Shown here: one piece after another, positions 1 through 64,000 of the stretch
Numbering within the stretch: position 1 is the stretch's first letter
How the letters are laid out: every line of letters begins with the position of its first letter
Assembly (NCBI GenBank): GCA_963813815.1
Contig: CAWFAD010000016.1
Location: 416,001 to 480,000, forward strand
Origin: an uncultured bacterium
GTDB taxonomy: Bacteria; Krumholzibacteriota; Krumholzibacteriia; Krumholzibacteriales; Krumholzibacteriaceae
Direction of reading: 5' to 3'
Length of the DNA: 64,000 bases
Translations under genes and position numbers: made by a program
The notes under the pieces: model-generated
Told to the model about the DNA's origin: nothing
Database searches by the model: none
Seen by the model: the letters and a program-made list of their open reading frames with translations, nothing else

Positions 1-1
1 G

Positions 2-793
2 CGGGGGGAGGTCGCCGGAATCGAGGACGCCTTCATCGGCTTCAACGATCTCTTCGGCGTCGATCTCGATCTCATGGTCGGCCAGTTTCAGGTCTCCGAT
101 CCGCTCTTCAAACGCGAGCTCCGGCTCACGCTCGAGGATTACGAGATCTACCGGACCCGCGTCGGGGCCGCGCAGACCAACCTCACGTATGACCGCGGCC
201 TCATGGCGGGCTACGCGACGCCGTTCGGAACGGATATTCTCGCGGAGATCGTGAACGGAAGCGGCATCGGAGCGTCGGACGAGTTCTTCGACGACGACGA
301 CTGGAAGAACGTGTTCGTGCGCGTCTCGCATGCGGCGGGCCCCGCGCGCGTCGGCGCCTTCGGGTATCTCTGCAACGCGCACCTCCTCTCCGGTGCGGAG
401 TATATCTCGAACGAGCACCGCTACTGGGGCGTGGACGCCACGATCGACGCCGGCTCGCGCCTGCAGATCAACGGGCAGTATCTCGAGCGCACGGACGACA
501 ATCCGTACTTTCTTTCGACCGGCGCGGGTGGCACGAAGCTGCGGGGAGGGTTCGTCGAGGCGATCTGGGCCGTGCGGGGAGAGCTCGGGCGCACCTTCGT
601 CACGTTCCTCTACAACGGCGTCGATTCCGACGTCGACGAGGTGTACGCCGGAGAGTCGCCGCTCGACTACCGCTCCGAGGCGCTCAATGTTTCGTATCTT
701 TTGCGGAGGAATTTTCGTATCAGTACCGAGCTCCGGTATCGCGAAATCGAGGAAGAGTGGAACGTAGCGGCCGGTTTCACGGCCGCCTATTGA
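2..793 (+). CDS. Outer-membrane beta-barrel/porin-like protein (5' truncated by the window edge)
   Basis: Frame is open from base 2 (RGEVAGIEDAFIGFNDLFGVDLDLMVGQFQVSDPLFKRELRLT...). Alternating hydrophobic beta-strands and a C-terminal aromatic residue (GFTAAY). Confidence 0.6.
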   Translation, partial: RGEVAGIEDAFIGFNDLFGVDLDLMVGQFQVSDPLFKRELRLTLEDYEIYRTRVGAAQTNLTYDRGLMAGYATPFGTDILAEIVNGSGIGASDEFFDDDDWKNVFVRVSHAAGPARVGAFGYLCNAHLLSGAEYISNEHRYWGVDATIDAGSRLQINGQYLERTDDNPYFLSTGAGGTKLRGGFVEAIWAVRGELGRTFVTFLYNGVDSDVDEVYAGESPLDYRSEALNVSYLLRRNFRISTELRYREIEEEWNVAAGFTAAY

Positions 794-846
794 TTCGATA
801 CGCCGTTTGTCCGCCGACGAAACGTCATTCGAAGGGAGGGCCATTC

Positions 847-1332
847 ATGGCCGGCATTTTGCAGCCCGCCGAAATCATCGAAATCGGGATCGAAAAGGAG
901 AAAAAGCGCCGCGACTTCTATGCGATGTGCGCGGAGCGGTTCAAGGGGCGGCGCGATCTCTACGACCTCTTCAAGAAGCTCTACGAGTGGGAAGTGGAGC
1001 ATGTCCGCCGCTTCACCGAAATCCGCGACACGGTCTCGAAGGCGCAGTACGCCGAGTCGTACTCCGGCGAGACCGAGGCCTACATGAGCGCGCTCGTGCA
1101 GAGCGATCTCTACGCGGAGCTCACCGCGGCGAAGTTCGCCGAGGAGATCAAAACGCCCGCGGACGCCGTCGAGAAGGGCATCGGCTTCGAAAAGGACGCG
1201 ATCCTCTTTTTCGGCGGGCTCGCGCCTTTCGTGGATCAGAAGAGCCGCGAAATCGTGCAGACGCTCGTCAAGGAGGAGCAGCAGCACATGTTGTTTCTCT
1301 TCAACATGAAAAAGGAGCTCGCGGGCAAGTAA
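847..1332 (+). CDS. Ferritin-like/rubrerythrin-family protein
   Basis: GGAGGG RBS before ATG 847. Two ExxH di-iron motifs (WEVEH, EEQQH) and E..FY helices (EKKRRDFY, FEKDAILFF). Confidence 0.85.
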   Translation: MAGILQPAEIIEIGIEKEKKRRDFYAMCAERFKGRRDLYDLFKKLYEWEVEHVRRFTEIRDTVSKAQYAESYSGETEAYMSALVQSDLYAELTAAKFAEEIKTPADAVEKGIGFEKDAILFFGGLAPFVDQKSREIVQTLVKEEQQHMLFLFNMKKELAGK

Positions 1333-1384
1333 GGCCGCGGACCGTCCGCCGCCGTTCGCAGCCGCGGCAAGGGAGGCGTTCGAA

Positions 1385-3115
1385 ATGAGAGGGTTCTGGC
1401 AGAGCTTTTTCGCGACGATTCTCGCGATCGTCGTCGTCGCGCTCGTCGCGGCCGGCATCGTCGTCTCAAAGAGCGATTCGAAGAAAAAGATCGAGGATCA
1501 TTCCTGGCTCGTCGTCGATCTCTACGGCTCGATCGGCGAGTACGACCCCCCGGCGGGCCTTCTCGGCGCCGTCGGCGGCGGGGGAGAGACGCTGCAGCGG
1601 ATTCTCGGCAACCTCGAGAAGGCCGCGGTCGACGAACGGATCGACGGCGTCATCATAAAGCTCTCCTCATCGAACTCGGCGGGGTTCGGTATGCTCGAGG
1701 AGATGCGCGGGGCCGTGAAGAAGACCCGCGGAGCCGGCAAGAAGGTCTACTGCTGGTCGGACAGCATGGATCGAAACGCCTTTTTTCTCGCCTCGGCCTG
1801 CGACTCAATCTGGCTCGCTCCCCCGGCGTACGTCCAGTTCACCGGGATTGGGTCGGGAAGCATGCACGTCAAGGGCGCGCTCGAAAAGCTCGGCATCAAG
1901 CCGAACGTGCACCAGATCAAGGAGTACAAGGCCGCGGCCGAGATGCTGACCCGCTCCGACATGTCCCCCGAGGCGCGCGAGAACGACGAATGGCTTCTCG
2001 AGGAGCTCTGGGCCATGTTCGTGAAGGCGGCCGGCGAGGACCGCGGCCTCACCGAGGAGAAAATCGTCGAGATCATGAATCTCGCGGTCATGACCGCGGA
2101 CGAGGCGAAGGAGGCGGGTCTCGCCGACGGAGTCATGTACTGGAACGAGATCGAGCGGAAGCTCGCGCCGAAGGAGGGGGAGGATCTTCGCACGGTTTCC
2201 CAGTCCGCCTACGCCGATGTGAAGCCGGAGAAGCTCGGTCTCAAGGGCAAGAAGAAGATCGCCGTCGTGCACGCGCACGGCATGATCGGGGGGCGGAAGA
2301 GCACGATCGATCCGCTGTTCGGCGCCATGATGGGGCATGAGAGCGTCATCGCCGATCTGCGCGCGGCGGCGAAGGACGAGAACGTCGCCGCGATCGTGTT
2401 CCGCGTCGACAGCCGCGGCGGGGAAGGGCTCGCGAGCGATCTCATCGGGCACGAGGTCTCGGTCATCGCGGAGGACAAGCCGATCGTCGCGAGCATGGTC
2501 GACGCGGCGGCCTCGGGCGGATACTACATCAGCTACCAGGCCACGAAGATCGTCGCCGATCCGATGACGATCACGGGCTCGATCGGATCGATCAGCGCGA
2601 AGTTCAACATGAAGGGATTCTACGACAAGATCGGCGTGACGCAGGACTTCGCCACGAAAGGCCCCATGGCGCTCCTCATGTCGGATTACCGCGATTTCAC
2701 CCCCGAGGAGCGGGCGCGTTTCGAGCAGAACCATTGGGACGGCTTCAACGCATGGCTTTCCGACGTCGCGAAACGCCGGGGAATGACCTTCGAGGAGGCC
2801 CAGCAGCTCGCGTACGGCCGCGTCTGGTCCGGGCGGCAGGCCAAGGAGAACGGCCTCGTCGACGAGCTCGGCGGGCTCGATCGCGCGATCGAGATCGCGA
2901 GGGATCTCGCGAAGATCCCGGCCGATGAGAAGGTTACGGTCGTGCACTACCCGAAGAAAAAGGGTTTTCTCGAGATTCTCATGGCCGACGGAGGGGGGCT
3001 CGCCGCCGCGGCCCGCTACGCGGTTCACCGGTTCATCCGCGAGGACCTCGACGAGGCGCGGCGCAGACTGGACGGCGGCGTCTGGTACCTCATGGACGGC
3101 GAGGTGGCGCGGTAG
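1385..3115 (+). CDS. sppA: Signal peptide peptidase SppA (protease IV, 67-kDa type, S49)
   Basis: N-terminal TM anchor, tandem S49 domains, EYKAAAE, AASGGYY and TITGSIG motifs, GRVWSGRQA. Confidence 0.93.
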   Translation: MRGFWQSFFATILAIVVVALVAAGIVVSKSDSKKKIEDHSWLVVDLYGSIGEYDPPAGLLGAVGGGGETLQRILGNLEKAAVDERIDGVIIKLSSSNSAGFGMLEEMRGAVKKTRGAGKKVYCWSDSMDRNAFFLASACDSIWLAPPAYVQFTGIGSGSMHVKGALEKLGIKPNVHQIKEYKAAAEMLTRSDMSPEARENDEWLLEELWAMFVKAAGEDRGLTEEKIVEIMNLAVMTADEAKEAGLADGVMYWNEIERKLAPKEGEDLRTVSQSAYADVKPEKLGLKGKKKIAVVHAHGMIGGRKSTIDPLFGAMMGHESVIADLRAAAKDENVAAIVFRVDSRGGEGLASDLIGHEVSVIAEDKPIVASMVDAAASGGYYISYQATKIVADPMTITGSIGSISAKFNMKGFYDKIGVTQDFATKGPMALLMSDYRDFTPEERARFEQNHWDGFNAWLSDVAKRRGMTFEEAQQLAYGRVWSGRQAKENGLVDELGGLDRAIEIARDLAKIPADEKVTVVHYPKKKGFLEILMADGGGLAAAARYAVHRFIREDLDEARRRLDGGVWYLMDGEVAR

Positions 3116-3143
3116 CCCGGCGCCGCCCGTCGAGAGGGCTTCC

Positions 3144-4847
3144 ATGAAAGCGAAGAGGATCGCGATGCTCGCTCTGTGCGCCGCTCTGCTGCCGGAATCG
3201 GCGGGAGGATTCGACCGGCCGGCCGGCGGGATGTTCGCGTCTCGCTCCGAGGTGGTCGCCCGGCGCGGCATGGTGTGCGCCGCGCAGCCGCTCGCCGTGC
3301 AGATCGGGATCGATATTCTCAAGGCCGGCGGGAACGCCGTCGACGCCGCGATCGCCGTGAACGCCGCTCTCGGTCTCATGGAGCCGGTCTCGTGCGGGGT
3401 GGGGGGAGATCTCTTCGCCATCGTCTGGGACGCGAAGAGCGGAAAGCTTTACGGGCTCAACGCGAGCGGGCGCGCCCCGTACCTTCTCACGATAGAGGAG
3501 GCGCGCGGGCGGGGCGCTTCGTCGATGCCATATACCGGAGTGCTCCCTCAGACCGTGCCCGGCTGTGTCGACGGTTGGTTCGAGCTCCACGCGAAATTCG
3601 GGAAGCTTCCGATGAAGGATATCCTCGCGCCGGCGATCCGGTACGCGGAAGAAGGGTTCCCGGTGACCGAGGTCATCGCGCACTACTGGGAGATCGGCGG
3701 CCGGCGGCTGCGGGAAGAGCCGAACTTCGCGGCGACCTATCTGCCCGGCGGTCGCGCGCCGCGGACGGGGGAGATTTTCCGAAACCCCGATCTCGCCCGC
3801 ACCTACCGGCTGCTCGCGGCGAAGGGACGCGACGCGTTCTACCGCGGGGATATCGCGGAGACGATCGACGCCTTCGAGCGGAGAATCGGCGGATACATCA
3901 GGCTCCGGGATCTCGAGGATCACTCGTCGACCTGGGTGGAGCCCGTGAGCGCGGGCTACCGCGGCTACGACGTCTGGGAGCTTCCCCCGAACGGGCAGGG
4001 GATCGCCGCCCTCCAGATGCTCAACGTCCTCGAGGCCTACGATCTCGCCGGGCTCGGCTTCGGGAGCGCCGAGGCGCTCCATCTCATGATCGAAGCGAAA
4101 AAGCTCGCCTTCGAGGACGCCGCCCGCTACTACGCCGATCCGGATTTCGTGAAGGTGCCGGTGGCGGAGCTCGTCTCGAAGGAGTACGCGGCGCGCCGCC
4201 GCGAGCTCATCTCGATGGACCGCGCGCTCCGCGAGATTCCGCCCGGCGACATCCGTCTCGATACGAGCGAGACGACCTATCTCGCCGTCGCCGACGGGGA
4301 CCGGAACTTCGTCTCCCTCATCCAGAGCAACTACGCGGGCTTCGGCTCGGGCCCCGTGCCGGACGGGCTCGGGTTCTGCCTGCAGGATCGCGGGGCGCTC
4401 TTCAACCTCGATCCCGCGCACCCGAACGCGCTCGCGCCGCACAAGAGGCCGTTTCACACGATCATACCGGCGATGGTCACGAAGGACGGGAAGCCGATCT
4501 TCGCCTTCGGCGTCATGGGAGGCTCGATGCAGCCCCAGGGGCACGTGCAGATCCTCTGCAACATCGTCGACTTCGGGATGGGCATCCAGGAGGCGGGCGA
4601 CGCGCCGCGCTTCAACCATTCGGGCTCGTCCGAGCCGACCGGCGAGATCATGTGGGGAGGGGGCGAGGTGGCGCTCGAGAGCGGTTTCGCCCCGGAAACG
4701 ATTCGGGCGCTTCTCGAGCGGGGCCACCGGATCGTGAGTGACACCGGCGGCTTCGGCGGCTATCAGGGTATCTGGTGGGACCGCGAGCGGGACGTCCTCA
4801 TCGGAGGGAGCGAGAGCCGCAAGGACGGCTGCGCCATGGGGTACTGA
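3144..4847 (+). CDS. ggt: Gamma-glutamyltransferase (Ntn hydrolase), secreted
   Basis: Signal peptide, GGNAVDAAIA, ETTYLAVAD nucleophile Thr, KRPFHTIIP, GVMGGSMQPQG. Confidence 0.93.
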   Translation: MKAKRIAMLALCAALLPESAGGFDRPAGGMFASRSEVVARRGMVCAAQPLAVQIGIDILKAGGNAVDAAIAVNAALGLMEPVSCGVGGDLFAIVWDAKSGKLYGLNASGRAPYLLTIEEARGRGASSMPYTGVLPQTVPGCVDGWFELHAKFGKLPMKDILAPAIRYAEEGFPVTEVIAHYWEIGGRRLREEPNFAATYLPGGRAPRTGEIFRNPDLARTYRLLAAKGRDAFYRGDIAETIDAFERRIGGYIRLRDLEDHSSTWVEPVSAGYRGYDVWELPPNGQGIAALQMLNVLEAYDLAGLGFGSAEALHLMIEAKKLAFEDAARYYADPDFVKVPVAELVSKEYAARRRELISMDRALREIPPGDIRLDTSETTYLAVADGDRNFVSLIQSNYAGFGSGPVPDGLGFCLQDRGALFNLDPAHPNALAPHKRPFHTIIPAMVTKDGKPIFAFGVMGGSMQPQGHVQILCNIVDFGMGIQEAGDAPRFNHSGSSEPTGEIMWGGGEVALESGFAPETIRALLERGHRIVSDTGGFGGYQGIWWDRERDVLIGGSESRKDGCAMGY

Positions 4848-4903
4848 GACCCGGGCGGTTTCGCGGGGCGATTTTTTTGAACGGGTGGGGATGCGGGGGT
4901 GTA

Positions 4904-4940
4904 TTTTCGATTGAAGTCGTCGAAAACGGTGGCGTACAGT
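4904..4940 (+). promoter_or_regulatory. Putative sigma70 promoter with overlapping dyad
   Basis: TTGAAG (4911-4916), 18 bp spacer, TACAGT (4935-4940). TTTTCGA-N9-TCGAAAA (4904-4926) straddles the -35. Confidence 0.45.
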
Positions 4941-4972
4941 GGTGCCCGGTTCATGAAACAGGGAGGTTCGAA

Positions 4973-5119
4973 ATGAAGAAGGTCGTGCTCTGCAGCGGAA
5001 GCAAGTGCTGCCCCGAGGCCCTCATCGACGGCAACGCCGTCACGATCACGGACGACGACGGCGGCAAGGTCACGTTGACTCGGGAGCAGGTCAAGATTCT
5101 CTTCGAGAACATGGAATAG
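4973..5119 (+). CDS. 48-aa Cys-rich small protein of unknown function (CxxxxCCP)
   Basis: GGGAGG RBS; MKKVVLCSGSKCCPEALIDGNAVTITDDDGGKVTLTREQVKILFENME; host-like codon use; own promoter and terminator. Confidence 0.8.
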   Translation: MKKVVLCSGSKCCPEALIDGNAVTITDDDGGKVTLTREQVKILFENME

Positions 5120-5141
5120 CGAGGAGCGGGTTTACCGTTCG

Positions 5142-5178
5142 AAAGGCGCTCCGGATGGATTCCGGAGCGCCTTTTTTT
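5142..5178 (+). terminator. Rho-independent terminator
   Basis: AAAGGCGCTCCGGA-tggat-TCCGGAGCGCCTTT followed by a T run, between convergent genes. Confidence 0.85.
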
Positions 5179-5202
5179 GCGCGGACGCCGCGATCGGCCC
5201 GC

Positions 5203-6915
5203 CTATTCGAGATTGAGCGCCCGCTCGTCCCAGTCCCCCGGAAACTCGATCGTGTAGGCGACGCGGATCTCGATCTTCGCCTTCGGTGAAGGCTCGAGAT
5301 TCCACGTGACGATGCCGTTCTCGAGCTCTTCCGACGGACGGGGCTCGAGATCGACGTTCGCCACCTTCACTTCCTTGAGCGTCGAGACGGGGATGCGGTC
5401 CTGCAGCTTCACCGCGAGCGCTTCCTTCTTGAAGCTCTCGAGAGCGATGAGGTAGTGGTAGCGTATCCTCTTCGTCGCGGCGCCTTCCTTGGAGAGGTAC
5501 TCTTTCTTTTCGAGCTTCTGAGAGATCTTGAAATCCTGATCGACACCGAAGGAGACGGGGAACTCCTGCCCGGTCGCGACGCCGGAGAGCGCTTCCTTTC
5601 CCACGAAGGTCGACTGCCTCGCGGCCCCTGCGCCCGTTTCGATGTAGACGTCCGCCGCGCCGGGAAGGAGCGGAACGTCGAGGGTGTTCGCGATCGATCC
5701 CCGCACGAAGACGTTCTGCGAGAGACGGGGAGCCGCGTAGCGCGAGAGCGCGCCCGCGAGCGAGCCCTCGAGAATGAGCGCGCGCTTCGGATCGGCTCCG
5801 CTCGGGAGGTCGAGCCTCCTCGGGATCGAAAAGGTCGCGGCGAAGGCGGTCGACTCGATCTCGGCGCCGGGACGCTCCGCCTCGACGATTCCGGATTTGA
5901 GCGCCACGGCCTCGGCGATCTCCTGTTCCGCGCGGGCGTCGCCCGCGACCTTCGTCGAGCTGATCACCGGCCTCGGGCGGGGCATGCGGCGCGTGATGTA
6001 GTACGGCTGGATTTCGGGCGGCGCCGCGCCGATCTGCGGCCGCGCCGTCGAGAGCGCGACGGCCACTCCGTTCCAATCCTCGCCGGTGCTCTGGCGGATG
6101 CGGGCGTTGTACCCGAGCGCGATCTTTTCCTCGGCCGGCCGGTAGCGGATCGTGTACTCGGGGGCCCACGTCGCGCCGGAGACGTTGTAGACGAGAGCGA
6201 CGTCGAGCGAGCCGGCGGTTGCGGCCTCGATATCGATGACGACGCGCTTCGACCAGTCACCTTGCGTCTGCATGTCCCGGATCTGCTTCTCGACCCACGC
6301 GATCTCCTCGTCGAGCTTCGCCGCCCGCTTGCCGTGGGCGTCGATCCGCTCGTTCGTCTTCACGCGCTCGGCGGAGATGAACTCGATGACGCTCTTCCAG
6401 TCGGACACGCGGAAAATCTCGGAGGCGAGCTTCGAGGAGCCCTTTTCGAAGGGAAACTTCGCCAGGTTGTCGAGGTAGAGGAGCGAGCCTCGAAATCCCT
6501 CGAGCTCGATCCGGAGCGTGTCGTGCCGGCCGGCGAGCCTCTCGAGCTTGTCCTTGAGCTCGCGATAGCGGGGCGATTCGGCCAGTAGCCCCTGCAGCGC
6601 GACGACGTCGATGCCCATGATACGTGCCTCGGCCGTTCCCGATCCCTCGACCCGCAGCGACGCGTCGTCGAACCGCTGCGGCAGGTCGTCGCACACGAGC
6701 TTCCAGAGGCCGGCCCGAAGCTCGATTCTGCCGCTCCGCGTGATCTGCGCCCGGTCGGCGTACACCGTCGCGGAGACGATCTTCGTCGCGAGCGAAAGAT
6801 CCTTCGCCTCCGCCGGCGCGGCGCCTCCGGCGGCCGGGACGGCGCATGCGAGCAGGACGCCGATGAGCGCTCCGAGCGCCGCTGCCCGCGGGAGCCCGTT
6901 TCGTGTCCTTTTCAT
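5203..6915 (-). CDS. Mucoidy inhibitor MuiA-family protein (DUF4140 + DUF4139)
   Basis: AAGGAGG RBS, signal peptide, ATVYADRAQITR, coiled coil, ATWAPEY, IRQSTGEDW, ALSTARP, LQDRIPVS. Confidence 0.88.
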   Translation of the reverse strand: MKRTRNGLPRAAALGALIGVLLACAVPAAGGAAPAEAKDLSLATKIVSATVYADRAQITRSGRIELRAGLWKLVCDDLPQRFDDASLRVEGSGTAEARIMGIDVVALQGLLAESPRYRELKDKLERLAGRHDTLRIELEGFRGSLLYLDNLAKFPFEKGSSKLASEIFRVSDWKSVIEFISAERVKTNERIDAHGKRAAKLDEEIAWVEKQIRDMQTQGDWSKRVVIDIEAATAGSLDVALVYNVSGATWAPEYTIRYRPAEEKIALGYNARIRQSTGEDWNGVAVALSTARPQIGAAPPEIQPYYITRRMPRPRPVISSTKVAGDARAEQEIAEAVALKSGIVEAERPGAEIESTAFAATFSIPRRLDLPSGADPKRALILEGSLAGALSRYAAPRLSQNVFVRGSIANTLDVPLLPGAADVYIETGAGAARQSTFVGKEALSGVATGQEFPVSFGVDQDFKISQKLEKKEYLSKEGAATKRIRYHYLIALESFKKEALAVKLQDRIPVSTLKEVKVANVDLEPRPSEELENGIVTWNLEPSPKAKIEIRVAYTIEFPGDWDERALNLE

Positions 6916-6965
6916 GGCCAGCTCCTCCTTGTCGGTTCGAACGGTCGAATCCCGCGCCGCGGACT

Positions 6966-8060
6966 CTAGCGGACGACGATCAACGCGCCCCCCGCTATCC
7001 GGGCGACGAGGACCGGCGGGAGCCATTCGCGCTCGGCGTAGGTGTAGGTGCCCGCCACGCCGTTATAGTCTCCCAGCTTCTTGAGCGCGTTGACGAGGCT
7101 CGATTCTTCGTATCGCCTCGAACGATCAGCCTTCGCGAGAATCATCATGGCGTCGTACGCGACGACGACGTTCAGCGTCGGCTCGGCGTTGAACCGCTCC
7201 CGGTAGCGATCCGCGAGCGGAAGCGCTCGGGCGAGCTCGACGGCCGGCACGGCGACGTAGCACCCCTCGAGCGCCCCGGCGGCGGCCTCGATGACGGCCG
7301 GCGAGGCGAACTCGCGCGGGCCGCACACCGGACCTCCGTAGCCGAGCTTTCGAACGGCCGCGAGCACCCGCGCCGCGACGTGGCCGCGCCCGTAGATGAA
7401 GATCGCCTCGGGCTTCTGCGAAAGCACGGCGGCGGCCGAGCTCCTCGGATCGGCGCCGCCCGCGTCGAACGGCTCCGAGGCGGCGAGGGCGAGGCCGCTC
7501 GCGGGAACGTCGTTCTTCATGGCCTGCGCGACGAGCTTGCCCGGCGGATCGTCGGCGTAGAGAATCGCCACGCTCTTCACGTCGAGGGAGCGGGCGAGAA
7601 ACGCGAACGTCGTTCGCGCGAGGTGCATCGGCGAGGGGGAGGAGCGGAAAACGTCCCGCAGCATCGTGACGACGAACGGATGATCGCAGTTCGCGAAGAG
7701 CGGAATGAAGTCCCGCTCCGCCCTGGGGCCCACGGAGAGCGAGGCCGCGTCCGAGGCGGTCACGACCGCGGAGACTTTGTCGCGCGTGAGCTGTTTCTCG
7801 AATGAGGCGCCCGCGCGGGCGGCGTCGCTGCCATCGTCGGCGACGAGCTCGTAGAGCACGTTCTCTCCCGCCGCGTTCAGCTCCTCGATCGCGAGCGTCA
7901 TGCCGTGGAGGCACTGGTTCCCGATCTCGGCGCCTTCCCCCGAGAGGGGGACGATGGCGCCGATCTTCACGATCTCCTGTTTTTTGCCGCAGCACGGCAG
8001 GCACGCCATCGCGAGGGCGAGCGCCGCGGCGGCGATGCGCCCGGAAACGCAACGTTCCAT
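6966..8060 (-). CDS. Branched-chain amino acid (LivJ/K-type) periplasmic binding lipoprotein
   Basis: Lipoprotein-like signal, VKIGAIVPLSG, VAILYADD, AYDAMMIL, YNGVAG. Confidence 0.8.
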   Translation of the reverse strand: MERCVSGRIAAAALALAMACLPCCGKKQEIVKIGAIVPLSGEGAEIGNQCLHGMTLAIEELNAAGENVLYELVADDGSDAARAGASFEKQLTRDKVSAVVTASDAASLSVGPRAERDFIPLFANCDHPFVVTMLRDVFRSSPSPMHLARTTFAFLARSLDVKSVAILYADDPPGKLVAQAMKNDVPASGLALAASEPFDAGGADPRSSAAAVLSQKPEAIFIYGRGHVAARVLAAVRKLGYGGPVCGPREFASPAVIEAAAGALEGCYVAVPAVELARALPLADRYRERFNAEPTLNVVVAYDAMMILAKADRSRRYEESSLVNALKKLGDYNGVAGTYTYAEREWLPPVLVARIAGGALIVVR

Positions 8061-8176
8061 TCGAGAACCTCCTCGTGGTGTTCGACTCCTGTCATACCAC
8101 CCCGTGAAAGGGGTTGTAAAGGGGGGTTTTTCGATGCATATTGTTGCTGCTCGATTCGACGAAAGGGGAGCATTTT

Positions 8177-9361
8177 ATGCGCGACGCGCGGCGACACCAT
8201 ATCGATACCCAGTGCGTGCACGCGGGATTCGAACCCGACGGCTCGGGGGCCGTCGTCACGCCGATTTATCAAACCTCGACCTTCTCCTTCCGCGACGCCG
8301 ATCATGGCGCGGATCTCTTCGACGGGAAACGGGAAGGGTACATATATACGCGGCTCGGCAATCCCACGATCCGCGCCTGCGAGCGAGCCGTCGCCGCCCT
8401 CGAGGGCGGGCACGACGGCATCGCCTGCGCGAGCGGCATGGCGGCGATCCACACGGTGTTCGCCGCGCTGCTCCGGGCGGGCGATCACGCCGTTTGCTCG
8501 GCGGTCGTCTACGGTCCCACGCAAACGCTGCTCGCCGGCGTCATGTCGCGCTTCGGGATCGAATCGTCCTTCGTCGACACCGCCGACCTCGACGCCGTCC
8601 GGCGCGCCATGCGCCCGAGCACGAGGCTCGTGTTCGTCGAAACGCCGGGGAACCCCGTTCTCGCCGTGAGCGATCTCGCGGCGATCGCCGAGATCGCCCG
8701 CGCCGGCGGCGCGAAGCTCGCCGTCGACAACACCTTTTCGAGCCCCATTCTCCAGCGCCCCATCGAGTTCGGCGCCGACGTGGTCGTTCATTCGATGACC
8801 AAGTATCTGAACGGCCACGCGGACGTCGTCGCCGGGATGGTCGTCACGAGCTCGGCCGAGGATCACGCGCCGATGCGGAAGATGTTCAACCAGATCGGCG
8901 GGTGCATCGATCCGTTCGGAGCTTTTCTCGTCTCCCGGGGCCTCAAAACGCTCGCGCTGCGCATGGAGCGCCATTGCGCGAGCGCCGAGCGAGTCGCCCG
9001 TTTCCTCGAGGGACATCCGAAGGTCTCGAGGGTCAACTATCCCTGGCTTCCGTCGCACCCGCAGTTCGAGCTCGCCAGGCGCCAGATGGGGGGCGGCGGC
9101 GGGGTCGTGAGCTTCGAGCTCGCCGGGGGCATCGAGGCGGGAAAGACCCTCATGAACTCGGTTCGCCTCTGCACGCTCGCCGTGAGCCTCGGGGGCGTCG
9201 AAACGCTCATCGAGCACCCGGCGTCCATGACGCACGCTTCCATGGGGGCCGCCGCGCGCGCGGGAGCGGGCATTCCCGAGGGGCTCGTGCGCGTCGCCGT
9301 CGGCATCGAGCACGCGGACGAGATCATCGCCGATCTCGATCAGGGGCTCGCGAAGGCATGA
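8177..9361 (+). CDS. PLP-dependent trans-sulfuration enzyme (methionine gamma-lyase/cystathionine gamma-synthase family)
   Basis: PIYQTSTF, YTRLGNPT, ETPGNP, VDNTF, HSMTKYLNGH (PLP Lys), AVSLGGVETL. Confidence 0.92.
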   Translation: MRDARRHHIDTQCVHAGFEPDGSGAVVTPIYQTSTFSFRDADHGADLFDGKREGYIYTRLGNPTIRACERAVAALEGGHDGIACASGMAAIHTVFAALLRAGDHAVCSAVVYGPTQTLLAGVMSRFGIESSFVDTADLDAVRRAMRPSTRLVFVETPGNPVLAVSDLAAIAEIARAGGAKLAVDNTFSSPILQRPIEFGADVVVHSMTKYLNGHADVVAGMVVTSSAEDHAPMRKMFNQIGGCIDPFGAFLVSRGLKTLALRMERHCASAERVARFLEGHPKVSRVNYPWLPSHPQFELARRQMGGGGGVVSFELAGGIEAGKTLMNSVRLCTLAVSLGGVETLIEHPASMTHASMGAAARAGAGIPEGLVRVAVGIEHADEIIADLDQGLAKA

Positions 9362-9981
9362 TGAGCTGGGGCGAATACGCGAAGATCGTCGTCGGTCTCA
9401 TCGTGATCACCGATCCGCTCGGCGCGATTCCGCTCTTCGTCAGCCTGACGGTCGGCCAGCAGGAGCAGGAGCGGAAGCGCACGGCGGACATCGCCTGCTT
9501 TTCGGTCGCCATCATTCTCATCGTCTCGTGCTTCGTGGGGGAGTGGATCCTCAAGATCTTCGGTATTAGCATCGCTTCTTTCAGGATCGGCGGCGGGATA
9601 CTCCTGCTCCTCCTCTCCATCGCCATGATGCAGGCCAAGGTGATCGCCGCGAAGCAAACGGAGAAGGAGGCCGAGGAGGCGACGGGGAAGGAGCACGTCG
9701 CCGTCGTGCCGCTCGCCATTCCGCTCATCGCCGGCCCCGGAGCGATCAGTCTCGCCATCATCTACGGGGAAAAGGTGACGGGGGTCGTCAACTCGATGTT
9801 TCTCGTTGCGAGCTGCGTTCTCGTCGCGGCGGTCATGTGGGTGGCGCTTCGTCTCTCCATGAGGATTTCCCGCGTGCTCGGCCAGACCGGCATCAACATA
9901 GCGACCCGCATCATGGGGCTCATTCTGGCCGCTCTCGCGATCGAGTTCATCGCGAGCGGCTACAAGGTGCTCTTCCGGTAG
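9358..9981 (+). CDS. MarC-family (NAAT) membrane protein
   Basis: DPLGAIPLF, SFRIGGGILL, VVPLAIPLIAGPGAI, TRIMGLIL. ATGA overlap with the upstream gene. Confidence 0.92.
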   Translation: MMSWGEYAKIVVGLIVITDPLGAIPLFVSLTVGQQEQERKRTADIACFSVAIILIVSCFVGEWILKIFGISIASFRIGGGILLLLLSIAMMQAKVIAAKQTEKEAEEATGKEHVAVVPLAIPLIAGPGAISLAIIYGEKVTGVVNSMFLVASCVLVAAVMWVALRLSMRISRVLGQTGINIATRIMGLILAALAIEFIASGYKVLFR

Positions 9982-10084
9982 CTCCGCGCGAGCTCCCCGC
10001 CCGGAGCTCGGAGAATCCCTCGAAGCGAAGAAAATAGTTCCTTTGCGATAATAATTCCACCTAATTGGAGTGTACTAGTAGATG

Positions 10085-10106
10085 GGGCGGTCGGTCCGCC
10101 CTTTTT
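10085..10106 (+). terminator. Rho-independent terminator
   Basis: GGGCGG-tcggt-CCGCCC-TTTTT downstream of marC. Confidence 0.55.
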
Positions 10107-10110
10107 GGGG

Positions 10111-10140
10111 TTGACAGCGATATGTAACTTGTTATAGAAT
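10111..10140 (+). promoter_or_regulatory. Sigma70-type promoter for the S8 protease
   Basis: Perfect TTGACA at 10111, then TATAGA/TAGAAT at 16-18 bp, in an AT-rich patch. Confidence 0.65.
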
Positions 10141-10208
10141 AAAGAAATGGCATGTCGAGCGGAGGGCGGAATCCCTCGGATTCCCGCCCGGCGATCGGAG
10201 GGCTCTCG

Positions 10209-13200
10209 ATGAGGAAGATAGGTGCTTTAGTTTTAGCTTCGGCGCTCGTTCTGGCGGCGCGGGGGACGGGCCTCGGGGCGGAGAAGCCGAGGCTCGAGGC
10301 GCTCTCGAGGGAGCTCGCGACCGGATACGACGCGGCCCGCGCCGAGGCCTATAGTCTCGCGGCGGAGCACGGGTGGCCGGTCAGCGGCTATGGAGAAAAC
10401 GGCAGCTACTTCGAGCTTCAGAAGCTCGTGAACGGGATGCCGCGTTTCTATACGACGCACAACTCGAATGCCGCGATCTCGACGAGAACCGCTCTCGTGA
10501 ACGCCGCGATCGGCGGCGGAAGCGGCTTCGTCCTTCGTTTGTGGGACGGAGGAAAGCCCCGGACGACTCACCGCGAGTTCGGCGGTCGCGTCATCTGGGC
10601 GGATCCCCTCGCGAGCACGATCGCCGGGCACGCGACGCATGTGGCCGGCACGATGCTCGCGAGCGGCGTGAGACCGGAGGCGAAGGGGATGTCCCCCGCC
10701 TCGACGATCCGGGCGTTCGAGTGGACCAACGACGCCTCGGAGATGGCGAGCGAGGCCGCGGCGGGGGCGAACGTCTCGAACCATTCCTACGGATACATCG
10801 CCGGCTGGTACTACAACACGACGAACAGCTACTGGTACTGGTACGGCGATACGGCGGTGAGCGAAGTCGAGGATTACGGCTTCGGCTACTACGACTCGGA
10901 CGCGCGGGCGTACGATCAGATCGCCGTGTCGGCCCCGAACTACCTCATGGTCGTTTCCGCCTCGAACGATCGCGACGACGCTGGGCCGGCGGCCGGCACG
11001 AAGCATTACTACTGGGACGCCCGTTACGACGCCTGGCGCTTCAGCACGAAAACGAGAAACCCCGACGGGACGCCGCTCGGCTACGACTGCATCCCGTTCG
11101 GCTTTCAGATATCGAAGAACAGCCTCACGATCGGCGCCGTGGACGACGTTCTCTCGTACACCGGCCCCGCTTCCGTGACGCTCGCGGCCTTCAGCAGCAC
11201 GGGGCCCTGCGACGACGGCAGAATCAAGCCGGACGTCGTGGGGAACGGCGTCTCGCTTCTTTCGTCCTATTCGACGACCGATTCCTCGTACGCCAGCGCG
11301 AGCGGCACGTCGATGTCCTCCCCGAACGTGAGCGGCTCGCTCGGCCTCGTCGCGGACTACTACCGGGACACGCACGGCGGCGCGCCGATGCGTTCGTCGA
11401 CGCTCAAGGCGCTCGCGATTCATACGGCGCTCGAGGCGGGTCCCGCCGACGGGCCCGATTACCAGTTCGGCTGGGGGCTTCTCGACGCGTACGGGCTCTA
11501 CCAGCTTCTCGAGCAGGATTACCTGAACGATGCCGCCGGGTTCGTCGAGGAGCTCGCGCTCGGAAGCGGGCAAACGATCGAATACTATTACCGGGTCGCC
11601 GGGTCGCCCGATGAGCTCAGGGTCACGATCTGCTGGACGGATCCGGCGGGCACGCCCGCGTCCGCGGCGATCGATCCTTCGACGAGGATGCTCGTGAACG
11701 ATCTCGATCTGCGCGTCGTCAAGGGGGGCATGACCTCTCTCCCGTGGCATCTCGACCGGACCAATCCGTCGAGCGCCGCGACGAGGGCCGACAACGACGC
11801 CGATAACGTCGAGCAGGTCGTGCTCGACGCTCCGGCCGACGGCGTGTACGCGATCAGGGTAAGCCACAAGGGCTCGCTCTCCGGCGGGTCGCAGAGCTTC
11901 GCGCTCGTCGTTTCCGGCGCCGAAAAGAACCACGCGTGGCACGTATACGACGACGGCTCAGGCGACGCGCCGACGATAGCGGCGGCGGTCTCTCTGGCCG
12001 CCGACGGCGATTCGATCTACGTTCACGGGGGCGTGCATCACGAGGCGGGCATTTCGATCGCCAAGGCGCTCGTCATCGCCGGTCCGGACGGCGCCGCGCT
12101 CACGACGATCGACGGAAGCGGTCTCGGAGCCGGCATTTTCACCTTCCCGTCCTCGACGAAGACCATCCGGGTGAGCGGGCTCGCGCTGAAGAACGGCTCG
12201 TCCGCGGGCATGGGCGGCGGAATGTCGATCCAGAACTCGAACGTGACCGTGCTCGATTGCGCGTTCGAAGGGTGCGAGGCGGCCGTCTCCGGCGGCGGCC
12301 TCGCCGTGAGCGACGCATCTCCCTCGATCGTGCGATGCGCCTTCGTCGGCAACACGGCCGCGGGCGATGGGGGCGGCCTCTTTCTCTCCTCCTCCAGCGC
12401 CGTCGTCGATTCCTGCGTGTTCTACGGTAACGGCGCGATCGCGGGGTCCGGCGGCGGCGTGGCGGCCGCCTCTTCCGCGCCCGAGCTTCGCAACTGCACC
12501 ATCTCTTACAACTACTCGTCCGCGGGCGGCCACGGCGGCAACGTGTACGTGGGGAACGGCTCAGACCCGTCGCTCGCGCGATGCATCGTTTCCCACAGCT
12601 CGGCGGGCGAGGGAATATTCGGCGAAACGTCCGCCGTCGGCGCCTCTCTCGCGTGCTGCGACGTTTTCGGAAACGCCGGCGGCGATTACGGAGGCACGGT
12701 GGCGGACGCGACGGGGCTCGACGGCAACATCTCGGCCGATCCCCTGTTCTGCGACGCGACCGCTGCGCCCCCCGAGCTCACGATCGCCGCTCTCTCGCCC
12801 TGCGCGGCGGGCGCGAGCCCCTGCGGAGGGCTCATCGGAGCCCTGCCCGTCGCCTGCGTGCGGGGTCCCGATCTCGTCGTCGCGGGCGTTCTCTGGAGCG
12901 ACGCGCGGCCGGCGTTCGGCGACAGCGTCTCGGCGGCGGTGACGGTGAGGAATCCGGGCACGCTCCCCGCGGAGCGTTTCTACGTGGAGTATTACGCTTC
13001 GAGCGATTCCCTGCCGATCGACGGGACGCCCGGCGACCAGCGGCTCTTCGTCGACAGCCTCGCCGCCGGGGATTCGCTCGTGTGGATCACCGGCTGGGAG
13101 AAGGCTTCCGTATTCGAACCATGGACCTCGTGGTTCCGCGTCGATAACGGGGATTCCGTCCCCGAGACGAACGAGGCGGACAACGGGAGCGGCCCGCACG

Positions 13201-14768
13201 AGATCCTCTGGCGTTTCGCCGAGGAGGAGGGTTGGCCCGCCGCGATCGGGTTCGGCTTCCACACGTCGCCCGCGATAGCGAACCTCGACGACGACGCGCT
13301 CACGCTCGAGGTGGTCATCGGCGCCGACGACGGCGCGGTGCACGTTCTCACGGTCGACGGCACGGAGCTCGCCGGCTGGCCCGCGCCGGTGGGGGATACG
13401 CTCTACTCGTCTCCCGCCGTCGCCGACATCACCGGCGATTACGGCCGCGAGGTCGTGATAGGCGGGAGCGACGGCAAGATATACGCCTTCGACCGTCAGG
13501 GCGCGAAGCTCTGGGAGTACGACGCGGGGAGCCCCATCCGCACGACGCCGGCCCTCGCCGATCTCGACGGGGACGGAAAGTGCGAGGTGATCTGCGGCGC
13601 CGGCGCGAATCTCGTCGCGCTCGAGGGAGACGGCGGCGCGTACGGCGGATCGTGGCCCGTCACGACGGCGTCCGGCGCGTTCACCTCCCCGGCCGTCGGG
13701 GACGTGGACGGCGACGGCGCGCTCGAGATCGCGGCGATCGTTCGAGAATCGCCGGACACGCTCTCCTCGCGGGTTCACCTCCTCAACGCGGACGGCACCT
13801 CGTACGGCGCCCCGTGGCCGGTGACGGTCGATACGATCATAGCGGCCGATCCGGCGATGGGAAACGTCATCGACCCCTCCTCGGATCTCGAGATCGTGGC
13901 GGGAGGCCTCGACGGCCGCGTGCTCGTCTGGAAGACCGACGGGACGCTCTGGGCATCGCCGCCGAAGGCGCCCGGGGCGATCGAATCGTCGCCGGCGCTC
14001 GCGAATCTGGACGCCGATTCCAATCTCGAGATCGTCGTCGCGTCGGCCGCGGATTCGCTGGCGGCCGTGACGGCGGTCGATCACACGGGTTCCCTGCTGC
14101 CCGGCTGGCCGCGGACATGGGCCGCGGCGGGAGCGTTCGTTCCCTCTCCCGTCGTCATCGGCGCCCGGGTGGAGTCGATTCTCGGCGACGGCCTGCAGGC
14201 CCTGCTGTCCTTCGCGGGGGACGGCGCGGCGCCCTATGGATTTCCGATCGACCTCGCGGGCGACGTGCCCGTTTCGGTCGCCGCGGACGATCTCGACGGC
14301 GACGGCGCGATCGAGCTCGTGGCGGCGGCGGGATCGCCGGTGAATCTCGTGTACTGCTTCGAGCTTCCGGTCGAGCATTACTCGAAGGACAATCTGCCGT
14401 GGCCGGTGTTTCGCCACGACCGCGCGAGAACGGGGTGCTTCGAGGCGATCGTTCCGACGCCGGTCGATGGCGGCCCCGGCGCGGAGCCGTCCGTCACGGC
14501 CATCGGTTCCATTTACCCCAACCCCTTCAATCCCACCACGCGGATCGCCTTCACCGTGGCGAAGCGGACCTGGGTGGAGATCGCGGTCTACGACGTCGCC
14601 GGGCGCAGGATCGCCTCCCTCCTCGGCAAGGTAATGGAGCCGGGCCGCTACGAGGCGTCCTGGAACGGCCGCACCCTCTCGGGGGCGATCGCGGCGTCGG
14701 GCGTCTACGTGTGCAGGCTTCAGGCCGGAGGGCTCGTCGAGACGCGCAAGCTCGTGCTTCTCAGATGA
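10209..14768 (+). CDS. Large secreted S8 subtilase: S8 domain, parallel beta-helix, CARDB-like Ig, FG-GAP/VCBS propeller, C-terminal FlgD-Ig/T9SS-like sorting domain
   Basis: Triad LWDGG, HATHVAGT, GTSMSSP; GRIKPDV; GGG..F..N beta-helix repeats; GPDLVV...ETNEADN; repeated SPA.ADLDGDG..EI; IYPNPFNPTT...YDVAGR...SGVY...KLVLLR. Confidence 0.9.
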   Translation: MRKIGALVLASALVLAARGTGLGAEKPRLEALSRELATGYDAARAEAYSLAAEHGWPVSGYGENGSYFELQKLVNGMPRFYTTHNSNAAISTRTALVNAAIGGGSGFVLRLWDGGKPRTTHREFGGRVIWADPLASTIAGHATHVAGTMLASGVRPEAKGMSPASTIRAFEWTNDASEMASEAAAGANVSNHSYGYIAGWYYNTTNSYWYWYGDTAVSEVEDYGFGYYDSDARAYDQIAVSAPNYLMVVSASNDRDDAGPAAGTKHYYWDARYDAWRFSTKTRNPDGTPLGYDCIPFGFQISKNSLTIGAVDDVLSYTGPASVTLAAFSSTGPCDDGRIKPDVVGNGVSLLSSYSTTDSSYASASGTSMSSPNVSGSLGLVADYYRDTHGGAPMRSSTLKALAIHTALEAGPADGPDYQFGWGLLDAYGLYQLLEQDYLNDAAGFVEELALGSGQTIEYYYRVAGSPDELRVTICWTDPAGTPASAAIDPSTRMLVNDLDLRVVKGGMTSLPWHLDRTNPSSAATRADNDADNVEQVVLDAPADGVYAIRVSHKGSLSGGSQSFALVVSGAEKNHAWHVYDDGSGDAPTIAAAVSLAADGDSIYVHGGVHHEAGISIAKALVIAGPDGAALTTIDGSGLGAGIFTFPSSTKTIRVSGLALKNGSSAGMGGGMSIQNSNVTVLDCAFEGCEAAVSGGGLAVSDASPSIVRCAFVGNTAAGDGGGLFLSSSSAVVDSCVFYGNGAIAGSGGGVAAASSAPELRNCTISYNYSSAGGHGGNVYVGNGSDPSLARCIVSHSSAGEGIFGETSAVGASLACCDVFGNAGGDYGGTVADATGLDGNISADPLFCDATAAPPELTIAALSPCAAGASPCGGLIGALPVACVRGPDLVVAGVLWSDARPAFGDSVSAAVTVRNPGTLPAERFYVEYYASSDSLPIDGTPGDQRLFVDSLAAGDSLVWITGWEKASVFEPWTSWFRVDNGDSVPETNEADNGSGPHEILWRFAEEEGWPAAIGFGFHTSPAIANLDDDALTLEVVIGADDGAVHVLTVDGTELAGWPAPVGDTLYSSPAVADITGDYGREVVIGGSDGKIYAFDRQGAKLWEYDAGSPIRTTPALADLDGDGKCEVICGAGANLVALEGDGGAYGGSWPVTTASGAFTSPAVGDVDGDGALEIAAIVRESPDTLSSRVHLLNADGTSYGAPWPVTVDTIIAADPAMGNVIDPSSDLEIVAGGLDGRVLVWKTDGTLWASPPKAPGAIESSPALANLDADSNLEIVVASAADSLAAVTAVDHTGSLLPGWPRTWAAAGAFVPSPVVIGARVESILGDGLQALLSFAGDGAAPYGFPIDLAGDVPVSVAADDLDGDGAIELVAAAGSPVNLVYCFELPVEHYSKDNLPWPVFRHDRARTGCFEAIVPTPVDGGPGAEPSVTAIGSIYPNPFNPTTRIAFTVAKRTWVEIAVYDVAGRRIASLLGKVMEPGRYEASWNGRTLSGAIAASGVYVCRLQAGGLVETRKLVLLR

Positions 14769-14790
14769 CGCCCGGCTGAACGGGCGCATG

Positions 14791-14831
14791 AAAAAACGGG
14801 GGCCGCCGAGAGGCGACCCCCGTTTCGTTTT
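14791..14831. terminator. Bidirectional Rho-independent terminator
   Basis: AAAAAACGGGGGCCGCC-gaga-GGCGACCCCCGTTTCGTTTT between convergent genes. Confidence 0.8.
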
Positions 14832-14849
14832 CGTCGCGGCGGATTGCGG

Positions 14850-15428
14850 CTATCCGGTCTTCGCCGCTCTCTCCTTGAGCCGCCCGTGGAGCTCTTCGTG
14901 CAGAAACTGGGCGTAGAGCTCGGTGAGATGCCTCTTCGTGATGCGGCGCAGCGTCACGGACATGCCGGGGACGGAGAATCTCAAGGTCTTCTGGGCCATC
15001 TCGCGGGAGGGATCCTCGACCGAGAAGGTCTGATTATAGGTTCCCTCGAGCCACATCTTGAGCCAGTCGAGGTTCGTGAGGCTCGTATCGCGGAAGTAAA
15101 CGATGACCTCCATGAGACGCCCGTCGAGAAAAGCGCAGCGCACGCGCTCGACCTCGCGGCGCGGTTCGATCGTCGAGGAAAGGTCGTACAGCTCGCCCCG
15201 GTATCCGAGCGGCGGATCGGGCGCGCGCGTGACGCGTATGGACGTTCCGGCCCGCTCGAACACCTCCTCCTTCGTTTCCCCGAGGTAGAATCCGTACACG
15301 GCCTCGGGGAGCCTGAGATCCGCTCCCTCGTCTTTCTTCGAGCACGAGGCCGCGGAGAGAATCGCGATGCAGAGGAGCGCGGCGGAAAAGAAGCGCCGCG
15401 GCGTCGAGATCCGGTCACGTTTCTGCAC
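14850..15428 (-). CDS. Hypothetical lipoprotein
   Basis: Signal peptide ending AASC; overlaps the MFS stop; typical codon use. Confidence 0.65.
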   Translation of the reverse strand: MQKRDRISTPRRFFSAALLCIAILSAASCSKKDEGADLRLPEAVYGFYLGETKEEVFERAGTSIRVTRAPDPPLGYRGELYDLSSTIEPRREVERVRCAFLDGRLMEVIVYFRDTSLTNLDWLKMWLEGTYNQTFSVEDPSREMAQKTLRFSVPGMSVTLRRITKRHLTELYAQFLHEELHGRLKERAAKTG

Positions 15429-16728
15429 GATTGGTCTCGCTCCTTTCGGGCGACAGGAAACGGTCGTAGACGATGAGCCCGACGATCGTCAAGGCGCCGA
15501 TCGCCGCGAAGATTCCCCAAAAGAGCCGGGGCTGCCCGGCCTCCTTGGCGATTTTCTGATAGAGAAACGCCCCGAGGTTGTTGCCGATGAGGCTTCCGAT
15601 GATGCCATAGAGAAAGGAATATCCCATGTACACGGCCACCTTGTCGCGCGGGGCGATCTGTCCGACGTAGCTGAAGTACTTGGGATGGCAGGTCATCTCC
15701 CCGATCGAAAAAACGATCATCCCCGCCACGATCGCGCGAGCGTCGCCCGAGAGGGCGAAGATCACGAAGCCGGCCGTGCCGATCGTGATGCCGGCGATCA
15801 TCGTGGGCAGCGCCCGGAGGTTCTTCACGATACGGCTCACGAACACCTGCAGGAGGATGATGGTGCCGGCATTGATGCTCGTCACGTAGGCGACGTCGAA
15901 CCGGAGCTCGGCGTCGCTGCCGAAGAACCTCGCCGCCGCCGTGAGGGCTCGATCCGCCGGCGTCATGTCGACGAAGTCGATGACGTACCAGAGCACCGTC
16001 TGGAACATCTGGAAGTAGAGGAGCCAGAAGCCCGAGTACACGACGATCATGAGCACGAAACGCCAGTTGCCCAGCACGAGCCCGGCGTCGCTGAATACCT
16101 GGCCGAGCCCTTTCGAGCTCGCCGGGCGCTCCGGCTCCCGATAGGCGACGGCGGTGAGGACGAGCATGAGAGCGCACCAGACCGCCGAGGCGAAGAAGAC
16201 GTACGACCAGTCGAACCCGCGCAGGTAGCTCACGAGAATGGGGGAGAGGAACGCGCCGAGGTTGATCATCCAGTAGTAGATGCCGAAGCCGAGCGAGCGG
16301 TTCCCGTCGGTCGTCGTTCGCGTGATCGTTCCCGAGAGTATCGATTTGAACACGCCGCTTCCGGCGGCCACGAGGAGCAGCGAGAGGAACACGACGCCGT
16401 ATCCCGACACGTGCCCCATCGCGAAGTAGCCGGCCGCGAGGAGCGAGAAGGCGATCATGAGGAATCGCCGGTAGCCGTACCGCTCGGCGAGCGCGCCGCC
16501 GACGATCGGCATGACGTACGTGAACGTCATGACGATCGACTGCAGGAATCCGACCGTCGTTTCACCGAAACCGAGGCCCCCCTCGGCCGCGCTCGCGCGC
16601 AGGTAGACGGCGAGCACCGAGGCCATGCCGTAGTAGGCGCCTCGCTCGAAGAGCTCCATCACGTTCGCCACCCAGAAGGTGCGCGGGAAGGAGCTCTTCG
16701 AGCCGGTGATTCCGGCGCCGTCGGACAC
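15415..16728 (-). CDS. MFS transporter, POT/peptide:H+ symporter-like
   Basis: GTG start after AAAGGTGG; ELFERGAYYG (ExxERxxYYG POT motif), GFGIYYWMINLGAF; about 12 TM helices. Confidence 0.88.
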   Translation of the reverse strand: MSDGAGITGSKSSFPRTFWVANVMELFERGAYYGMASVLAVYLRASAAEGGLGFGETTVGFLQSIVMTFTYVMPIVGGALAERYGYRRFLMIAFSLLAAGYFAMGHVSGYGVVFLSLLLVAAGSGVFKSILSGTITRTTTDGNRSLGFGIYYWMINLGAFLSPILVSYLRGFDWSYVFFASAVWCALMLVLTAVAYREPERPASSKGLGQVFSDAGLVLGNWRFVLMIVVYSGFWLLYFQMFQTVLWYVIDFVDMTPADRALTAAARFFGSDAELRFDVAYVTSINAGTIILLQVFVSRIVKNLRALPTMIAGITIGTAGFVIFALSGDARAIVAGMIVFSIGEMTCHPKYFSYVGQIAPRDKVAVYMGYSFLYGIIGSLIGNNLGAFLYQKIAKEAGQPRLFWGIFAAIGALTIVGLIVYDRFLSPERSETNRAET

Positions 16729-16909
16729 GATTCCACCTTTCGCGAATACGGTCGAGGCCGCTCCACGGCCGCGGAGCGGCCCGGGCGCGCCCATGAACGA
16801 CGCTACAGTAGCAAAAGGAGAGCGCCGGTCGCCAGATTATTTTGGGGGACGACGGGAGTTTGCGCGCGGCGCGCCGGGCGCGCTTTCGCGCGGCCCGTCC
16901 GGCGGCGCG

Positions 16910-17263
16910 TCACGAGCAGGTGAACTTCATTCTGAACGATCCGATCTCGATCGTGTCGCCGCTGCGGAGCTTGCGCTGGTGCACTCCCTTGCCGTTGAGG
17001 GATACTCCGCCCGTGCTCCCGAGATCCTCGATGACGTAGCCGTCGTCGGTTCTCACGATGGCCGCGTGCTCGTCCGAGACGAGGAAATCGTCCAGGCAAA
17101 CGTCGCACCGGATATTCCTGCCGAGGGTCGTTTTCCTCTTTTTGAGCGCGATCTCGAGGCCGGCGAACCAGCTGTTGACGATCGTGAGGCGTGCATTTTT
17201 ATGCTCGCCCTTCGCCTCCGCCAGATCGACGCCGGAACCGCGTTGTGCCTTTTTCGAAACCAC
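16910..17263 (-). CDS. Stand-alone FHA domain protein
   Basis: AAGGAAGG RBS with GTG start; TTLGR..CDVCL...VSDEHA, IEDLGSTGG..LNG, LRSGDTIEIG. Confidence 0.82.
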   Translation of the reverse strand: MVSKKAQRGSGVDLAEAKGEHKNARLTIVNSWFAGLEIALKKRKTTLGRNIRCDVCLDDFLVSDEHAAIVRTDDGYVIEDLGSTGGVSLNGKGVHQRKLRSGDTIEIGSFRMKFTCS

Positions 17264-17397
17264 GTTAGCGCACCTTCCTTGCACGGAGAATGGCCGCTTG
17301 AGCCACGTATCTCGTTCCAAAACGCGCCATTACGCAAGGATCGTACCATTTGCGGCGCCGGCGCGGTTTTGCGGGAGGGGGAGGACCGGAAAGGGCG

Positions 17398-18585
17398 CTA
17401 TTCGACGCCGTCGAAAACCGCTTCGTCGCGGCGTTCCGTGGGCACGAAGCTGATGCGCGCCTCGCCGAATCGGAAGGGGCGGCGGACCGTGAGAATGCTG
17501 TCCATCGAGCCCTCGATCGCCGTCTCTCCGAGCGGGTCTCCGGGAGCGACGTCGAGCGTCCAACCGGCGAACGCGTAGGTGCCGTAGAGCTCCGTGTACA
17601 GACAGCCCGCGAGCAGGCTCGAGAGAAGACAGAACATATTGTTGGAGCTCAACAGCCCGTTCTCATTGGTGCAGACGCTCCACGTGCGGCCGCGCGAGGG
17701 CAGCAGGTATCCGGGGCTATGATTTTCGAGGAGCCGGAAGAGCCCGTCCCGGTCGGTCCCGTACCACGGGTTGTTCGGGTAGAGCTCGTAGAAAATGCCG
17801 TTCAGGATCCCCGCCGTCTCCGCGTCCTCCTGGGGCGGGCGTCCGTTGCCGATCTGGATGAAATCGTCGCCGAGCCGCGCGCGTATGGCGCGGACGTACT
17901 CCTTTTGCCATTCGTAGAACAGCGCGCGCTCTTCCGCGTCGTCCTCGTGGCGGACGCCGTCCTCGTCGAAGTCGATCTCCCCGGCCATGGTCTCGCGCAC
18001 GAGCGGGTTGAGGTAGGCGTCGTACATGAAGTAGTCGTGCATGATCCCGTCGATGGCGCCGTTCGTCCGCTCCTGATACGCCGCGATGAGCTCGACCATC
18101 GTGTCGATGAGCGCCGTGTTCGGCTCGCCGTTCACGATCGGATCGAGCATGATGAGCCCGGGCCAGATGAGAACGGTGTCCTGCTCCGTCGTCCACGCCC
18201 AGTGTCCGCTCACCGCGTTGTAGTAATCGAGAACATAGGGGAGGACCTCCCTGAGGTAGGTCGTATCCGGGTAGAGGGCGAAAACGCTCATCATGCTCCG
18301 GTAGCCGATGATCAGGATGTCGGGGTTGAGGGCGTGGAGCTCGCCGAGCACTGCCTGCGATTCGGGGGAGAAGCACCGCTCCATGGGGAAGAAGATCATC
18401 TCGGCTTGCGCGGCCTGCCGGATCGTCGATTCGTCCCACTCGGCGAACGAGCTCCAGTGAACGACCGCTTTCTCGGGATACGCGGCGCCGGGCGCCGCCG
18501 CCGGCGGGTCGGGGGCCTCGTTCGGCGCGCAGGCCGCGAGCAGGGCGAGCGCGAGGGCCGAGAAGATGCGGAAACGATGATGCAT
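17398..18585 (-). CDS. Lipoprotein with putative glycoside-hydrolase-like TIM barrel
   Basis: Lipobox LAAC; LHALNPDILIIGY, IDGIMHDY, FIQIGNG, LNGIFYE resemble GHL15/GH114-like putative hydrolases. Confidence 0.6.
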   Translation of the reverse strand: MHHRFRIFSALALALLAACAPNEAPDPPAAAPGAAYPEKAVVHWSSFAEWDESTIRQAAQAEMIFFPMERCFSPESQAVLGELHALNPDILIIGYRSMMSVFALYPDTTYLREVLPYVLDYYNAVSGHWAWTTEQDTVLIWPGLIMLDPIVNGEPNTALIDTMVELIAAYQERTNGAIDGIMHDYFMYDAYLNPLVRETMAGEIDFDEDGVRHEDDAEERALFYEWQKEYVRAIRARLGDDFIQIGNGRPPQEDAETAGILNGIFYELYPNNPWYGTDRDGLFRLLENHSPGYLLPSRGRTWSVCTNENGLLSSNNMFCLLSSLLAGCLYTELYGTYAFAGWTLDVAPGDPLGETAIEGSMDSILTVRRPFRFGEARISFVPTERRDEAVFDGVE

Positions 18586-18716
18586 AACGCCCGGCAGTCT
18601 TGCGTTGTCGTCGGGTCCCGGCCGCTCTGCCCGGCGGAACGATGGGAAACGACGCGGGAACGCGGGAAACAACCGGCAACCGGGAGGCCCCGGGCCGGCG
18701 CGCCCCCTGATGCACG

Positions 18717-18732
18717 TGCAGGAACGGTGCCC
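18717..18732 (-). promoter_or_regulatory. Putative sigma54 (-24/-12) promoter
   Basis: Minus strand GGGCACCGTTCCTGCA (GG-N10-GC) in the intergenic region upstream of 18585. Confidence 0.5.
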
Positions 18733-18795
18733 CTCCCGCGCGGATGGACGTCGACGGCCTGCTCCTTCCGGCGCCGCCGGAAGCGGAGATCAGCC

Positions 18796-19530
18796 TCAAC
18801 CGCCCCGCAGGTAGACGATCCGGAAGCGCGGACGCAGGCCGGGGATGGACGATTCGCGCAGGTGCGCCACGGCGAAGCGCTCCGAGAGAGGGGCGGCGAT
18901 CTTCAGCAGAACGCCGCTATTCGAGGCTGGGGCGGCGAGCCAGTCGCTCGCGAGCGCCGCGGGAATCGCGAACGCGACGACGGTGTCGCCGCTGATCCTC
19001 GCGCCGTCGAGCGGCTCGCCGTCGATGTCTCCTCCCTCCGTGCCCCACGACTCGGAGCCGTCGACCGTGAGCCACGAAACGCCGCCCGCGATTCCGTCGA
19101 AGCCCTCGATCCAGGGTCCGGAGGAGACCGGCGGGATGACCCGGTGCACCTCGATCGTGATCGACTCCGCGGGAGCGTCGTCGAACGCGATCGAGAGGCT
19201 CGAGGAGAGAACCGCGCCGCAGTCGGTGATCGAGGAGAGATCCACCTTGATGACGAGGCGCCGCTCGTAGAGCCCGCCGGCGAGGGGAACCGCGCCGACC
19301 GTGTCGAGGGGCACGTTTCCGTAGCACCGGTTCCTGAAGTCGCTCGTCGGTCCGTCCTTGAGAAACGCGTCCCGCGTGCCGTTGTACGAGGCGTCGGGGG
19401 AGACGCCGTCCTGGAAAACGACGATCGCCGTGTCGCCCGAGCCGGGAGCGTACACGACGTCGTTGTCCGCGCAGCCGGCGAGCGCCGCGACGGCGAGCGG
19501 CAGGGCGAGAAATGCCGCGCGGCGCGTCAT
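18796..19530 (-). CDS. DNRLRE/CBM96-like domain lipoprotein
   Basis: Lipobox LAGC; VFQDGVSPDASYNGTRDAFL, RRLVIKVDLS, SWGTEGGD, DWLAAPASNSGVLLK, LRPRFRIVY. Confidence 0.7.
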   Translation of the reverse strand: MTRRAAFLALPLAVAALAGCADNDVVYAPGSGDTAIVVFQDGVSPDASYNGTRDAFLKDGPTSDFRNRCYGNVPLDTVGAVPLAGGLYERRLVIKVDLSSITDCGAVLSSSLSIAFDDAPAESITIEVHRVIPPVSSGPWIEGFDGIAGGVSWLTVDGSESWGTEGGDIDGEPLDGARISGDTVVAFAIPAALASDWLAAPASNSGVLLKIAAPLSERFAVAHLRESSIPGLRPRFRIVYLRGG

Positions 19531-19534
19531 GGAG

Positions 19535-20956
19535 CTACCTCTCCTTCGGAGAGCGGAAACTCTCGGGGTCGACGGCGTGCTTTTTCATGAGATCGTGGAG
19601 CGTGGGGCGGCTCACCTCGAGGCTCTCCGCGGCGGCCGACACGTTTCCCCGGGATCGCAGAAGCGCCGCGATGATGAGACGCCGCTCGAGATCGTCGCGC
19701 GCCTCCTTGAGCGAGGTCGGTTCGATGGGGGCGGAGGAAGCCGCCGCTCGTCCGCCGCGCCCCTCCGCGGAACCTTCGGGCTCCGGCAGGTCGAGGTCCT
19801 CCGGGTTGATGAGCTTCCCCGTCGCCATGATGACGGCGCGCTTCACGCGGTTTTCGAGCTCGCGGACGTTCCCCGGCCAGGGGTAGCGCCCGAGCGTGAT
19901 CTGGGCGCTCTCGCCGAATCCCCTCACGTTTCTCGAGTATTCCCGGTTGTAGAGGTGGAGGAACCGGGTCGCGAGCAGCAGGATGTCCTCGGCCCGCTCG
20001 CGGAGCGGCGGCAGCGCCACGTTCACGGTATTGATGCGATAGAACAGATCCTCGCGGAACGTGCCGTCGGCGAGCATCGAGGCGAGCTCGCGATTCGTCG
20101 CCGCTATGATCCGGACGTCGAGCTTCGTGGGCTCCCGGGCGCCGATGCGCTCGATGACGCGGTCCTGCAGAAATCGCAGTATCTTCACCTGGAGCGGCGG
20201 CGTGAGCTCGGCGATCTCGTCGAGAAAGATCGTGCCGCCGTCGGCCGTCTCGAATTTGCCCGGACGCGTTTCGAAGGCGCCGGTGAAGCTTCCTCGCTCG
20301 TGGCCGAAAAGCTCGCTCTCGAGAAGGTTCTCCGGTATGGCGCCGCAGTTGATGGGCACGAACGGGGCTTCGCGCCGCGGGCTCCGGCTGTGGATGGCCC
20401 GCGCGACGAGCTCCTTGCCCGTCCCGCTTTCCCCCGTGATGAGGATCGAGACGTCCGTCGCCGCGACCCGCTTGACCGTCTCGAACACGTCGAGCATCGG
20501 CTTCGAGATCGCGACGATCCCCTCGAACTCGTGCTTGTCGCTCTCCTTCCGCTTCAGCGAGAGCACCTCGGTCTCGATGGCGTAGAGATACGCCGCGCGG
20601 CGGAGGATGAGGCGCAGCTCGTCGCTCGGGATCGTTTTCGAGCAGAAATCGTAGGCCCCCTTCTCGATCGCCTTGAGCGCGTTCTCCCGCTCGTCGTGGC
20701 CGGTGAGGACGATCACCTTGATACTCGGATTGATGAGGAGGGCTTTCTCGAGGATGTCGAGCCCGGCGACGTTCCACGGCTCGCCGGTGAGGGAGAGATC
20801 GAGCAGCATGAGTCCGGGTTTCCGCGTCTTGACCGCGGCGATCGCCTCGGCGGCGTCGGCCGCGGTGACGATGCTGAAGTCGTTCTTGAACGCCCACTCG
20901 AGCTGTTTGCGGATCGCTTCCTCGTCGTCGACGATGAGCAGTGTCTTGGACGGCAT
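19535..20956 (-). CDS. prsR: PEP-CTERM-box response regulator (receiver, sigma54 AAA+, HTH)
   Basis: LLIVDDE..IRKQLEW, LLDLSL, GESGTGKE, ESELFGHERGSFTGA, FLDEI, FREDLFYR, WPGNVRELEN, VSRPTLHDLMKK. Located in the exosortase operon. Confidence 0.92.
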   Translation of the reverse strand: MPSKTLLIVDDEEAIRKQLEWAFKNDFSIVTAADAAEAIAAVKTRKPGLMLLDLSLTGEPWNVAGLDILEKALLINPSIKVIVLTGHDERENALKAIEKGAYDFCSKTIPSDELRLILRRAAYLYAIETEVLSLKRKESDKHEFEGIVAISKPMLDVFETVKRVAATDVSILITGESGTGKELVARAIHSRSPRREAPFVPINCGAIPENLLESELFGHERGSFTGAFETRPGKFETADGGTIFLDEIAELTPPLQVKILRFLQDRVIERIGAREPTKLDVRIIAATNRELASMLADGTFREDLFYRINTVNVALPPLRERAEDILLLATRFLHLYNREYSRNVRGFGESAQITLGRYPWPGNVRELENRVKRAVIMATGKLINPEDLDLPEPEGSAEGRGGRAAASSAPIEPTSLKEARDDLERRLIIAALLRSRGNVSAAAESLEVSRPTLHDLMKKHAVDPESFRSPKER

Positions 20957-20962
20957 CGAATA

Positions 20963-23066
20963 TCCAGCTCCTCGCCGCCGGCAGAGCGGGCAGCGTGACG
21001 GTCACGGTCGCTCCGGCGGCCGGCGCGCTCTCGATCGAGACGTTCCCGCCGTGCGCCTCGACGAGCGATTTGCAGAGAACGAGCCCGACGCCGAGGCCCT
21101 TCTTCTTCGTGCTGTGAAACGGATGAAAGAGGTGCTCCTTCAGGTAGTCGGGATCGAATCCCGGCCCCGAGTCCTTCACGGTGATGCGGGCCCAAGAGTC
21201 GTCGATCGCGGTCGACGGAGACGCCGATCGTCCCGCCCGGTTCCGCCGCTTCGACGGCGTTGAGCATCAGATTCTCGATGATACGGGTGATCGCCGGCGT
21301 CGTCGGCGCTGGCCCGGACGCCCGACTCCACCGCCGGCTCGACGCGCGAGGCCTTTCTGCGCAGCGAACGGCTCCAGATCGCCCGCCGCGCGTTCCACGA
21401 GCGAGGATAGGTCGATCTCCGTTTTCGCGATCGTCGACGGCAGCTTGCGGACGGTGAGGGAGGTGATGAGGCTCTGCATCTTCTCGACGGAACGCTGGAT
21501 CGTTTCGAGCGCGTCGCTCTGGAACTCGGGGTTTCCGATGTTGACGCGGGCGTTCTCGGCGATGAGCGAGAGCATTCCGACCGTGTTCTTGAGGTCGTGA
21601 ATGACGAAGGAGGAGAACCGGTTGAACGACTCCATCTGGCGCGATTCGATGATGCGCTCCTCCATGATCATCTTGTCGAGCGCGAGCTTCGCCCGGTAGG
21701 CGACGATCGAGAGAAAATCTTCGTCCTCGTCCGTGAAGGATCGGCCGAACTCCATCTCGCCGAGCGCGATGATGCCGCGCGTGTCGACGCCCTGCCCGAG
21801 CCTCGCCGCGAGGCGAATCCACGACCAGTCGTCCCCTCCCGCGGCTTCTCCGCCGGAAGCGCCGCGCGGTCTCTCGAGGGGCCGCTTGAGCACGATGACC
21901 GGCCGTTCGGCCGTGCGCCGCAGCAGCTCCTCGACGAGCTCCGGGTCGATCTCTTCTCTCGCGAAACCGTAGAATCCCGCCTTGCCGGCGCCGGCATTCA
22001 CCCAAAAGAGACCGCGCCGCACGGCCATCGTGTCGCAGATCGAGCTCGTGACATTCGAAAGGAACTCCTCGATCGACGCGCCCGTTTCCATGATCTCCGC
22101 GTAGCGCCGCCATTCCTTGCGGTAGTTGTACCGCTGAAGGTAGAAGCTCTCGTTGAAAAAGGTGCGGAAGCGGCGTTTTGCCTTGCCCGAGATCAGGAGG
22201 GCGAGCAGCAGGAAGACGCCGAAAATGCCGAGAACGGTGACGAGATAGCGGTCGTACGGAAGACCGAGGATGCGCGCGAAGAGCGTTATGAGGCCGAGGG
22301 AGAGGAGATAGAGCGCCGAAACCGTGACGCTCACCAGCGAGGGTTGTCCGCCCCTCGGCGCCGCGATTCTGAGATCGAAGAGCGGGTAGCGCAGCGACGC
22401 GTAGAGAAACGACGCGCAGAGCGCGATGACGCCGCACGAATGGATGGCGATGCCGTCGTGATCGATGGTCGCGATCGCGAGCACGGAGCTCATGACGGCG
22501 ACGTTGATCACGGAAACGGTGAGAATGCCGAGGAAGGGATACTTGAGGGTGACCTTGTCGGCGACCGACGCCGCGCGGTACGCGTTTTCGAAGAGATGCA
22601 GGAAGAGGATGTTGGCGAGGATCAAATACGCGGCCGCCGCTTTGCCGGCGGGAGTGAAGGTGAGCCCCCAGAACGCGCCGTCGTCGGTGAAATGGACGAG
22701 CGCCACGAAGAGTCTGGCCGGAAGGACGGCGACCGCGGCCGCGATCAACGCGGTGAACGCCGCGATCCACGGCATCCGCCGGACGAGGATATCCCCCGGA
22801 TTCCGGCGCGCGAAGGAGCCGAAAAAGGGAATCGCGAGCGCGGGAAAAAAGACGAGCAGCGCGAGCGCCGTTCTTCCGTGGGCGAGCGCCCGGGCGGGAT
22901 CGCGCGAGAGAAGCATGAGAAGGATCGATGCGTGGGACGCGGCGAGGACCGCCGCCGCGAGAACGAAGAGGCGCCGCCGCGGGCTCCCGTGCGCTCGCAG
23001 GTGGAAGGCGATCACCGCCGCGAGCAGCGCGAGCGAGGCCAGCGTGAGCAGCGCCGGGAGGTTCAC
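20963..23066 (-). CDS. prsK: PEP-CTERM system histidine kinase PrsK (apparent frameshifts near 20965 and 21210-21350)
   Basis: Multi-TM N-terminus, FYLQRYNYRKEW, FNRFSSFVIHDLKN (H-box), NPEFQSD. HATPase motifs (ENLMLNAVEA; VKDSGPG, PFHSTKKKGLGVGL) are spread across frames. End coordinate is inferred. Confidence 0.85.
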
Positions 23067-24578
23067 CGCCGGCCTCCCCGGAGACGCTCCAGCTCGTCAC
23101 CGGCGACGCGCGCGAGCTCGGTGCCGGGGTATTTCGCGACGCAGGCCTCGAGGATGCGCGCGGCGCCTTCGGCGTCCGCGAGCTCGCGCTCGTGAATCGA
23201 GGCGGCCCGCAGGTAATTCTCCCGGAACGGCGAATAGTCCGGATAGCGGTCGGGGAGCTTGACGAGCAGCTCGGCGGCCTCGCGCCAGCGCTTCCGCTCG
23301 GCGAGGGTGCGAACGACGTATTCCTCGGCCATGATGCGGGTGCTCTGCCGCCGCTGTTCGCCGGCGAGCTTTTCGTAGTGGGCGAGCGCCCGGTCGTACG
23401 CCGCCGTCGCCGCGTCGGGTTCCCCCTTCGAGACGTACGCGCGGGCGACGCGGAGCGGCGCCTCGAAGCCGCGGAGCGTTTCGGGGTAATCCGCGTAGAT
23501 CGCCTTGTAGCGCAGCGACGCCTCTTCCCAGCGCCCCTCGCGCTCGTCCATCTGGGCGAGCTGCCAGGACGCCTCGACCGCCTCTCCCGGCCGGCCGGAG
23601 TAGGAGTCGATTACCCGCTCGTAGAGAGCGCGCGCGCCGCCGGGGCGCCCGGCGCCGCGATCGATGAGCGCGGCTGCGAGCAGCGCCGCCGGCGCTTCGC
23701 GTTCCCGCGGATATCGCTCGGCGATCGAGACGAACGTCGCGCGGGCTTCCGCCGGGCGGCCGAGCCCGTTCTCCTGTATCGTGGCCTCGATGAACAGAAC
23801 GGAGGAGACGTCCCGGGGCTCCGGGTACCGCTCCCGAAGCTCCCGTGCCAGAGCGAGCCCGCGGGTCCAACTCTTGCGCTGCAGGTGGACGGTCAAAAGG
23901 TTGAATCTCGCTTCCTTGAGAATCCGCGGATCCTTTTCGATGGCGATGACGCGCGAGTACACGTTCTCCGCCTCGCGATACCAGCGCGCGGCCTCGTCCG
24001 CTCGTCCCGCGCGAGTGGCGAGATCGGCCAGCTTGAGCGGAGTCACGAGGTAGCGCGGGTTCATGCGCGCCGTGGCGGCGGCGAGTCGACGGGGAGAAAC
24101 TCGCGGGGAATCGCTCGTAGAATCCGGCGGCAGCGCCGCTTTCGCCGAGCTCCTCCGAGATGACGCCCGCCGAGTAGAGGGCGTTCGCGCGCGCGGCGGG
24201 GAGCGCTCGCGAGCTCGATCGCCTTCTCGAAATCGCTCCGCGATTCCCGGAGCAACCGCGCGCGGAACTCGAGCTCGGCGAGCTCCATCTGCGCGGTGAC
24301 GACGATCTCCTCGATCTCCCTCGAGCAGCCGGCGGAGCCGCGTACTCGCGCACGATGCCGCGGTAGGCGTCGGCGGCTCCGGCCAGAAACTCGGGCCGCA
24401 TGCCGCCTTCGGCGAGGTTTTCTCTGAGAGAGCGCGCCTTGAAGAGCCTCTTTTCCGCGGCGTAGCGTTCGTCGCCGCTCCGCGAGCCGCAGGCGCCGAG
24501 CAGCACGAGCGCCGCGAGAGCGCAGGCGGCTGCCGGCGCGCTCCGCGCGCGCGGTCTCCGTCCGTCAGCGTGCGTCAT
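23063..24578 (-). CDS. Tetratricopeptide-repeat lipoprotein of the PEP-CTERM locus (PrsT-like position; apparent frameshifts at 24060-24340)
   Basis: Lipobox LGAC at the 24578 start. TPR pieces in three ORFs (5' part of 23097..24578, 24061..24288, 23063..24064) with repeated 'Y..I...YP' helices. Confidence 0.75.
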
Positions 24579-25402
24579 TTTTTTTCCTCTTTCAGGCGCG
24601 TGGCGAGAAAGTAGATCGTGAGTCCTCCCACGAGGAGGTACCCGCTCGCGAATTCCACGAGCTCTCCGGCGATCCGCACGTGCACGAGAAACTCGGGGGA
24701 AATCCGGAACGCGATCGTCCGGGGATCGAGGGTGAGGAGCATCGTCGGCAGCGCGACGACGAACGGCACGGCGACGAGCGTGATGGATTCGGCGAAATGC
24801 CGCGCCGCGAAACCGGCGCTCCTTCTCGTCGCATCGATCGCGGAACGTCCCTCGAGAACGATGAACGGAATGGCGTACAGGAAAAGCGCCTGCACGGCGA
24901 TGCTCAGGGCTATGCCGATCGCGAGCCTTCCGGCGTCCGGGATTCCCGGCAGGCGGGCGAGGAGAGAGGCGGGATACCGGAACGCCGCGAAAAGAGCCGC
25001 CGAGGCGATTCCCGTCGCCGCGGCAAGGTGAAAGTAGCGCGCCCGCGCCGTCAGGCGACCGCCCGCACGGCGGGGCGTTCGCCCGTCTCGCGAGCGCGAC
25101 GAGGAGAACGGTCGCGGCCTGCAGGACGAGAGAGCGAGTATCTCGAGCGGGATGTCGAGCCGCCCGAGAACGATCGGCATGACGATGAGCCGGTCGGGGT
25201 AGTGCGAGAGCGCCTCGGCGCTCGATCCGGGCAGCAGGATTTTCCAGAAGGCGTCCGCGGGCCCGGACCGTCCGTAAGCGTAGAGGACGATGAGGGAGAG
25301 CTTGAGAAGGAAATAGAGCGCGAGCGGGCCCGCGACGAAGCCGTGGCGGAGGAGGCCGATCGCGGCGCCGAACGCCTTCAGGACACGCGCTATTGCGGTC
25401 AC
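24575..25402 (-). CDS. Multi-pass membrane protein of unknown function (internal compensated frameshift at about 25050-25140)
   Basis: GTG overlapping the epsI stop; several TM segments; LFLYAIPFIVLEGRSAIDATRRS; one out-of-character stretch. Confidence 0.7.
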   Translation of the reverse strand: MTAIARVLKAFGAAIGLLRHGFVAGPLALYFLLKLSLIVLYAYGRSGPADAFWKILLPGSSAEALSHYPDRLIVMPIVLGRLDIPLEILALSSCRPRPFSSSRSRDGRTPRRAGGRLTARARYFHLAAATGIASAALFAAFRYPASLLARLPGIPDAGRLAIGIALSIAVQALFLYAIPFIVLEGRSAIDATRRSAGFAARHFAESITLVAVPFVVALPTMLLTLDPRTIAFRISPEFLVHVRIAGELVEFASGYLLVGGLTIYFLATRLKEEKK

Positions 25403-26097
25403 GATCCTTCTCTCCCCCGGCGCGGCTCCGAGGACGGTGTTCCGCCGCCGATGCGGGCCGGCGTTATATCGATGTGAGGAGCGATCTCCCCGGCGAAGCG
25501 GACGAGCGCCCGCTCGGTCTCTTCGATGTTCCCGTTCGCCCCGATCTCCGTCGAAAAACGGACGAAGACGGTCGCCCGCGGCCGCCCGAGAAGCGAGCTC
25601 TTCATCTGACTCCATTTGAGCGCGAACTCGTCCGCGAGGACGCCGTCCGCCGCAAGATACCAGTATAGAACAAATTGCCGCTCGACGCCATTCGAGATGA
25701 GGAGCCTTCCGGCCCTCCAAGCGGCCCCTCCTGCGGCGACCGGGGACCTTCCCTCCTCGAGGATGTTCCAGCCCGATCCCGGGTAGCAGTGTTTGGGCGA
25801 ATGAATCTGGGAGTTCTCATGGGGCGCGGCGAAATACCCGATGAAGAGCCGTATCGGCGGCTCGCCGGCGCGGCGGTACGTGCGGACGAGCGTCGCGTCG
25901 GCTCCGAGAACGTCGAGCGTGTTTTCGTCGAGCGCCTCGTCGTCGGCCGCGTAGCCGGCGATCTCGGGGGGGATGCGCTCGAGCGCCGGGGGCGGCGGCG
26001 CCTCGACGCGGCGATAGCGCATCGTGAAGGTGTACGCGATGAGCGCCGCGAGTAGGGCGATTATCGCCGCGTACGCTGTTTTCTTCCCTGCAACCAT
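25399..26097 (-). CDS. epsI: EpsI-family exosortase-associated protein (DUF3485)
   Basis: N-terminal TM; LDVLGAD...RTY, IRLFIGYF, IHSPKHCYPGSGW, VLYWY, FVRFS. Confidence 0.9.
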   Translation of the reverse strand: MVAGKKTAYAAIIALLAALIAYTFTMRYRRVEAPPPPALERIPPEIAGYAADDEALDENTLDVLGADATLVRTYRRAGEPPIRLFIGYFAAPHENSQIHSPKHCYPGSGWNILEEGRSPVAAGGAAWRAGRLLISNGVERQFVLYWYLAADGVLADEFALKWSQMKSSLLGRPRATVFVRFSTEIGANGNIEETERALVRFAGEIAPHIDITPARIGGGTPSSEPRRGREGS

Positions 26098-26936
26098 GCG
26101 AGCGCGCTCCAGACGACGAGCAGCATGACGAAACCCGTGCCGAACACGATGAGCCCCGAGACTTCGTGAAGGACTCCGTCCGCGAAGGCCGGCCCGGCCA
26201 CGCGGGCTCCGACCGCGGTGAGCGCGAGCCGGATCGCATTGGCGGCGATCGCTATGGGGACGGAGGAAACGGCGAGAATCGCGCGGGCGCCCGCTGCGAG
26301 CCTCGATGCGGCGCAGAGAACGAGCGCGAGCGTCACGAGCGTCATGAGGGAGCGCAGCCCGCTGCACGCCGCGACCACCTCGAACGTATAGTCGGGGAGA
26401 ACGAGGATGTTGCCGCGGCGGATGACCTCGAACCCGATGCCGTGCAGCGCCCCGGCGGCGAGCTTCGCGCTCAGTATCTGCATCGGAAATGTGACCCGGT
26501 AATAGATGATGTAGGGGAGAGGGATCATCAGAAAGAGAAAGAGGAGCGGAAAGGCGAGGGCGCGGACGAACGCCGCGCCCCGCAGCAGAAGCAGAATCCC
26601 GATGAGCATGAGCGGGAGCGAGAGGCGCGCCGCGAAGAGCTCCGAGGCGGCCGTTCCCGCGACGAGAAGCGCGGCCGCGAGGGCGAGAATCATTGCTCCC
26701 GCCGCCGGGGCGCCCTCCCCGGCCGCCGAGCGGAGGATATCGCGTCTTCGCCAAAGGAAGTAGGCCGAGACGAACGGCACCGCGAGCCCGTGCTGGTAGT
26801 TCGGGTCGAGAACGAGCTGCCTCGCGAGCGGAACGAGCACGGGAAGGTAGAGCGCGACAAAAAGCGCCGCCACAACGAACGCCGCGGCGCCCGGCTTCGC
26901 GGGCGGCCCGGCCATCTCTCTCGCTGCTCCGCGCAT
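26061..26936 (-). CDS. Exosortase (EpsH family)
   Basis: DPNYQHG, FPLLFLFLMIPLP, EVVAACSGLRSL (catalytic Cys), ANAIR (Arg), LHEVSG (His). Confidence 0.95.
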   Translation of the reverse strand: MRGAAREMAGPPAKPGAAAFVVAALFVALYLPVLVPLARQLVLDPNYQHGLAVPFVSAYFLWRRRDILRSAAGEGAPAAGAMILALAAALLVAGTAASELFAARLSLPLMLIGILLLLRGAAFVRALAFPLLFLFLMIPLPYIIYYRVTFPMQILSAKLAAGALHGIGFEVIRRGNILVLPDYTFEVVAACSGLRSLMTLVTLALVLCAASRLAAGARAILAVSSVPIAIAANAIRLALTAVGARVAGPAFADGVLHEVSGLIVFGTGFVMLLVVWSALAWLQGRKQRTRR

Positions 26937-27016
26937 GGCGTACCCTCCTCCCCGCCTATTTCTAAACCGCCTGCGCCCATCATACAAGCGAAATGGGGCT
27001 TTGCTGAAGGAACGGC

Positions 27017-27053
27017 AAAAAAAAGAGCGGACGCTGCAGCAAGCGCCCGCTCT
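27017..27053 (-). terminator. Rho-independent terminator after the PEP-CTERM gene
   Basis: Minus strand AGAGCGGGCGC-ttgctgca-GCGTCCGCTCT followed by a T run. Confidence 0.8.
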
Positions 27054-27080
27054 CGCACCAGAATATGGAGAAGGAGTTTC

Positions 27081-27791
27081 TTACTCCTTTTTCCTCCTCA
27101 GTATGGGGACCATGCCGAGGAGTCCGAGACCGAGAAGGCTCAACGTGCCCGGCTCGGGGACCGCGCCGTAGTAGGAAGCGTCGCGCGAGTAGGCGTTCAC
27201 GTACGTCTCGCCGTTCGCGTCGATCCCCACCGCGTCGAAGTGAACCCAATCATAACCGCTCACGATGACGTTGACAAGGATTTCGTCGCCCCACCCGGGG
27301 GTATTGATCGTGCCGTGCGCGTAGTTCAGCGCGTTTACCTGATCGTTGTCGACGCGGCCGAGCTCATAGAACTTGAAGGCTCCCGCGTCGCCGGCCGGCG
27401 AATGGTACTGCAGGGACGGGTTCGCCTGAATGGCGCTCGGAACCGCCGCGCCATACACGTCGAAGCTCAGTATCTCTATGCCGTTGATGTAAATGTTTCC
27501 GCTCTGCCCCTCGGGCGTCGCGATCATGAGCCAGGTGTCGAGATACTCGTAAACCGGCTCGCCCCTGAAGGTGAGAGATCCCCCGCCTTCGCCGCTCGCC
27601 GGATTCCAGTACCCCACTACCTTGAGATCGAAGGTCGAGTTGTGCGTGACCCAGGTCGCATACTCCCGCTGATAAATATGGTAGTAGTCCGAGCCCGTAA
27701 TGTAGGTCTGAAGCCTCGGCACCGATCCCGCGGATACGGCGAGGAGCATTGCGATCGTCATTGTAACTGTCAGTTTAGCAATCGGTTTCAT
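27081..27791 (-). CDS. PEP-CTERM sorted surface protein (resembles choice-of-anchor N domain proteins)
   Basis: Signal peptide; C-terminus AVPEPGTLSLLGLGLLGMVPILRRKKE. VPRLQTYITGS and VHFDA recall choice-of-anchor N (from memory, unverified). Confidence 0.93.
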   Translation of the reverse strand: MKPIAKLTVTMTIAMLLAVSAGSVPRLQTYITGSDYYHIYQREYATWVTHNSTFDLKVVGYWNPASGEGGGSLTFRGEPVYEYLDTWLMIATPEGQSGNIYINGIEILSFDVYGAAVPSAIQANPSLQYHSPAGDAGAFKFYELGRVDNDQVNALNYAHGTINTPGWGDEILVNVIVSGYDWVHFDAVGIDANGETYVNAYSRDASYYGAVPEPGTLSLLGLGLLGMVPILRRKKE

Positions 27792-27860
27792 TCTAAGGCC
27801 CCTTCTGGATGTCGACTTTCGTTATAATTGCCCTCCAAAATGTCTTTTCACCGGTAATGA

Positions 27861-27877
27861 TTGCAAGCGCCGTACCC
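27861..27877 (-). promoter_or_regulatory. Sigma54 (-24/-12) promoter of the PEP-CTERM gene
   Basis: Minus strand GGGTACGGCGCTTGCAA (GG-N10-GC with TTGCA), 70 bp upstream of the ATG. Confidence 0.75.
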
Positions 27878-27959
27878 TTTCATGACCAAAGCTTATGTTA
27901 TTAAAATACAAAAGGTTGCCTCAACTAAAATCAAGGGCGATATTCCCCAAATTTAAAAT

Positions 27960-27976
27960 TGTAAAAAATTCCGACA
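27960..27976. promoter_or_regulatory. Enhancer (UAS), candidate PEP-CTERM box/PrsR site
   Basis: TGTAAAAAATTCCGACA = TGT-N11-ACA, about 85 bp upstream of the -24 element across an AT-rich spacer. Confidence 0.65.
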
Positions 27977-28131
27977 CTTCAACGAACTGTGAAGCCGGTG
28001 GCCGGCAATCGATCGCGCTCTTGCGCCTTGGCGCATATTGACGCTCATTTCTAGGTAGATTGCACTATATTCATCGATGTGGCCCATATACCCAGAATCG
28101 CATGAACTATAATTTGACAACATTATTATAG

Positions 28132-28160
28132 TTGAAATTCCAATTTGGATTTGTTATAAT
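28132..28160 (+). promoter_or_regulatory. Near-consensus sigma70 promoter with extended -10
   Basis: TTGAAA (28132-28137), 17 bp spacer, TATAAT (28155-28160) preceded by TGn. Confidence 0.75.
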
Positions 28161-28253
28161 TCGGAACAAATAGCAGGTAATAATCGTTGAAGTAGAAGCG
28201 GCGCGGGTTCAACGACAAGGGGGGGGCGTTGGACAAGGAGGTAAATAGCGGGC

Positions 28254-28310
28254 ATGACCAATCGAGTTTTCGCCTCTTTGAATCGGCATTGTTTGAGCTG
28301 CATGTTGTAA
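28254..28310 (+). CDS. Candidate 18-aa leader peptide MTNRVFASLNRHCLSCML
   Basis: AAGGAGGT at 28235-28242, ATG 28254, TAA 28308-28310. Lies in the inferred 5' leader of the 28350 gene. Confidence 0.35.
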   Translation: MTNRVFASLNRHCLSCML

Positions 28311-28349
28311 TCGGCTCCCTATCATGAGCCGAGGCCGAAAGGAGTAGTC

Positions 28350-28910
28350 ATGAAAGCTGCGACTATCGTTCTCTTGATTCTTCTCGCGCCGGTCGCTTTG
28401 TTCGCGGCGCCGACGATCGGGGTCTACGCAAACAACTCGACGAGCCTCATGATGTTCGGGCCCCCTCCGTACTCGACGTTCACCGGCTACGTTTTCGGCG
28501 TGGGGCTCAATTGCTTCACGAACGCCGTCGAGTTCGCCGTCCAGCTTCCCGAGGGAATCGTCATGACCGGATGGTCGATCCCGTACGAGAACTCCCTCAC
28601 GCTCGGCGATCCTCTGGCGGGCCTCGCGGTCACGTACTGGCCGCCTCTCAGCACCTTCGATCCGGGCTATAACCTGCTCGCGCAGATTCAGCTCATGGCG
28701 CTGCCGACCGGCGCGTGCCTGTACTACGGCGGCACGAGCCCCTTCAACGCTCCCCTGCGGATCGTGAATCATCCCGGCAGCGGAGCTCTTCGCCAGTCGT
28801 GCTGGCCGGATAACAACCTCGTCAACCTGACCGGGCTCGTCTCGATCATCTGTCCCGAGGAGATCGCGACGGAGGAAACGAGCTGGGGCGCGATCAAGTC
28901 CCTGTTCTAG
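28350..28910 (+). CDS. Secreted protein with C-terminal 'ATEETSWGAIKSLF' motif
   Basis: AAGGAG RBS, Sec signal peptide, beta-rich domain with Cys residues, terminal SWGxIKxLF. Confidence 0.85.
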   Translation: MKAATIVLLILLAPVALFAAPTIGVYANNSTSLMMFGPPPYSTFTGYVFGVGLNCFTNAVEFAVQLPEGIVMTGWSIPYENSLTLGDPLAGLAVTYWPPLSTFDPGYNLLAQIQLMALPTGACLYYGGTSPFNAPLRIVNHPGSGALRQSCWPDNNLVNLTGLVSIICPEEIATEETSWGAIKSLF

Positions 28911-28982
28911 ATTTCGGAGATATCTTTCGCAACGGCGCGGGCCGGATGCTCATCGAGCATCCGGCCCGTTCGCGTTTGGGGG

Positions 28983-29552
28983 CTAAAACTTGATGGGGCG
29001 GGCGGCCCGGAAGGCGGGACGCGACGCGCCGCCCATGCGGGCGCTCTGGCTCAGGCGCCCGAAAGATTTGAGCGCCGGGCGGACGGCGCCTTTCGTCGTA
29101 TGGAACGATTTGGTCCAGTGCAGAGACGAGCTCAGGGAGCGCATCCGGGCGGAAATCTGGCTCAGCCCGGCCTCCGCGGGGGAGGAGAGCATCGGCAAGC
29201 CACGGGTCGGCGTTCCGCGCTCGCGGGTGTTGAGAGACAGGCGCTCGACGCCCGACGCCATCGTGTGCATGAGGCCCGAGGAAGAGCAGAAATCGATGGA
29301 GGACCGTGTCTTCGACCTCGCCGGTTGGATGGCGATCCGTCCTGCGGTCTGAACCTCTGTCGCCCGGCGGCTCTCGGCGCGCGCTCTTTCTCCGTGGGGG
29401 CCGGTCGCGCTTTGCCATTGCGCGTCGCACTCGGCTCCCCGGGCGATGGCCCAGGAGACGAAATCGGCTCGATCGGGCGGGGCCGCGCACGCGGCGTCCG
29501 TGATCTGCGCGGCGAAGAAAAACGCCGCGGCTGCGATGAAAATACTGCGCAT
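28983..29552 (-). CDS. Hypothetical exported protein (uncertain)
   Basis: AGAAGG RBS and hydrophobic N-terminus. The remainder is R/S/A-rich with no recognisable motif. Confidence 0.4.
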   Translation of the reverse strand: MRSIFIAAAAFFFAAQITDAACAAPPDRADFVSWAIARGAECDAQWQSATGPHGERARAESRRATEVQTAGRIAIQPARSKTRSSIDFCSSSGLMHTMASGVERLSLNTRERGTPTRGLPMLSSPAEAGLSQISARMRSLSSSLHWTKSFHTTKGAVRPALKSFGRLSQSARMGGASRPAFRAARPIKF

Positions 29553-29700
29553 CGTTCTACCTTCTATTGAAAAAGATGACGTGAAAAGGCGGATTTAGAC
29601 TGTCGAAAACACTGCGCGGAGAGAAGAAGAGCAAACGAGAAATCCTTGCTACGGTTTAATTGTAGCATGGACGGGGTGGATATGTCAATATGGTGAAACG

Positions 29701-30825
29701 ATGGCGAACGAGCAAACGGCCCATACGCGAGCCCTTCTCATCGGTCCCTTTCCTCCTCCCGTCGGCGGAGATACCGTCCTCACCGCCAACCTGTCGCGGA
29801 GCGATTTCTGGCGAGAGCAGGGAATTGTCCTCGACCTCTTGAACACGAGTGCCGGGGACCGGGTGAGACTGCCCGACGAACGCCTTTCGCCGGGGGACGT
29901 CCTCCGGGGCGCGCGGGTTGTGCTGCGCGCCGCATCGAGGATCGGTCGCCGCGACGTCGTCCTGCTGTGGTGCAACAATCGTTTCGCCGTCACGGCCGGA
30001 CTCGGCGTCATGCTCTGCAGCCGGCTCGGTCGGCGCCCGATTCTCGTCAAGGTGTTCGGAGGCTACCTCGCGGAGCGGATCGCGAGGCTTCCGTACCTCT
30101 GGCGCCGCGCCGCCGTGGCGCTCCTCGGCGGCGCCGAGTGCGTTTTCGCCGAGACGGAGCTCCTCGCCCGCGAGCTCGTCGAGGAGGCGCGGCTCCCCGC
30201 GGATCGCGTAGCGCTCCTCCCCAACTGTCTTCCCCCGGGCGTCGTCGCGCGGGCGCGGTCCGGCCGGAGCTTCACGGGCGCATGCGTTTTCTTCGGGCAG
30301 ATGAAGCGCGAGAAGGGGATATTCGATATCGTCGAGGCCCTCGCGGGGCGGGAGGATTCGACGTGCGATTTTTACGGCCCTCTCGTCGAGCGCGACCGGG
30401 CCGCCTTCCTCGACGCGATCTCAGGGTGCCGGAACCTGCGCTATCGAGGGGTCGCCGAGCCGGGCACGGTGAGCGCCGTGGCCGCCGGATACGACGTTCT
30501 CCTGCTTCCGACGTACCATCCGAGCGAGGGGCATCCGGCGGTCATCCTCGAGGCGTACGCCGCGGGTTTGCCCGTCGTCGCGACGAGGTGGCGGGCGATT
30601 CCGGAGATCGTGCCGGAGGGGAAAACGGGGCTGCTCATCTCCGTCCGTTCTCCGGGAGAAATTCTCGGAGCCCTCGATGCGCTCCGCGCGGATCCCGGCC
30701 GTTACGACGCGATGTGCCGCGCCGCTTCCGAGCTCGTGAAATCGTTTTCGGAAAGCGAGGTCGTCGGAAGGATTCTCGCGCCGCGCGTCGCCGCCGCCGT
30801 CCGCCGGAAGCGGGCTATACGCTGA
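29701..30825 (+). CDS. Glycosyltransferase family 4 (GT-B)
   Basis: LIGPFPPPVGG, FFGQMKREKGI, LLLPTYHPSEGHPAVILEAYAAGLPVVAT. Confidence 0.9.
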   Translation: MANEQTAHTRALLIGPFPPPVGGDTVLTANLSRSDFWREQGIVLDLLNTSAGDRVRLPDERLSPGDVLRGARVVLRAASRIGRRDVVLLWCNNRFAVTAGLGVMLCSRLGRRPILVKVFGGYLAERIARLPYLWRRAAVALLGGAECVFAETELLARELVEEARLPADRVALLPNCLPPGVVARARSGRSFTGACVFFGQMKREKGIFDIVEALAGREDSTCDFYGPLVERDRAAFLDAISGCRNLRYRGVAEPGTVSAVAAGYDVLLLPTYHPSEGHPAVILEAYAAGLPVVATRWRAIPEIVPEGKTGLLISVRSPGEILGALDALRADPGRYDAMCRAASELVKSFSESEVVGRILAPRVAAAVRRKRAIR

Positions 30826-33439
30826 ACCATTTGCTGATCTTGATCATGAAGGTGTCGTCTCCGGCCGTCGAGAGAAGGCGATCGAAGTCGCGGCCGACCT
30901 CAAACTCCCCCCGCTCCTCCTCGAAGTCCGAAGCGCCGCGCGACCAGACGAGATAGAGCGCCGAACCCGGGCTCCATTCCCAGCGAAAAACGAAATTCGA
31001 GCGCATCTCCTTGAAGTTGAAATCGGGGCTCTCTGCCTCGGCGAGGTAGTCGTACGGAGCGAAGCGGCTCGCGTACTCGTCCGCCCGCGGGGAGACGACC
31101 TCGCGGAAGCGGCTGTAGCGCCCGGCCGCGATGAACGGCATTCCGTAGAACTGGAGGCTCATCTCGGGAGTGACCGTGTAGTTGAACCGCGTCGTCACGC
31201 TCGCGACGTCCATGTCGAGACGTGCTACGACGTAGCGGCCGTCGATCTCGTCGACGTACTGCGCGTCGTTCCCGCGAGCCGAATATGCCGCGCCGATGCT
31301 CATCTCGAAGCGGCCGGAGGGGCGGATGGTCACGTACGGCCCGACGGAGTATCCGCCGAACCCCTCGTCGTTTCGGTCGTATCCGCCGTCGAGCCCGGCC
31401 ATGAACGCCTTGCGATTGTCCGTGTACGCGCCGAACCACGAGTTCCAGCCGCCGGGCACGAGCGCGAGCGGACCTCCGCGGGTCAGGCTCACGGTCAAGT
31501 GCTCCTGCGAGCGCTCGATGCCCGCGTACCCTCCCCAGTTGTTCGTAAGGCTGAACGAGCCGTTCATGTTGCCGGCGAAGCCGACCATGTCGCCGCCGTA
31601 GCTGTATGCGCGCCAGAGGTTCCAATTGAGACTCACGTTTCTCAACGCCTTCCACGGCTGGGGGAGGTGGTAGCCGGCCCAGGCGACGCCGAGCGCCTCG
31701 TCCGCTTCCTGCATGTAGCCGAGATCGTTCACCTCGAAGCCGGGGGAGCGCGACATGAAACCGAGAAGAAAGTTCCAGCGCTTGCCCCCGCAGCGCCCGC
31801 CGTCGATGACGGTCGCGTATCCGCCGAGGGAGGTCCGCGAGGGGTCGTACTCGACGTAGTCGGCGTCGGGACGCTGAAAGTAGCGCGCGGAGGAGGTTTG
31901 GGCCTCCGCGATCGCCTCGGCGCTTCCCTCGATCCAGCTCCCGAGGACGCGCCCGTTCACCGCGTACTCTTCGTCGTGCCACCGGTGCGAGAAGTCGACG
32001 CCGCCCGTCACGGCCATGCGGTTGAGGAACTCGAGGTCGGGGCTCGACAGGTCGCGGATCACGCTCGTGATCATGCCGCCGACGGTGCTCCGGCCGCCGT
32101 TCAGATCCTTCTTGGCGCTGGCGAGGAGGTAGTTGGTCCTGGGTTCGACGGCGACCCCGATTTGCTCGCCGCCCGGGAGCTCGACCGTCGCCGTCTCCTT
32201 GTCGGTCACGGCCTCGAGGATGCCGATGGAGACTCCGCTCGAGGTCTTGCCCGCTATCTTGGCCGCGCCGAGGATCGTCGTAAACTGCGGCGCGTCATCG
32301 TGGAGTCCGTCCGTGTCGATGAAGCGTTCGGAATCGAGCGCCGAGAACTGGGGCGAACGGCCGATCCGCCGGGAGTAGAAGAGCCGCTCCGCGTCGCTGT
32401 CGCCGAACATGAGGCGGTATTGAAAAATATTGGCCCCTTCCATGAAGAATGGGCGCTTCTCCTCGAAGTACGATTCGTAGGCGGTGAGATTGAACTCGGA
32501 CGGATCCTGCTCGACCTGTCCGAAGTCGGGGTTGATCGTCATGTCGAGCGTGATGTCGGTCGTGAGGCGATACTTGAGATCGGTTCCGAGGCGGCCGCTC
32601 CAGCGCGGATCGTCCCGGAACGGATCGTCTCCGGCGTCGCCGTAACGGTCGACGCTCCCGACGGCATAGGGAAGAAGCTCGAACTTCGCCGGAGAGGGGA
32701 TGCGCTCGAGACCCTCGAGCCGGCCGAAGAGCGACACGAACTGATTCGCGCTCCTCGGCACCGGGTACAGGAACGAGAGCTCGTCCATGCGGCATATCTG
32801 GCGCGCCGCTTGAAATCCCCATCGGTGCGTTTCGCGGTTGTTCGCGAACCTGAGCTGGCTCCAGGGAACGGCGAATTCCGCCGACCATCCGTCGGCGTCG
32901 ATGCGCGTGCCCACGTCCCAGACCGCGTCCCAGTTGCCGTCCTCCTCCGTATCGTTGAAATAGAAGATATCCACTTTCGTGCCCGCGGCGTTCACCCCGA
33001 AGAGAAACGCCGAGCGCTTGTCGTCGTAGCTGTCGAATCCGACGTAGAGCCAGTCGGAAGGCATGTCGTTGTCCCTGCGCGCGAGGTGCCCGACGATCGC
33101 CCCCGGGGTTCTGTCGTACGCTTTCATGCCGACGTAGATGCATGCGTCGTCATAGACGACCCGAACGGTCGTTCTCTCCGTCGCGGGACGGCCGTCATAG
33201 GGCTCGTGCTGGATGAACCCCTCGGCGGCCGGCGCCCGCTCCCAGTCTCTCTCGTCGAGGGCGCCGTCGACTCGTATGCCGCCGTTCACGGTTCGGACCG
33301 CCGTGACGGGGCTCATCGCGTTCCCCCTCGCGTCCGCTGCGGTCGAGTCCCGGGACGTCTCAGCCCGAAGAGCGCCGGCCGCGGAGGCGGCCGCGACGAG
33401 GAAAGCCGCGATGAGGGCGGCAGCTGCGGGGTTTCTCAT
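30815..33439 (-). CDS. CBM9-like + DUF5916 outer-membrane protein
   Basis: IRVDGALDERDW, TTVRVVYDD, WDAVW, WSAEFAVPWSQLRF, TINPDFGQVEQD, EEKRPFFMEG, FYSRRIG; terminal KISKWFSV. Confidence 0.88.
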   Translation of the reverse strand: MRNPAAAALIAAFLVAAASAAGALRAETSRDSTAADARGNAMSPVTAVRTVNGGIRVDGALDERDWERAPAAEGFIQHEPYDGRPATERTTVRVVYDDACIYVGMKAYDRTPGAIVGHLARRDNDMPSDWLYVGFDSYDDKRSAFLFGVNAAGTKVDIFYFNDTEEDGNWDAVWDVGTRIDADGWSAEFAVPWSQLRFANNRETHRWGFQAARQICRMDELSFLYPVPRSANQFVSLFGRLEGLERIPSPAKFELLPYAVGSVDRYGDAGDDPFRDDPRWSGRLGTDLKYRLTTDITLDMTINPDFGQVEQDPSEFNLTAYESYFEEKRPFFMEGANIFQYRLMFGDSDAERLFYSRRIGRSPQFSALDSERFIDTDGLHDDAPQFTTILGAAKIAGKTSSGVSIGILEAVTDKETATVELPGGEQIGVAVEPRTNYLLASAKKDLNGGRSTVGGMITSVIRDLSSPDLEFLNRMAVTGGVDFSHRWHDEEYAVNGRVLGSWIEGSAEAIAEAQTSSARYFQRPDADYVEYDPSRTSLGGYATVIDGGRCGGKRWNFLLGFMSRSPGFEVNDLGYMQEADEALGVAWAGYHLPQPWKALRNVSLNWNLWRAYSYGGDMVGFAGNMNGSFSLTNNWGGYAGIERSQEHLTVSLTRGGPLALVPGGWNSWFGAYTDNRKAFMAGLDGGYDRNDEGFGGYSVGPYVTIRPSGRFEMSIGAAYSARGNDAQYVDEIDGRYVVARLDMDVASVTTRFNYTVTPEMSLQFYGMPFIAAGRYSRFREVVSPRADEYASRFAPYDYLAEAESPDFNFKEMRSNFVFRWEWSPGSALYLVWSRGASDFEEERGEFEVGRDFDRLLSTAGDDTFMIKISKWFSV

Positions 33440-33611
33440 GAATGCACCTTTCGGCTCGCTCGATTGTGGAGCCCGGCCAAGTCCCCTCCTTATTGTCTCT
33501 AACGGCGAAACGACTCTCCGGGTTGCAGAAAAATCGAGCTCCAAGCGAAATGACGAGGCGCGCCGGATATCGAGTTGCCCGGCGCGCCGGGGGCGGCGTA
33601 TAATGCGCGCC

Positions 33612-35504
33612 ATGAAACGCAGGGTTCGTTGCGCCGCGCGGTATCTTTTTGCCGCCGCTCTCGTTGCGGCGGGAGCCGCCGCGGCGCGGGGGAGCGAATC
33701 CCCCTCGATCGATAGCGAGCAAACGGGCGAGCCGTGGTGGATGCGGCAGACCGCTCTCGAGCGGGACGGAGCAATGGGCTCTCTCGCCGGGCGGCCATGG
33801 TGGAGGCAGGCGCTCGCGCTCCGCGCCGGAGAGAGCTTCGTCGTCCCGGCGCCGGGCGAGGCGAGGGGGCGCATGCTGGTCCGCCGCGAGCGGCTTCCCG
33901 CATCCGGCGCTCATTCCGGGGATGCCATCGTCTGGATCATCGACGATGACGGCGACGGAAGCGTCGCCAGGGGGGGCGACCGCGACGAGGATTGCTACGT
34001 GGTCGATTACGGGTGCGACGGCTCGGTCGACCGCATGGTCGATTACATCGATAACGACGGCGACCGCGACATGGACGAGGTCGATATCCGCTACTTCACC
34101 GAAGGGCGTCTCAACTGGGCCTGGTTCGGCGAGGACGTCGACGACGACAACGCCGTCCGGAACATCGTCGACTACGAGTGCGGCGACGAGTTTCGCGGGG
34201 ACCCGTACGGCGACAATCTGTTGTACTTGAACAAGTACAACCCCGCGAAAGGCGAATGGACGCCCCTTTCCGAGTGTCCCTTCGCCTTCTACGACACGGA
34301 CGGCGACGGATTCAGCGAGACGGTCGTGCGCGTGAGCGTCGCGCCGCAGGGACGCGACTCGAACAAAGCCCCGGATTACGCGAACAGCTCGTTCCACCTT
34401 CCCTGGGACCCGTCCCTCGAGAACGCCGCCGTCGTCAACATCCGGTACAGCTTCGACGTCGATCGCGGCAGCTCCCGGACGACGCCGCTCCACTATGATT
34501 TCGGGTTCAACCTCGTCGGATCGGCGCCGTACCGTTTCCCCGGGATGGTTCGCGACAATCCGAAACGGCGCCCACCCCGGCGGACGATCGCGATTCCGTG
34601 GAAAGACGTGCGCGCCGTGGCGGACGGATGGCGCGCGGATGAGACGGGTTTTTCATGGAACGAGAACGTGGACGAGACGGTGGCGAACGGGGCCGCTCCG
34701 GAGGACGCGTACGATTATCGCTGGGAAGGCGTGTTCTGGATGTGGGAGCGGCGTTTCATGCCCAACACGGGCGGACCGTGCCAGAAGTGGAACATGCGTC
34801 GCGAATGGAGAGGCAAGCCTTCCGGCTCGCGCGAGCTCTACTGGAGCGGAGTCGATCAGCGGATCCACCTTCTGGGAGCCGAGGAGGGCTGGATCGAAAT
34901 CGGACATTTCGGAGGCATGGGAGCCGTCGGCGAGGTGCGGATGTACGACACCGACGGGAACGGCTTTTTCGATCGTTGGGAGGTGTACCTCGAGGACCGC
35001 GAGCAGCCGGTGCGGGTCACGACCGTCCGGGATGAGCGCGCGAGGCGCATCGACTCCGCCCCCGATCGATTGACCGCCTTCTATGTCGACGATGCGCTGC
35101 CGCGGGCGATCGCCGGACGCCGCAAGCTCATGAGGGCGATGGGCGCACGGCGGGCCTTTGCGATGCCGGAGGGGCTCGAGCGCGCCATGGAGGCGGGGCC
35201 GGCGGGCTATCGCCGGTACGCGATGGATGTCGCCTGCGAGCTCCAGTATCAGGATTTCCGGGCCTCGCTCCTGCGTCAGGCGAACGAGGTTTTGCGGAAG
35301 GAGCGCGACACGCCGCGCTTTCGCTTCATGGGCGATCTCCTCCGCCCCCGGAAATCGACGGCGAAAGGAATGGAGCGCGGCAAGGACAGTCAGGACGCCT
35401 GGAAGCTCATGCGGACGCTCGCCGATCTCGACGCGGCCTACGGCCGCGGCGATACGGAGCGCGCCTGCGCCGCCATCGGCGAGATCGATCGAATGTGGAG
35501 GTGA
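33612..35504 (+). CDS. Secreted hypothetical protein rich in DxDxDG Ca-binding-type motifs
   Basis: Signal peptide; DDDGDG, DYGCDG, DNDGDRD, DTDGDG, DTDGNG. Confidence 0.75.
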   Translation: MKRRVRCAARYLFAAALVAAGAAAARGSESPSIDSEQTGEPWWMRQTALERDGAMGSLAGRPWWRQALALRAGESFVVPAPGEARGRMLVRRERLPASGAHSGDAIVWIIDDDGDGSVARGGDRDEDCYVVDYGCDGSVDRMVDYIDNDGDRDMDEVDIRYFTEGRLNWAWFGEDVDDDNAVRNIVDYECGDEFRGDPYGDNLLYLNKYNPAKGEWTPLSECPFAFYDTDGDGFSETVVRVSVAPQGRDSNKAPDYANSSFHLPWDPSLENAAVVNIRYSFDVDRGSSRTTPLHYDFGFNLVGSAPYRFPGMVRDNPKRRPPRRTIAIPWKDVRAVADGWRADETGFSWNENVDETVANGAAPEDAYDYRWEGVFWMWERRFMPNTGGPCQKWNMRREWRGKPSGSRELYWSGVDQRIHLLGAEEGWIEIGHFGGMGAVGEVRMYDTDGNGFFDRWEVYLEDREQPVRVTTVRDERARRIDSAPDRLTAFYVDDALPRAIAGRRKLMRAMGARRAFAMPEGLERAMEAGPAGYRRYAMDVACELQYQDFRASLLRQANEVLRKERDTPRFRFMGDLLRPRKSTAKGMERGKDSQDAWKLMRTLADLDAAYGRGDTERACAAIGEIDRMWR

Positions 35505-36748
35505 CCGACATCAGGAAATGCATTCCAGTACTCGCGGCCTTCGGCCTCGCGCTCGCCGCGGGGGCTCCGCTCATCGGTTGCGGCGAGCGGGAAACGCCCC
35601 AGAGGGGCATCGCCGCGGGCGACAGCGCGGTCGCGGCCGGAGGGGCCGCGCGAAGCGGAATCGGGGATTCCCGCCGGCCGAGCGCGGCGCGCCGGGATAC
35701 GGTGTATTTCTTCATGTCGCGGCGCGGGCACGACGCGAATTCCGGCTCGCGGGAGCGGCCGGCGGCGACGCTCGAGCGCATACACGAGCTGGTCTCGCGA
35801 GCGTCGCCGGAAGCGGACGTGGTCGTCAAGATCCGAAGCGACGCGGGCGTCTACTACGATCAGTCCGTCGTCTGGACGTACTACCGCCCCGAATATTCGA
35901 TCACCATCGAGGCCGATCCGCCCGGGAAGAACGCGCGATTCGAGGCCGGAGAGACGCCCCCCACGAGGCCGTTCTTCGGGCTGAGCGCCATGCGCGGGGA
36001 GCCCACGAACATCACCCTGCGGGGCTTGACGGTCAGAAACTACATCAGCCGGGCGGTGCTGTTTCTGGGGGACCGGGAAACCCGCGGCAACTGGAACGGC
36101 CGAAACTCGATCGAGCGGTGCGTGTTCGAGAATATCGGCAACGCGCGGTCGCCGGCGCAACCGATCGTGTATTCGGCGGTCGGCGTGGTGAACTCGAGAA
36201 ACAACAGAATCGTCGGGTGCACTTTCGTCGACATCAAGAATCACACGCTCGCGAACTTCACGCAGGACGCGAGCGGCGCCGAGCGCGAGCTGCCGCCCGA
36301 GGTCATGGAGAGCGCGCTGAAGCTGCGCGCGATCGGCCCCGGCAGCAATCCCAATATCCCGATCGTCGGCGTTTATTTCGCGCATTACAGCGACTCGAAC
36401 GCCGTCGAAGGCTGCGAGTTCAAGCGCATCAAGGGGGATCCGATACGGATACGGGACGACTCGAACGGCAACGTGATCGCGAACAACCGGTTCGAGCTCG
36501 CGGGCTGGAACGCGATCGTCTCGACGTGGTATTGCGATTCGCCGCGGCAGAACTGCGTGAAGGAGTTCGGCTTCGAGAAGATATCGATGGGGAACGCCAT
36601 TCTGAACAACACGGTGTCGGGAAACTGGCGGGGAGGCATGCCGCGGATCTTCTTCGACATGCGCGCTCCGGAAGGCGTCTCGGGCCGCGAGCCGCCGAGC
36701 CCGCTCGTCATGAGAATCGAAGGCAACGTGCTCGACGTGTACCGGTGA
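35495..36748 (+). CDS. Right-handed parallel beta-helix lipoprotein
   Basis: Lipobox LIGC; GHDANSGSRERPAATL; repeats NSIERCVFENIG, NNRIVGCTF, NAVEGCEF, NVIANNRF. Overlaps the upstream stop. Confidence 0.75.
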   Translation: MEVTDIRKCIPVLAAFGLALAAGAPLIGCGERETPQRGIAAGDSAVAAGGAARSGIGDSRRPSAARRDTVYFFMSRRGHDANSGSRERPAATLERIHELVSRASPEADVVVKIRSDAGVYYDQSVVWTYYRPEYSITIEADPPGKNARFEAGETPPTRPFFGLSAMRGEPTNITLRGLTVRNYISRAVLFLGDRETRGNWNGRNSIERCVFENIGNARSPAQPIVYSAVGVVNSRNNRIVGCTFVDIKNHTLANFTQDASGAERELPPEVMESALKLRAIGPGSNPNIPIVGVYFAHYSDSNAVEGCEFKRIKGDPIRIRDDSNGNVIANNRFELAGWNAIVSTWYCDSPRQNCVKEFGFEKISMGNAILNNTVSGNWRGGMPRIFFDMRAPEGVSGREPPSPLVMRIEGNVLDVYR

Positions 36749-36845
36749 CGCCGCGGGGCCGGCCGTCTTGACACGCGATGCAGCGTGCTTCATGGTCACG
36801 TACGGGTCATATCGTCGGCTGAAAAACAAGGGGAGGTGACTGCTC

Positions 36846-37672
36846 ATGAAGAAGCTCTCGTTGTTCGGAATGCTGGTCCTGCTCGTCGCGGCATTCTGGA
36901 CGATCGCGTCCGTTCGCGACGCCGAGGCGCAAAAGCGCGGAGGCAAGAGCAGCGGCAAGGCCGCGAGTCAGAAGACGGCCGAACAGACGATGAAGAAGGC
37001 GGAGCAGAAAACGGGGGATGCGGCCGAAGAGAAGGGAAAGGCCGCGAAGAAGGCGTACCAGCCGAAAAAGCTCACGAGCGAGGAGATGAAGCAGTGGGAG
37101 GGCGGAACCCCGCCCGGCTGGTCGATGGGTACGAAGAAGGGTTGGGGCGAGGGCGCCACGCCTCCCGGAGAGATGAAAAAGGGCGGCGAGCCCGGCGGCC
37201 AGATGAAGCAGGCCGGCTCCGCGCAGCAGCAGGAGAAGCTCGATCAGGCGAAGGAGCGCATCCGCACCCGGATTCGCATGCACGATGGCAAGGGCGAGAC
37301 GAAGCGCATAGAGAGCCAGAACGAGTACGAGGGAAGCGCCGTCCGCTCGGTCGAGGGAGCCGCCCGCATGGGCGTTCCCGTCGAGCACGCGGAGGCGGCC
37401 GTTCAGAAGGGGATCGACCGGGGCATGACCGGCGAGGAAATCGAGAAGGTGACACGGGCCATGGCCTACGGAGCGGACAAGGGGACCGATTACAATAAGC
37501 TCGGCGCCTTCATGGACGGGAAGATGGCGGAGGGAGAGCGCGGGGACGAGCTGGCCAGGTCAATCTACCAGGAGATCGACGAGGGGGGCGCACGCAGCAG
37601 CAGGAGCCCGTGAAAGAGCAGACGCAGACGAAGAAGGAACCCTGGTACAAGCGTCTCTTCAGTCGGGGCTAG
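36846..37672 (+). CDS. Secreted K/E/Q-rich protein with PPGW motif (probable 1-bp deletion in the G run at 37583-37588)
   Basis: GGGGAGG RBS, signal peptide, TPPGWSMGTKKGW..PPG. One extra G extends the ORF to ...QQQEPVKEQTQTKKEPWYKRLFSRG* at 37672; as read it stops at 37613. Confidence 0.7.
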
Positions 37673-37717
37673 GTATCGAGCGCAGCGCGCGCCGGCGGAT
37701 TCGGGATCTACGAAACG

Positions 37718-37748
37718 AAAGGCGCCTCCCCGAGGGGAGGCGCCTTTT
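37718..37748. terminator. Bidirectional Rho-independent terminator
   Basis: AAAGGCGCCTCCC-cgag-GGGAGGCGCCTTTT between convergent genes. Confidence 0.85.
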
Positions 37749-37755
37749 CATTATT

Positions 37756-39284
37756 TCAGCCGAGACTTCCGATTTCCCGTTCGACCTCGTCGAGGATTTC
37801 GCACGACCGGACGAGCTCCTTCATGCGCGTGTGATCGGGATAGAGCGGGCGATCGATGTCCAGAAACTCGACGTGCCGGCGGATCACCTCTTTGGCCTTC
37901 GTTGTACCGCGGCCGAACTTGAACTCGCGGAAATCGAGCGCCTGCGCCGCCGCCATGAACTCGATGCCGAGCACGCCGATAGGCGTTGTCGAGAATCTGG
38001 AAGTTCTTGATGGCCGTGTTCATGCCCATCGAGACGAAATCCTCCTGATCGGCCGCGGCCGGAATCGACTGGATCGAGGCCGGCATCGAGAGGATCCGCT
38101 GCTCGACGATCTGCATGTCCGCGGTGTACTGGCTCAGCATCATGCCCGGAGAACATGCCCGGCGCCCTTGGTCAGAAAGGCCGGGAGGCCGACGTTCAGG
38201 GCGGGATGATTGAGCCGGTTCATGCGCCGCTCGCTGAGGACGCTCACCATGCGTGATCGGCCGCGCTGATCATGTCCATCGGGAGCGACACCGGCGATCC
38301 CTGGAAGTTGGCTCCGGAGATCTGCAGGTTGCGCTCGGGGAAGAAGATCGGGTTGTCGCCGACGCCGTTGAGCTCGATTTCGACCTGCGAGCGGGCCCAG
38401 CGCACGGCGTCGTGCGCCGCGCCGATGACCTGCGGGGTCGAGCGCATCGAGTATGCGTCCTGCACCTTGGTCTTGGCCTTGCCGGCGAGGACGTCTCCGC
38501 CCTCGACGCATTTCAGAATGGCGTTCGCGGAGCGGATGGCGCCCGCGAAGCCCCGGACCTCGTGGAGGAGCGGCGTGTACGGTTTCATGTTCGCGATGAG
38601 CGCCTCGAGCGTCATCGCCGCGGCGATCTCGGCCTGCTTGAGCCAGCGGTTGGTGTCGTAGAGCATGAGGGCGCTCATCGACGTGAGGAGGTTCGAGCCG
38701 TTGATGGCCGCGAGTCCGTCGCGCGCCTCGAGCCCGGGAACGGGGATGCCGGCCCGCTTCATCGCCTCGGCCCCCGGAAGAAGCTCGCCCTCGTAGTAAG
38801 CCTGTCCTTCGCCGAGAAGCAGCAGCGCGATCTGCGACATCGGAGCGAGATCGCCGGACGCGCCGACGGAGCCCTTCTGACATACGAACGGCGTCACGCC
38901 CTTGTTGAGCATCAGGACGTACGTTTCGGCGATCACCGGGCGGTTGCCGGAGTTGCCCTTCGAGAGAACGTTGATGCGGGAGGTCATCGCGGCCCGGACG
39001 TACTCGATCGGGGCCGGGTCGCCGATGCCCGCGGCGTGGTTGTAGATGAGGTAGCTCTGGAAGTCCTTGACCTGGTCGTCGTTCAGGACGACCTCGGAGA
39101 ACTCGCCGATGCCGGTATTGACGCCGTACATGATCTCGTGGGCGACGATTTTCTTCTCGAGCATCGCGCGGCATGCCGTCATGCGCTCGATCGCCTCGCG
39201 GGCGATTTCGACCTTTTCGCCGTGCCGGGCGACCTGAACGAGCTTCTCGAGTGTGAGCGTTTTGCCGTCGAGGATGATGGCCAA
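37756..39284 (-). CDS. hutH: Histidine ammonia-lyase/aromatic amino-acid lyase (about 5 apparent single-base insertions at 37980-38260)
   Basis: AAGGAGG RBS with TTG start; YGVNTGIG, GSVGASGDLAP (MIO), INGS, VQDAYSMRSTPQV, DNP. SERR and QEDFVSMG continue in other frames. Confidence 0.88.
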
Positions 39285-39418
39285 GGCGACCTCCTTGTAT
39301 CAGTTTATTTTACAATACGTTAAGTTTGAGCGCTTCTTGCGGGAGCGCGGGCTCAGGCACAATATTGATAATGAATTCGCGCCGATTTGTCCACCGAAAA
39401 CGCCCCTTTCGGCTCGGC

Positions 39419-40294
39419 TCAGAGCCCGCGCATCCACTCGTCGCGCAGGTATCGCTCCGGCTCGGCGAGAGCGCGGTCGATCTCGGCGAGGAGGCGGTCG
39501 CGGTCCCCCACGAGCGTGCCGGCGAGAGGGAGATAGTTCGATGCGTGGTTGCTCCGGAAGATGCAACCGTCCGCTTCGATCCCGGCGAGGAGCTCGCGCA
39601 GCTCCATCGCGTCGTCCACCGGGCCGTTGTACTCGAAATCCGGTCCCATCGCTTCCCGGAACTCCCCTTCGTAGGGACCGAGCATGAGCGTGAGGGCCGA
39701 GAGGAACCGCGGCCGGATGCGGTTCACGAGCCTCGCCGTTTCGCGGGCGTGGCGGAGGCTCCCCTTTTTGCCCGCGAGGCCGAGAATGACCGTGACGGAG
39801 AGCTTGAGCCCCGCCTCCTGCGCCCGCAGGCATCCCTCGGCCATCTCGTCGGGGGTGGCGTTCTTGTGAATCTTCTCGAGGAGCTCCGGGTCGCCCGTCT
39901 CGACGCCGTAGTAGATGATCTTGAGCCCCCGCTCGGCGATGAGGCGCATCTCGGGGACCGTTTTTCTCAGCAGATTCGGGGGCGAGGCGTAGGCCGAGAC
40001 GCGCTGCAGCTTCGGGAACGACGCAGAGAGGTAGTCGAGAATGCGGACGAGAAGGCGCGCCGGCAGCACGAAGGCGTCTCCGTCGGCGAGAAACACTCGC
40101 CGCGTTTCGGGGGCCATCGCGGCCGCCTCGTCGATATCGGCCCTCAGGCGATCCCACGGCCTCACCCGGAACGGCTTGTCGCGGTACATGTAGCAGAACG
40201 CGCAGGTGTTGTTCGAGCAGCCGATGGTCGCCTGGAGAATGAGCGAAGGGGCCTCGCTCGGGGGCCGGTAGACCGGTTCGATGTATTCGATCAT
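39419..40294 (-). CDS. Radical SAM protein of unknown function
   Basis: YRPPSEAPSLILQATIGCSNNTCAFCYMY, FLADGDA, YYGVETGD, FRSNHASNYL. Confidence 0.9.
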   Translation of the reverse strand: MIEYIEPVYRPPSEAPSLILQATIGCSNNTCAFCYMYRDKPFRVRPWDRLRADIDEAAAMAPETRRVFLADGDAFVLPARLLVRILDYLSASFPKLQRVSAYASPPNLLRKTVPEMRLIAERGLKIIYYGVETGDPELLEKIHKNATPDEMAEGCLRAQEAGLKLSVTVILGLAGKKGSLRHARETARLVNRIRPRFLSALTLMLGPYEGEFREAMGPDFEYNGPVDDAMELRELLAGIEADGCIFRSNHASNYLPLAGTLVGDRDRLLAEIDRALAEPERYLRDEWMRGL

Positions 40295-40513
40295 GAGCGC
40301 CTCTCCCGCCGCGCGCAGCGACGCGCCGGCGGTATGGTAGTGAAAGCGCGGGGGCATTTCAAGTTGAAAGCCGGCGGCGGATTGCGATAGAGTCCTCCCC
40401 GGCGAGCCCGCGCGCGAACGGCCGAGGGCGGCCGTTCGCGGAGCGGCGCCGCGCCCGCGCCGGTCGCGCGGCGGGCGGAGGCGTATCGATTCCTGCAGGA
40501 CGGGAGGATGTGT

Positions 40514-42811
40514 ATGGCGGCGAAGCGGAAAGTGCTGTGGATAACCCTCGCGATTCTCGTCTCGGTCTTCATCGCGGCGATCGTCGCGGTGCGTGTCGCG
40601 CTCGCGCCGGACAAGCTCAAGGCGATCGTGCTGCCGCGCGTCGAAAAGATGGTGGGCGCGGAGGTGGCGATCGGCGACATCAAAATCAATTTTCCGTTCG
40701 GCTTCGGCGTGGACGTCGCGGATCTCCGGTTCAACAAGACGCTTCCCGATACGACCGTCCTCGATTTCTCCTCCGAGACGGTGACGGTCCGCGCCTCGCT
40801 TCTCTCGCTCCTCAGGCGAAAGCCGGAGATCTCGTCCGCCTCGGTGCACGGCGGCTCCGTCGCGCTCGTGAACGTCAACAAGGCCCGCGAGACGCGGCTC
40901 CGCGGTCTCGAGGCGCTCGTCTCCGTGAAACCCTCGGGCGATCTCTTCGTCCTGCGAGCGAAGGCGCGCGCCGATTCGGTCTTGGTTTCGAGGCCGGGCA
41001 TGCCGCCGGCGATCCTGCTCGAATCGGTCGAGCTCGACGGCGAGTTCGAGACGGACCGCGGGCTCTCGAGGCTCGCGATCAAGGACGCGCGCCTTCTCTG
41101 GGCGGAGCTCGTTTCCGCGCGGATCGTGGGGGAGGTGACGGACGTCAAGACGGCGCCGCGTCTCGCCCTTTCGATCGAAGGGGACGAGAGGCCGATCGGC
41201 CCGGTGCTGGCGGCGATTCGAACGTTCCGGATGGACGAGCTCTCCCCGCCCGCGACGGCCGCGCCGAAGGCGGCGGGGCAGCAGCCTCCGCCCGAGATAA
41301 CCGGCGGCACGCTCCGGTTCACCGCCACAATCGAGGGGCTCGCGCGCGAGCCGCTCGGCATGAACATCGCCTTCGAGGCGAACCTCGACGACGCGTCGCT
41401 CCGCGCCGGGGATCTCGCCGCGATCGAAAAGATCGCCGCGCGGGTCAAGGGCGCGGGGAACGCCTTTGCGTGGAAGAGCCTCATGCCGAGCGCGGCGAGG
41501 CCTCTGACGCTCGAGCAGATCACGCTCTCGTGGCAGGCGATCGAGCTCGAGGGAACGATCGACGTCGAGGGCGGCGAGCTTCTCCTGCGCGCCGCGAGCG
41601 CGCCGCCGGATTCGGCGATCGGCGCGTCGGCCGCGGCCCCGCTCAGGATTTCCGCCCTCAAGGCGAAGGCGGAGATCTCGGGCACCGGCGTCAAGAGCGT
41701 GAGCGGGGAGTTTCGCATCGGAGCGAGCCCGTTCGCCTTCAGCGGCTCTCTCGCGAACGTTCTGCCGGCCGCCGCCGAGCTCGCCCTCGTCGCCCAGAAG
41801 CTGGCCTCCGGCGGGGACGGAAGGCCCGTCGCCGATCTCGGACCCTATCTCGACAACATGGTGAACGCGCCGGTCGTGCGGATCGAGGTGTCGGGACGCT
41901 CGTTCGACGCGCAGCCATACCAGCCTCACCGGGGAGCGAAAAAGGAAGCCGCGGGAGTCGCCTCCGCGGCGCCGAAGCCCGCGGACGGCGGGGCGGGAGC
42001 GGTTCTGCTCCTCAAGAACACCGTCTTTACGGCCAAGCTCGATTCGGTCGTCACCCGCGAGGCGATTCTCACCGCCGTCGAGGCGAAGGGGACGATCCGC
42101 GACGGGAGAATCCGCATCGATCCCGCCTCTTTCCGGTATGCCGGTGGAAAGGGCACGGCGACGGTCGCGGGCGACGTCCGGAAGAGGGGTCGCGTGGAGA
42201 GCTCGATCGATTTCGCGCTCGATGGCGTCGAGGCCGGCGAGGCGCTCGGCAGGCTCTTCTCGCTCGGATCGCTCGTTCGGGGCCGCTTCAGCTTCGACTC
42301 GAAGGGGAGCTTCGCGATGGGGGAGGGTCTCGATCCCCTTCTGTCGCTCACGGCCGCCGGCTCCGCGTTCTCGAACAAGGGATCGGTGAGCTTCGAGAAA
42401 TACCTCGGCTCCCTCTCGACGATTCAGAACTTCGACGCCGCGCCGCTCACGAACTTCGATTTCACGGAGTGGAAGGGGTTTTTCCACGTGCAGGACGGGC
42501 GTTTCGTCACGGACGACTGGAAGATCGCGTCAACGGCGGGGGCGTGGGCGATCAAGGGGTCGTTCGGGCTCGACGGGTCGCTCGACTACGTCGTGCACCT
42601 CTCGGTTCCGCCGGTCGTGCAGCAGCGCATGAAGAACATCGACGCCTACAAGAGCGCCCTCGACCTCATGCGCGACTCGGGCGGAAACCTCATTCTCGAT
42701 ATCCGCGTCACCGGCAACTCGAAGCATCCCTCCGCCATGCTCGACCTCACGAAGGCGAAGAGCAAGGCGCAGGACAAGGTCCTCGAAGGGTTCAAGAAGC
42801 TTCTTCGGTAG
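40514..42811 (+). CDS. AsmA-family protein
   Basis: GGAGG RBS, N-terminal TM anchor, ASLLSLLRRKPEI, long beta-rich body, AsmA-like C-terminus (GSFGLDGSLDY, IRVTGNSKHP). Confidence 0.8.
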   Translation: MAAKRKVLWITLAILVSVFIAAIVAVRVALAPDKLKAIVLPRVEKMVGAEVAIGDIKINFPFGFGVDVADLRFNKTLPDTTVLDFSSETVTVRASLLSLLRRKPEISSASVHGGSVALVNVNKARETRLRGLEALVSVKPSGDLFVLRAKARADSVLVSRPGMPPAILLESVELDGEFETDRGLSRLAIKDARLLWAELVSARIVGEVTDVKTAPRLALSIEGDERPIGPVLAAIRTFRMDELSPPATAAPKAAGQQPPPEITGGTLRFTATIEGLAREPLGMNIAFEANLDDASLRAGDLAAIEKIAARVKGAGNAFAWKSLMPSAARPLTLEQITLSWQAIELEGTIDVEGGELLLRAASAPPDSAIGASAAAPLRISALKAKAEISGTGVKSVSGEFRIGASPFAFSGSLANVLPAAAELALVAQKLASGGDGRPVADLGPYLDNMVNAPVVRIEVSGRSFDAQPYQPHRGAKKEAAGVASAAPKPADGGAGAVLLLKNTVFTAKLDSVVTREAILTAVEAKGTIRDGRIRIDPASFRYAGGKGTATVAGDVRKRGRVESSIDFALDGVEAGEALGRLFSLGSLVRGRFSFDSKGSFAMGEGLDPLLSLTAAGSAFSNKGSVSFEKYLGSLSTIQNFDAAPLTNFDFTEWKGFFHVQDGRFVTDDWKIASTAGAWAIKGSFGLDGSLDYVVHLSVPPVVQQRMKNIDAYKSALDLMRDSGGNLILDIRVTGNSKHPSAMLDLTKAKSKAQDKVLEGFKKLLR

Positions 42812-42814
42812 GGT

Positions 42815-42865
42815 AAAAAAAAGACCCCTCGGGATGCGCGGCCGCGCCGCGCGATCCCGAGGGGC
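42815..42865 (-). terminator. Rho-independent terminator
   Basis: CCCCTCGGGAT...ATCCCGAGGGG stem with an A8 tract on its left (U-tract for the minus-strand gene). Confidence 0.75.
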
Positions 42866-42894
42866 AAACGATCAGCCGCTCAGGGCTGCGAGAG

Positions 42895-43722
42895 TCAGTA
42901 GTTGATCGCCGTTTCCCGTCCGTGGACCGGAATCAGGGGATACCCTTCGTCACAGGAAGTGATGCCAAGGGATCCGCCCGGGTTCGCCTCGAACTTGAAC
43001 GACAGATTCTGCAGATCCTCGAGCAGGAGGATGTCGAAGCTGGCGACCATGATCGGCGCGGGGCCGTACTGCGGACGGTTGAACGCGATCGCCATGCCGC
43101 TGAAGAGGTCGCCGAGCGTGATGGCGACGTAATCGGGCGTCGTCGCGCCGGTCACCGAGTACTCGGTGCCAGCTTCGAGATCGGCGCCGTCGACGTCCGC
43201 GATGCGCAGCTTGAACTCGCACGCCGTCGCGCAGGCCACTTCGCTCTCATCGAGCATGATGTACATGTAGCACGTGAGCCACGTCCACGACGCGGTCGTC
43301 GCGTCGCACACGGTCGCCTCGCCGTCGAAGTACACCGCGAGAGACGGATTCGACGGAACCGCGACCGAGAGCGAGAACTCGCGCTCGGCCGACTTCGGCG
43401 TCTCGGAGCTGTCCTCGACGCGCACGGAGAAGTCGTAGTCGCCGGTGTTCATGCACACGCCGATGAGTCTGCCGTCGCTCTGGAGCTCGAGGCCGTCGGG
43501 GAGGCTGCTGCCTTCCGCGAGCGACCAGGTATACGGAGCGGCGCCGCCCACGGCTTCCATCATGAGATTGTAGGGAGCGCACGTGTAACCGGTTGTGACC
43601 GCCGCGGTCAGGACGCCGAACTCCTCGGCGGCCGGCGGCGGGGTCGTGGTCGAATCCTCGGAACATGCGGAGAGCATGGAGAGGAGGAAAAGACCCGTAA
43701 ACAGAGCGAAAACCTTCCTCAT
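42895..43722 (-). CDS. Lipoprotein with a putative Ig (He_PIG-like) domain and a C-terminal domain homologous to the 28350 protein
   Basis: AAGGAGG RBS; lipobox LSAC; GGAAPYTWSL..GS.LPDGLEL..DGRL.G; C-domain PSLAVYF...ACEF...TLGDLFSGMAI. Confidence 0.8.
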   Translation of the reverse strand: MRKVFALFTGLFLLSMLSACSEDSTTTPPPAAEEFGVLTAAVTTGYTCAPYNLMMEAVGGAAPYTWSLAEGSSLPDGLELQSDGRLIGVCMNTGDYDFSVRVEDSSETPKSAEREFSLSVAVPSNPSLAVYFDGEATVCDATTASWTWLTCYMYIMLDESEVACATACEFKLRIADVDGADLEAGTEYSVTGATTPDYVAITLGDLFSGMAIAFNRPQYGPAPIMVASFDILLLEDLQNLSFKFEANPGGSLGITSCDEGYPLIPVHGRETAINY

Positions 43723-43782
43723 TGCGGAACCTCCTTCTTCTTCAGATACAAATCCTGCGGTCCCCTCGTGATTCGGTCTTTC

Positions 43783-43798
43783 AGCAATCTGTGTGCCA
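43783..43798 (-). promoter_or_regulatory. Consensus sigma54 promoter
   Basis: Minus strand TGGCACACAGATTGCT matches TGGCAC-N5-TTGCW, 60 bp upstream of ATG 43722. Confidence 0.85.
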
Positions 43799-44151
43799 TG
43801 AGGGCGCAGAACGGCCGCGCTGAACGTAACACCAAGAGTGACAACGTGTTGTGTTGTGGGTGGAAATGCGCGGCGAGGGCTCGTTATTGCCGCTCCATTC
43901 TCATTATGCCACGGCGCCCGGGCTTGCGTATCGCCGTCCCTTCTTCTGCCCGCCCGTTGCCGATAAGCGCCTCCGCGTTTGGCGGTTACGTCCCCGCGCT
44001 CCCGTCCGGTTTCCCTTGCGCGGTCCCGGTGAACATATTAGCATTCGCAACGAACGGCGCTTTCGCGCGCGGGGCGGAGAAAGGCCGGGCGGCGGATGCC
44101 CCCGGCGGCGCTCGCGCCCGCGCCGGAAGCGTTTATGATCGGAGGTTGGCG

Positions 44152-44703
44152 ATGGCCGGCTTGATAGCGCTCGTCGTATTGATTGTCCTCGTATTCGTCG
44201 CGATCGGCATCTTCAACGGGCTCGTCGTGCTGCGCAAGCGCTGCGAGGGCGCCTGGGCGCAGATCGACGTGCAGCTCAAGCGGCGGTACGATCTCATTCC
44301 GAATCTCGTCGAAACGGCGAAGGGGTATCTCAAGCACGAGCGGGAAGTGCTCGAGAACGTGACCAAGGCGCGCCAGCAGGCGATCGACGTTTCGGGGGTC
44401 AAGGCGCAGGCGCAGGCGGAGAACATGCTCACGGGGGCGTTGCGCTCCCTCTTCGCTGTGGCCGAGAGCTACCCGGACCTCAAGGCGAACCAGAACATGC
44501 TGGCGCTTCAGGAGGAGCTCTCCTCGACGGAGAACAAGATTTCCTTCTCGCGGCAGCACTTCAACGAGACGGTCCGCGAGTACAACACGCGCATCGAGAC
44601 CGTTCCCTCGAACATTTTTGCCTCGCTCTTCGGTTTCAAGCCGCGGGACTTCTTCGAGATCGAGATCGAGGCGGAGAAGCAGCCGCCGAAGGTGAGCTTC
44701 TAG
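44152..44703 (+). CDS. lemA: LemA family protein
   Basis: AWAQIDVQLKRRYDLIPNLVETAKGY..HE, AVAESYPDLKANQN, TENKISFSRQ. Confidence 0.95.
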   Translation: MAGLIALVVLIVLVFVAIGIFNGLVVLRKRCEGAWAQIDVQLKRRYDLIPNLVETAKGYLKHEREVLENVTKARQQAIDVSGVKAQAQAENMLTGALRSLFAVAESYPDLKANQNMLALQEELSSTENKISFSRQHFNETVREYNTRIETVPSNIFASLFGFKPRDFFEIEIEAEKQPPKVSF

Positions 44704-44753
44704 CGATTTCGCAGGGGGCGCGCGGCGTCGCGGCCCTCGCGGGGTGAGCCGGC

Positions 44754-45659
44754 ATGGCGTCGATGTACACCGACATAGCCGCGAACAAGCGGAACTCCTT
44801 TTTTCTCACGGTGGCCGTGACCGCGGTGCTCCTCGTGCTCGGGTACGCCCTCGGACGCTACTGGGGGACGGGATACGCCGGCGTGGGCATAGCCTTTTTC
44901 CTCGCCGTCGCCATGTCGCTCGGCGCCTACTTCGGCGGCGACAAGATGGTTCTCGCCGTGAGCCGCGCGAAACGAATCGAGAAACGCGACCACCCGCAGC
45001 TCTTCAACGTCATCGAGGAGCTCTCCGTCGCCGGCGGGCTCCCGATGCCGGCGATCTACGTCATCGACGACACGGCGCCGAACGCCTTCGCGACGGGGCG
45101 CGATCCGGCGCACGCCTCGGTCGCCATCACGACGGGGCTGCTTCAGAAGCTGAATCGCGACGAGCTTCAGGGCGTCATGGCGCACGAGCTCTCGCACGTC
45201 GGAAATCGCGATATTCTCTACGCGACGATGGTCGGCGTGCTCGTCGGCTCCATCGCCCTCATGAGCGATTTCTTTCTCAGGAGTTTCCTCTGGGGCGGGG
45301 GACGGCGGCGGCGGAGCGACAGCCGCGAGGGGGGATCGGGCGGCGCGATCCTGGTCGTCGTGGCGATCGCGCTCGCGGTCCTGGCTCCGATCTTCACGAA
45401 GCTTCTCCAACTCGCCATATCGAGGCAGCGCGAGTATCTCGCGGACGCCTCGGCGGCGAAGCTCACGCGCTACCCCGAAGGGCTCGCTCGGGCGCTCGAG
45501 AAGATCTCGGGAGACCGAGAGCCGCTCGAGGTGGCGAACCGGGCGACGCAGCACCTCTACATCGTGAACCCGATCAAGCCGCTCGGCAAGACCGCGAATC
45601 TCTTCAGCACGCACCCGCCCATCGAGGAGCGGGTGCGGAGACTCCGGGCGATGCGCTGA
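44754..45659 (+). CDS. htpX: HtpX-like M48 zinc metalloprotease
   Basis: PNAFATGRDP, GVMAHELSH (HExxH), SRQREYLADA, FSTHPPIEERV. Confidence 0.93.
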   Translation: MASMYTDIAANKRNSFFLTVAVTAVLLVLGYALGRYWGTGYAGVGIAFFLAVAMSLGAYFGGDKMVLAVSRAKRIEKRDHPQLFNVIEELSVAGGLPMPAIYVIDDTAPNAFATGRDPAHASVAITTGLLQKLNRDELQGVMAHELSHVGNRDILYATMVGVLVGSIALMSDFFLRSFLWGGGRRRRSDSREGGSGGAILVVVAIALAVLAPIFTKLLQLAISRQREYLADASAAKLTRYPEGLARALEKISGDREPLEVANRATQHLYIVNPIKPLGKTANLFSTHPPIEERVRRLRAMR

Positions 45660-45674
45660 GGCCGGAGGGCGGGA

Positions 45675-46640
45675 TCAGGTCGCGAGCATCTTCCCCCGAT
45701 CCATGATCTTCTTTCCGTCGAGCTCGACCGTCGGTTTTTTCACGATGCCGTCGAGGTGGACGGGGACGTTCACCGTGCCTCCCATCGACATGTTGTTGCC
45801 GAGGGCGATGTGGATCGTGCCCATGACCTTCTCGTCCTCGAGGATCGAGCCCGTGATCCGGGCGGCGTCGTTCGTGCCGATGCCGAACTCGGCGACGTTG
45901 AACGCGGCGCTGCCGAGAGGCTCGAGCTTCGCCCGGAGCGCTTTCGCGGCGGCGCCTCCCTCGATCGAGACGGCGTGTCCCTTCTCGACCCGTATCGTAA
46001 TCGGTTTCTTGCCCTCGAGATTGCCGATTCCCGCCATCGAGCCGTCGACGACGAAGACTCCCTCCGACGCTCCTTCGACCGGCATCAGGTAGGCCTCTCC
46101 GGAGGGAAGATTGCCGAAGCCGCCCGCCTCGTGGATGAGGCCGGTCGAGGCGATCGCCCTGATTCCCTGAACGGGAAGGGTGATGTCGGTTCCCGCCGGG
46201 CTCGTCACCCTGATGACGGAGGCCGCGGTGAGAAGCTCGGTCATGCGCTTCGTGCGCTCGGCGATCCGGTAGTAGTCGGCGCTGAGGCACCTGATCATCG
46301 AGTCGCGCCGGATGCCGGGCATCGTCGCGACGCGCGAGCCGGCCTTGCACGCCTCGCGGCGCGCCGCCGTGTGCGTGAGGGAGCGCGTCGTCGGCGCGAT
46401 GACGACCTTGCTCATCATCATGGCGTGCATGACGTTCGCCGGCGGCTCCTCGCCGTCGCGGCTGCGCACCTGCATCTCGACGAGAACCGGGTCGGCGCCG
46501 AGCTCGAGAGCCGCGTCCCGAAGCGCCGTGCCGATCGCGCGGAGCTTCGCGTCGGTTACGATGAGGAGCGATTCTTCCTTCGAGAGCTTGAGGCAGTCGC
46601 GGAGCGCGATCGTCGACGCCTTGAGCAGTGCCTTGTCCAT
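45675..46640 (-). CDS. M29-family (thermophilic metalloprotease-like) aminopeptidase
   Basis: GEEPP, SLTHT, NLPSGEAY, AEFGIGTN, EDEKVMGTIHIALGNN, HLDGI. Confidence 0.88.
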   Translation of the reverse strand: MDKALLKASTIALRDCLKLSKEESLLIVTDAKLRAIGTALRDAALELGADPVLVEMQVRSRDGEEPPANVMHAMMMSKVVIAPTTRSLTHTAARREACKAGSRVATMPGIRRDSMIRCLSADYYRIAERTKRMTELLTAASVIRVTSPAGTDITLPVQGIRAIASTGLIHEAGGFGNLPSGEAYLMPVEGASEGVFVVDGSMAGIGNLEGKKPITIRVEKGHAVSIEGGAAAKALRAKLEPLGSAAFNVAEFGIGTNDAARITGSILEDEKVMGTIHIALGNNMSMGGTVNVPVHLDGIVKKPTVELDGKKIMDRGKMLAT

Positions 46641-46641
46641 T

Positions 46642-47694
46642 TCATCCTCCTTGGCCGGCCGAAATCTCCACCGGCGGCGGCGCCGTACAGAGCAGCATCT
46701 CGCCCGTCGACGGATGCGGGAAGTATACCATCCAGGCGTGCAGAAGGAAACGGCCGCGCTCCGGCCGCGGCGCGCCGTACTCCGTGTCCCCCGCGACGGG
46801 ATGTCCGATCGAGGCGAGGTGCGCCCTGATTTGATGCGTCCGGCCGGTCTCGATCGCGATCTGCAGAAGGGCCCGGCCTCCGCTCGTTTTCCGAATGACC
46901 GAGTAGTGCGTGCGGGCTGCCTTGCCCTCGGCCGAGGTCTCGGAGCGGGATCGTCTGCCCTTGCGCGTGGCGATCGGCGAGTCGATCGTGCCGTCCCGCT
47001 CGGCGGGCACCCCTTCGACGACGGCGAGGTAGATCTTTCGCACCTCTCCCCGGGCGAAAGAGCGCGAGAGCGCCCGCGCGGCGGACCGCGTCTTCGCGAC
47101 GACGAGCACGCCGCTCGTCTCGCGGTCGAGGCGGTGAACCGGAGTGTAGGGGAACGGGGGCTCGTCGAGCGTATCCGGCGCGCCGCTCCGGCGGGGAGCG
47201 CCGGCGCGCCGCTCGTTCGTTCGCGCGTTTCGCCGCCGGTGCTCCTCGAGCGAGTCGAGGAGGGAGCCCCGATCCTTGCGGTTCCCCGGCTGAACGAGGA
47301 CTCCGGCCGGTTTGTCTATGACGAGTATTTCCTCGTCCTCGTGGAGCACCCGTATCTCCCGGCCGACGGCCGGCGGAGGACGGAGGGGCGCCTCGGCTCC
47401 GGCGGCCGCCCGCCGGGGCTCGGAGGAAGGCTTCACCGCTCTCTTCGCGGGGTGGCGTCCGGTTCTTCCGGCGGGGGGGCGCCCCGCCGCGTCGCTCGAT
47501 TCCGCGAGGTCGATGGCGACGACGTCCCCGCTCTTGAGCCGCGCGTCGCCGCCCGCCCGCTCTCCGTTGAGGTAGATGAGCCCTTTGCGCAGCAGGATCT
47601 GGATGACGCCGAAGGGCGTGCCCGGAATGCGCGCGCGCACGAAGCGGTCGAGCCGCGATCCCTGCCACTCTTTCGCGACGTCGAGTCGTTTCAT
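46642..47694 (-). CDS. RluA-family pseudouridine synthase with S4 domain (RluC/D-like)
   Basis: RLDRFV S4 domain, IDKPAG, VHRLDRETSG, TGRTHQIRAHL..IGHPVAGD, LHAW. Confidence 0.92.
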   Translation of the reverse strand: MKRLDVAKEWQGSRLDRFVRARIPGTPFGVIQILLRKGLIYLNGERAGGDARLKSGDVVAIDLAESSDAAGRPPAGRTGRHPAKRAVKPSSEPRRAAAGAEAPLRPPPAVGREIRVLHEDEEILVIDKPAGVLVQPGNRKDRGSLLDSLEEHRRRNARTNERRAGAPRRSGAPDTLDEPPFPYTPVHRLDRETSGVLVVAKTRSAARALSRSFARGEVRKIYLAVVEGVPAERDGTIDSPIATRKGRRSRSETSAEGKAARTHYSVIRKTSGGRALLQIAIETGRTHQIRAHLASIGHPVAGDTEYGAPRPERGRFLLHAWMVYFPHPSTGEMLLCTAPPPVEISAGQGG

Positions 47695-49196
47695 GGCGAC
47701 GGCGCTCCTCCGGGCGTCCCGCCTTCCCGCGGCGGGCGGTCGATCCTCTCGAGGCGCATGATTTTCGGCGACCGGCCCGAGTACGACAGGTAGAGGCACG
47801 GCGCGCGCTCCTCGGCCTCCTCCCGGCCGGCCACCGCGACGACGATCCGCCCGGGGCGCGCGAGCTCGAGCGCGTCGGCGAGATAGCCGAAGGCCATCGG
47901 CGGGTTCTCGATCGCGAGCGTTCGTACGTCGGGATGGCGGTCGCTCTCCTCGACGGCCGCCACGACGATCTCGCGATAGTACCTCGTGAACTCGTCCCAC
48001 TTGGCCTCGCTGCGGTAGTCGCGGACGACGTAGCCGGCCGCCAGCAGGAGAAAGATCGACGCGGCGAGGATCCGGCGCCAGCGGGGGCGTTCGGTCCAGA
48101 GCATCGAAAGGAGCAGGACGATCGCGAGGACCGTTCCCGCCGAGGACAGGTAATAGTACCGGCTCTGGCTGATCGACACGGTCGAAAAGAAGCGGTAGCG
48201 GAAAAAAGCGACCGGCGCGAGCGCGAGAAATCCCCATCCGACGGCGAGGTTCATGGCGAACGGTCGCCTCGCGGCGCGGCCCGCGAGAACGAGCAGCGCG
48301 GCGAGCGGAAGGGCGAGCGCCTCCGGCATGGCGATCGAGGCGGGCTCGGCGATGCGCGTCCCCGCGGGATGAAAGAGCGCGAAGAGGGGCCACGGGTAGA
48401 ATTGATAGAGAAATCCGCCGCCGGCGTTCCGGAGCGCGTGGGCGCCGGGTCCCCAGTTGTCCCTGAAGAATCCGCCCATGAAGGCGGAGCGCAGGACGAG
48501 GTAGAGCGCCGAGACCGCGGCGAGCGCCGCGAGGGCGCGACCGTCGATGCGCGGGCGGCCGCGCGCCGAACGCGCGAGCGAGTAGACGAGGGCGGCTATG
48601 AGCAGCCCCGCGATCGCCTCTTCTTTCGCCGCGAGCGCGAGGGCGTAGAGGGAGCACGCGCCGGCGATTCGGAGCGCCCCGGCTCGTTTCTCCGACAGCA
48701 GCGCGAGGAGAGCGGCGAGCAGGAAGGCGGTCGAGAGGAGCGTCGTCCGGGCGCTGATCCAGAGCACCGCCGCGGCGTGCACGCTCGTGACGGCGAAGAG
48801 CGCCGCCGCCGCGAACGCGAGGCGGGCGCTCGCGAGGAGCTTTTCGAGAAGGCGATAGTAGAGCATCGCGCAGAGCGCATGGAGGAGAACGTTGAATGCG
48901 TAATGGAGCGGAACGTTGCCCGGCGCGGCTTTCTCCATGAGCCAGAACGAGAGGTTCACTGCGGGGCGGAAGAAGTCGACGACGCGGTAGGAGAGGACGT
49001 TTCGCGGGGTCATCTCGAGCCGCGCCGCCCGAAGCCACGAGAGGTCGTCGTTGAAGAGCCAGTTGTCGAGCATGCCCCGGTACGGGAGGAGGCAGAGGAG
49101 GAGGAGCGCGACGTAGATCGTCCGCCGCGGAAGGAAGCCCCGCCCGGGGACGTCACAAGCGGCGTCGCCGCTTTTCGTTTCGGTCGTTTTCCACAT
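47691..49196 (-). CDS. Multi-TM GT-C-type glycosyltransferase (PMT/TMTC-like)
   Basis: FNDD in first loop, FFRP, NVLLH, LFA...H...V.WISAR, LAAKE, RYYYL. Confidence 0.7.
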   Translation of the reverse strand: MWKTTETKSGDAACDVPGRGFLPRRTIYVALLLLCLLPYRGMLDNWLFNDDLSWLRAARLEMTPRNVLSYRVVDFFRPAVNLSFWLMEKAAPGNVPLHYAFNVLLHALCAMLYYRLLEKLLASARLAFAAAALFAVTSVHAAAVLWISARTTLLSTAFLLAALLALLSEKRAGALRIAGACSLYALALAAKEEAIAGLLIAALVYSLARSARGRPRIDGRALAALAAVSALYLVLRSAFMGGFFRDNWGPGAHALRNAGGGFLYQFYPWPLFALFHPAGTRIAEPASIAMPEALALPLAALLVLAGRAARRPFAMNLAVGWGFLALAPVAFFRYRFFSTVSISQSRYYYLSSAGTVLAIVLLLSMLWTERPRWRRILAASIFLLLAAGYVVRDYRSEAKWDEFTRYYREIVVAAVEESDRHPDVRTLAIENPPMAFGYLADALELARPGRIVVAVAGREEAEERAPCLYLSYSGRSPKIMRLERIDRPPREGGTPGGAPSP

Positions 49197-49369
49197 GGCT
49201 CGCCGGACTCCGCCGGGCGCCCCGGACTCCGCGCCCACTCTACAGGCCCCTTTTTCCGCGAAACAAGCGTTATTTATCGTTGAGCCGCGGACGCGAAACG
49301 GGTATGATGGCCCCGTAGCTCGTGCCGTCGCGCACTCGACCCCCATTTCAGCACAACTGGAGGAACATC

Positions 49370-50851
49370 GTGAGCGGGCTTTTCGGAGTTGTTTCCAGTA
49401 CCGATTGTTCCGACGCTCTCTTCTACGGGACCGACTATCATTCGCACCTCGGAACGCAGTTCGGCGGCGTGGCGGTGCACGGCGAAGGGTTCGTCCGGCA
49501 GATCCACAACATCGGCCAGAGCCAATTCAAGTCGAAGTTTCACGAGGATCGCGCGCGGCTTCGCGGATCGAAGGGGATCGGCGTCATCAGCGCGCTCGAC
49601 GAGCAGCCGATCTACATCCGCTCGCGATTCGGCCCGTTCTGCATCGTGACGGACGGTTTCATCGACAACTCGGGCTCTCTGGCGGACGATCTCCTCGCCA
49701 CGGGCGGTTCCTTCAGCGAGTTCGGCACGGGGGGCAACGTCAATCTCACCGAGCTCGTCGCGAAGCTCATCACGCGCGGATCGAGCATCGCCGACGGCAT
49801 CGACCACATGTTCGAGTCGATCGACGGATCGTGCTCGCTGCTCCTCCTGCACGAGAACGGCGTCTACGCGGCGCGCGACCGCCTCGGCTACTTCTCGCTC
49901 GCGATCGGCCGCCGCGACGACGCCTGGGCCGTCGCGACCGAGACGAGCGCCTTTCTCAATCTCGGATTCCGCGTCGAGAAATATCTCGCCCCCGGCGAGA
50001 TCGTGCTCCTCACCGAGCGCGGGCTCGTCGAGGTGCGGCGGGGCGCGGAGGAGAACCATACCTGCGCCTTTCTCTGGATCTATACCGGGTTTCCGACCTC
50101 GTGCTACGAGGGGATCAACGTGGAGGTCGTGCGGGAGCGCAGCGGCGCGGCGCTCGCGCGGCGCGACCGCGACATCGAGATCGATCTCGTTTCGGGGATC
50201 CCCGATTCCGGGATCGGGCACGCCGTCGGCTACGCGATCGAGTCGGGCAAGCCGTTCCGCCGCCCCCTCGTCAAGTACACGCCGGGTTACGGCCGGAGCT
50301 ACACGCCTCCCTCGCAGGAGACGCGCGACCTCGTCGCCAAGATGAAGCTCATCCCGAACCCGGAGATCATCCGGGGAAACCGGATCGTCGTCTGCGAGGA
50401 TTCGATCGTGCGCGGAACGCAGCTCAAGAACTACACCGTGCGGAAGCTCTGGGAGGGGGGCGCGCGCGAGGTCCACGCGCGGCCGGCCTGCCCGCCGCTG
50501 ATGTATCCGTGCCGGTTCAATCTCTCGACGCGGAGCCTGGACGAGCTCGCCGCGCGCCGCGCCATCCGCGCTCTCGAGGGACGCGACGTCGACGACGTGT
50601 CGGCGTACGTCGATCATCGCACGGACCGGTATCGAAAAATGGTCGATTGGATCGCCCGCGACCTCGAGGTGACGACGCTGCGTTACCAGACGCTCGAGGA
50701 CATGGTCGAGGCGATCGGCCTTCCGAAGGAACGGCTGTGCCTCTACTGCTGGACGGGCGCGTACCCGTCGCCCTGGAAGCGGTCAGAGGATCGCCGGGAC
50801 GAGGAGCCTTCGGCGTCGCGAAAAGGGGAACTGGCCGCGGCAGAAAGGTAG
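49370..50851 (+). CDS. purF: Amidophosphoribosyltransferase, variant lacking the N-terminal Cys
   Basis: GGAGG RBS with GTG start (M-SGLFG); AARDRLG, SGIPDSG, CEDSIVRGTQL PRPP loop; Fe-S-type Cys residues (CAFLWIY, CPPLMYPC, CLYCWTG). Confidence 0.88.
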   Translation: MSGLFGVVSSTDCSDALFYGTDYHSHLGTQFGGVAVHGEGFVRQIHNIGQSQFKSKFHEDRARLRGSKGIGVISALDEQPIYIRSRFGPFCIVTDGFIDNSGSLADDLLATGGSFSEFGTGGNVNLTELVAKLITRGSSIADGIDHMFESIDGSCSLLLLHENGVYAARDRLGYFSLAIGRRDDAWAVATETSAFLNLGFRVEKYLAPGEIVLLTERGLVEVRRGAEENHTCAFLWIYTGFPTSCYEGINVEVVRERSGAALARRDRDIEIDLVSGIPDSGIGHAVGYAIESGKPFRRPLVKYTPGYGRSYTPPSQETRDLVAKMKLIPNPEIIRGNRIVVCEDSIVRGTQLKNYTVRKLWEGGAREVHARPACPPLMYPCRFNLSTRSLDELAARRAIRALEGRDVDDVSAYVDHRTDRYRKMVDWIARDLEVTTLRYQTLEDMVEAIGLPKERLCLYCWTGAYPSPWKRSEDRRDEEPSASRKGELAAAER

Positions 50852-50855
50852 CGAG

Positions 50856-51356
50856 ATGGCGGTACGCGACATTCTCATGCTGGGCAACTCCCAGCTCTAC
50901 AAGGAATCGAAGAAAGTCGAGCGCGACGAGCTCGAGAAGCTCCTTCCGGTCTTCGAGGACCTGCAGGACACGCTGCTCGACTTCCGCGATACGTACGGCT
51001 GGGGTCGCGCCATCGCGGCGCCGCAGATCGGCGTTTTCAAGCGCGTCGTGTTCATGCACGTGAACCAGCCGATCGTGCTCATCAATCCCGTCGTCAAGCT
51101 CCGCACGCGCCGCAAGGTCGAAGTGTGGGACGACTGCATGAGCTTTCCCGACCTCATGGTCAAGGTGAAGCGCTACCGCCGCTGCAAGGTCGAGTACCGC
51201 GACACGAGCTGGCGGAGGCAGAGCATGTACCTCGAGGGCAAGCTCGCCGCGCTCCTGCAGCACGAGATCGACCATCTCAGGGGGATTCTCGCGACCCAGC
51301 GCGCGATCACGAACATGAGCTTCGCTCTCCGGAGCGAGAGGCCGGAGGGGAAGTAG
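50856..51356 (+). CDS. def: Peptide deformylase (divergent motifs)
   Basis: GRAIAAPQIG, LINP, DDCMS, LLQHEIDHLRG. Confidence 0.88.
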   Translation: MAVRDILMLGNSQLYKESKKVERDELEKLLPVFEDLQDTLLDFRDTYGWGRAIAAPQIGVFKRVVFMHVNQPIVLINPVVKLRTRRKVEVWDDCMSFPDLMVKVKRYRRCKVEYRDTSWRRQSMYLEGKLAALLQHEIDHLRGILATQRAITNMSFALRSERPEGK

Positions 51357-51378
51357 ACCCGTCGGCCTCGAACGGCTG

Positions 51379-51415
51379 AAAGCGGCCGGCGCCTTCCGCG
51401 CGCCGGCCGCTTTTT
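51379..51415. terminator. Bidirectional Rho-independent terminator
   Basis: AAAGCGGCCGGCGC...GCGCCGGCCGCTTTTT between convergent genes. Confidence 0.8.
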
Positions 51416-52200
51416 CATGAGTGACCTTCCTCGTAGCGCTCGAGCGTTTCGACGAAGGCGGCGAGGGCGCGCTCGTCCCGCGCGACGAGGGTGACGTCGG
51501 TGAGGCTCCTCGCCGCATGGGCCGCGAGCGCCTCGACGATGGCGGCGGCCGAATCCTCGGCGGACACCTTTCCGCCCCCCGCGCCGAGAGCGGGGAGGGC
51601 GATCGATTCGGCGCCGAGCTCCTCGGCGAGGGCGAGCGCGGCCGCCGTGGCGGCGCGAATCAGCTCCGGCGTGCTCGCGGCGTCCGGCGCGCCGGCAACG
51701 GGGACGTGAATCACGTGGAGATTGGGAAGGGTTCCCGCCGTCGTCGCGACGGGCTTCTCGGTCGATATGGGCGAGCGGGAGACGGCCTCCTTCTCGATCG
51801 CGTCGCCGCCCGCAGCCTTGATCGCCGCGGCCACGCCGGCGGTCATGACGCCGCGTGGATCGGCGGGATTCACGATCGCGTCCGCGAAGAGCGCCGTGAT
51901 GTCGCCGAGACGCGCCTTGACGCAGAGCTCGCCCACGTCCGTGGTGAACTTGTTCTCGTCCATCGCGATCTCGGCGAGAACGACCTCGGGGCGGTTGCGG
52001 TAGCGTTTCACGACCTTCTCGCTCTGTCCCATGATGTAATGCAGGGATTTGAAGAGATCATCGATCGGGAGCTTCCCGTCCCGGTACGCGTGCAGCTTCT
52101 GCTCGAGCGGCCCGATGAGCTCGAGGACCTGGCGGCGCTTGAGGGTCTCTATGAACCTCGCGCGCCGCTCCTCGCGCGAATCCTGCGTGTTCCTCGCCAT
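51415..52200 (-). CDS. Macro domain (ADP-ribose-binding) protein with an N-terminal helical extension
   Basis: GDIT..ADAIVNPAD, GVAAAIKAAGG, TTAGTLP..HVIH, SIALPALGAG. About 85 extra N-terminal residues. Confidence 0.85.
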   Translation of the reverse strand: MARNTQDSREERRARFIETLKRRQVLELIGPLEQKLHAYRDGKLPIDDLFKSLHYIMGQSEKVVKRYRNRPEVVLAEIAMDENKFTTDVGELCVKARLGDITALFADAIVNPADPRGVMTAGVAAAIKAAGGDAIEKEAVSRSPISTEKPVATTAGTLPNLHVIHVPVAGAPDAASTPELIRAATAAALALAEELGAESIALPALGAGGGKVSAEDSAAAIVEALAAHAARSLTDVTLVARDERALAAFVETLERYEEGHS

Positions 52201-52348
52201 GACGTCTCCCTCCGCGATCGTTCGTTCGTCGGCACCGTAGTACCGCAATCTCTGGACATTGGCAAGAGCCCTTTTGTACAATAAAAGCCCCCCGCGGCTC
52301 GGGGGCTCTCGACGCCGCGGGGCCGATCCGATCGACGAAAGGAGATTC

Positions 52349-54451
52349 ATGAAATCGAATATGGAACGGGAACGCCGCGCGCGCGGACCGGGATGGCGCG
52401 CGTTCGCGCTCCTCGCCGGGGCGGCGTTCGCGTGTTCATCATTCGCGGCCGCGTTCGCCGGGCAGAAGCCTTTCACTCCGGAGACGCTCGCCTCGCTCAA
52501 GGCGGTCGGCGAGCCGCGGCTTTCCCCCGACGGCAGGTGGATCGTCTTTGCCGTGACCGTCACGGATTTCGAGAAGGACGGCCGCGACTCCGATATCTGG
52601 CTCATGAGCGCCGATGGAGGCGGGATGCGGCGCCTGACGACGAGCGACAAGGCGGATCAGAACCCCGAGTGGTCTCCGGACGGCGCCTCGCTGGCGTTTC
52701 TGTCGGGCAGGGACGGCTCGATGCAGATCCACGTCCTGCCGCTCGGCGGGGGGGAAGCGCGCAAGGTGACCGATTTCCCGGGCGGCGTCGGCGACATGAT
52801 CTGGACCCCGGACGGCGGGGGGTTCGTGTTCGCGGCCGACGTCTATCCGGATTGCCCCGATCTCGACTGCACCAGGAAACGGGACGAGGAGCGGGACCGG
52901 AGCAAGGTCTCGGCCAAGGTGCATGAAACGCTTCTGTACCGGCACTGGGACGCATACGAGGACGGAAAGGTCCAGCACCTCTTCCACGTTCCGGCGGAGG
53001 GCGGCACGCCGCGCGATCTCACGCCCGGTCTCCGTTTCGACGCGCTCACCTACTGGCTCGCTTCGGCGGGGCGCGATTTCGATCTCGCTCCCGACGGCGG
53101 GACGGTCTATTTCTCGGGCAAGCAGGACGCCGATCAGGCCGTCTCCTACAACGAGGACATTTGGGCCGCGTCGCTCGCGGGGGGCGGCGCGAGGAAGATC
53201 ACGACGAACCCGGCCGCCGACTCTCATCCGCGCGTTTCGCCCGACGGACGCAGGCTCGCCTGGCGGGCGACGAGGCGGCCCCGGTACGAATCGGACCGCT
53301 ACGAGCTCGTCGTGATGGATCTCCCCGCGGGCGAGCCGAGGAGCCTCACCGCCGGATACGACCGGAGCGTGGGCGCCTTCTTCTGGGCGCGCGACGGAAA
53401 GAGCATCTACTTCGAGGTCGAGGACAGGGGCGACGTCGATCTCTGCGCCGTGCCGGCGCGCGGCGGCGACGTCAAAAAAGTGATCGGCGCTCCGGCCGCG
53501 GGGAAGGGTTTCCACCGGGACGTCGAGGCGGGGCCGAAGGACGAGTTCTTTATCTACCGCCATCGCCCGATGGCGCACGCCTTCGAGATCTTCCGCTGCG
53601 ACCGCGCGGGCCGCGGCGTCAAGCAGCTCACCTTCGTCAACCGGGACGTGTACGAGGAGCATTTCGTCCCGCAGGCGTCCGAAGAGATCTGGTGGAAGGC
53701 GCCCGACGGCGCGGACGTTCAGGGCTGGCTCGTCAAGCCGATGGACTTCGATCCCTCGAAACGCTATCCGATGATGGTGCGCGTGCACGGCGGGCCGCAG
53801 CAGATGTGGGTGAACGGGTTCCGGGCCGAGTACGCGATCTTCGCCGGCGCCGGCTACGCCGTTTTCTTCTGCAACCCGCGTGGCTCGGGCGGCTACGGGC
53901 AGAAGTTCTGCGACGAGATTCAGGGGGACTGGGGCGGCAAGGTCGTCGACGATCTCAAGGCGGGGGTCCGGGCGGCGCTCGCCGCGTACCCATGGATCGA
54001 CGGCGCGAAGGTCGGCGCGTGGGGCGATTCCTACGGAGGCTTCTTCTGCAATTGGCTCGAGGGGCACAACGAGGACGGGATGTTCGCCGCGCTCGTTTCG
54101 CACGCGGGGGAGGCGGAGCAGTGGAGCGCGTACGGCTCGACCGAAGAGCTTTGGTTCCCCGAATGGGATCTCACGGGCGCGCCATGGGAGCGCCCGGAGC
54201 TCTACGACAAGCTCTCCCCCATCCGCTACGCGGCGAGCTTCGGCACGCCGATGCTCATTACGCACGGCGAGCTCGATTTTCGCGTCCCGATCACCGGCGG
54301 CGAGCAGATGTTCACCGCGCTCCAGCGCCGCGGCGTGCCGTCGAGGATGATCCGGTTCCCCGACGAGAATCATTGGATACAGAAGCCGCAGAACACGCGG
54401 TTTTGGTACGCGTCGATCGTGGAGTGGTTCGACGAGTGGCTGAAAAAGTGA
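52349..54451 (+). CDS. S9-family (acylaminoacyl/dipeptidyl) peptidase, secreted
   Basis: AAGGAG RBS; PD40-like repeats (SPDG); VHGGP, NPRGS.GYG, GDSYGG (Ser), ELDFRV (Asp), DENHW (His). Confidence 0.93.
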   Translation: MKSNMERERRARGPGWRAFALLAGAAFACSSFAAAFAGQKPFTPETLASLKAVGEPRLSPDGRWIVFAVTVTDFEKDGRDSDIWLMSADGGGMRRLTTSDKADQNPEWSPDGASLAFLSGRDGSMQIHVLPLGGGEARKVTDFPGGVGDMIWTPDGGGFVFAADVYPDCPDLDCTRKRDEERDRSKVSAKVHETLLYRHWDAYEDGKVQHLFHVPAEGGTPRDLTPGLRFDALTYWLASAGRDFDLAPDGGTVYFSGKQDADQAVSYNEDIWAASLAGGGARKITTNPAADSHPRVSPDGRRLAWRATRRPRYESDRYELVVMDLPAGEPRSLTAGYDRSVGAFFWARDGKSIYFEVEDRGDVDLCAVPARGGDVKKVIGAPAAGKGFHRDVEAGPKDEFFIYRHRPMAHAFEIFRCDRAGRGVKQLTFVNRDVYEEHFVPQASEEIWWKAPDGADVQGWLVKPMDFDPSKRYPMMVRVHGGPQQMWVNGFRAEYAIFAGAGYAVFFCNPRGSGGYGQKFCDEIQGDWGGKVVDDLKAGVRAALAAYPWIDGAKVGAWGDSYGGFFCNWLEGHNEDGMFAALVSHAGEAEQWSAYGSTEELWFPEWDLTGAPWERPELYDKLSPIRYAASFGTPMLITHGELDFRVPITGGEQMFTALQRRGVPSRMIRFPDENHWIQKPQNTRFWYASIVEWFDEWLKK

Positions 54452-56265
54452 GCATACTGGGCATTTCGGCCTTTTACCACGACAGCGCCGCGGCGCTCGT
54501 CGTCGACGGCGAGATCGTCGCCGCGGCGCAGGAGGAGCGTTTCACGCGGAAGAAGCACGACTTCGATTTTCCGCGGCGGGCGGCGCGATACTGTCTCGCC
54601 GAGGCGGGAATCGCCGCCGCCGATCTCGACGCCGTGGTTTTCTACGACAAGCCGATCCTCAAGTTCGAACGCATTCTCGAGACGTATCTCGCGTACGCCC
54701 CGCGGGGGATTCGCTCCTTCTTCGCGTCGATGCCGCTCTGGCTCCGGGAGAAGCTCTTCGTCCCCTCGATCATCCGCAGGGAGCTCGGCTACGAGGGGGA
54801 CGTCCTCTTCACCGAGCATCACGAGGCGCACGCCGCCTCGGCGTTCTATCCGTCTCCCTTCCGCGAGGCCGCGATCGTGACCCTCGACGGCGTCGGCGAA
54901 TGGACGACGACGAGCTGGGGCGTGGGACGCGACAACCGCATCGAGCTTCACGAGGAGATCCGGTTCCCGCATTCGCTCGGGTTGCTCTACTCGGCGTTCA
55001 CCTACTTCACGGGTTTTAAGGTCAACTCGGGCGAATACAAGCTCATGGGGCTCGCGCCCTACGGGGAGCCGCGCTACGTCGACGTCATCCTGCGCGAGCT
55101 CATCGATCTGCGGGAAGACGGATCGTTCCGTCTCAACATGAAGTATTTCGATTACGCGGCCGGCCTCACCATGACGAACCGGCGCTTCGCGGAGCTCTTC
55201 GGCGGCCCGCCGCGGCGAAGCGAGGCGGAGATCACGCGGCGCGAGATGGACCTCGCGCGCTCGATCCAAGCGGTCGCCGAGGAGGTCATGCTGCGCATCG
55301 CCCGGCACGTGGCCCGGGAAACGGGCATGAAGCGTCTCTGCCTCGCGGGCGGTGTGGCCCTGAACTGCGTCGGCAACGGGCGCATCCTGCGCGAGGGACC
55401 CTTCGAGGACGTCTGGATACAGCCGGCGGCCGGAGACGCCGGGGGAGCGCTCGGCGCGGCGCTTCTCGTCTGGCACGAGCATTTCGGCGCGCCGCGCGCG
55501 GTCCGCGAAGGGCGCGACTCCCAGCGCGCCTCGTACCTCGGACCCGCTTTTTCGGAGAAGGAGATCGAGAGCTACCTCAAGGAGAACGGGCTCGGGTACG
55601 AGAGGCTACGCGACGGGGAGCTTTCCGACCGCGTCGCCTCGCTCTGCGAGGCGGGGGCGGTCGTCGGGTGGTTTCAGGGCAGGATGGAGTTCGGCCCCCG
55701 CGCCCTCGGAAGCCGCAGCATCATCGGCGACGCCCGATCGCCCGCGATGCAGAAGACCATGAATCTCAAGATCAAGTACCGCGAGTCGTTCAGGCCCTTC
55801 GCTCCGACGGTCCTCGAGGATCGCGTCTCGGAGTACTTCGAGCTCGACCGCGAGAGCCCGTACATGCTGCTGACCGCGCGGGTGCGGCGGGACAAATGCG
55901 TCGATTGCGGCCCCGAGGGGGAGCGGGCGGACGGTCTCGCGAAGCTCGACCTCGTGCGCTCGGAAATTCCCGCCGTCACGCACGTCGATTACTCGGCGCG
56001 CGTCCAGACCGTCAGACGGAGCGACAACCCGGCCTACTACGACATGATCGAGGCCTTCCGGCGGCGAACCGGCTGCGCGGTGATCATCAACACGTCGTTC
56101 AACGTGCGCGGCGAGCCGATCGTCTGCACGCCGCACGACGCCTACCGGTGCTTCATGCGGACGGAGATGGATTACCTCGTGATGGAAAACTTCCTGCTCG
56201 ACAAGACGCTGCAGCCGAAGCTCGACGAGGAGACGGACTGGAGAACGGAGTTCGCGCTCGATTGA
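54448..56265 (+). CDS. Carbamoyltransferase (NodU/CmcH family)
   Basis: ILGISAFYHDSAAAL, QEERFTRKKH, EHHEAHAASAF, GEYKLMGLAPYG, AGGVALNC, EFGPRALG, RESFRPFAP, NTSFN. GTGA overlap with the S9 gene. Confidence 0.95.
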   Translation: MSILGISAFYHDSAAALVVDGEIVAAAQEERFTRKKHDFDFPRRAARYCLAEAGIAAADLDAVVFYDKPILKFERILETYLAYAPRGIRSFFASMPLWLREKLFVPSIIRRELGYEGDVLFTEHHEAHAASAFYPSPFREAAIVTLDGVGEWTTTSWGVGRDNRIELHEEIRFPHSLGLLYSAFTYFTGFKVNSGEYKLMGLAPYGEPRYVDVILRELIDLREDGSFRLNMKYFDYAAGLTMTNRRFAELFGGPPRRSEAEITRREMDLARSIQAVAEEVMLRIARHVARETGMKRLCLAGGVALNCVGNGRILREGPFEDVWIQPAAGDAGGALGAALLVWHEHFGAPRAVREGRDSQRASYLGPAFSEKEIESYLKENGLGYERLRDGELSDRVASLCEAGAVVGWFQGRMEFGPRALGSRSIIGDARSPAMQKTMNLKIKYRESFRPFAPTVLEDRVSEYFELDRESPYMLLTARVRRDKCVDCGPEGERADGLAKLDLVRSEIPAVTHVDYSARVQTVRRSDNPAYYDMIEAFRRRTGCAVIINTSFNVRGEPIVCTPHDAYRCFMRTEMDYLVMENFLLDKTLQPKLDEETDWRTEFALD

Positions 56266-56266
56266 T

Positions 56267-56665
56267 ATGACGAGAGAAGAAACGAAGAAAATTAGGGAGT
56301 TCGCCTTCGCCCTCGCGGTGCTGCTCGCGGTCGTGAGCCGCGTCCGCCTCTGGCGGGGGCACGATCCGCATACGGTATGGCTCCTCTGCGCCGGGGGGGT
56401 GCTCGCGTTCGCCGCGATATTCTTCCCCGCCGTTCTGCGTCCCCTCTATCGCGGCTGGATGGTGATCGCCCGCGGGCTGCTCTGGTTCAACACGCGGCTC
56501 CTGCTCTCGATCATCTTTTTCCTCGTCGTCACCCCTATCGCCTTGGGGTTCCGCATCGCCCGGCGCGATCCCCTCGAGAGGCGTTTCGGCCCCCGCGAAG
56601 CGAGCTACTGGAAGAGACGCCCGGCAGCCGTCGACGCCCGCGTCCGGTTCCGGCGGCAGTTCTGA
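56267..56665 (+). CDS. SxtJ-family membrane protein
   Basis: REF, P.VLRPLYRGW, NTRLLLSIIFFLVVTPI, RDPL, SYW, RQF; directly after the carbamoyltransferase. Confidence 0.85.
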   Translation: MTREETKKIREFAFALAVLLAVVSRVRLWRGHDPHTVWLLCAGGVLAFAAIFFPAVLRPLYRGWMVIARGLLWFNTRLLLSIIFFLVVTPIALGFRIARRDPLERRFGPREASYWKRRPAAVDARVRFRRQF

Positions 56666-56795
56666 CGGAGGGACCGCCGGCGCCCGGGCTCCCGGGAGGC
56701 GGGCGGTAGCCCTTGCGCGCGCCGCCGCGGCATGGTTTAATGCGCTGGGCGCGTTCCCCGCGAGTCGGGGAGCGGGGCGCCCGAAAGGATACGAG

Positions 56796-58160
56796 GTGGA
56801 CTTCAAGGCTCTGTTCGAACCGCGAACGATGGCGGTCGTGGGACTCTCGCTCACAAACGACGCGCACCCCGCGAATGTCATCTTTCACAAGAACTATCTG
56901 CGGTACCCGGTGAAGACCTACGGCGTCAATCCGCGCGGCGGGATGCACCGGGAAACGAGGATATTCCCTCGCATCGCCGATATCCCGGAGAGGATCGATC
57001 TCGCCGTGATCGCGGTGCGGGCCGAGCTCGTGCCCGCGGTCATGGAGGATTGCGTCAAGGCGGGGGTCGGGGGCGCGATTATCGTCTCCGGAGGCTTCGC
57101 CGAAACGGGCCGGCGGGACCTTCAGGATCGGCTCGCGGCGATCGCCCGGGAAGCGGACTTTCCGTTCATCGGGCCGAACTGCCTCGGTATCTTCTCGCAG
57201 CGCATCGACACCTTTTTCCTCCCGAGCGAGCGGCTCGTGCGGCCCGATCCCGGCAAGGTCGCGATCGTGAGCCAGAGCGGCGGCATCCTCGTCGATCAAA
57301 TGGTCAAGTTCGCCGGGCAGGGCATCGGGCTCTCCTCGGCCGTCGGGATAGGCAACAAGGCCATGATCGGCGAGATCGAACTGCTCGATTGGTTCGCGGC
57401 GGACGAGAAAACGAGCGTCATCGCGTTCTACATCGAGGGGTTCAACCGGGGAGAGGGGCGCGAGTTCGTGCTCAAGGCGAGCTCCTGCCCGAAGCCCGTC
57501 ATCGTGCTGAAATCGGGAAAAACGGCGGGCGGCACGCGCGCCGCCGTGAGCCACACCGCCTCGATCGCGGGAGACTACGCCGTGACCTCCTCGATCCTCG
57601 GCCAGTTCGGCATCGCCGAGGCGCGGAACGAGTTCGAACTCGTCTCGTTCTGCGAGTCGCTGAGCTGCTACCCGCAGTCGATTGGCAACAACCTCGGCAT
57701 CGTGACGGGAAGCGGCGGGCACGGAGTCGTGGCGGCCGACGCGTGCGTCGCGGCCGGCTTCAACGTGCCGCACGTGCCCGAGCCCGTGCAGGCGGCGGTC
57801 CGCGCCAAGCTTTCCCCGAGCATCCAGGCGATCGCCTCCCTCGGCAATCCGATCGATCTCACGGGAAGCGCGACGGACGACGATTTCGTGCGCGTGGCGG
57901 GCGAGCTGAGCGAGATGTCCGAGATCGATTGCGTGCTCCTGCTCCTGCTGCCCTATCTCCCCGAGGTCACCTCGGACGTCGGGGCGCGGCTCAGCCAGGT
58001 GTATCGCAGGAAGGGAAAGCCGCTCGTCGCCTACGTGCCGCACGTCGAGAAGTACCGCATGCTCATCGAGGGATTTCAGCTCAACCAGGTGCCGGTGTCG
58101 CACTCGATCGAGGGCGCGGTGCTCATGGCGGAAGCGATGCGCCGCCGCCGTCCGTGCTGA
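56796..58160 (+). CDS. ADP-forming acyl/acetate-CoA ligase, alpha subunit
   Basis: LFEPRTMAVVG, SGGFAE, IGPNCLG, SQSG, AVSHTASIAG (phospho-His), NPIDLTG. Confidence 0.9.
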   Translation: MDFKALFEPRTMAVVGLSLTNDAHPANVIFHKNYLRYPVKTYGVNPRGGMHRETRIFPRIADIPERIDLAVIAVRAELVPAVMEDCVKAGVGGAIIVSGGFAETGRRDLQDRLAAIAREADFPFIGPNCLGIFSQRIDTFFLPSERLVRPDPGKVAIVSQSGGILVDQMVKFAGQGIGLSSAVGIGNKAMIGEIELLDWFAADEKTSVIAFYIEGFNRGEGREFVLKASSCPKPVIVLKSGKTAGGTRAAVSHTASIAGDYAVTSSILGQFGIAEARNEFELVSFCESLSCYPQSIGNNLGIVTGSGGHGVVAADACVAAGFNVPHVPEPVQAAVRAKLSPSIQAIASLGNPIDLTGSATDDDFVRVAGELSEMSEIDCVLLLLLPYLPEVTSDVGARLSQVYRRKGKPLVAYVPHVEKYRMLIEGFQLNQVPVSHSIEGAVLMAEAMRRRRPC

Positions 58161-58195
58161 GCGGCGGGGGAAACGAGTCGCGGAGGGAGAGTGCA

Positions 58196-58891
58196 GTGGA
58201 TACGGCGAAGATCCTGGAAATCATCGAAGACTCCCGCGAGAACGGCTGGGTGCTCGAACCCGACGCGAAGCGTATTCTCGCGATCGCGGGGCTGGACGTG
58301 CCGCGTTTCGTGTGGGCCGGCAACGTCGATCAGGCGGTCGCGGCCGCGGCCGGCATCGGCTATCCCGTCGTCGCCAAGGTCGTCTCGCCGCGGGTGATTC
58401 ACAAGACGGAGGCCGGCGGCGTCGTCACTGGGATTCGAAACGAGGACGAGCTCCGGGCCGCCTTCGCGGCCCTCAGCCGCATCGAAGGCTTTCAGGGAGC
58501 CGTCATCGACGAGACGCTCTCCGGCGTCGAGCTCATCGTCGGCGCCAAGAACGACGACCAGTTCGGCCCCGTGATCCTCGTCGGGATCGGCGGCATCGGG
58601 GTCGAGCTCTATCACGATACGGCGATCCGTATGGCGCCGCTCGCCGCGCGCGACGTCGACTCGATGCTCCGCTGCCTGCGGGCGCACCGCCTGCTCGAGG
58701 GCTTTCGCGGGAAGGAGCCGGTGAACCGGGAACTCGTCGAGAAGCTCCTGCTCGGTTTTTCGGATCTCGTGATGGCGATCGGTAACGAGGTCGAATCGAT
58801 CGATCTCAATCCGGTGATGTGTACGTCACGCCGCGTGGCCGCCGCGGACGCGCGGATCATGCTCACTCCTCGGCAAGGTCCTCAGCTATGA
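58196..58891 (+). CDS. ADP-forming acyl/acetate-CoA ligase, beta subunit (ATP-grasp)
   Basis: GGAG RBS with GTG start; IGYPVVAKVVS...HKTEAGGV, ELIVG..D.QFGPV, IDLNP, DARI. Confidence 0.9.
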   Translation: MDTAKILEIIEDSRENGWVLEPDAKRILAIAGLDVPRFVWAGNVDQAVAAAAGIGYPVVAKVVSPRVIHKTEAGGVVTGIRNEDELRAAFAALSRIEGFQGAVIDETLSGVELIVGAKNDDQFGPVILVGIGGIGVELYHDTAIRMAPLAARDVDSMLRCLRAHRLLEGFRGKEPVNRELVEKLLLGFSDLVMAIGNEVESIDLNPVMCTSRRVAAADARIMLTPRQGPQL

Positions 58892-60224
58892 TCCTGTCCA
58901 TCTCGGCGGGAGTGATCCCGAGCACCTGCGACGCCGCTTCGCGCTGCTGGCCGAAGTGCGCGAGCGTGGCGCGAACGTGTTCGCGGACGACCGCGTCGAG
59001 CCGCCGCGGCATGAAGGCCGTCGAACCGCCGCGTTCGATCCGCTCCCGGATGTAAGCCGGCAACGATTCCGCCGTGATCGTATCTCCGTCGGCGTTCGCG
59101 ACCGCCCCCGCCACGATCGTGACGAGCTCCTGAACGTTGTCCGGGTAGCTGTACGTCGCGAGGAGCTCCAGACACTCCGGCGAGAACGAGTAGATGGTTT
59201 TGCCGGCCCGTTCCGCCTCTTCCTTGAGAAAGATCTCCGCGAGAAGCGGGATGTCCTTCGTTCTCTCTCGGAGCGGCGGAATGCGGATCGAGTTGATCAT
59301 GAGGTGGTAGAGGAGATCGCGGGAGAAGCGCCCGGCGTATTCGGGGCGGGTGAGGTCGTGCATGCTCGAGACGATCGTCCGGACGTTCGCCTTCCGGATG
59401 GCGGTCGAGTTCTCGCGGTAGTACTCGCCGGTCTGGAGGAGCCGCTTCAGCCGGACCTGCACGGGGAGCGTCAGCGCGTCGATGTGGTTGAGAAAGAGGG
59501 TGCCGTTGTCGGCGCGCTCGAGCAGCCCCGGCGATTCCTCGCGCGCGCCTCGCCAGTCGCGCGCCTGTCCGAAGAAGAAAGCGGGGAACTCGTCGGGGTC
59601 GCGGCTGTCGGCCTCGACGACGACGAAGGGGCCGTCGCGCCGCGGGCTCGCCGCGTGAATGGCGCGCGCGAGCATTTCCTTGCCGCTTCCGCTCTCCCCC
59701 CAGATGAAGATGCTCACGTCGGAGGCGGCGAGCCTCTCCGCCTGGTGGAACAGCCGGATCATGATGTCCTCCCGCGTCGGGAGGTAGGTGAACGCCGCTT
59801 CGTGCGCGAGATCCTGGCGCGTGAGATGGCTCGGAAGCCGGTCGATCGTCTCGTGGAGGGCGCGGGTTTCGATGGCGTTGCCGAGAACCTGGAGCAGATT
59901 CTCGTCGTCGACCGGCTTCGTGAGGTAATCGAAGGCGCCGAGCTTCATGGCGCGCACGGCGAGATCGACGTCGCTCACGCCGGTGAGGACGACGACGGGC
60001 GTCGTGTCGCCCTTGGCGCGCATCGAGCGCAGAATGTCCATGCCGCTCACGTTCGGCATGTCCATGTCGAGCATGACGACGTCGAACGTCTCGCGCGCGA
60101 GGGCCGCCGCGACCTCCCGGGAATCGTTCACGACGGTCGGTTCGAAGAGATCCGTCTGCACGAGAAAAACCATGAAGTAGTTGGTCACGGCCACGTCGTC
60201 GTCGACGATGAGGACCTTTCTCAT
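58863..60224 (-). CDS. NtrC-like response regulator with a degenerate AAA+ domain
   Basis: Intact receiver (VDDD, LDMDMP, YLTKP) and Walker A GESGSGKE. GAFTGA, Walker B, R-finger and sensor II are altered. Confidence 0.88.
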   Translation of the reverse strand: MRKVLIVDDDVAVTNYFMVFLVQTDLFEPTVVNDSREVAAALARETFDVVMLDMDMPNVSGMDILRSMRAKGDTTPVVVLTGVSDVDLAVRAMKLGAFDYLTKPVDDENLLQVLGNAIETRALHETIDRLPSHLTRQDLAHEAAFTYLPTREDIMIRLFHQAERLAASDVSIFIWGESGSGKEMLARAIHAASPRRDGPFVVVEADSRDPDEFPAFFFGQARDWRGAREESPGLLERADNGTLFLNHIDALTLPVQVRLKRLLQTGEYYRENSTAIRKANVRTIVSSMHDLTRPEYAGRFSRDLLYHLMINSIRIPPLRERTKDIPLLAEIFLKEEAERAGKTIYSFSPECLELLATYSYPDNVQELVTIVAGAVANADGDTITAESLPAYIRERIERGGSTAFMPRRLDAVVREHVRATLAHFGQQREAASQVLGITPAEMDRIIAEDLAEE

Positions 60225-62263
60225 GACGCTCCTTTCGCGGGAGGGGGCGCTCCCGCGCCTGACGGCGGCGCCGGTTTCGGTCCCGCCGGAGCCCCCGGCC
60301 GGGCGGCCGCCCTCGCCGGAAAGCGAACGGTGAAAGTCGTTCCGGCGCCCGGCTTGCTCTTGACCGATATCGCGCCTCCGTGCTCCTCGACGATGCGATA
60401 GACGATGGCGAGGCCGAGCCCCGTGCCGCCCTTCGCGCGCTTCGTGGTGAAGAACGGGTCGAATATCTGCTTGAGGGTTTTCTCGTTCATCCCGGCTCCG
60501 TTGTCCTCGACCTCGAACAGAACGCCTCCGTCCTCGGAGCTCGTCCGCACGGTGATGAGGCCGCGAACGTCGTCCCGCATGGCCTGCCCGGCGTTCACGA
60601 GGAGGTTCACGAGCACCTGCTCGATCTTCTGGGCGTTGCCGGCGAACGTGGGAAGGCCATCGGCGAGATCGAGCTTGATGTCGGCGTGCTTGTGGATCTC
60701 GTTGTGCACGAGCCGCGCGCCCGCTTCGATGAGGGTGTTCATGTCGATCGTGTCGACGAGAAGCCCCTCGTCCTTGCGGGCGAAGGTGCGGAGCCCCTCG
60801 ACGATCCCCTTGATCCGCGTCGAGCCGTGGTCCATGTCGTCGATGAGCGTCATGATGTGCTTGCGGAAGAAATCGTAGTTGAGCTTGGCCACCTTCAGGT
60901 CGGGATGCGCCTTTTGGTATTCGTCCATGACGGGGAGCATGTCCTCGAGCGCCTGCTTCAGTATCTTGACGTTGCCGCGGATGAACTGGTTCGGGTTGTT
61001 GATCTCGTGGCCGATGCCGCTCACGAGCTGCCCGAGCGAGGCGAGCTTGTCCGCCTGCTGGAGCTGCTGCTCGTACGTTTTCTCGAGGGTGACGTCGCGG
61101 TAGTACTCCATGATCCCCTCGACCTCGTGATCCTTGTTGTAGACGGGAAGCGCGTGGACCTCGAGGAACTTGTTGTCGAGCTTCATCGTGAGGGTGACGG
61201 GAGCCTTGTCGCGCATGATGCGGGCGAGGCGGCAGTCCTCGCACGGGCGCTCGCGGTTGAAGAAGCTCGCGTAGCAGAAATTCCCGGGCTGTATGTCCGC
61301 GCGGTTCGTCATGACGACCTTGTGGCGCGGATCGATGAGCACGACCTCGTCGGGAATCGCCTTGAACATCGTCTCGAGGGTCGCCCGCGACTCTTCCCAT
61401 CCTCCCTTGACGCGATCGAGGTACGAGTTGACGACCTGCAGCTTCTGTCTCTGCTCCTCGAGCTGCCGCGTGCGCTCGGCGATCTCGCGCTCGAGCTCCT
61501 CGAGGTGTTTCTTGAATCCAGCTTCCTCGCGCTGCTTGGAGATGAGGTTTTCCTTGAGCTCCTTGCGGTCGAGGGCGAGGTTGAGCATGCGGGCGATCTC
61601 GTCGAGCATGCGCTGCTCCTCGGGAAGGAGCTTGCGGTTCTCGTCGTGATATCCGACTCGGATCTCGCCCTTGTCCCGGTCGCCGATCACGAGGTGGACC
61701 GACAGGTAGTTGCTCGACGACGGTTTCTGCCCGTATTCGATCCCCTGATAGACGGAATACACGACTGCCTCGTCCGGATAGAGCATGCCGGGGGCGAGAT
61801 AGCGCGGAAGGTCGGTGAAGAACTCGCTGATCGAGTTCGACACCTCGATCCACTCCGCGACGTCGTACAGGCAGGTGAGCTCCTTGACGCGCTCGGCCTT
61901 TTCCCATTCCTGCGGGTTCCGCAGGGTGTTGAGCTTGTTTCCGAAGAAGATGTAGATGCCGCCCGAATCGGTCTTGCCGTATCCGGCCCGGAGCGGCAGG
62001 GGACGCACGTTTTCGCGCGCGGCCGCGAGAATGGCGATCGCGCGGTTGCCGACGCGCGCCTGCGCCATCGCCGAATGGAAGGTGGCGAGCGAATCGGCGG
62101 CGAGGATGTCGCCGAGCGTGCGGTCGCCGAACGAGGACTGTCCCCCGAAGCTGTCGCGGGAGAGTATCGGGCTCGCGTGGACGATGCGCTCGTTCTCGTC
62201 GGCGGCGAGCAGATAGTCGAAACTGCTCTCCATGAGGGAGTAGAGGTCGTCGATCCTGATCAT
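60221..62263 (-). CDS. Cytoplasmic PAS/GAF-like sensor histidine kinase
   Basis: ERVKELTCLY, coiled coil, Cys-containing PAS (CYASF..RERPCEDC), SGIGHEINNP, QVLVNLLVNA, EDNGAG, FDPFFTTK, GTGLGL. No TM segment seen. Confidence 0.92.
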   Translation of the reverse strand: MIRIDDLYSLMESSFDYLLAADENERIVHASPILSRDSFGGQSSFGDRTLGDILAADSLATFHSAMAQARVGNRAIAILAAARENVRPLPLRAGYGKTDSGGIYIFFGNKLNTLRNPQEWEKAERVKELTCLYDVAEWIEVSNSISEFFTDLPRYLAPGMLYPDEAVVYSVYQGIEYGQKPSSSNYLSVHLVIGDRDKGEIRVGYHDENRKLLPEEQRMLDEIARMLNLALDRKELKENLISKQREEAGFKKHLEELEREIAERTRQLEEQRQKLQVVNSYLDRVKGGWEESRATLETMFKAIPDEVVLIDPRHKVVMTNRADIQPGNFCYASFFNRERPCEDCRLARIMRDKAPVTLTMKLDNKFLEVHALPVYNKDHEVEGIMEYYRDVTLEKTYEQQLQQADKLASLGQLVSGIGHEINNPNQFIRGNVKILKQALEDMLPVMDEYQKAHPDLKVAKLNYDFFRKHIMTLIDDMDHGSTRIKGIVEGLRTFARKDEGLLVDTIDMNTLIEAGARLVHNEIHKHADIKLDLADGLPTFAGNAQKIEQVLVNLLVNAGQAMRDDVRGLITVRTSSEDGGVLFEVEDNGAGMNEKTLKQIFDPFFTTKRAKGGTGLGLAIVYRIVEEHGGAISVKSKPGAGTTFTVRFPARAAARPGAPAGPKPAPPSGAGAPPPAKGAS

Positions 62264-62288
62264 GCGGGCTCCTCTCCCCGGAGAGACG

Positions 62289-63998
62289 CTATCGTCTCAC
62301 GCGGAACCGTCCCGTTCCCACTTCCCTGATCTCGCGCTTGTACTTCCCGCCGTGCGTGAGCGGCGGCATGATCACGCCCGTCTCGACGACGGCGCCCGTC
62401 GGCACGAGGCGCACCTTCGCCGGGAAGACTCGCTCCTGCCCCGTGTTCCAGTAGAAGCGCGCGAGGTCGCCGAGCTTCTCTCTCACGAGCGCCTCGATCG
62501 AGGCCGTCGTGTCCTCCGGAATCGCGATTCCGAGCTCCGCGGCGAGCCCCGCGAGGACCTCGCGGCCGGATACCCCGGCGCCCGGCTCCATCGCGCGGGC
62601 GTACTCGACGAGCGAGCCTTCGAAGTTGCACCGCGTCCCGGCGGTCTCGAGGAAGGTCGATCCGGGGAGCACGACGTCGGCGTACTGCGTCGTCTCCGTG
62701 CTCGCCCAGTCCATCGCCGCGAGGAACTCGACGTTCCGGAACCATTCGCCGGTGGTTCCCCAGGCCATCGGATCTTCGCCGATGATGAGCGCCGCCTTGA
62801 TCTCGCCGGCGGCGAGCAGCCCCCGGAGCTCCTCGCGGCTTCTCGCGCCCGCGACGCCCGCGGGATGCGGCGCGCGTCCGGGGCCGAAGGCCGGATCGGC
62901 GCCCATGAGCTCGAGCGCGGCGCTGTTCGCGTGGAGCCGCGGCAGCAACAGGTCCGCCTCGACGCCGGCGGCGCGCAGCAGGATCGCGAGGTTCGCGAAC
63001 GTTTCCAGGTCGCCCGGGGCTTGATCCTGAACGCGGTCCGGGCTGTGAATGACGACGACCCGGCGGGCCTCCTTCACGAGGGCGGCGGCGGCGCGGATCT
63101 TTTCCGCGGCGACGCCCGTGAGGGCGGCGACGCGGTCGAGCGCGAAGTCGCGGCTCTTGAGAAATTCCTTCGCTCCGGCGATCTTTTTCACCGCGGCGCT
63201 CTTGATCCATCCCTCGTCGACGAGGATCTGGATCACGCCGTTCCACAGGATCGCGGCCCTCCCGCGCATCGGGTCGAGCGAGAGCGTCGAGAGGACCTCG
63301 TCGGTCGTGTCGAGGGTCGAGTTCGAGACGATGAGCTTCGCGCCGCTGCGCACCGATTCGATGACCCTCGCCGCGAGGATGAGGTGATCCGACTCGAGGG
63401 AGGTGTTGTTGCAGATGACGAGGTCGGCGTGGTCGATGGCGCTTCGGTCGGCGGTCGAGGCGGTGAACCCGAGCGATTCGTCGAGGACGCCCGCCTCGGT
63501 CCCCGTCCCGAGGATCGAGAGGGAGGCGACGTTGTTGGTGCCGAGGCCCTCGCGCGCGATGCGCGAGGCCAGGTACAGCTCCTCGTTCGTGAGCTCGGGC
63601 GAGGCGAACACGGCGACCTTTCCCGGGCCGTGGGCGGCGGCGACGCGTCGAAGTCCGTGGACGACGAGCTTCTGGGCCTCGCAGAGATCGCCGGTCTGGA
63701 TCTCGCTGCCGCGGCGGATCTCCGGGGCCGCGATCCGGCGGCGCTTGATGAAGAGCTCGTTGCCGAAGCGTCCGTAGCGGCAGAGGTAATCGCCGGGGAT
63801 GCCGGAGGGCGCGACGTACCAGCGGCCGGGACCGAAGCTCTTTACGGTCATCGAACACGCGAGCGAGCAGAGGGCGCAGTGCGTAGAGGCGTCCTCGGTC
63901 TCGAGGCAGGCGCGCCCCGGGAAGGGGTACTTGATCGTGAGCGCCCCCGTCGGGCACGAGTCGACGCAGTTGCCGCAGGAGACGCAGCTCGTCTCGAC
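62289..63998 (-). CDS. NuoG/FdhF-like Fe-S oxidoreductase, C-terminal part (5' truncated by the window edge)
   Basis: Frame open to the edge: CVSCGNCVDSCPTGAL, THCALCSLAC...LCRYGRFG, TNEELY, LGTNNV, IIGEDP, ADVVLPG..FLE..GT..NFEG. Confidence 0.85.
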   Translation of the reverse strand, partial: VETSCVSCGNCVDSCPTGALTIKYPFPGRACLETEDASTHCALCSLACSMTVKSFGPGRWYVAPSGIPGDYLCRYGRFGNELFIKRRRIAAPEIRRGSEIQTGDLCEAQKLVVHGLRRVAAAHGPGKVAVFASPELTNEELYLASRIAREGLGTNNVASLSILGTGTEAGVLDESLGFTASTADRSAIDHADLVICNNTSLESDHLILAARVIESVRSGAKLIVSNSTLDTTDEVLSTLSLDPMRGRAAILWNGVIQILVDEGWIKSAAVKKIAGAKEFLKSRDFALDRVAALTGVAAEKIRAAAALVKEARRVVVIHSPDRVQDQAPGDLETFANLAILLRAAGVEADLLLPRLHANSAALELMGADPAFGPGRAPHPAGVAGARSREELRGLLAAGEIKAALIIGEDPMAWGTTGEWFRNVEFLAAMDWASTETTQYADVVLPGSTFLETAGTRCNFEGSLVEYARAMEPGAGVSGREVLAGLAAELGIAIPEDTTASIEALVREKLGDLARFYWNTGQERVFPAKVRLVPTGAVVETGVIMPPLTHGGKYKREIREVGTGRFRVRR

Positions 63999-64000
63999 GA

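Follow-up and report, generated by a model that had tools for sequence, protein, structure and literature searches.

The 186-residue protein encoded at 28350..28910 (+ strand) of the window, the whole 64,000-nucleotide stretch of DNA analysed here, ends in a short tail with a W-G-x-I-K motif that recurs on many unrelated proteins of this genome and of other phyla. The initial annotation had taken this tail for an export or surface-targeting element, a view that its presence on unrelated Sec-signal proteins and its swaps with CTD, PEP-CTERM and lipidated endings now support more strongly than that annotation could show. The reading preferred here, for which confidence and doubt are evenly balanced, is that the tail is a 15-residue T9SS-type targeting signal for small cargo, used in place of the 80-100-residue CTD.

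The tailed protein comprises a Sec signal (residues ~1-19), a cohesin-fold domain (20-169) and the tail, its C-terminal end reading ATEETSWGAIKSLF. Its counterpart in the window, a 275-residue lipoprotein (42895..43722, - strand), carries a lipobox (LSAC, Cys20), acidic residues next to it, a He_PIG Ig domain (residues 40-120, 43363..43605, - strand; E 2.9e-8) and a cohesin-like domain (residues 123-275, 42898..43356, - strand), directly after which it ends without a tail. Both ORFs and their different endings are as initially annotated, and the blocks of the by-eye alignment offered for the two proteins are all in register in HHalign. Pairwise BLASTP is weak (E 0.004) and by itself insufficient for homology. 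A profile of 8 tailed domains, made without the lipoprotein, matches it with E 5.7e-9 among 35,481 six-frame segments, and HHalign of the tailed-domain family against the lipoprotein family yields a probability of 98.6 and E 5.9e-16 over 135 columns, confirming that one domain is common to both. The lipoprotein is conserved and mostly single-copy (44/61 relatives), confined to one order in searches with this query, and 29/29 orthologues examined have the lipobox, lack the tail and show acidic residues after the Cys. These residues are comparable to the lipoprotein export signal of Bacteroidetes and would be consistent with surface exposure, while differing from the exact K-(D/E)2 or Q-A-(D/E)2 consensus of that signal (PMC5080379).

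Structure prediction assigns a cohesin fold to the shared domain. The model of the 28350..28910 protein (pLDDT 91.7) shows the nine-stranded cohesin beta-sandwich, superimposes on cohesin 2vo8 with Z 13.5 and rmsd 2.3 over 123 residues, and has cohesin entries as all of its best 18 structural matches; the lipoprotein domain is joined to it by profile homology. Relative to known cohesin modules (PDB 2vo8, 2xdh), sequence identity is only 7-15% and there is no Pfam cohesin match, and, unlike in scaffoldin, the cohesin-like proteins here are stand-alone modules. They form the largest tailed cargo family of this genome. In 7 loci, cohesin-like genes are co-operonic with a gene that has a dockerin-like motif at its C-terminal end, a putative partner for which no Pfam match was found.

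The tail itself (residues 172-186, 28863..28907, + strand) consists of a linker, I/ATEE, and a helix, SWGAIKSLF, in which W179, G180 and K183 are the invariant positions. Residues 176-185 are modelled as helical at low confidence (pLDDT 59-66), and the helix is read in this model as not packed on the cohesin-like domain. Twenty-four ORFs of this genome, from ~10 unrelated cargo families, end in the tail, and 22/23 six-frame motif matches sit 3-6 residues ahead of a stop; one relaxed-regex match on contig C13 was discarded as spurious. In the suggested test of co-occurrence with signal peptides, a Sec signal accompanies 21/23 tailed proteins versus 574/2171 genes (p 8e-11) by a crude hydrophobicity rule, and signals are visible by eye in the two proteins that it missed. 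Tailed proteins are small, with a median of 199 aa and a maximum of 378, CTD proteins having a median of 768; the longest of 159 complete tailed proteins from elsewhere has 617. Only 7-11 residues follow the tail Trp, and the most hydrophobic 19-residue window of the last 30 aa scores <=1.26, so that the tail is not transmembrane, as initially annotated. Searches of Pfam, NCBIfam and PDB with the tail gave no match, a tail profile matched no PDB chain, and a family scan gave no meaningful match. No description of the motif was found in a literature search that covered few subscription journals, so an earlier description is possible.

The W, I, L and Y/F residues stand at helical spacing together with K/R (hydrophobic moment 0.29-0.71), as would suit an amphipathic helix that sits at a membrane interface and holds the protein there with no need of a dedicated receptor. 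Such retention is nonetheless rather improbable, given that the helix spans only ~10 residues and that Poribacteria tails are as short as 5-6 and can end at Lys. Moreover, the near-invariance of W-G-x-I-K across phyla points to protein recognition, and a conserved acidic linker would go unexplained.

The tail is present in 151/151 genomes of the host phylum, probably Krumholzibacteriota, with ~2,670 motif matches versus 3 for the reversed pattern, a frequency far beyond chance. It also occurs in Eisenbacteria, Latescibacterota, Zixibacteria and Poribacteria, and a short tail profile collects 1,248 clusters at 50% identity; three viral-contig matches outside called genes were treated as chance. 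The outcomes that the initial annotation had named as evidence against itself, a lack of similarity between the two domains or a motif that is rare, internal, cytoplasmic or restricted to a single family, do not describe this pattern.

Comparison of endings among homologous proteins supports, at the level of sequence, exchange of the tail not only with lipidation but also with the T9SS CTD and PEP-CTERM. In this genome the cohesin-like domain occurs 9 times with the tail, once with a T9SS CTD and twice with a lipobox, and it also bears a CTD at loci L025-L028 and L031. Of 58 homologues of tailed cargos that themselves lack the tail, 19 carry a terminal CTD and 1 a PEP-CTERM, while 34 have none of the anchors, some of them being truncated. 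A tandem pair of paralogues at L235, 67% identical over 272 aa, has one tail and one CTD and parts ways just past the domain (KFG-DSIV/STMAT-TWG versus KFG-QATQT/GIADE-CTD). Within the window, the large protein at 10209..14768 (+ strand) ends in a T9SS type A CTD (TIGR04183 at 14511-14756), and tailed beta-helix-type cargos have homology to its central part (34% over 343 aa, E 9e-32), which, judged by homology, is a tail/CTD swap.

A direct swap with PEP-CTERM is found at L095, where the cargo of neighbouring paralogues is 65% identical and the junction reads PPVPEP versus PPVPTE. This junction would suit an origin of the tail as a shortened PEP-CTERM/IPTL-CTERM signal, with exosortase as its processing enzyme, and so would the exosortase operon adjacent in the window and the likeness to IPTL-CTERM, whose consensus contains a WG dipeptide and which is a weak Atlas neighbour of the tail (0.79). 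The window encodes the exosortase (26061..26987, - strand) and a PEP-CTERM choice-of-anchor N protein (27081..27791, - strand) that is divergent from the tailed gene and is context rather than part of the tail's pathway. Considered as the tail's processing enzyme, exosortase was ruled out, being present by PF09721 in only 64/151 tail-bearing genomes and 1/68 in the largest family, f4. With the tail also devoid of a transmembrane helix, and with 0/120 tails matching Pfam/NCBIfam models for PEP-CTERM, IPTL-CTERM or CTD, this origin is largely refuted and extremely unlikely.

The claim that the tail excludes a lipobox does not stand as a rule, the 0/21 tailed proteins with a lipobox in this genome not being significant (p 0.26) and 11/159 elsewhere looking lipidated, ~9 of them convincingly. 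Furthermore, one family carries the tail in 2-4 tandem copies, internally, or at the mature N-terminus. Tailed lipoproteins and tandem or N-terminal copies fit a cleaved terminal signal poorly, and because of them the tail is better regarded as a portable docking helix than as something that strictly replaces a lipid anchor. The same observations suggest avidity over cleavage. They would agree with a docking peptide that stays uncleaved and works as a minimal dockerin-like ligand: it would clip small proteins, with no covalent bond, to cohesin-fold modules or another scaffold or surface protein, and export would take place by hitch-hiking or not at all. The helix modelled apart from the domain and the abundance of cohesin-fold proteins, one of them a conserved lipoprotein suited to anchoring, would also agree. 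We consider this possible but doubtful, as searches with this query place that lipoprotein in a single order, a putative dockerin-like partner is already co-operonic with the cohesin-like genes, and the reading would explain neither the PorU-type linker nor why WG tails are missing in PorU-negative Latescibacterota.

Published PorU sites include PT/ATEQ, DD/SVED and GT/AVEA (PMC4560394 Table 2), and the first tail residues match this sortase cleavage site, at which the tail may be cut. In this genome [GSA][VLIT][EDAQ] stands at -6 to -4 in 20/24 tails (background 2%), and the PorU motif x/(GSA)(VLI) is found in 90/216 tails overall when strict and 159/216 when relaxed; Pro at the presumed P1' in 35% of the 216 counts against PorU cleavage. 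A tail linker profile ranks CTD linkers over other windows (p 5e-7) but only weakly over shuffled linkers (p 0.04).

As for machinery, this genome holds SprA, PorU over the cut-off adjoining a PorV-family gene, 9 PorV-family matches and 39 CTDs, so that SprA, a PorV-family carrier and PorU occur together, the strict PorV equivalog being below cut-off. That Bacteroidota model exceeds its cut-off in 0/151 genomes, and a 1e-40 threshold was too strict for collecting PorV loci; searches of this genome for GldM and PorP gave no match, with controls silent too. SprA is present in 150/151 genomes of the host phylum and PorU-like genes in 47/50 genomes reached via tails, an association that mostly reflects shared ancestry because SprA and PorU are almost ubiquitous across these phyla. 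Of the three PorU-negative genomes, two yield numbers of tails close to those of the reversed control (11 versus 5, 11 versus 10), and the third, of 2.0 Mb, has 38 tails and 9 PorV-family matches. In Latescibacterota, with matches starting TGA or AGR and WA variants set aside beforehand, WG tails occur in 22/32 genomes with full PorU and 0/19 without (25/32 and 3/19 with WA variants included), the 19 being probably one clade; WG tails are missing from 10 PorU-positive genomes. At L006 and L040 a second PorU-like gene comes after the tailed cluster. Complex prediction of the tail with the PorV adjoining PorU scored 0.00, run without controls, and speaks neither for nor against. Where machinery of an undescribed kind had been suggested, it is probably not wholly new, the evidence pointing to a putative T9SS-like SprA/PorV/PorU route.

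A separate outer-membrane export route, not yet described and merely co-occurring with T9SS in these phyla, would account for the limited cargo size and for the lack of sequence likeness to any CTD model, and a conserved tailed gene of Latescibacterota comes after a CsgG/FlgT-like gene in 7/8 loci holding it. This neighbour is lineage-limited, with none found in a profile search of this genome or, in a search without positive control, in 61 genomes of the host phylum; no transporter family recurs on clustering of 630 proteins neighbouring tailed genes, and the linker resembles a PorU site. Such a route therefore appears unlikely.

Under the T9SS-type reading, Sec would export the tailed proteins, in agreement with their signal peptides. 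A receptor or carrier of the translocon would then bind the WGxIK helix by its W, I, aromatic residue and invariant K, and SprA would let the cargo through the outer membrane. PorU or a paralogue, as the motif match suggests, would finally cut at the linker, x/[AGSP][VT]E, attaching or freeing the cargo. Because the largest cargo family here is cohesin-like, small adaptor modules would come to coat the cell surface, and lipid-anchored and CTD-exported copies of the domain may complement them. A wider proposal, slightly more apt to fail than to hold, is that in Krumholzibacteriota, Eisenbacteria, Latescibacterota, Zixibacteria and Poribacteria a peptide-sized helical signal with its own receptor directs small folded proteins by the thousand to either a motor-divergent T9SS-like translocon or a separate channel, a sortase attaches them to the surface, and cohesin-like modules build a dockerin-addressed coat.

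Whatever the mechanism, the motif points out a large set of exported proteins so far without annotation, with up to 68 copies per genome. The T9SS signals in the literature examined are all folded domains. A signal of 15 residues would add a new class to them, would reveal the working of T9SS-like machinery beyond Bacteroidota, and could be used as a far smaller tag for secretion or display. How these phyla, mostly known from MAGs, build their surface becomes directly testable with a synthetic peptide and the three invariant residues.

Among known signals, PEP-CTERM and IPTL-CTERM resemble the tail in being short C-terminal tags on many unrelated secreted proteins; unlike them, it has no transmembrane helix or basic cluster and does not track exosortase. 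Known CTDs are folded seven-stranded sandwiches recognised by shape (PMC10994853), which a 10-residue helix cannot mimic, and this counts against the T9SS reading. The tail is not the folded seven-stranded beta-sandwich of ~70-100 residues typical of T9SS type A/B CTDs; it is ~15 residues long and helical, serves small cargos, may occur as repeats or at the N-terminus, and matches no CTD model. On the other hand, type A CTDs have a conserved Lys near their end (PMC10994853), paralleling the invariant Lys of the tail. Like the type A CTD (TIGR04183/FlgD-Ig), the tail is C-terminal, occurs on Sec-signal proteins and on the same cargos, follows the same linker motif, and co-occurs with SprA, PorV-family proteins and PorU.

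The tailed protein (186 aa, window 28350-28910, (+) strand) carries a Sec-type signal and ends in ATEETSWGAIKSLF, and the lipoprotein (275 aa, window 42895-43722, (-) strand) comprises a lipobox, an Ig domain and, at its end, the domain shared by both. Their direct BLASTP similarity is weak (E 0.004); a profile of 8 tailed domains, with the tails cut off, recovered the lipoprotein with E 5.7e-9, and a comparison of both families by HHalign gave a probability of 98.6 (E 5.9e-16), reproducing the blocks aligned by eye in the initial annotation and confirming the homology proposed there. The lipoprotein is present in 44/61 relatives, mostly as a single copy. All 29 orthologues examined have a lipobox followed by acidic residues and, as had been noticed for the window copy, no tail; a lipoprotein export signal of Bacteroidetes is described in PMC5080379.

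The AlphaFold2 model of the tailed protein (pLDDT 91.7) predicts a beta-sandwich and, after it, a helix at residues 176-185, the latter with low confidence. Cohesins ranked first in both Foldseek and a wide structural search, the match reaching Z 13.5 with an rmsd of 2.3 over 123 residues, and the top 18 rows being cohesin entries. In the host genome, 9 tailed genes contain the domain, as do two lipoproteins and a single protein bearing a type IX secretion (T9SS) C-terminal domain (CTD). Thus, of the initial reading of one domain with two anchors, the single domain stands and the number of anchors does not, since three endings are found: tail, lipid anchor and CTD. The second lipoprotein (195 aa, host genome contig C5:109036-109623, (-) strand) consists of the cohesin-like domain alone, without tail, and one tailed cohesin-like gene (locus L006:5776-6205, contig C9:18776-19205) is split over two frames by a frameshift or an assembly error. 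At 7 loci, a conserved secreted 220-aa protein with no Pfam hit, ending in a motif that we take to be dockerin-like, precedes 2-5 tailed cohesin-like genes, followed at L006 and L040 by a C25/PorU-like gene with a FlgD domain. This conserved operon (L006:1536-7933 on host contig C9; also L034-L037 and L040) is a candidate cohesin-dockerin system with a dedicated sortase.

Six-frame matches to [ST]WG.[IVLM]K in the host genome lie 3-6 residues before a stop in 22 of 23 cases, and a position matrix placed 24 terminal matches above a score gap. With tails removed, the host proteins fall into 10 families and one fragment, so that the motif is not limited to one homologous family; beta-helix, lamin-tail and temptin-like domains are among the cargos. 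A crude signal-peptide rule is passed by 21 of the 23 called tailed genes (p 8e-11), and none shows a C-terminal transmembrane segment, in agreement with the tail being initially described as a non-transmembrane element on Sec-exported proteins; that it acts as a plain membrane binder seems quite unlikely. The logo of 216 tails reads [VTSI][PAGS][VTA]E-x-[ST][ST]-W-G-x-I-K-[SA][LM][YF]R-stop, several positions being biased by the search pattern. A metagenome scan added a second form, AVxPxxKLATTWGxIK, whose proteins (n=10) found 7 clusters, 4 of them with Poribacteria names.

Searched with no stop requirement, the tail DNA pattern appeared in 151/151 genomes of the host phylum (1-68 copies, ~2,670 matches; reversed control, 3). 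The closest homologues that bear a name are from Ca. Krumholzibacteriota. A genome-collection scan gave at least 136 stretches; among the matches listed, most of those named were Eisenbacteria or Krumholzibacteriota, and a few Latescibacterota or Gemmatimonadota. Of 116 distinct metagenome matches, a stop again not being required, 88 lay ≤10 residues from one, and a tail profile run against 1.84 billion representatives retrieved 1,248 proteins, with the motif ≤10 residues from the end in 145 of the best 150. Tail matches were found in 13/41 Zixibacteria genomes, and in 10/10 fetched loci of this phylum (L391-L400) the tail is on one conserved 140-aa secreted protein, possibly an ancestral or housekeeping substrate, encoded just downstream of a gene presumably resembling the redox regulator rex. 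This protein is weakly similar (E 8e-5) to the product of a conserved tailed gene of Latescibacterota (150-180 aa, TWGKIKELF type), which lies immediately after a CsgG/FlgT-like gene (L382-L385, L387, L388, L390).

The 262 tailed cargos gave 58 homologues without a tail: 19 with a terminal CTD, 1 with a PEP-CTERM, 4 that score as lipoproteins and 34 with none of the three. The clearest swaps are between neighbouring paralogues, namely tail versus CTD in NHL-repeat proteins (L235, 67% over 272 aa) and tail versus PEP-CTERM (L095, 65% over 175 aa). Since the alternatives to the tail are all surface or export routes, the tail is very probably one too, as first supposed. An exosortase was considered as its partner and rejected, being present in only 64/151 tail-bearing genomes; that the tail is an exosortase remnant is most improbable. 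Divergent from the tailed gene, and kept so in L017, L019 and L020, lie a PEP-CTERM choice-of-anchor N gene, the only clear PEP-CTERM gene of the host genome, an exosortase and an EpsI-like gene (window 25399-27791, (-) strand).

The best-supported reading of the tail, at about even odds, is a T9SS mini-signal. For the genomes available in 2016, PMC4793230 reports complete T9SS from Bacteroidetes alone. The host genome encodes SprA, PorU (over cut-off) adjoining a PorV-family gene, 9 PorV-family matches, 4 C25 proteins and 39 type A CTDs; searches of it for GldM and PorP gave no match, their controls being silent too. SprA is present in 150/151 genomes of the phylum. A CTD protein, a SprA-like match and a BamA-like gene come next in the PorU-PorV operon (contig C13:6-15776), and five other PorV-family genes (contigs C6, C7 and C12) each follow a CTD-bearing gene, which suggests dedicated carrier-cargo pairs. 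At the tail start, 20/24 host tails match [GSA][VLIT][EDAQ] (2% background), a motif that mapped PorU cleavage sites in PMC4560394 resemble, and in the L235 pair a PorU-like site directly follows the domain in both versions. Tailed cargos are small (median 199 aa versus 768 aa for CTD proteins). They would dock through the tail on a T9SS receptor, pass through SprA and be cut by PorU. WG tails occur in 22/32 Latescibacterota genomes with full PorU and in 0/19 without, the only contrast available, which counts as one event rather than as p 6e-7 because the PorU-negative genomes are probably one clade. These 19 genomes (among G224-G266) keep a ~1,500-2,000-aa C25 paralogue and few CTD-like candidates, and are candidates for a reduced T9SS-like system.

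Several observations weigh against the T9SS reading. Pro occupies the presumed P1' in 35% of the 216 tails, the resemblance of the tail linker to local CTD-protein linkers is marginal against shuffles (p 0.04), and the strict PorV model reached its cut-off in none of the 151 genomes. The expected exclusion of lipoboxes is not significant in the host genome (p 0.26), and elsewhere 11/159 tailed proteins look lipidated, ~9 convincingly and mostly from one family. In that family (L090-L092, L112-L113; proteins P0231-P0360) the motif occurs in 2-4 tandem copies, internally after duplicated domains, at the mature N-terminus or at both ends. Such cases are left unexplained by a cleaved signal confined to the terminus, whereas a docking helix accounts for them; uncleaved docking on a scaffold is a less likely, tentative reading of the tail in general. 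Furthermore, the known CTDs treated in PMC10994853 are recognised as folded domains, so the tail would require a different receptor or binding mode; that it marks a separate export route is rather unlikely.

No entry covering the tail was found in Pfam, NCBIfam (June 2026) or PDB, nor any description of the motif in a literature search outside which most subscription journals lie. Its near-terminal Lys is comparable to the near-invariant Lys close to the C-terminus of the type A CTDs in PMC10994853. Belonging to neither the PEP-CTERM nor the IPTL-CTERM family, and not being a member of the CTD family, the tail would yet work much as a T9SS CTD does.
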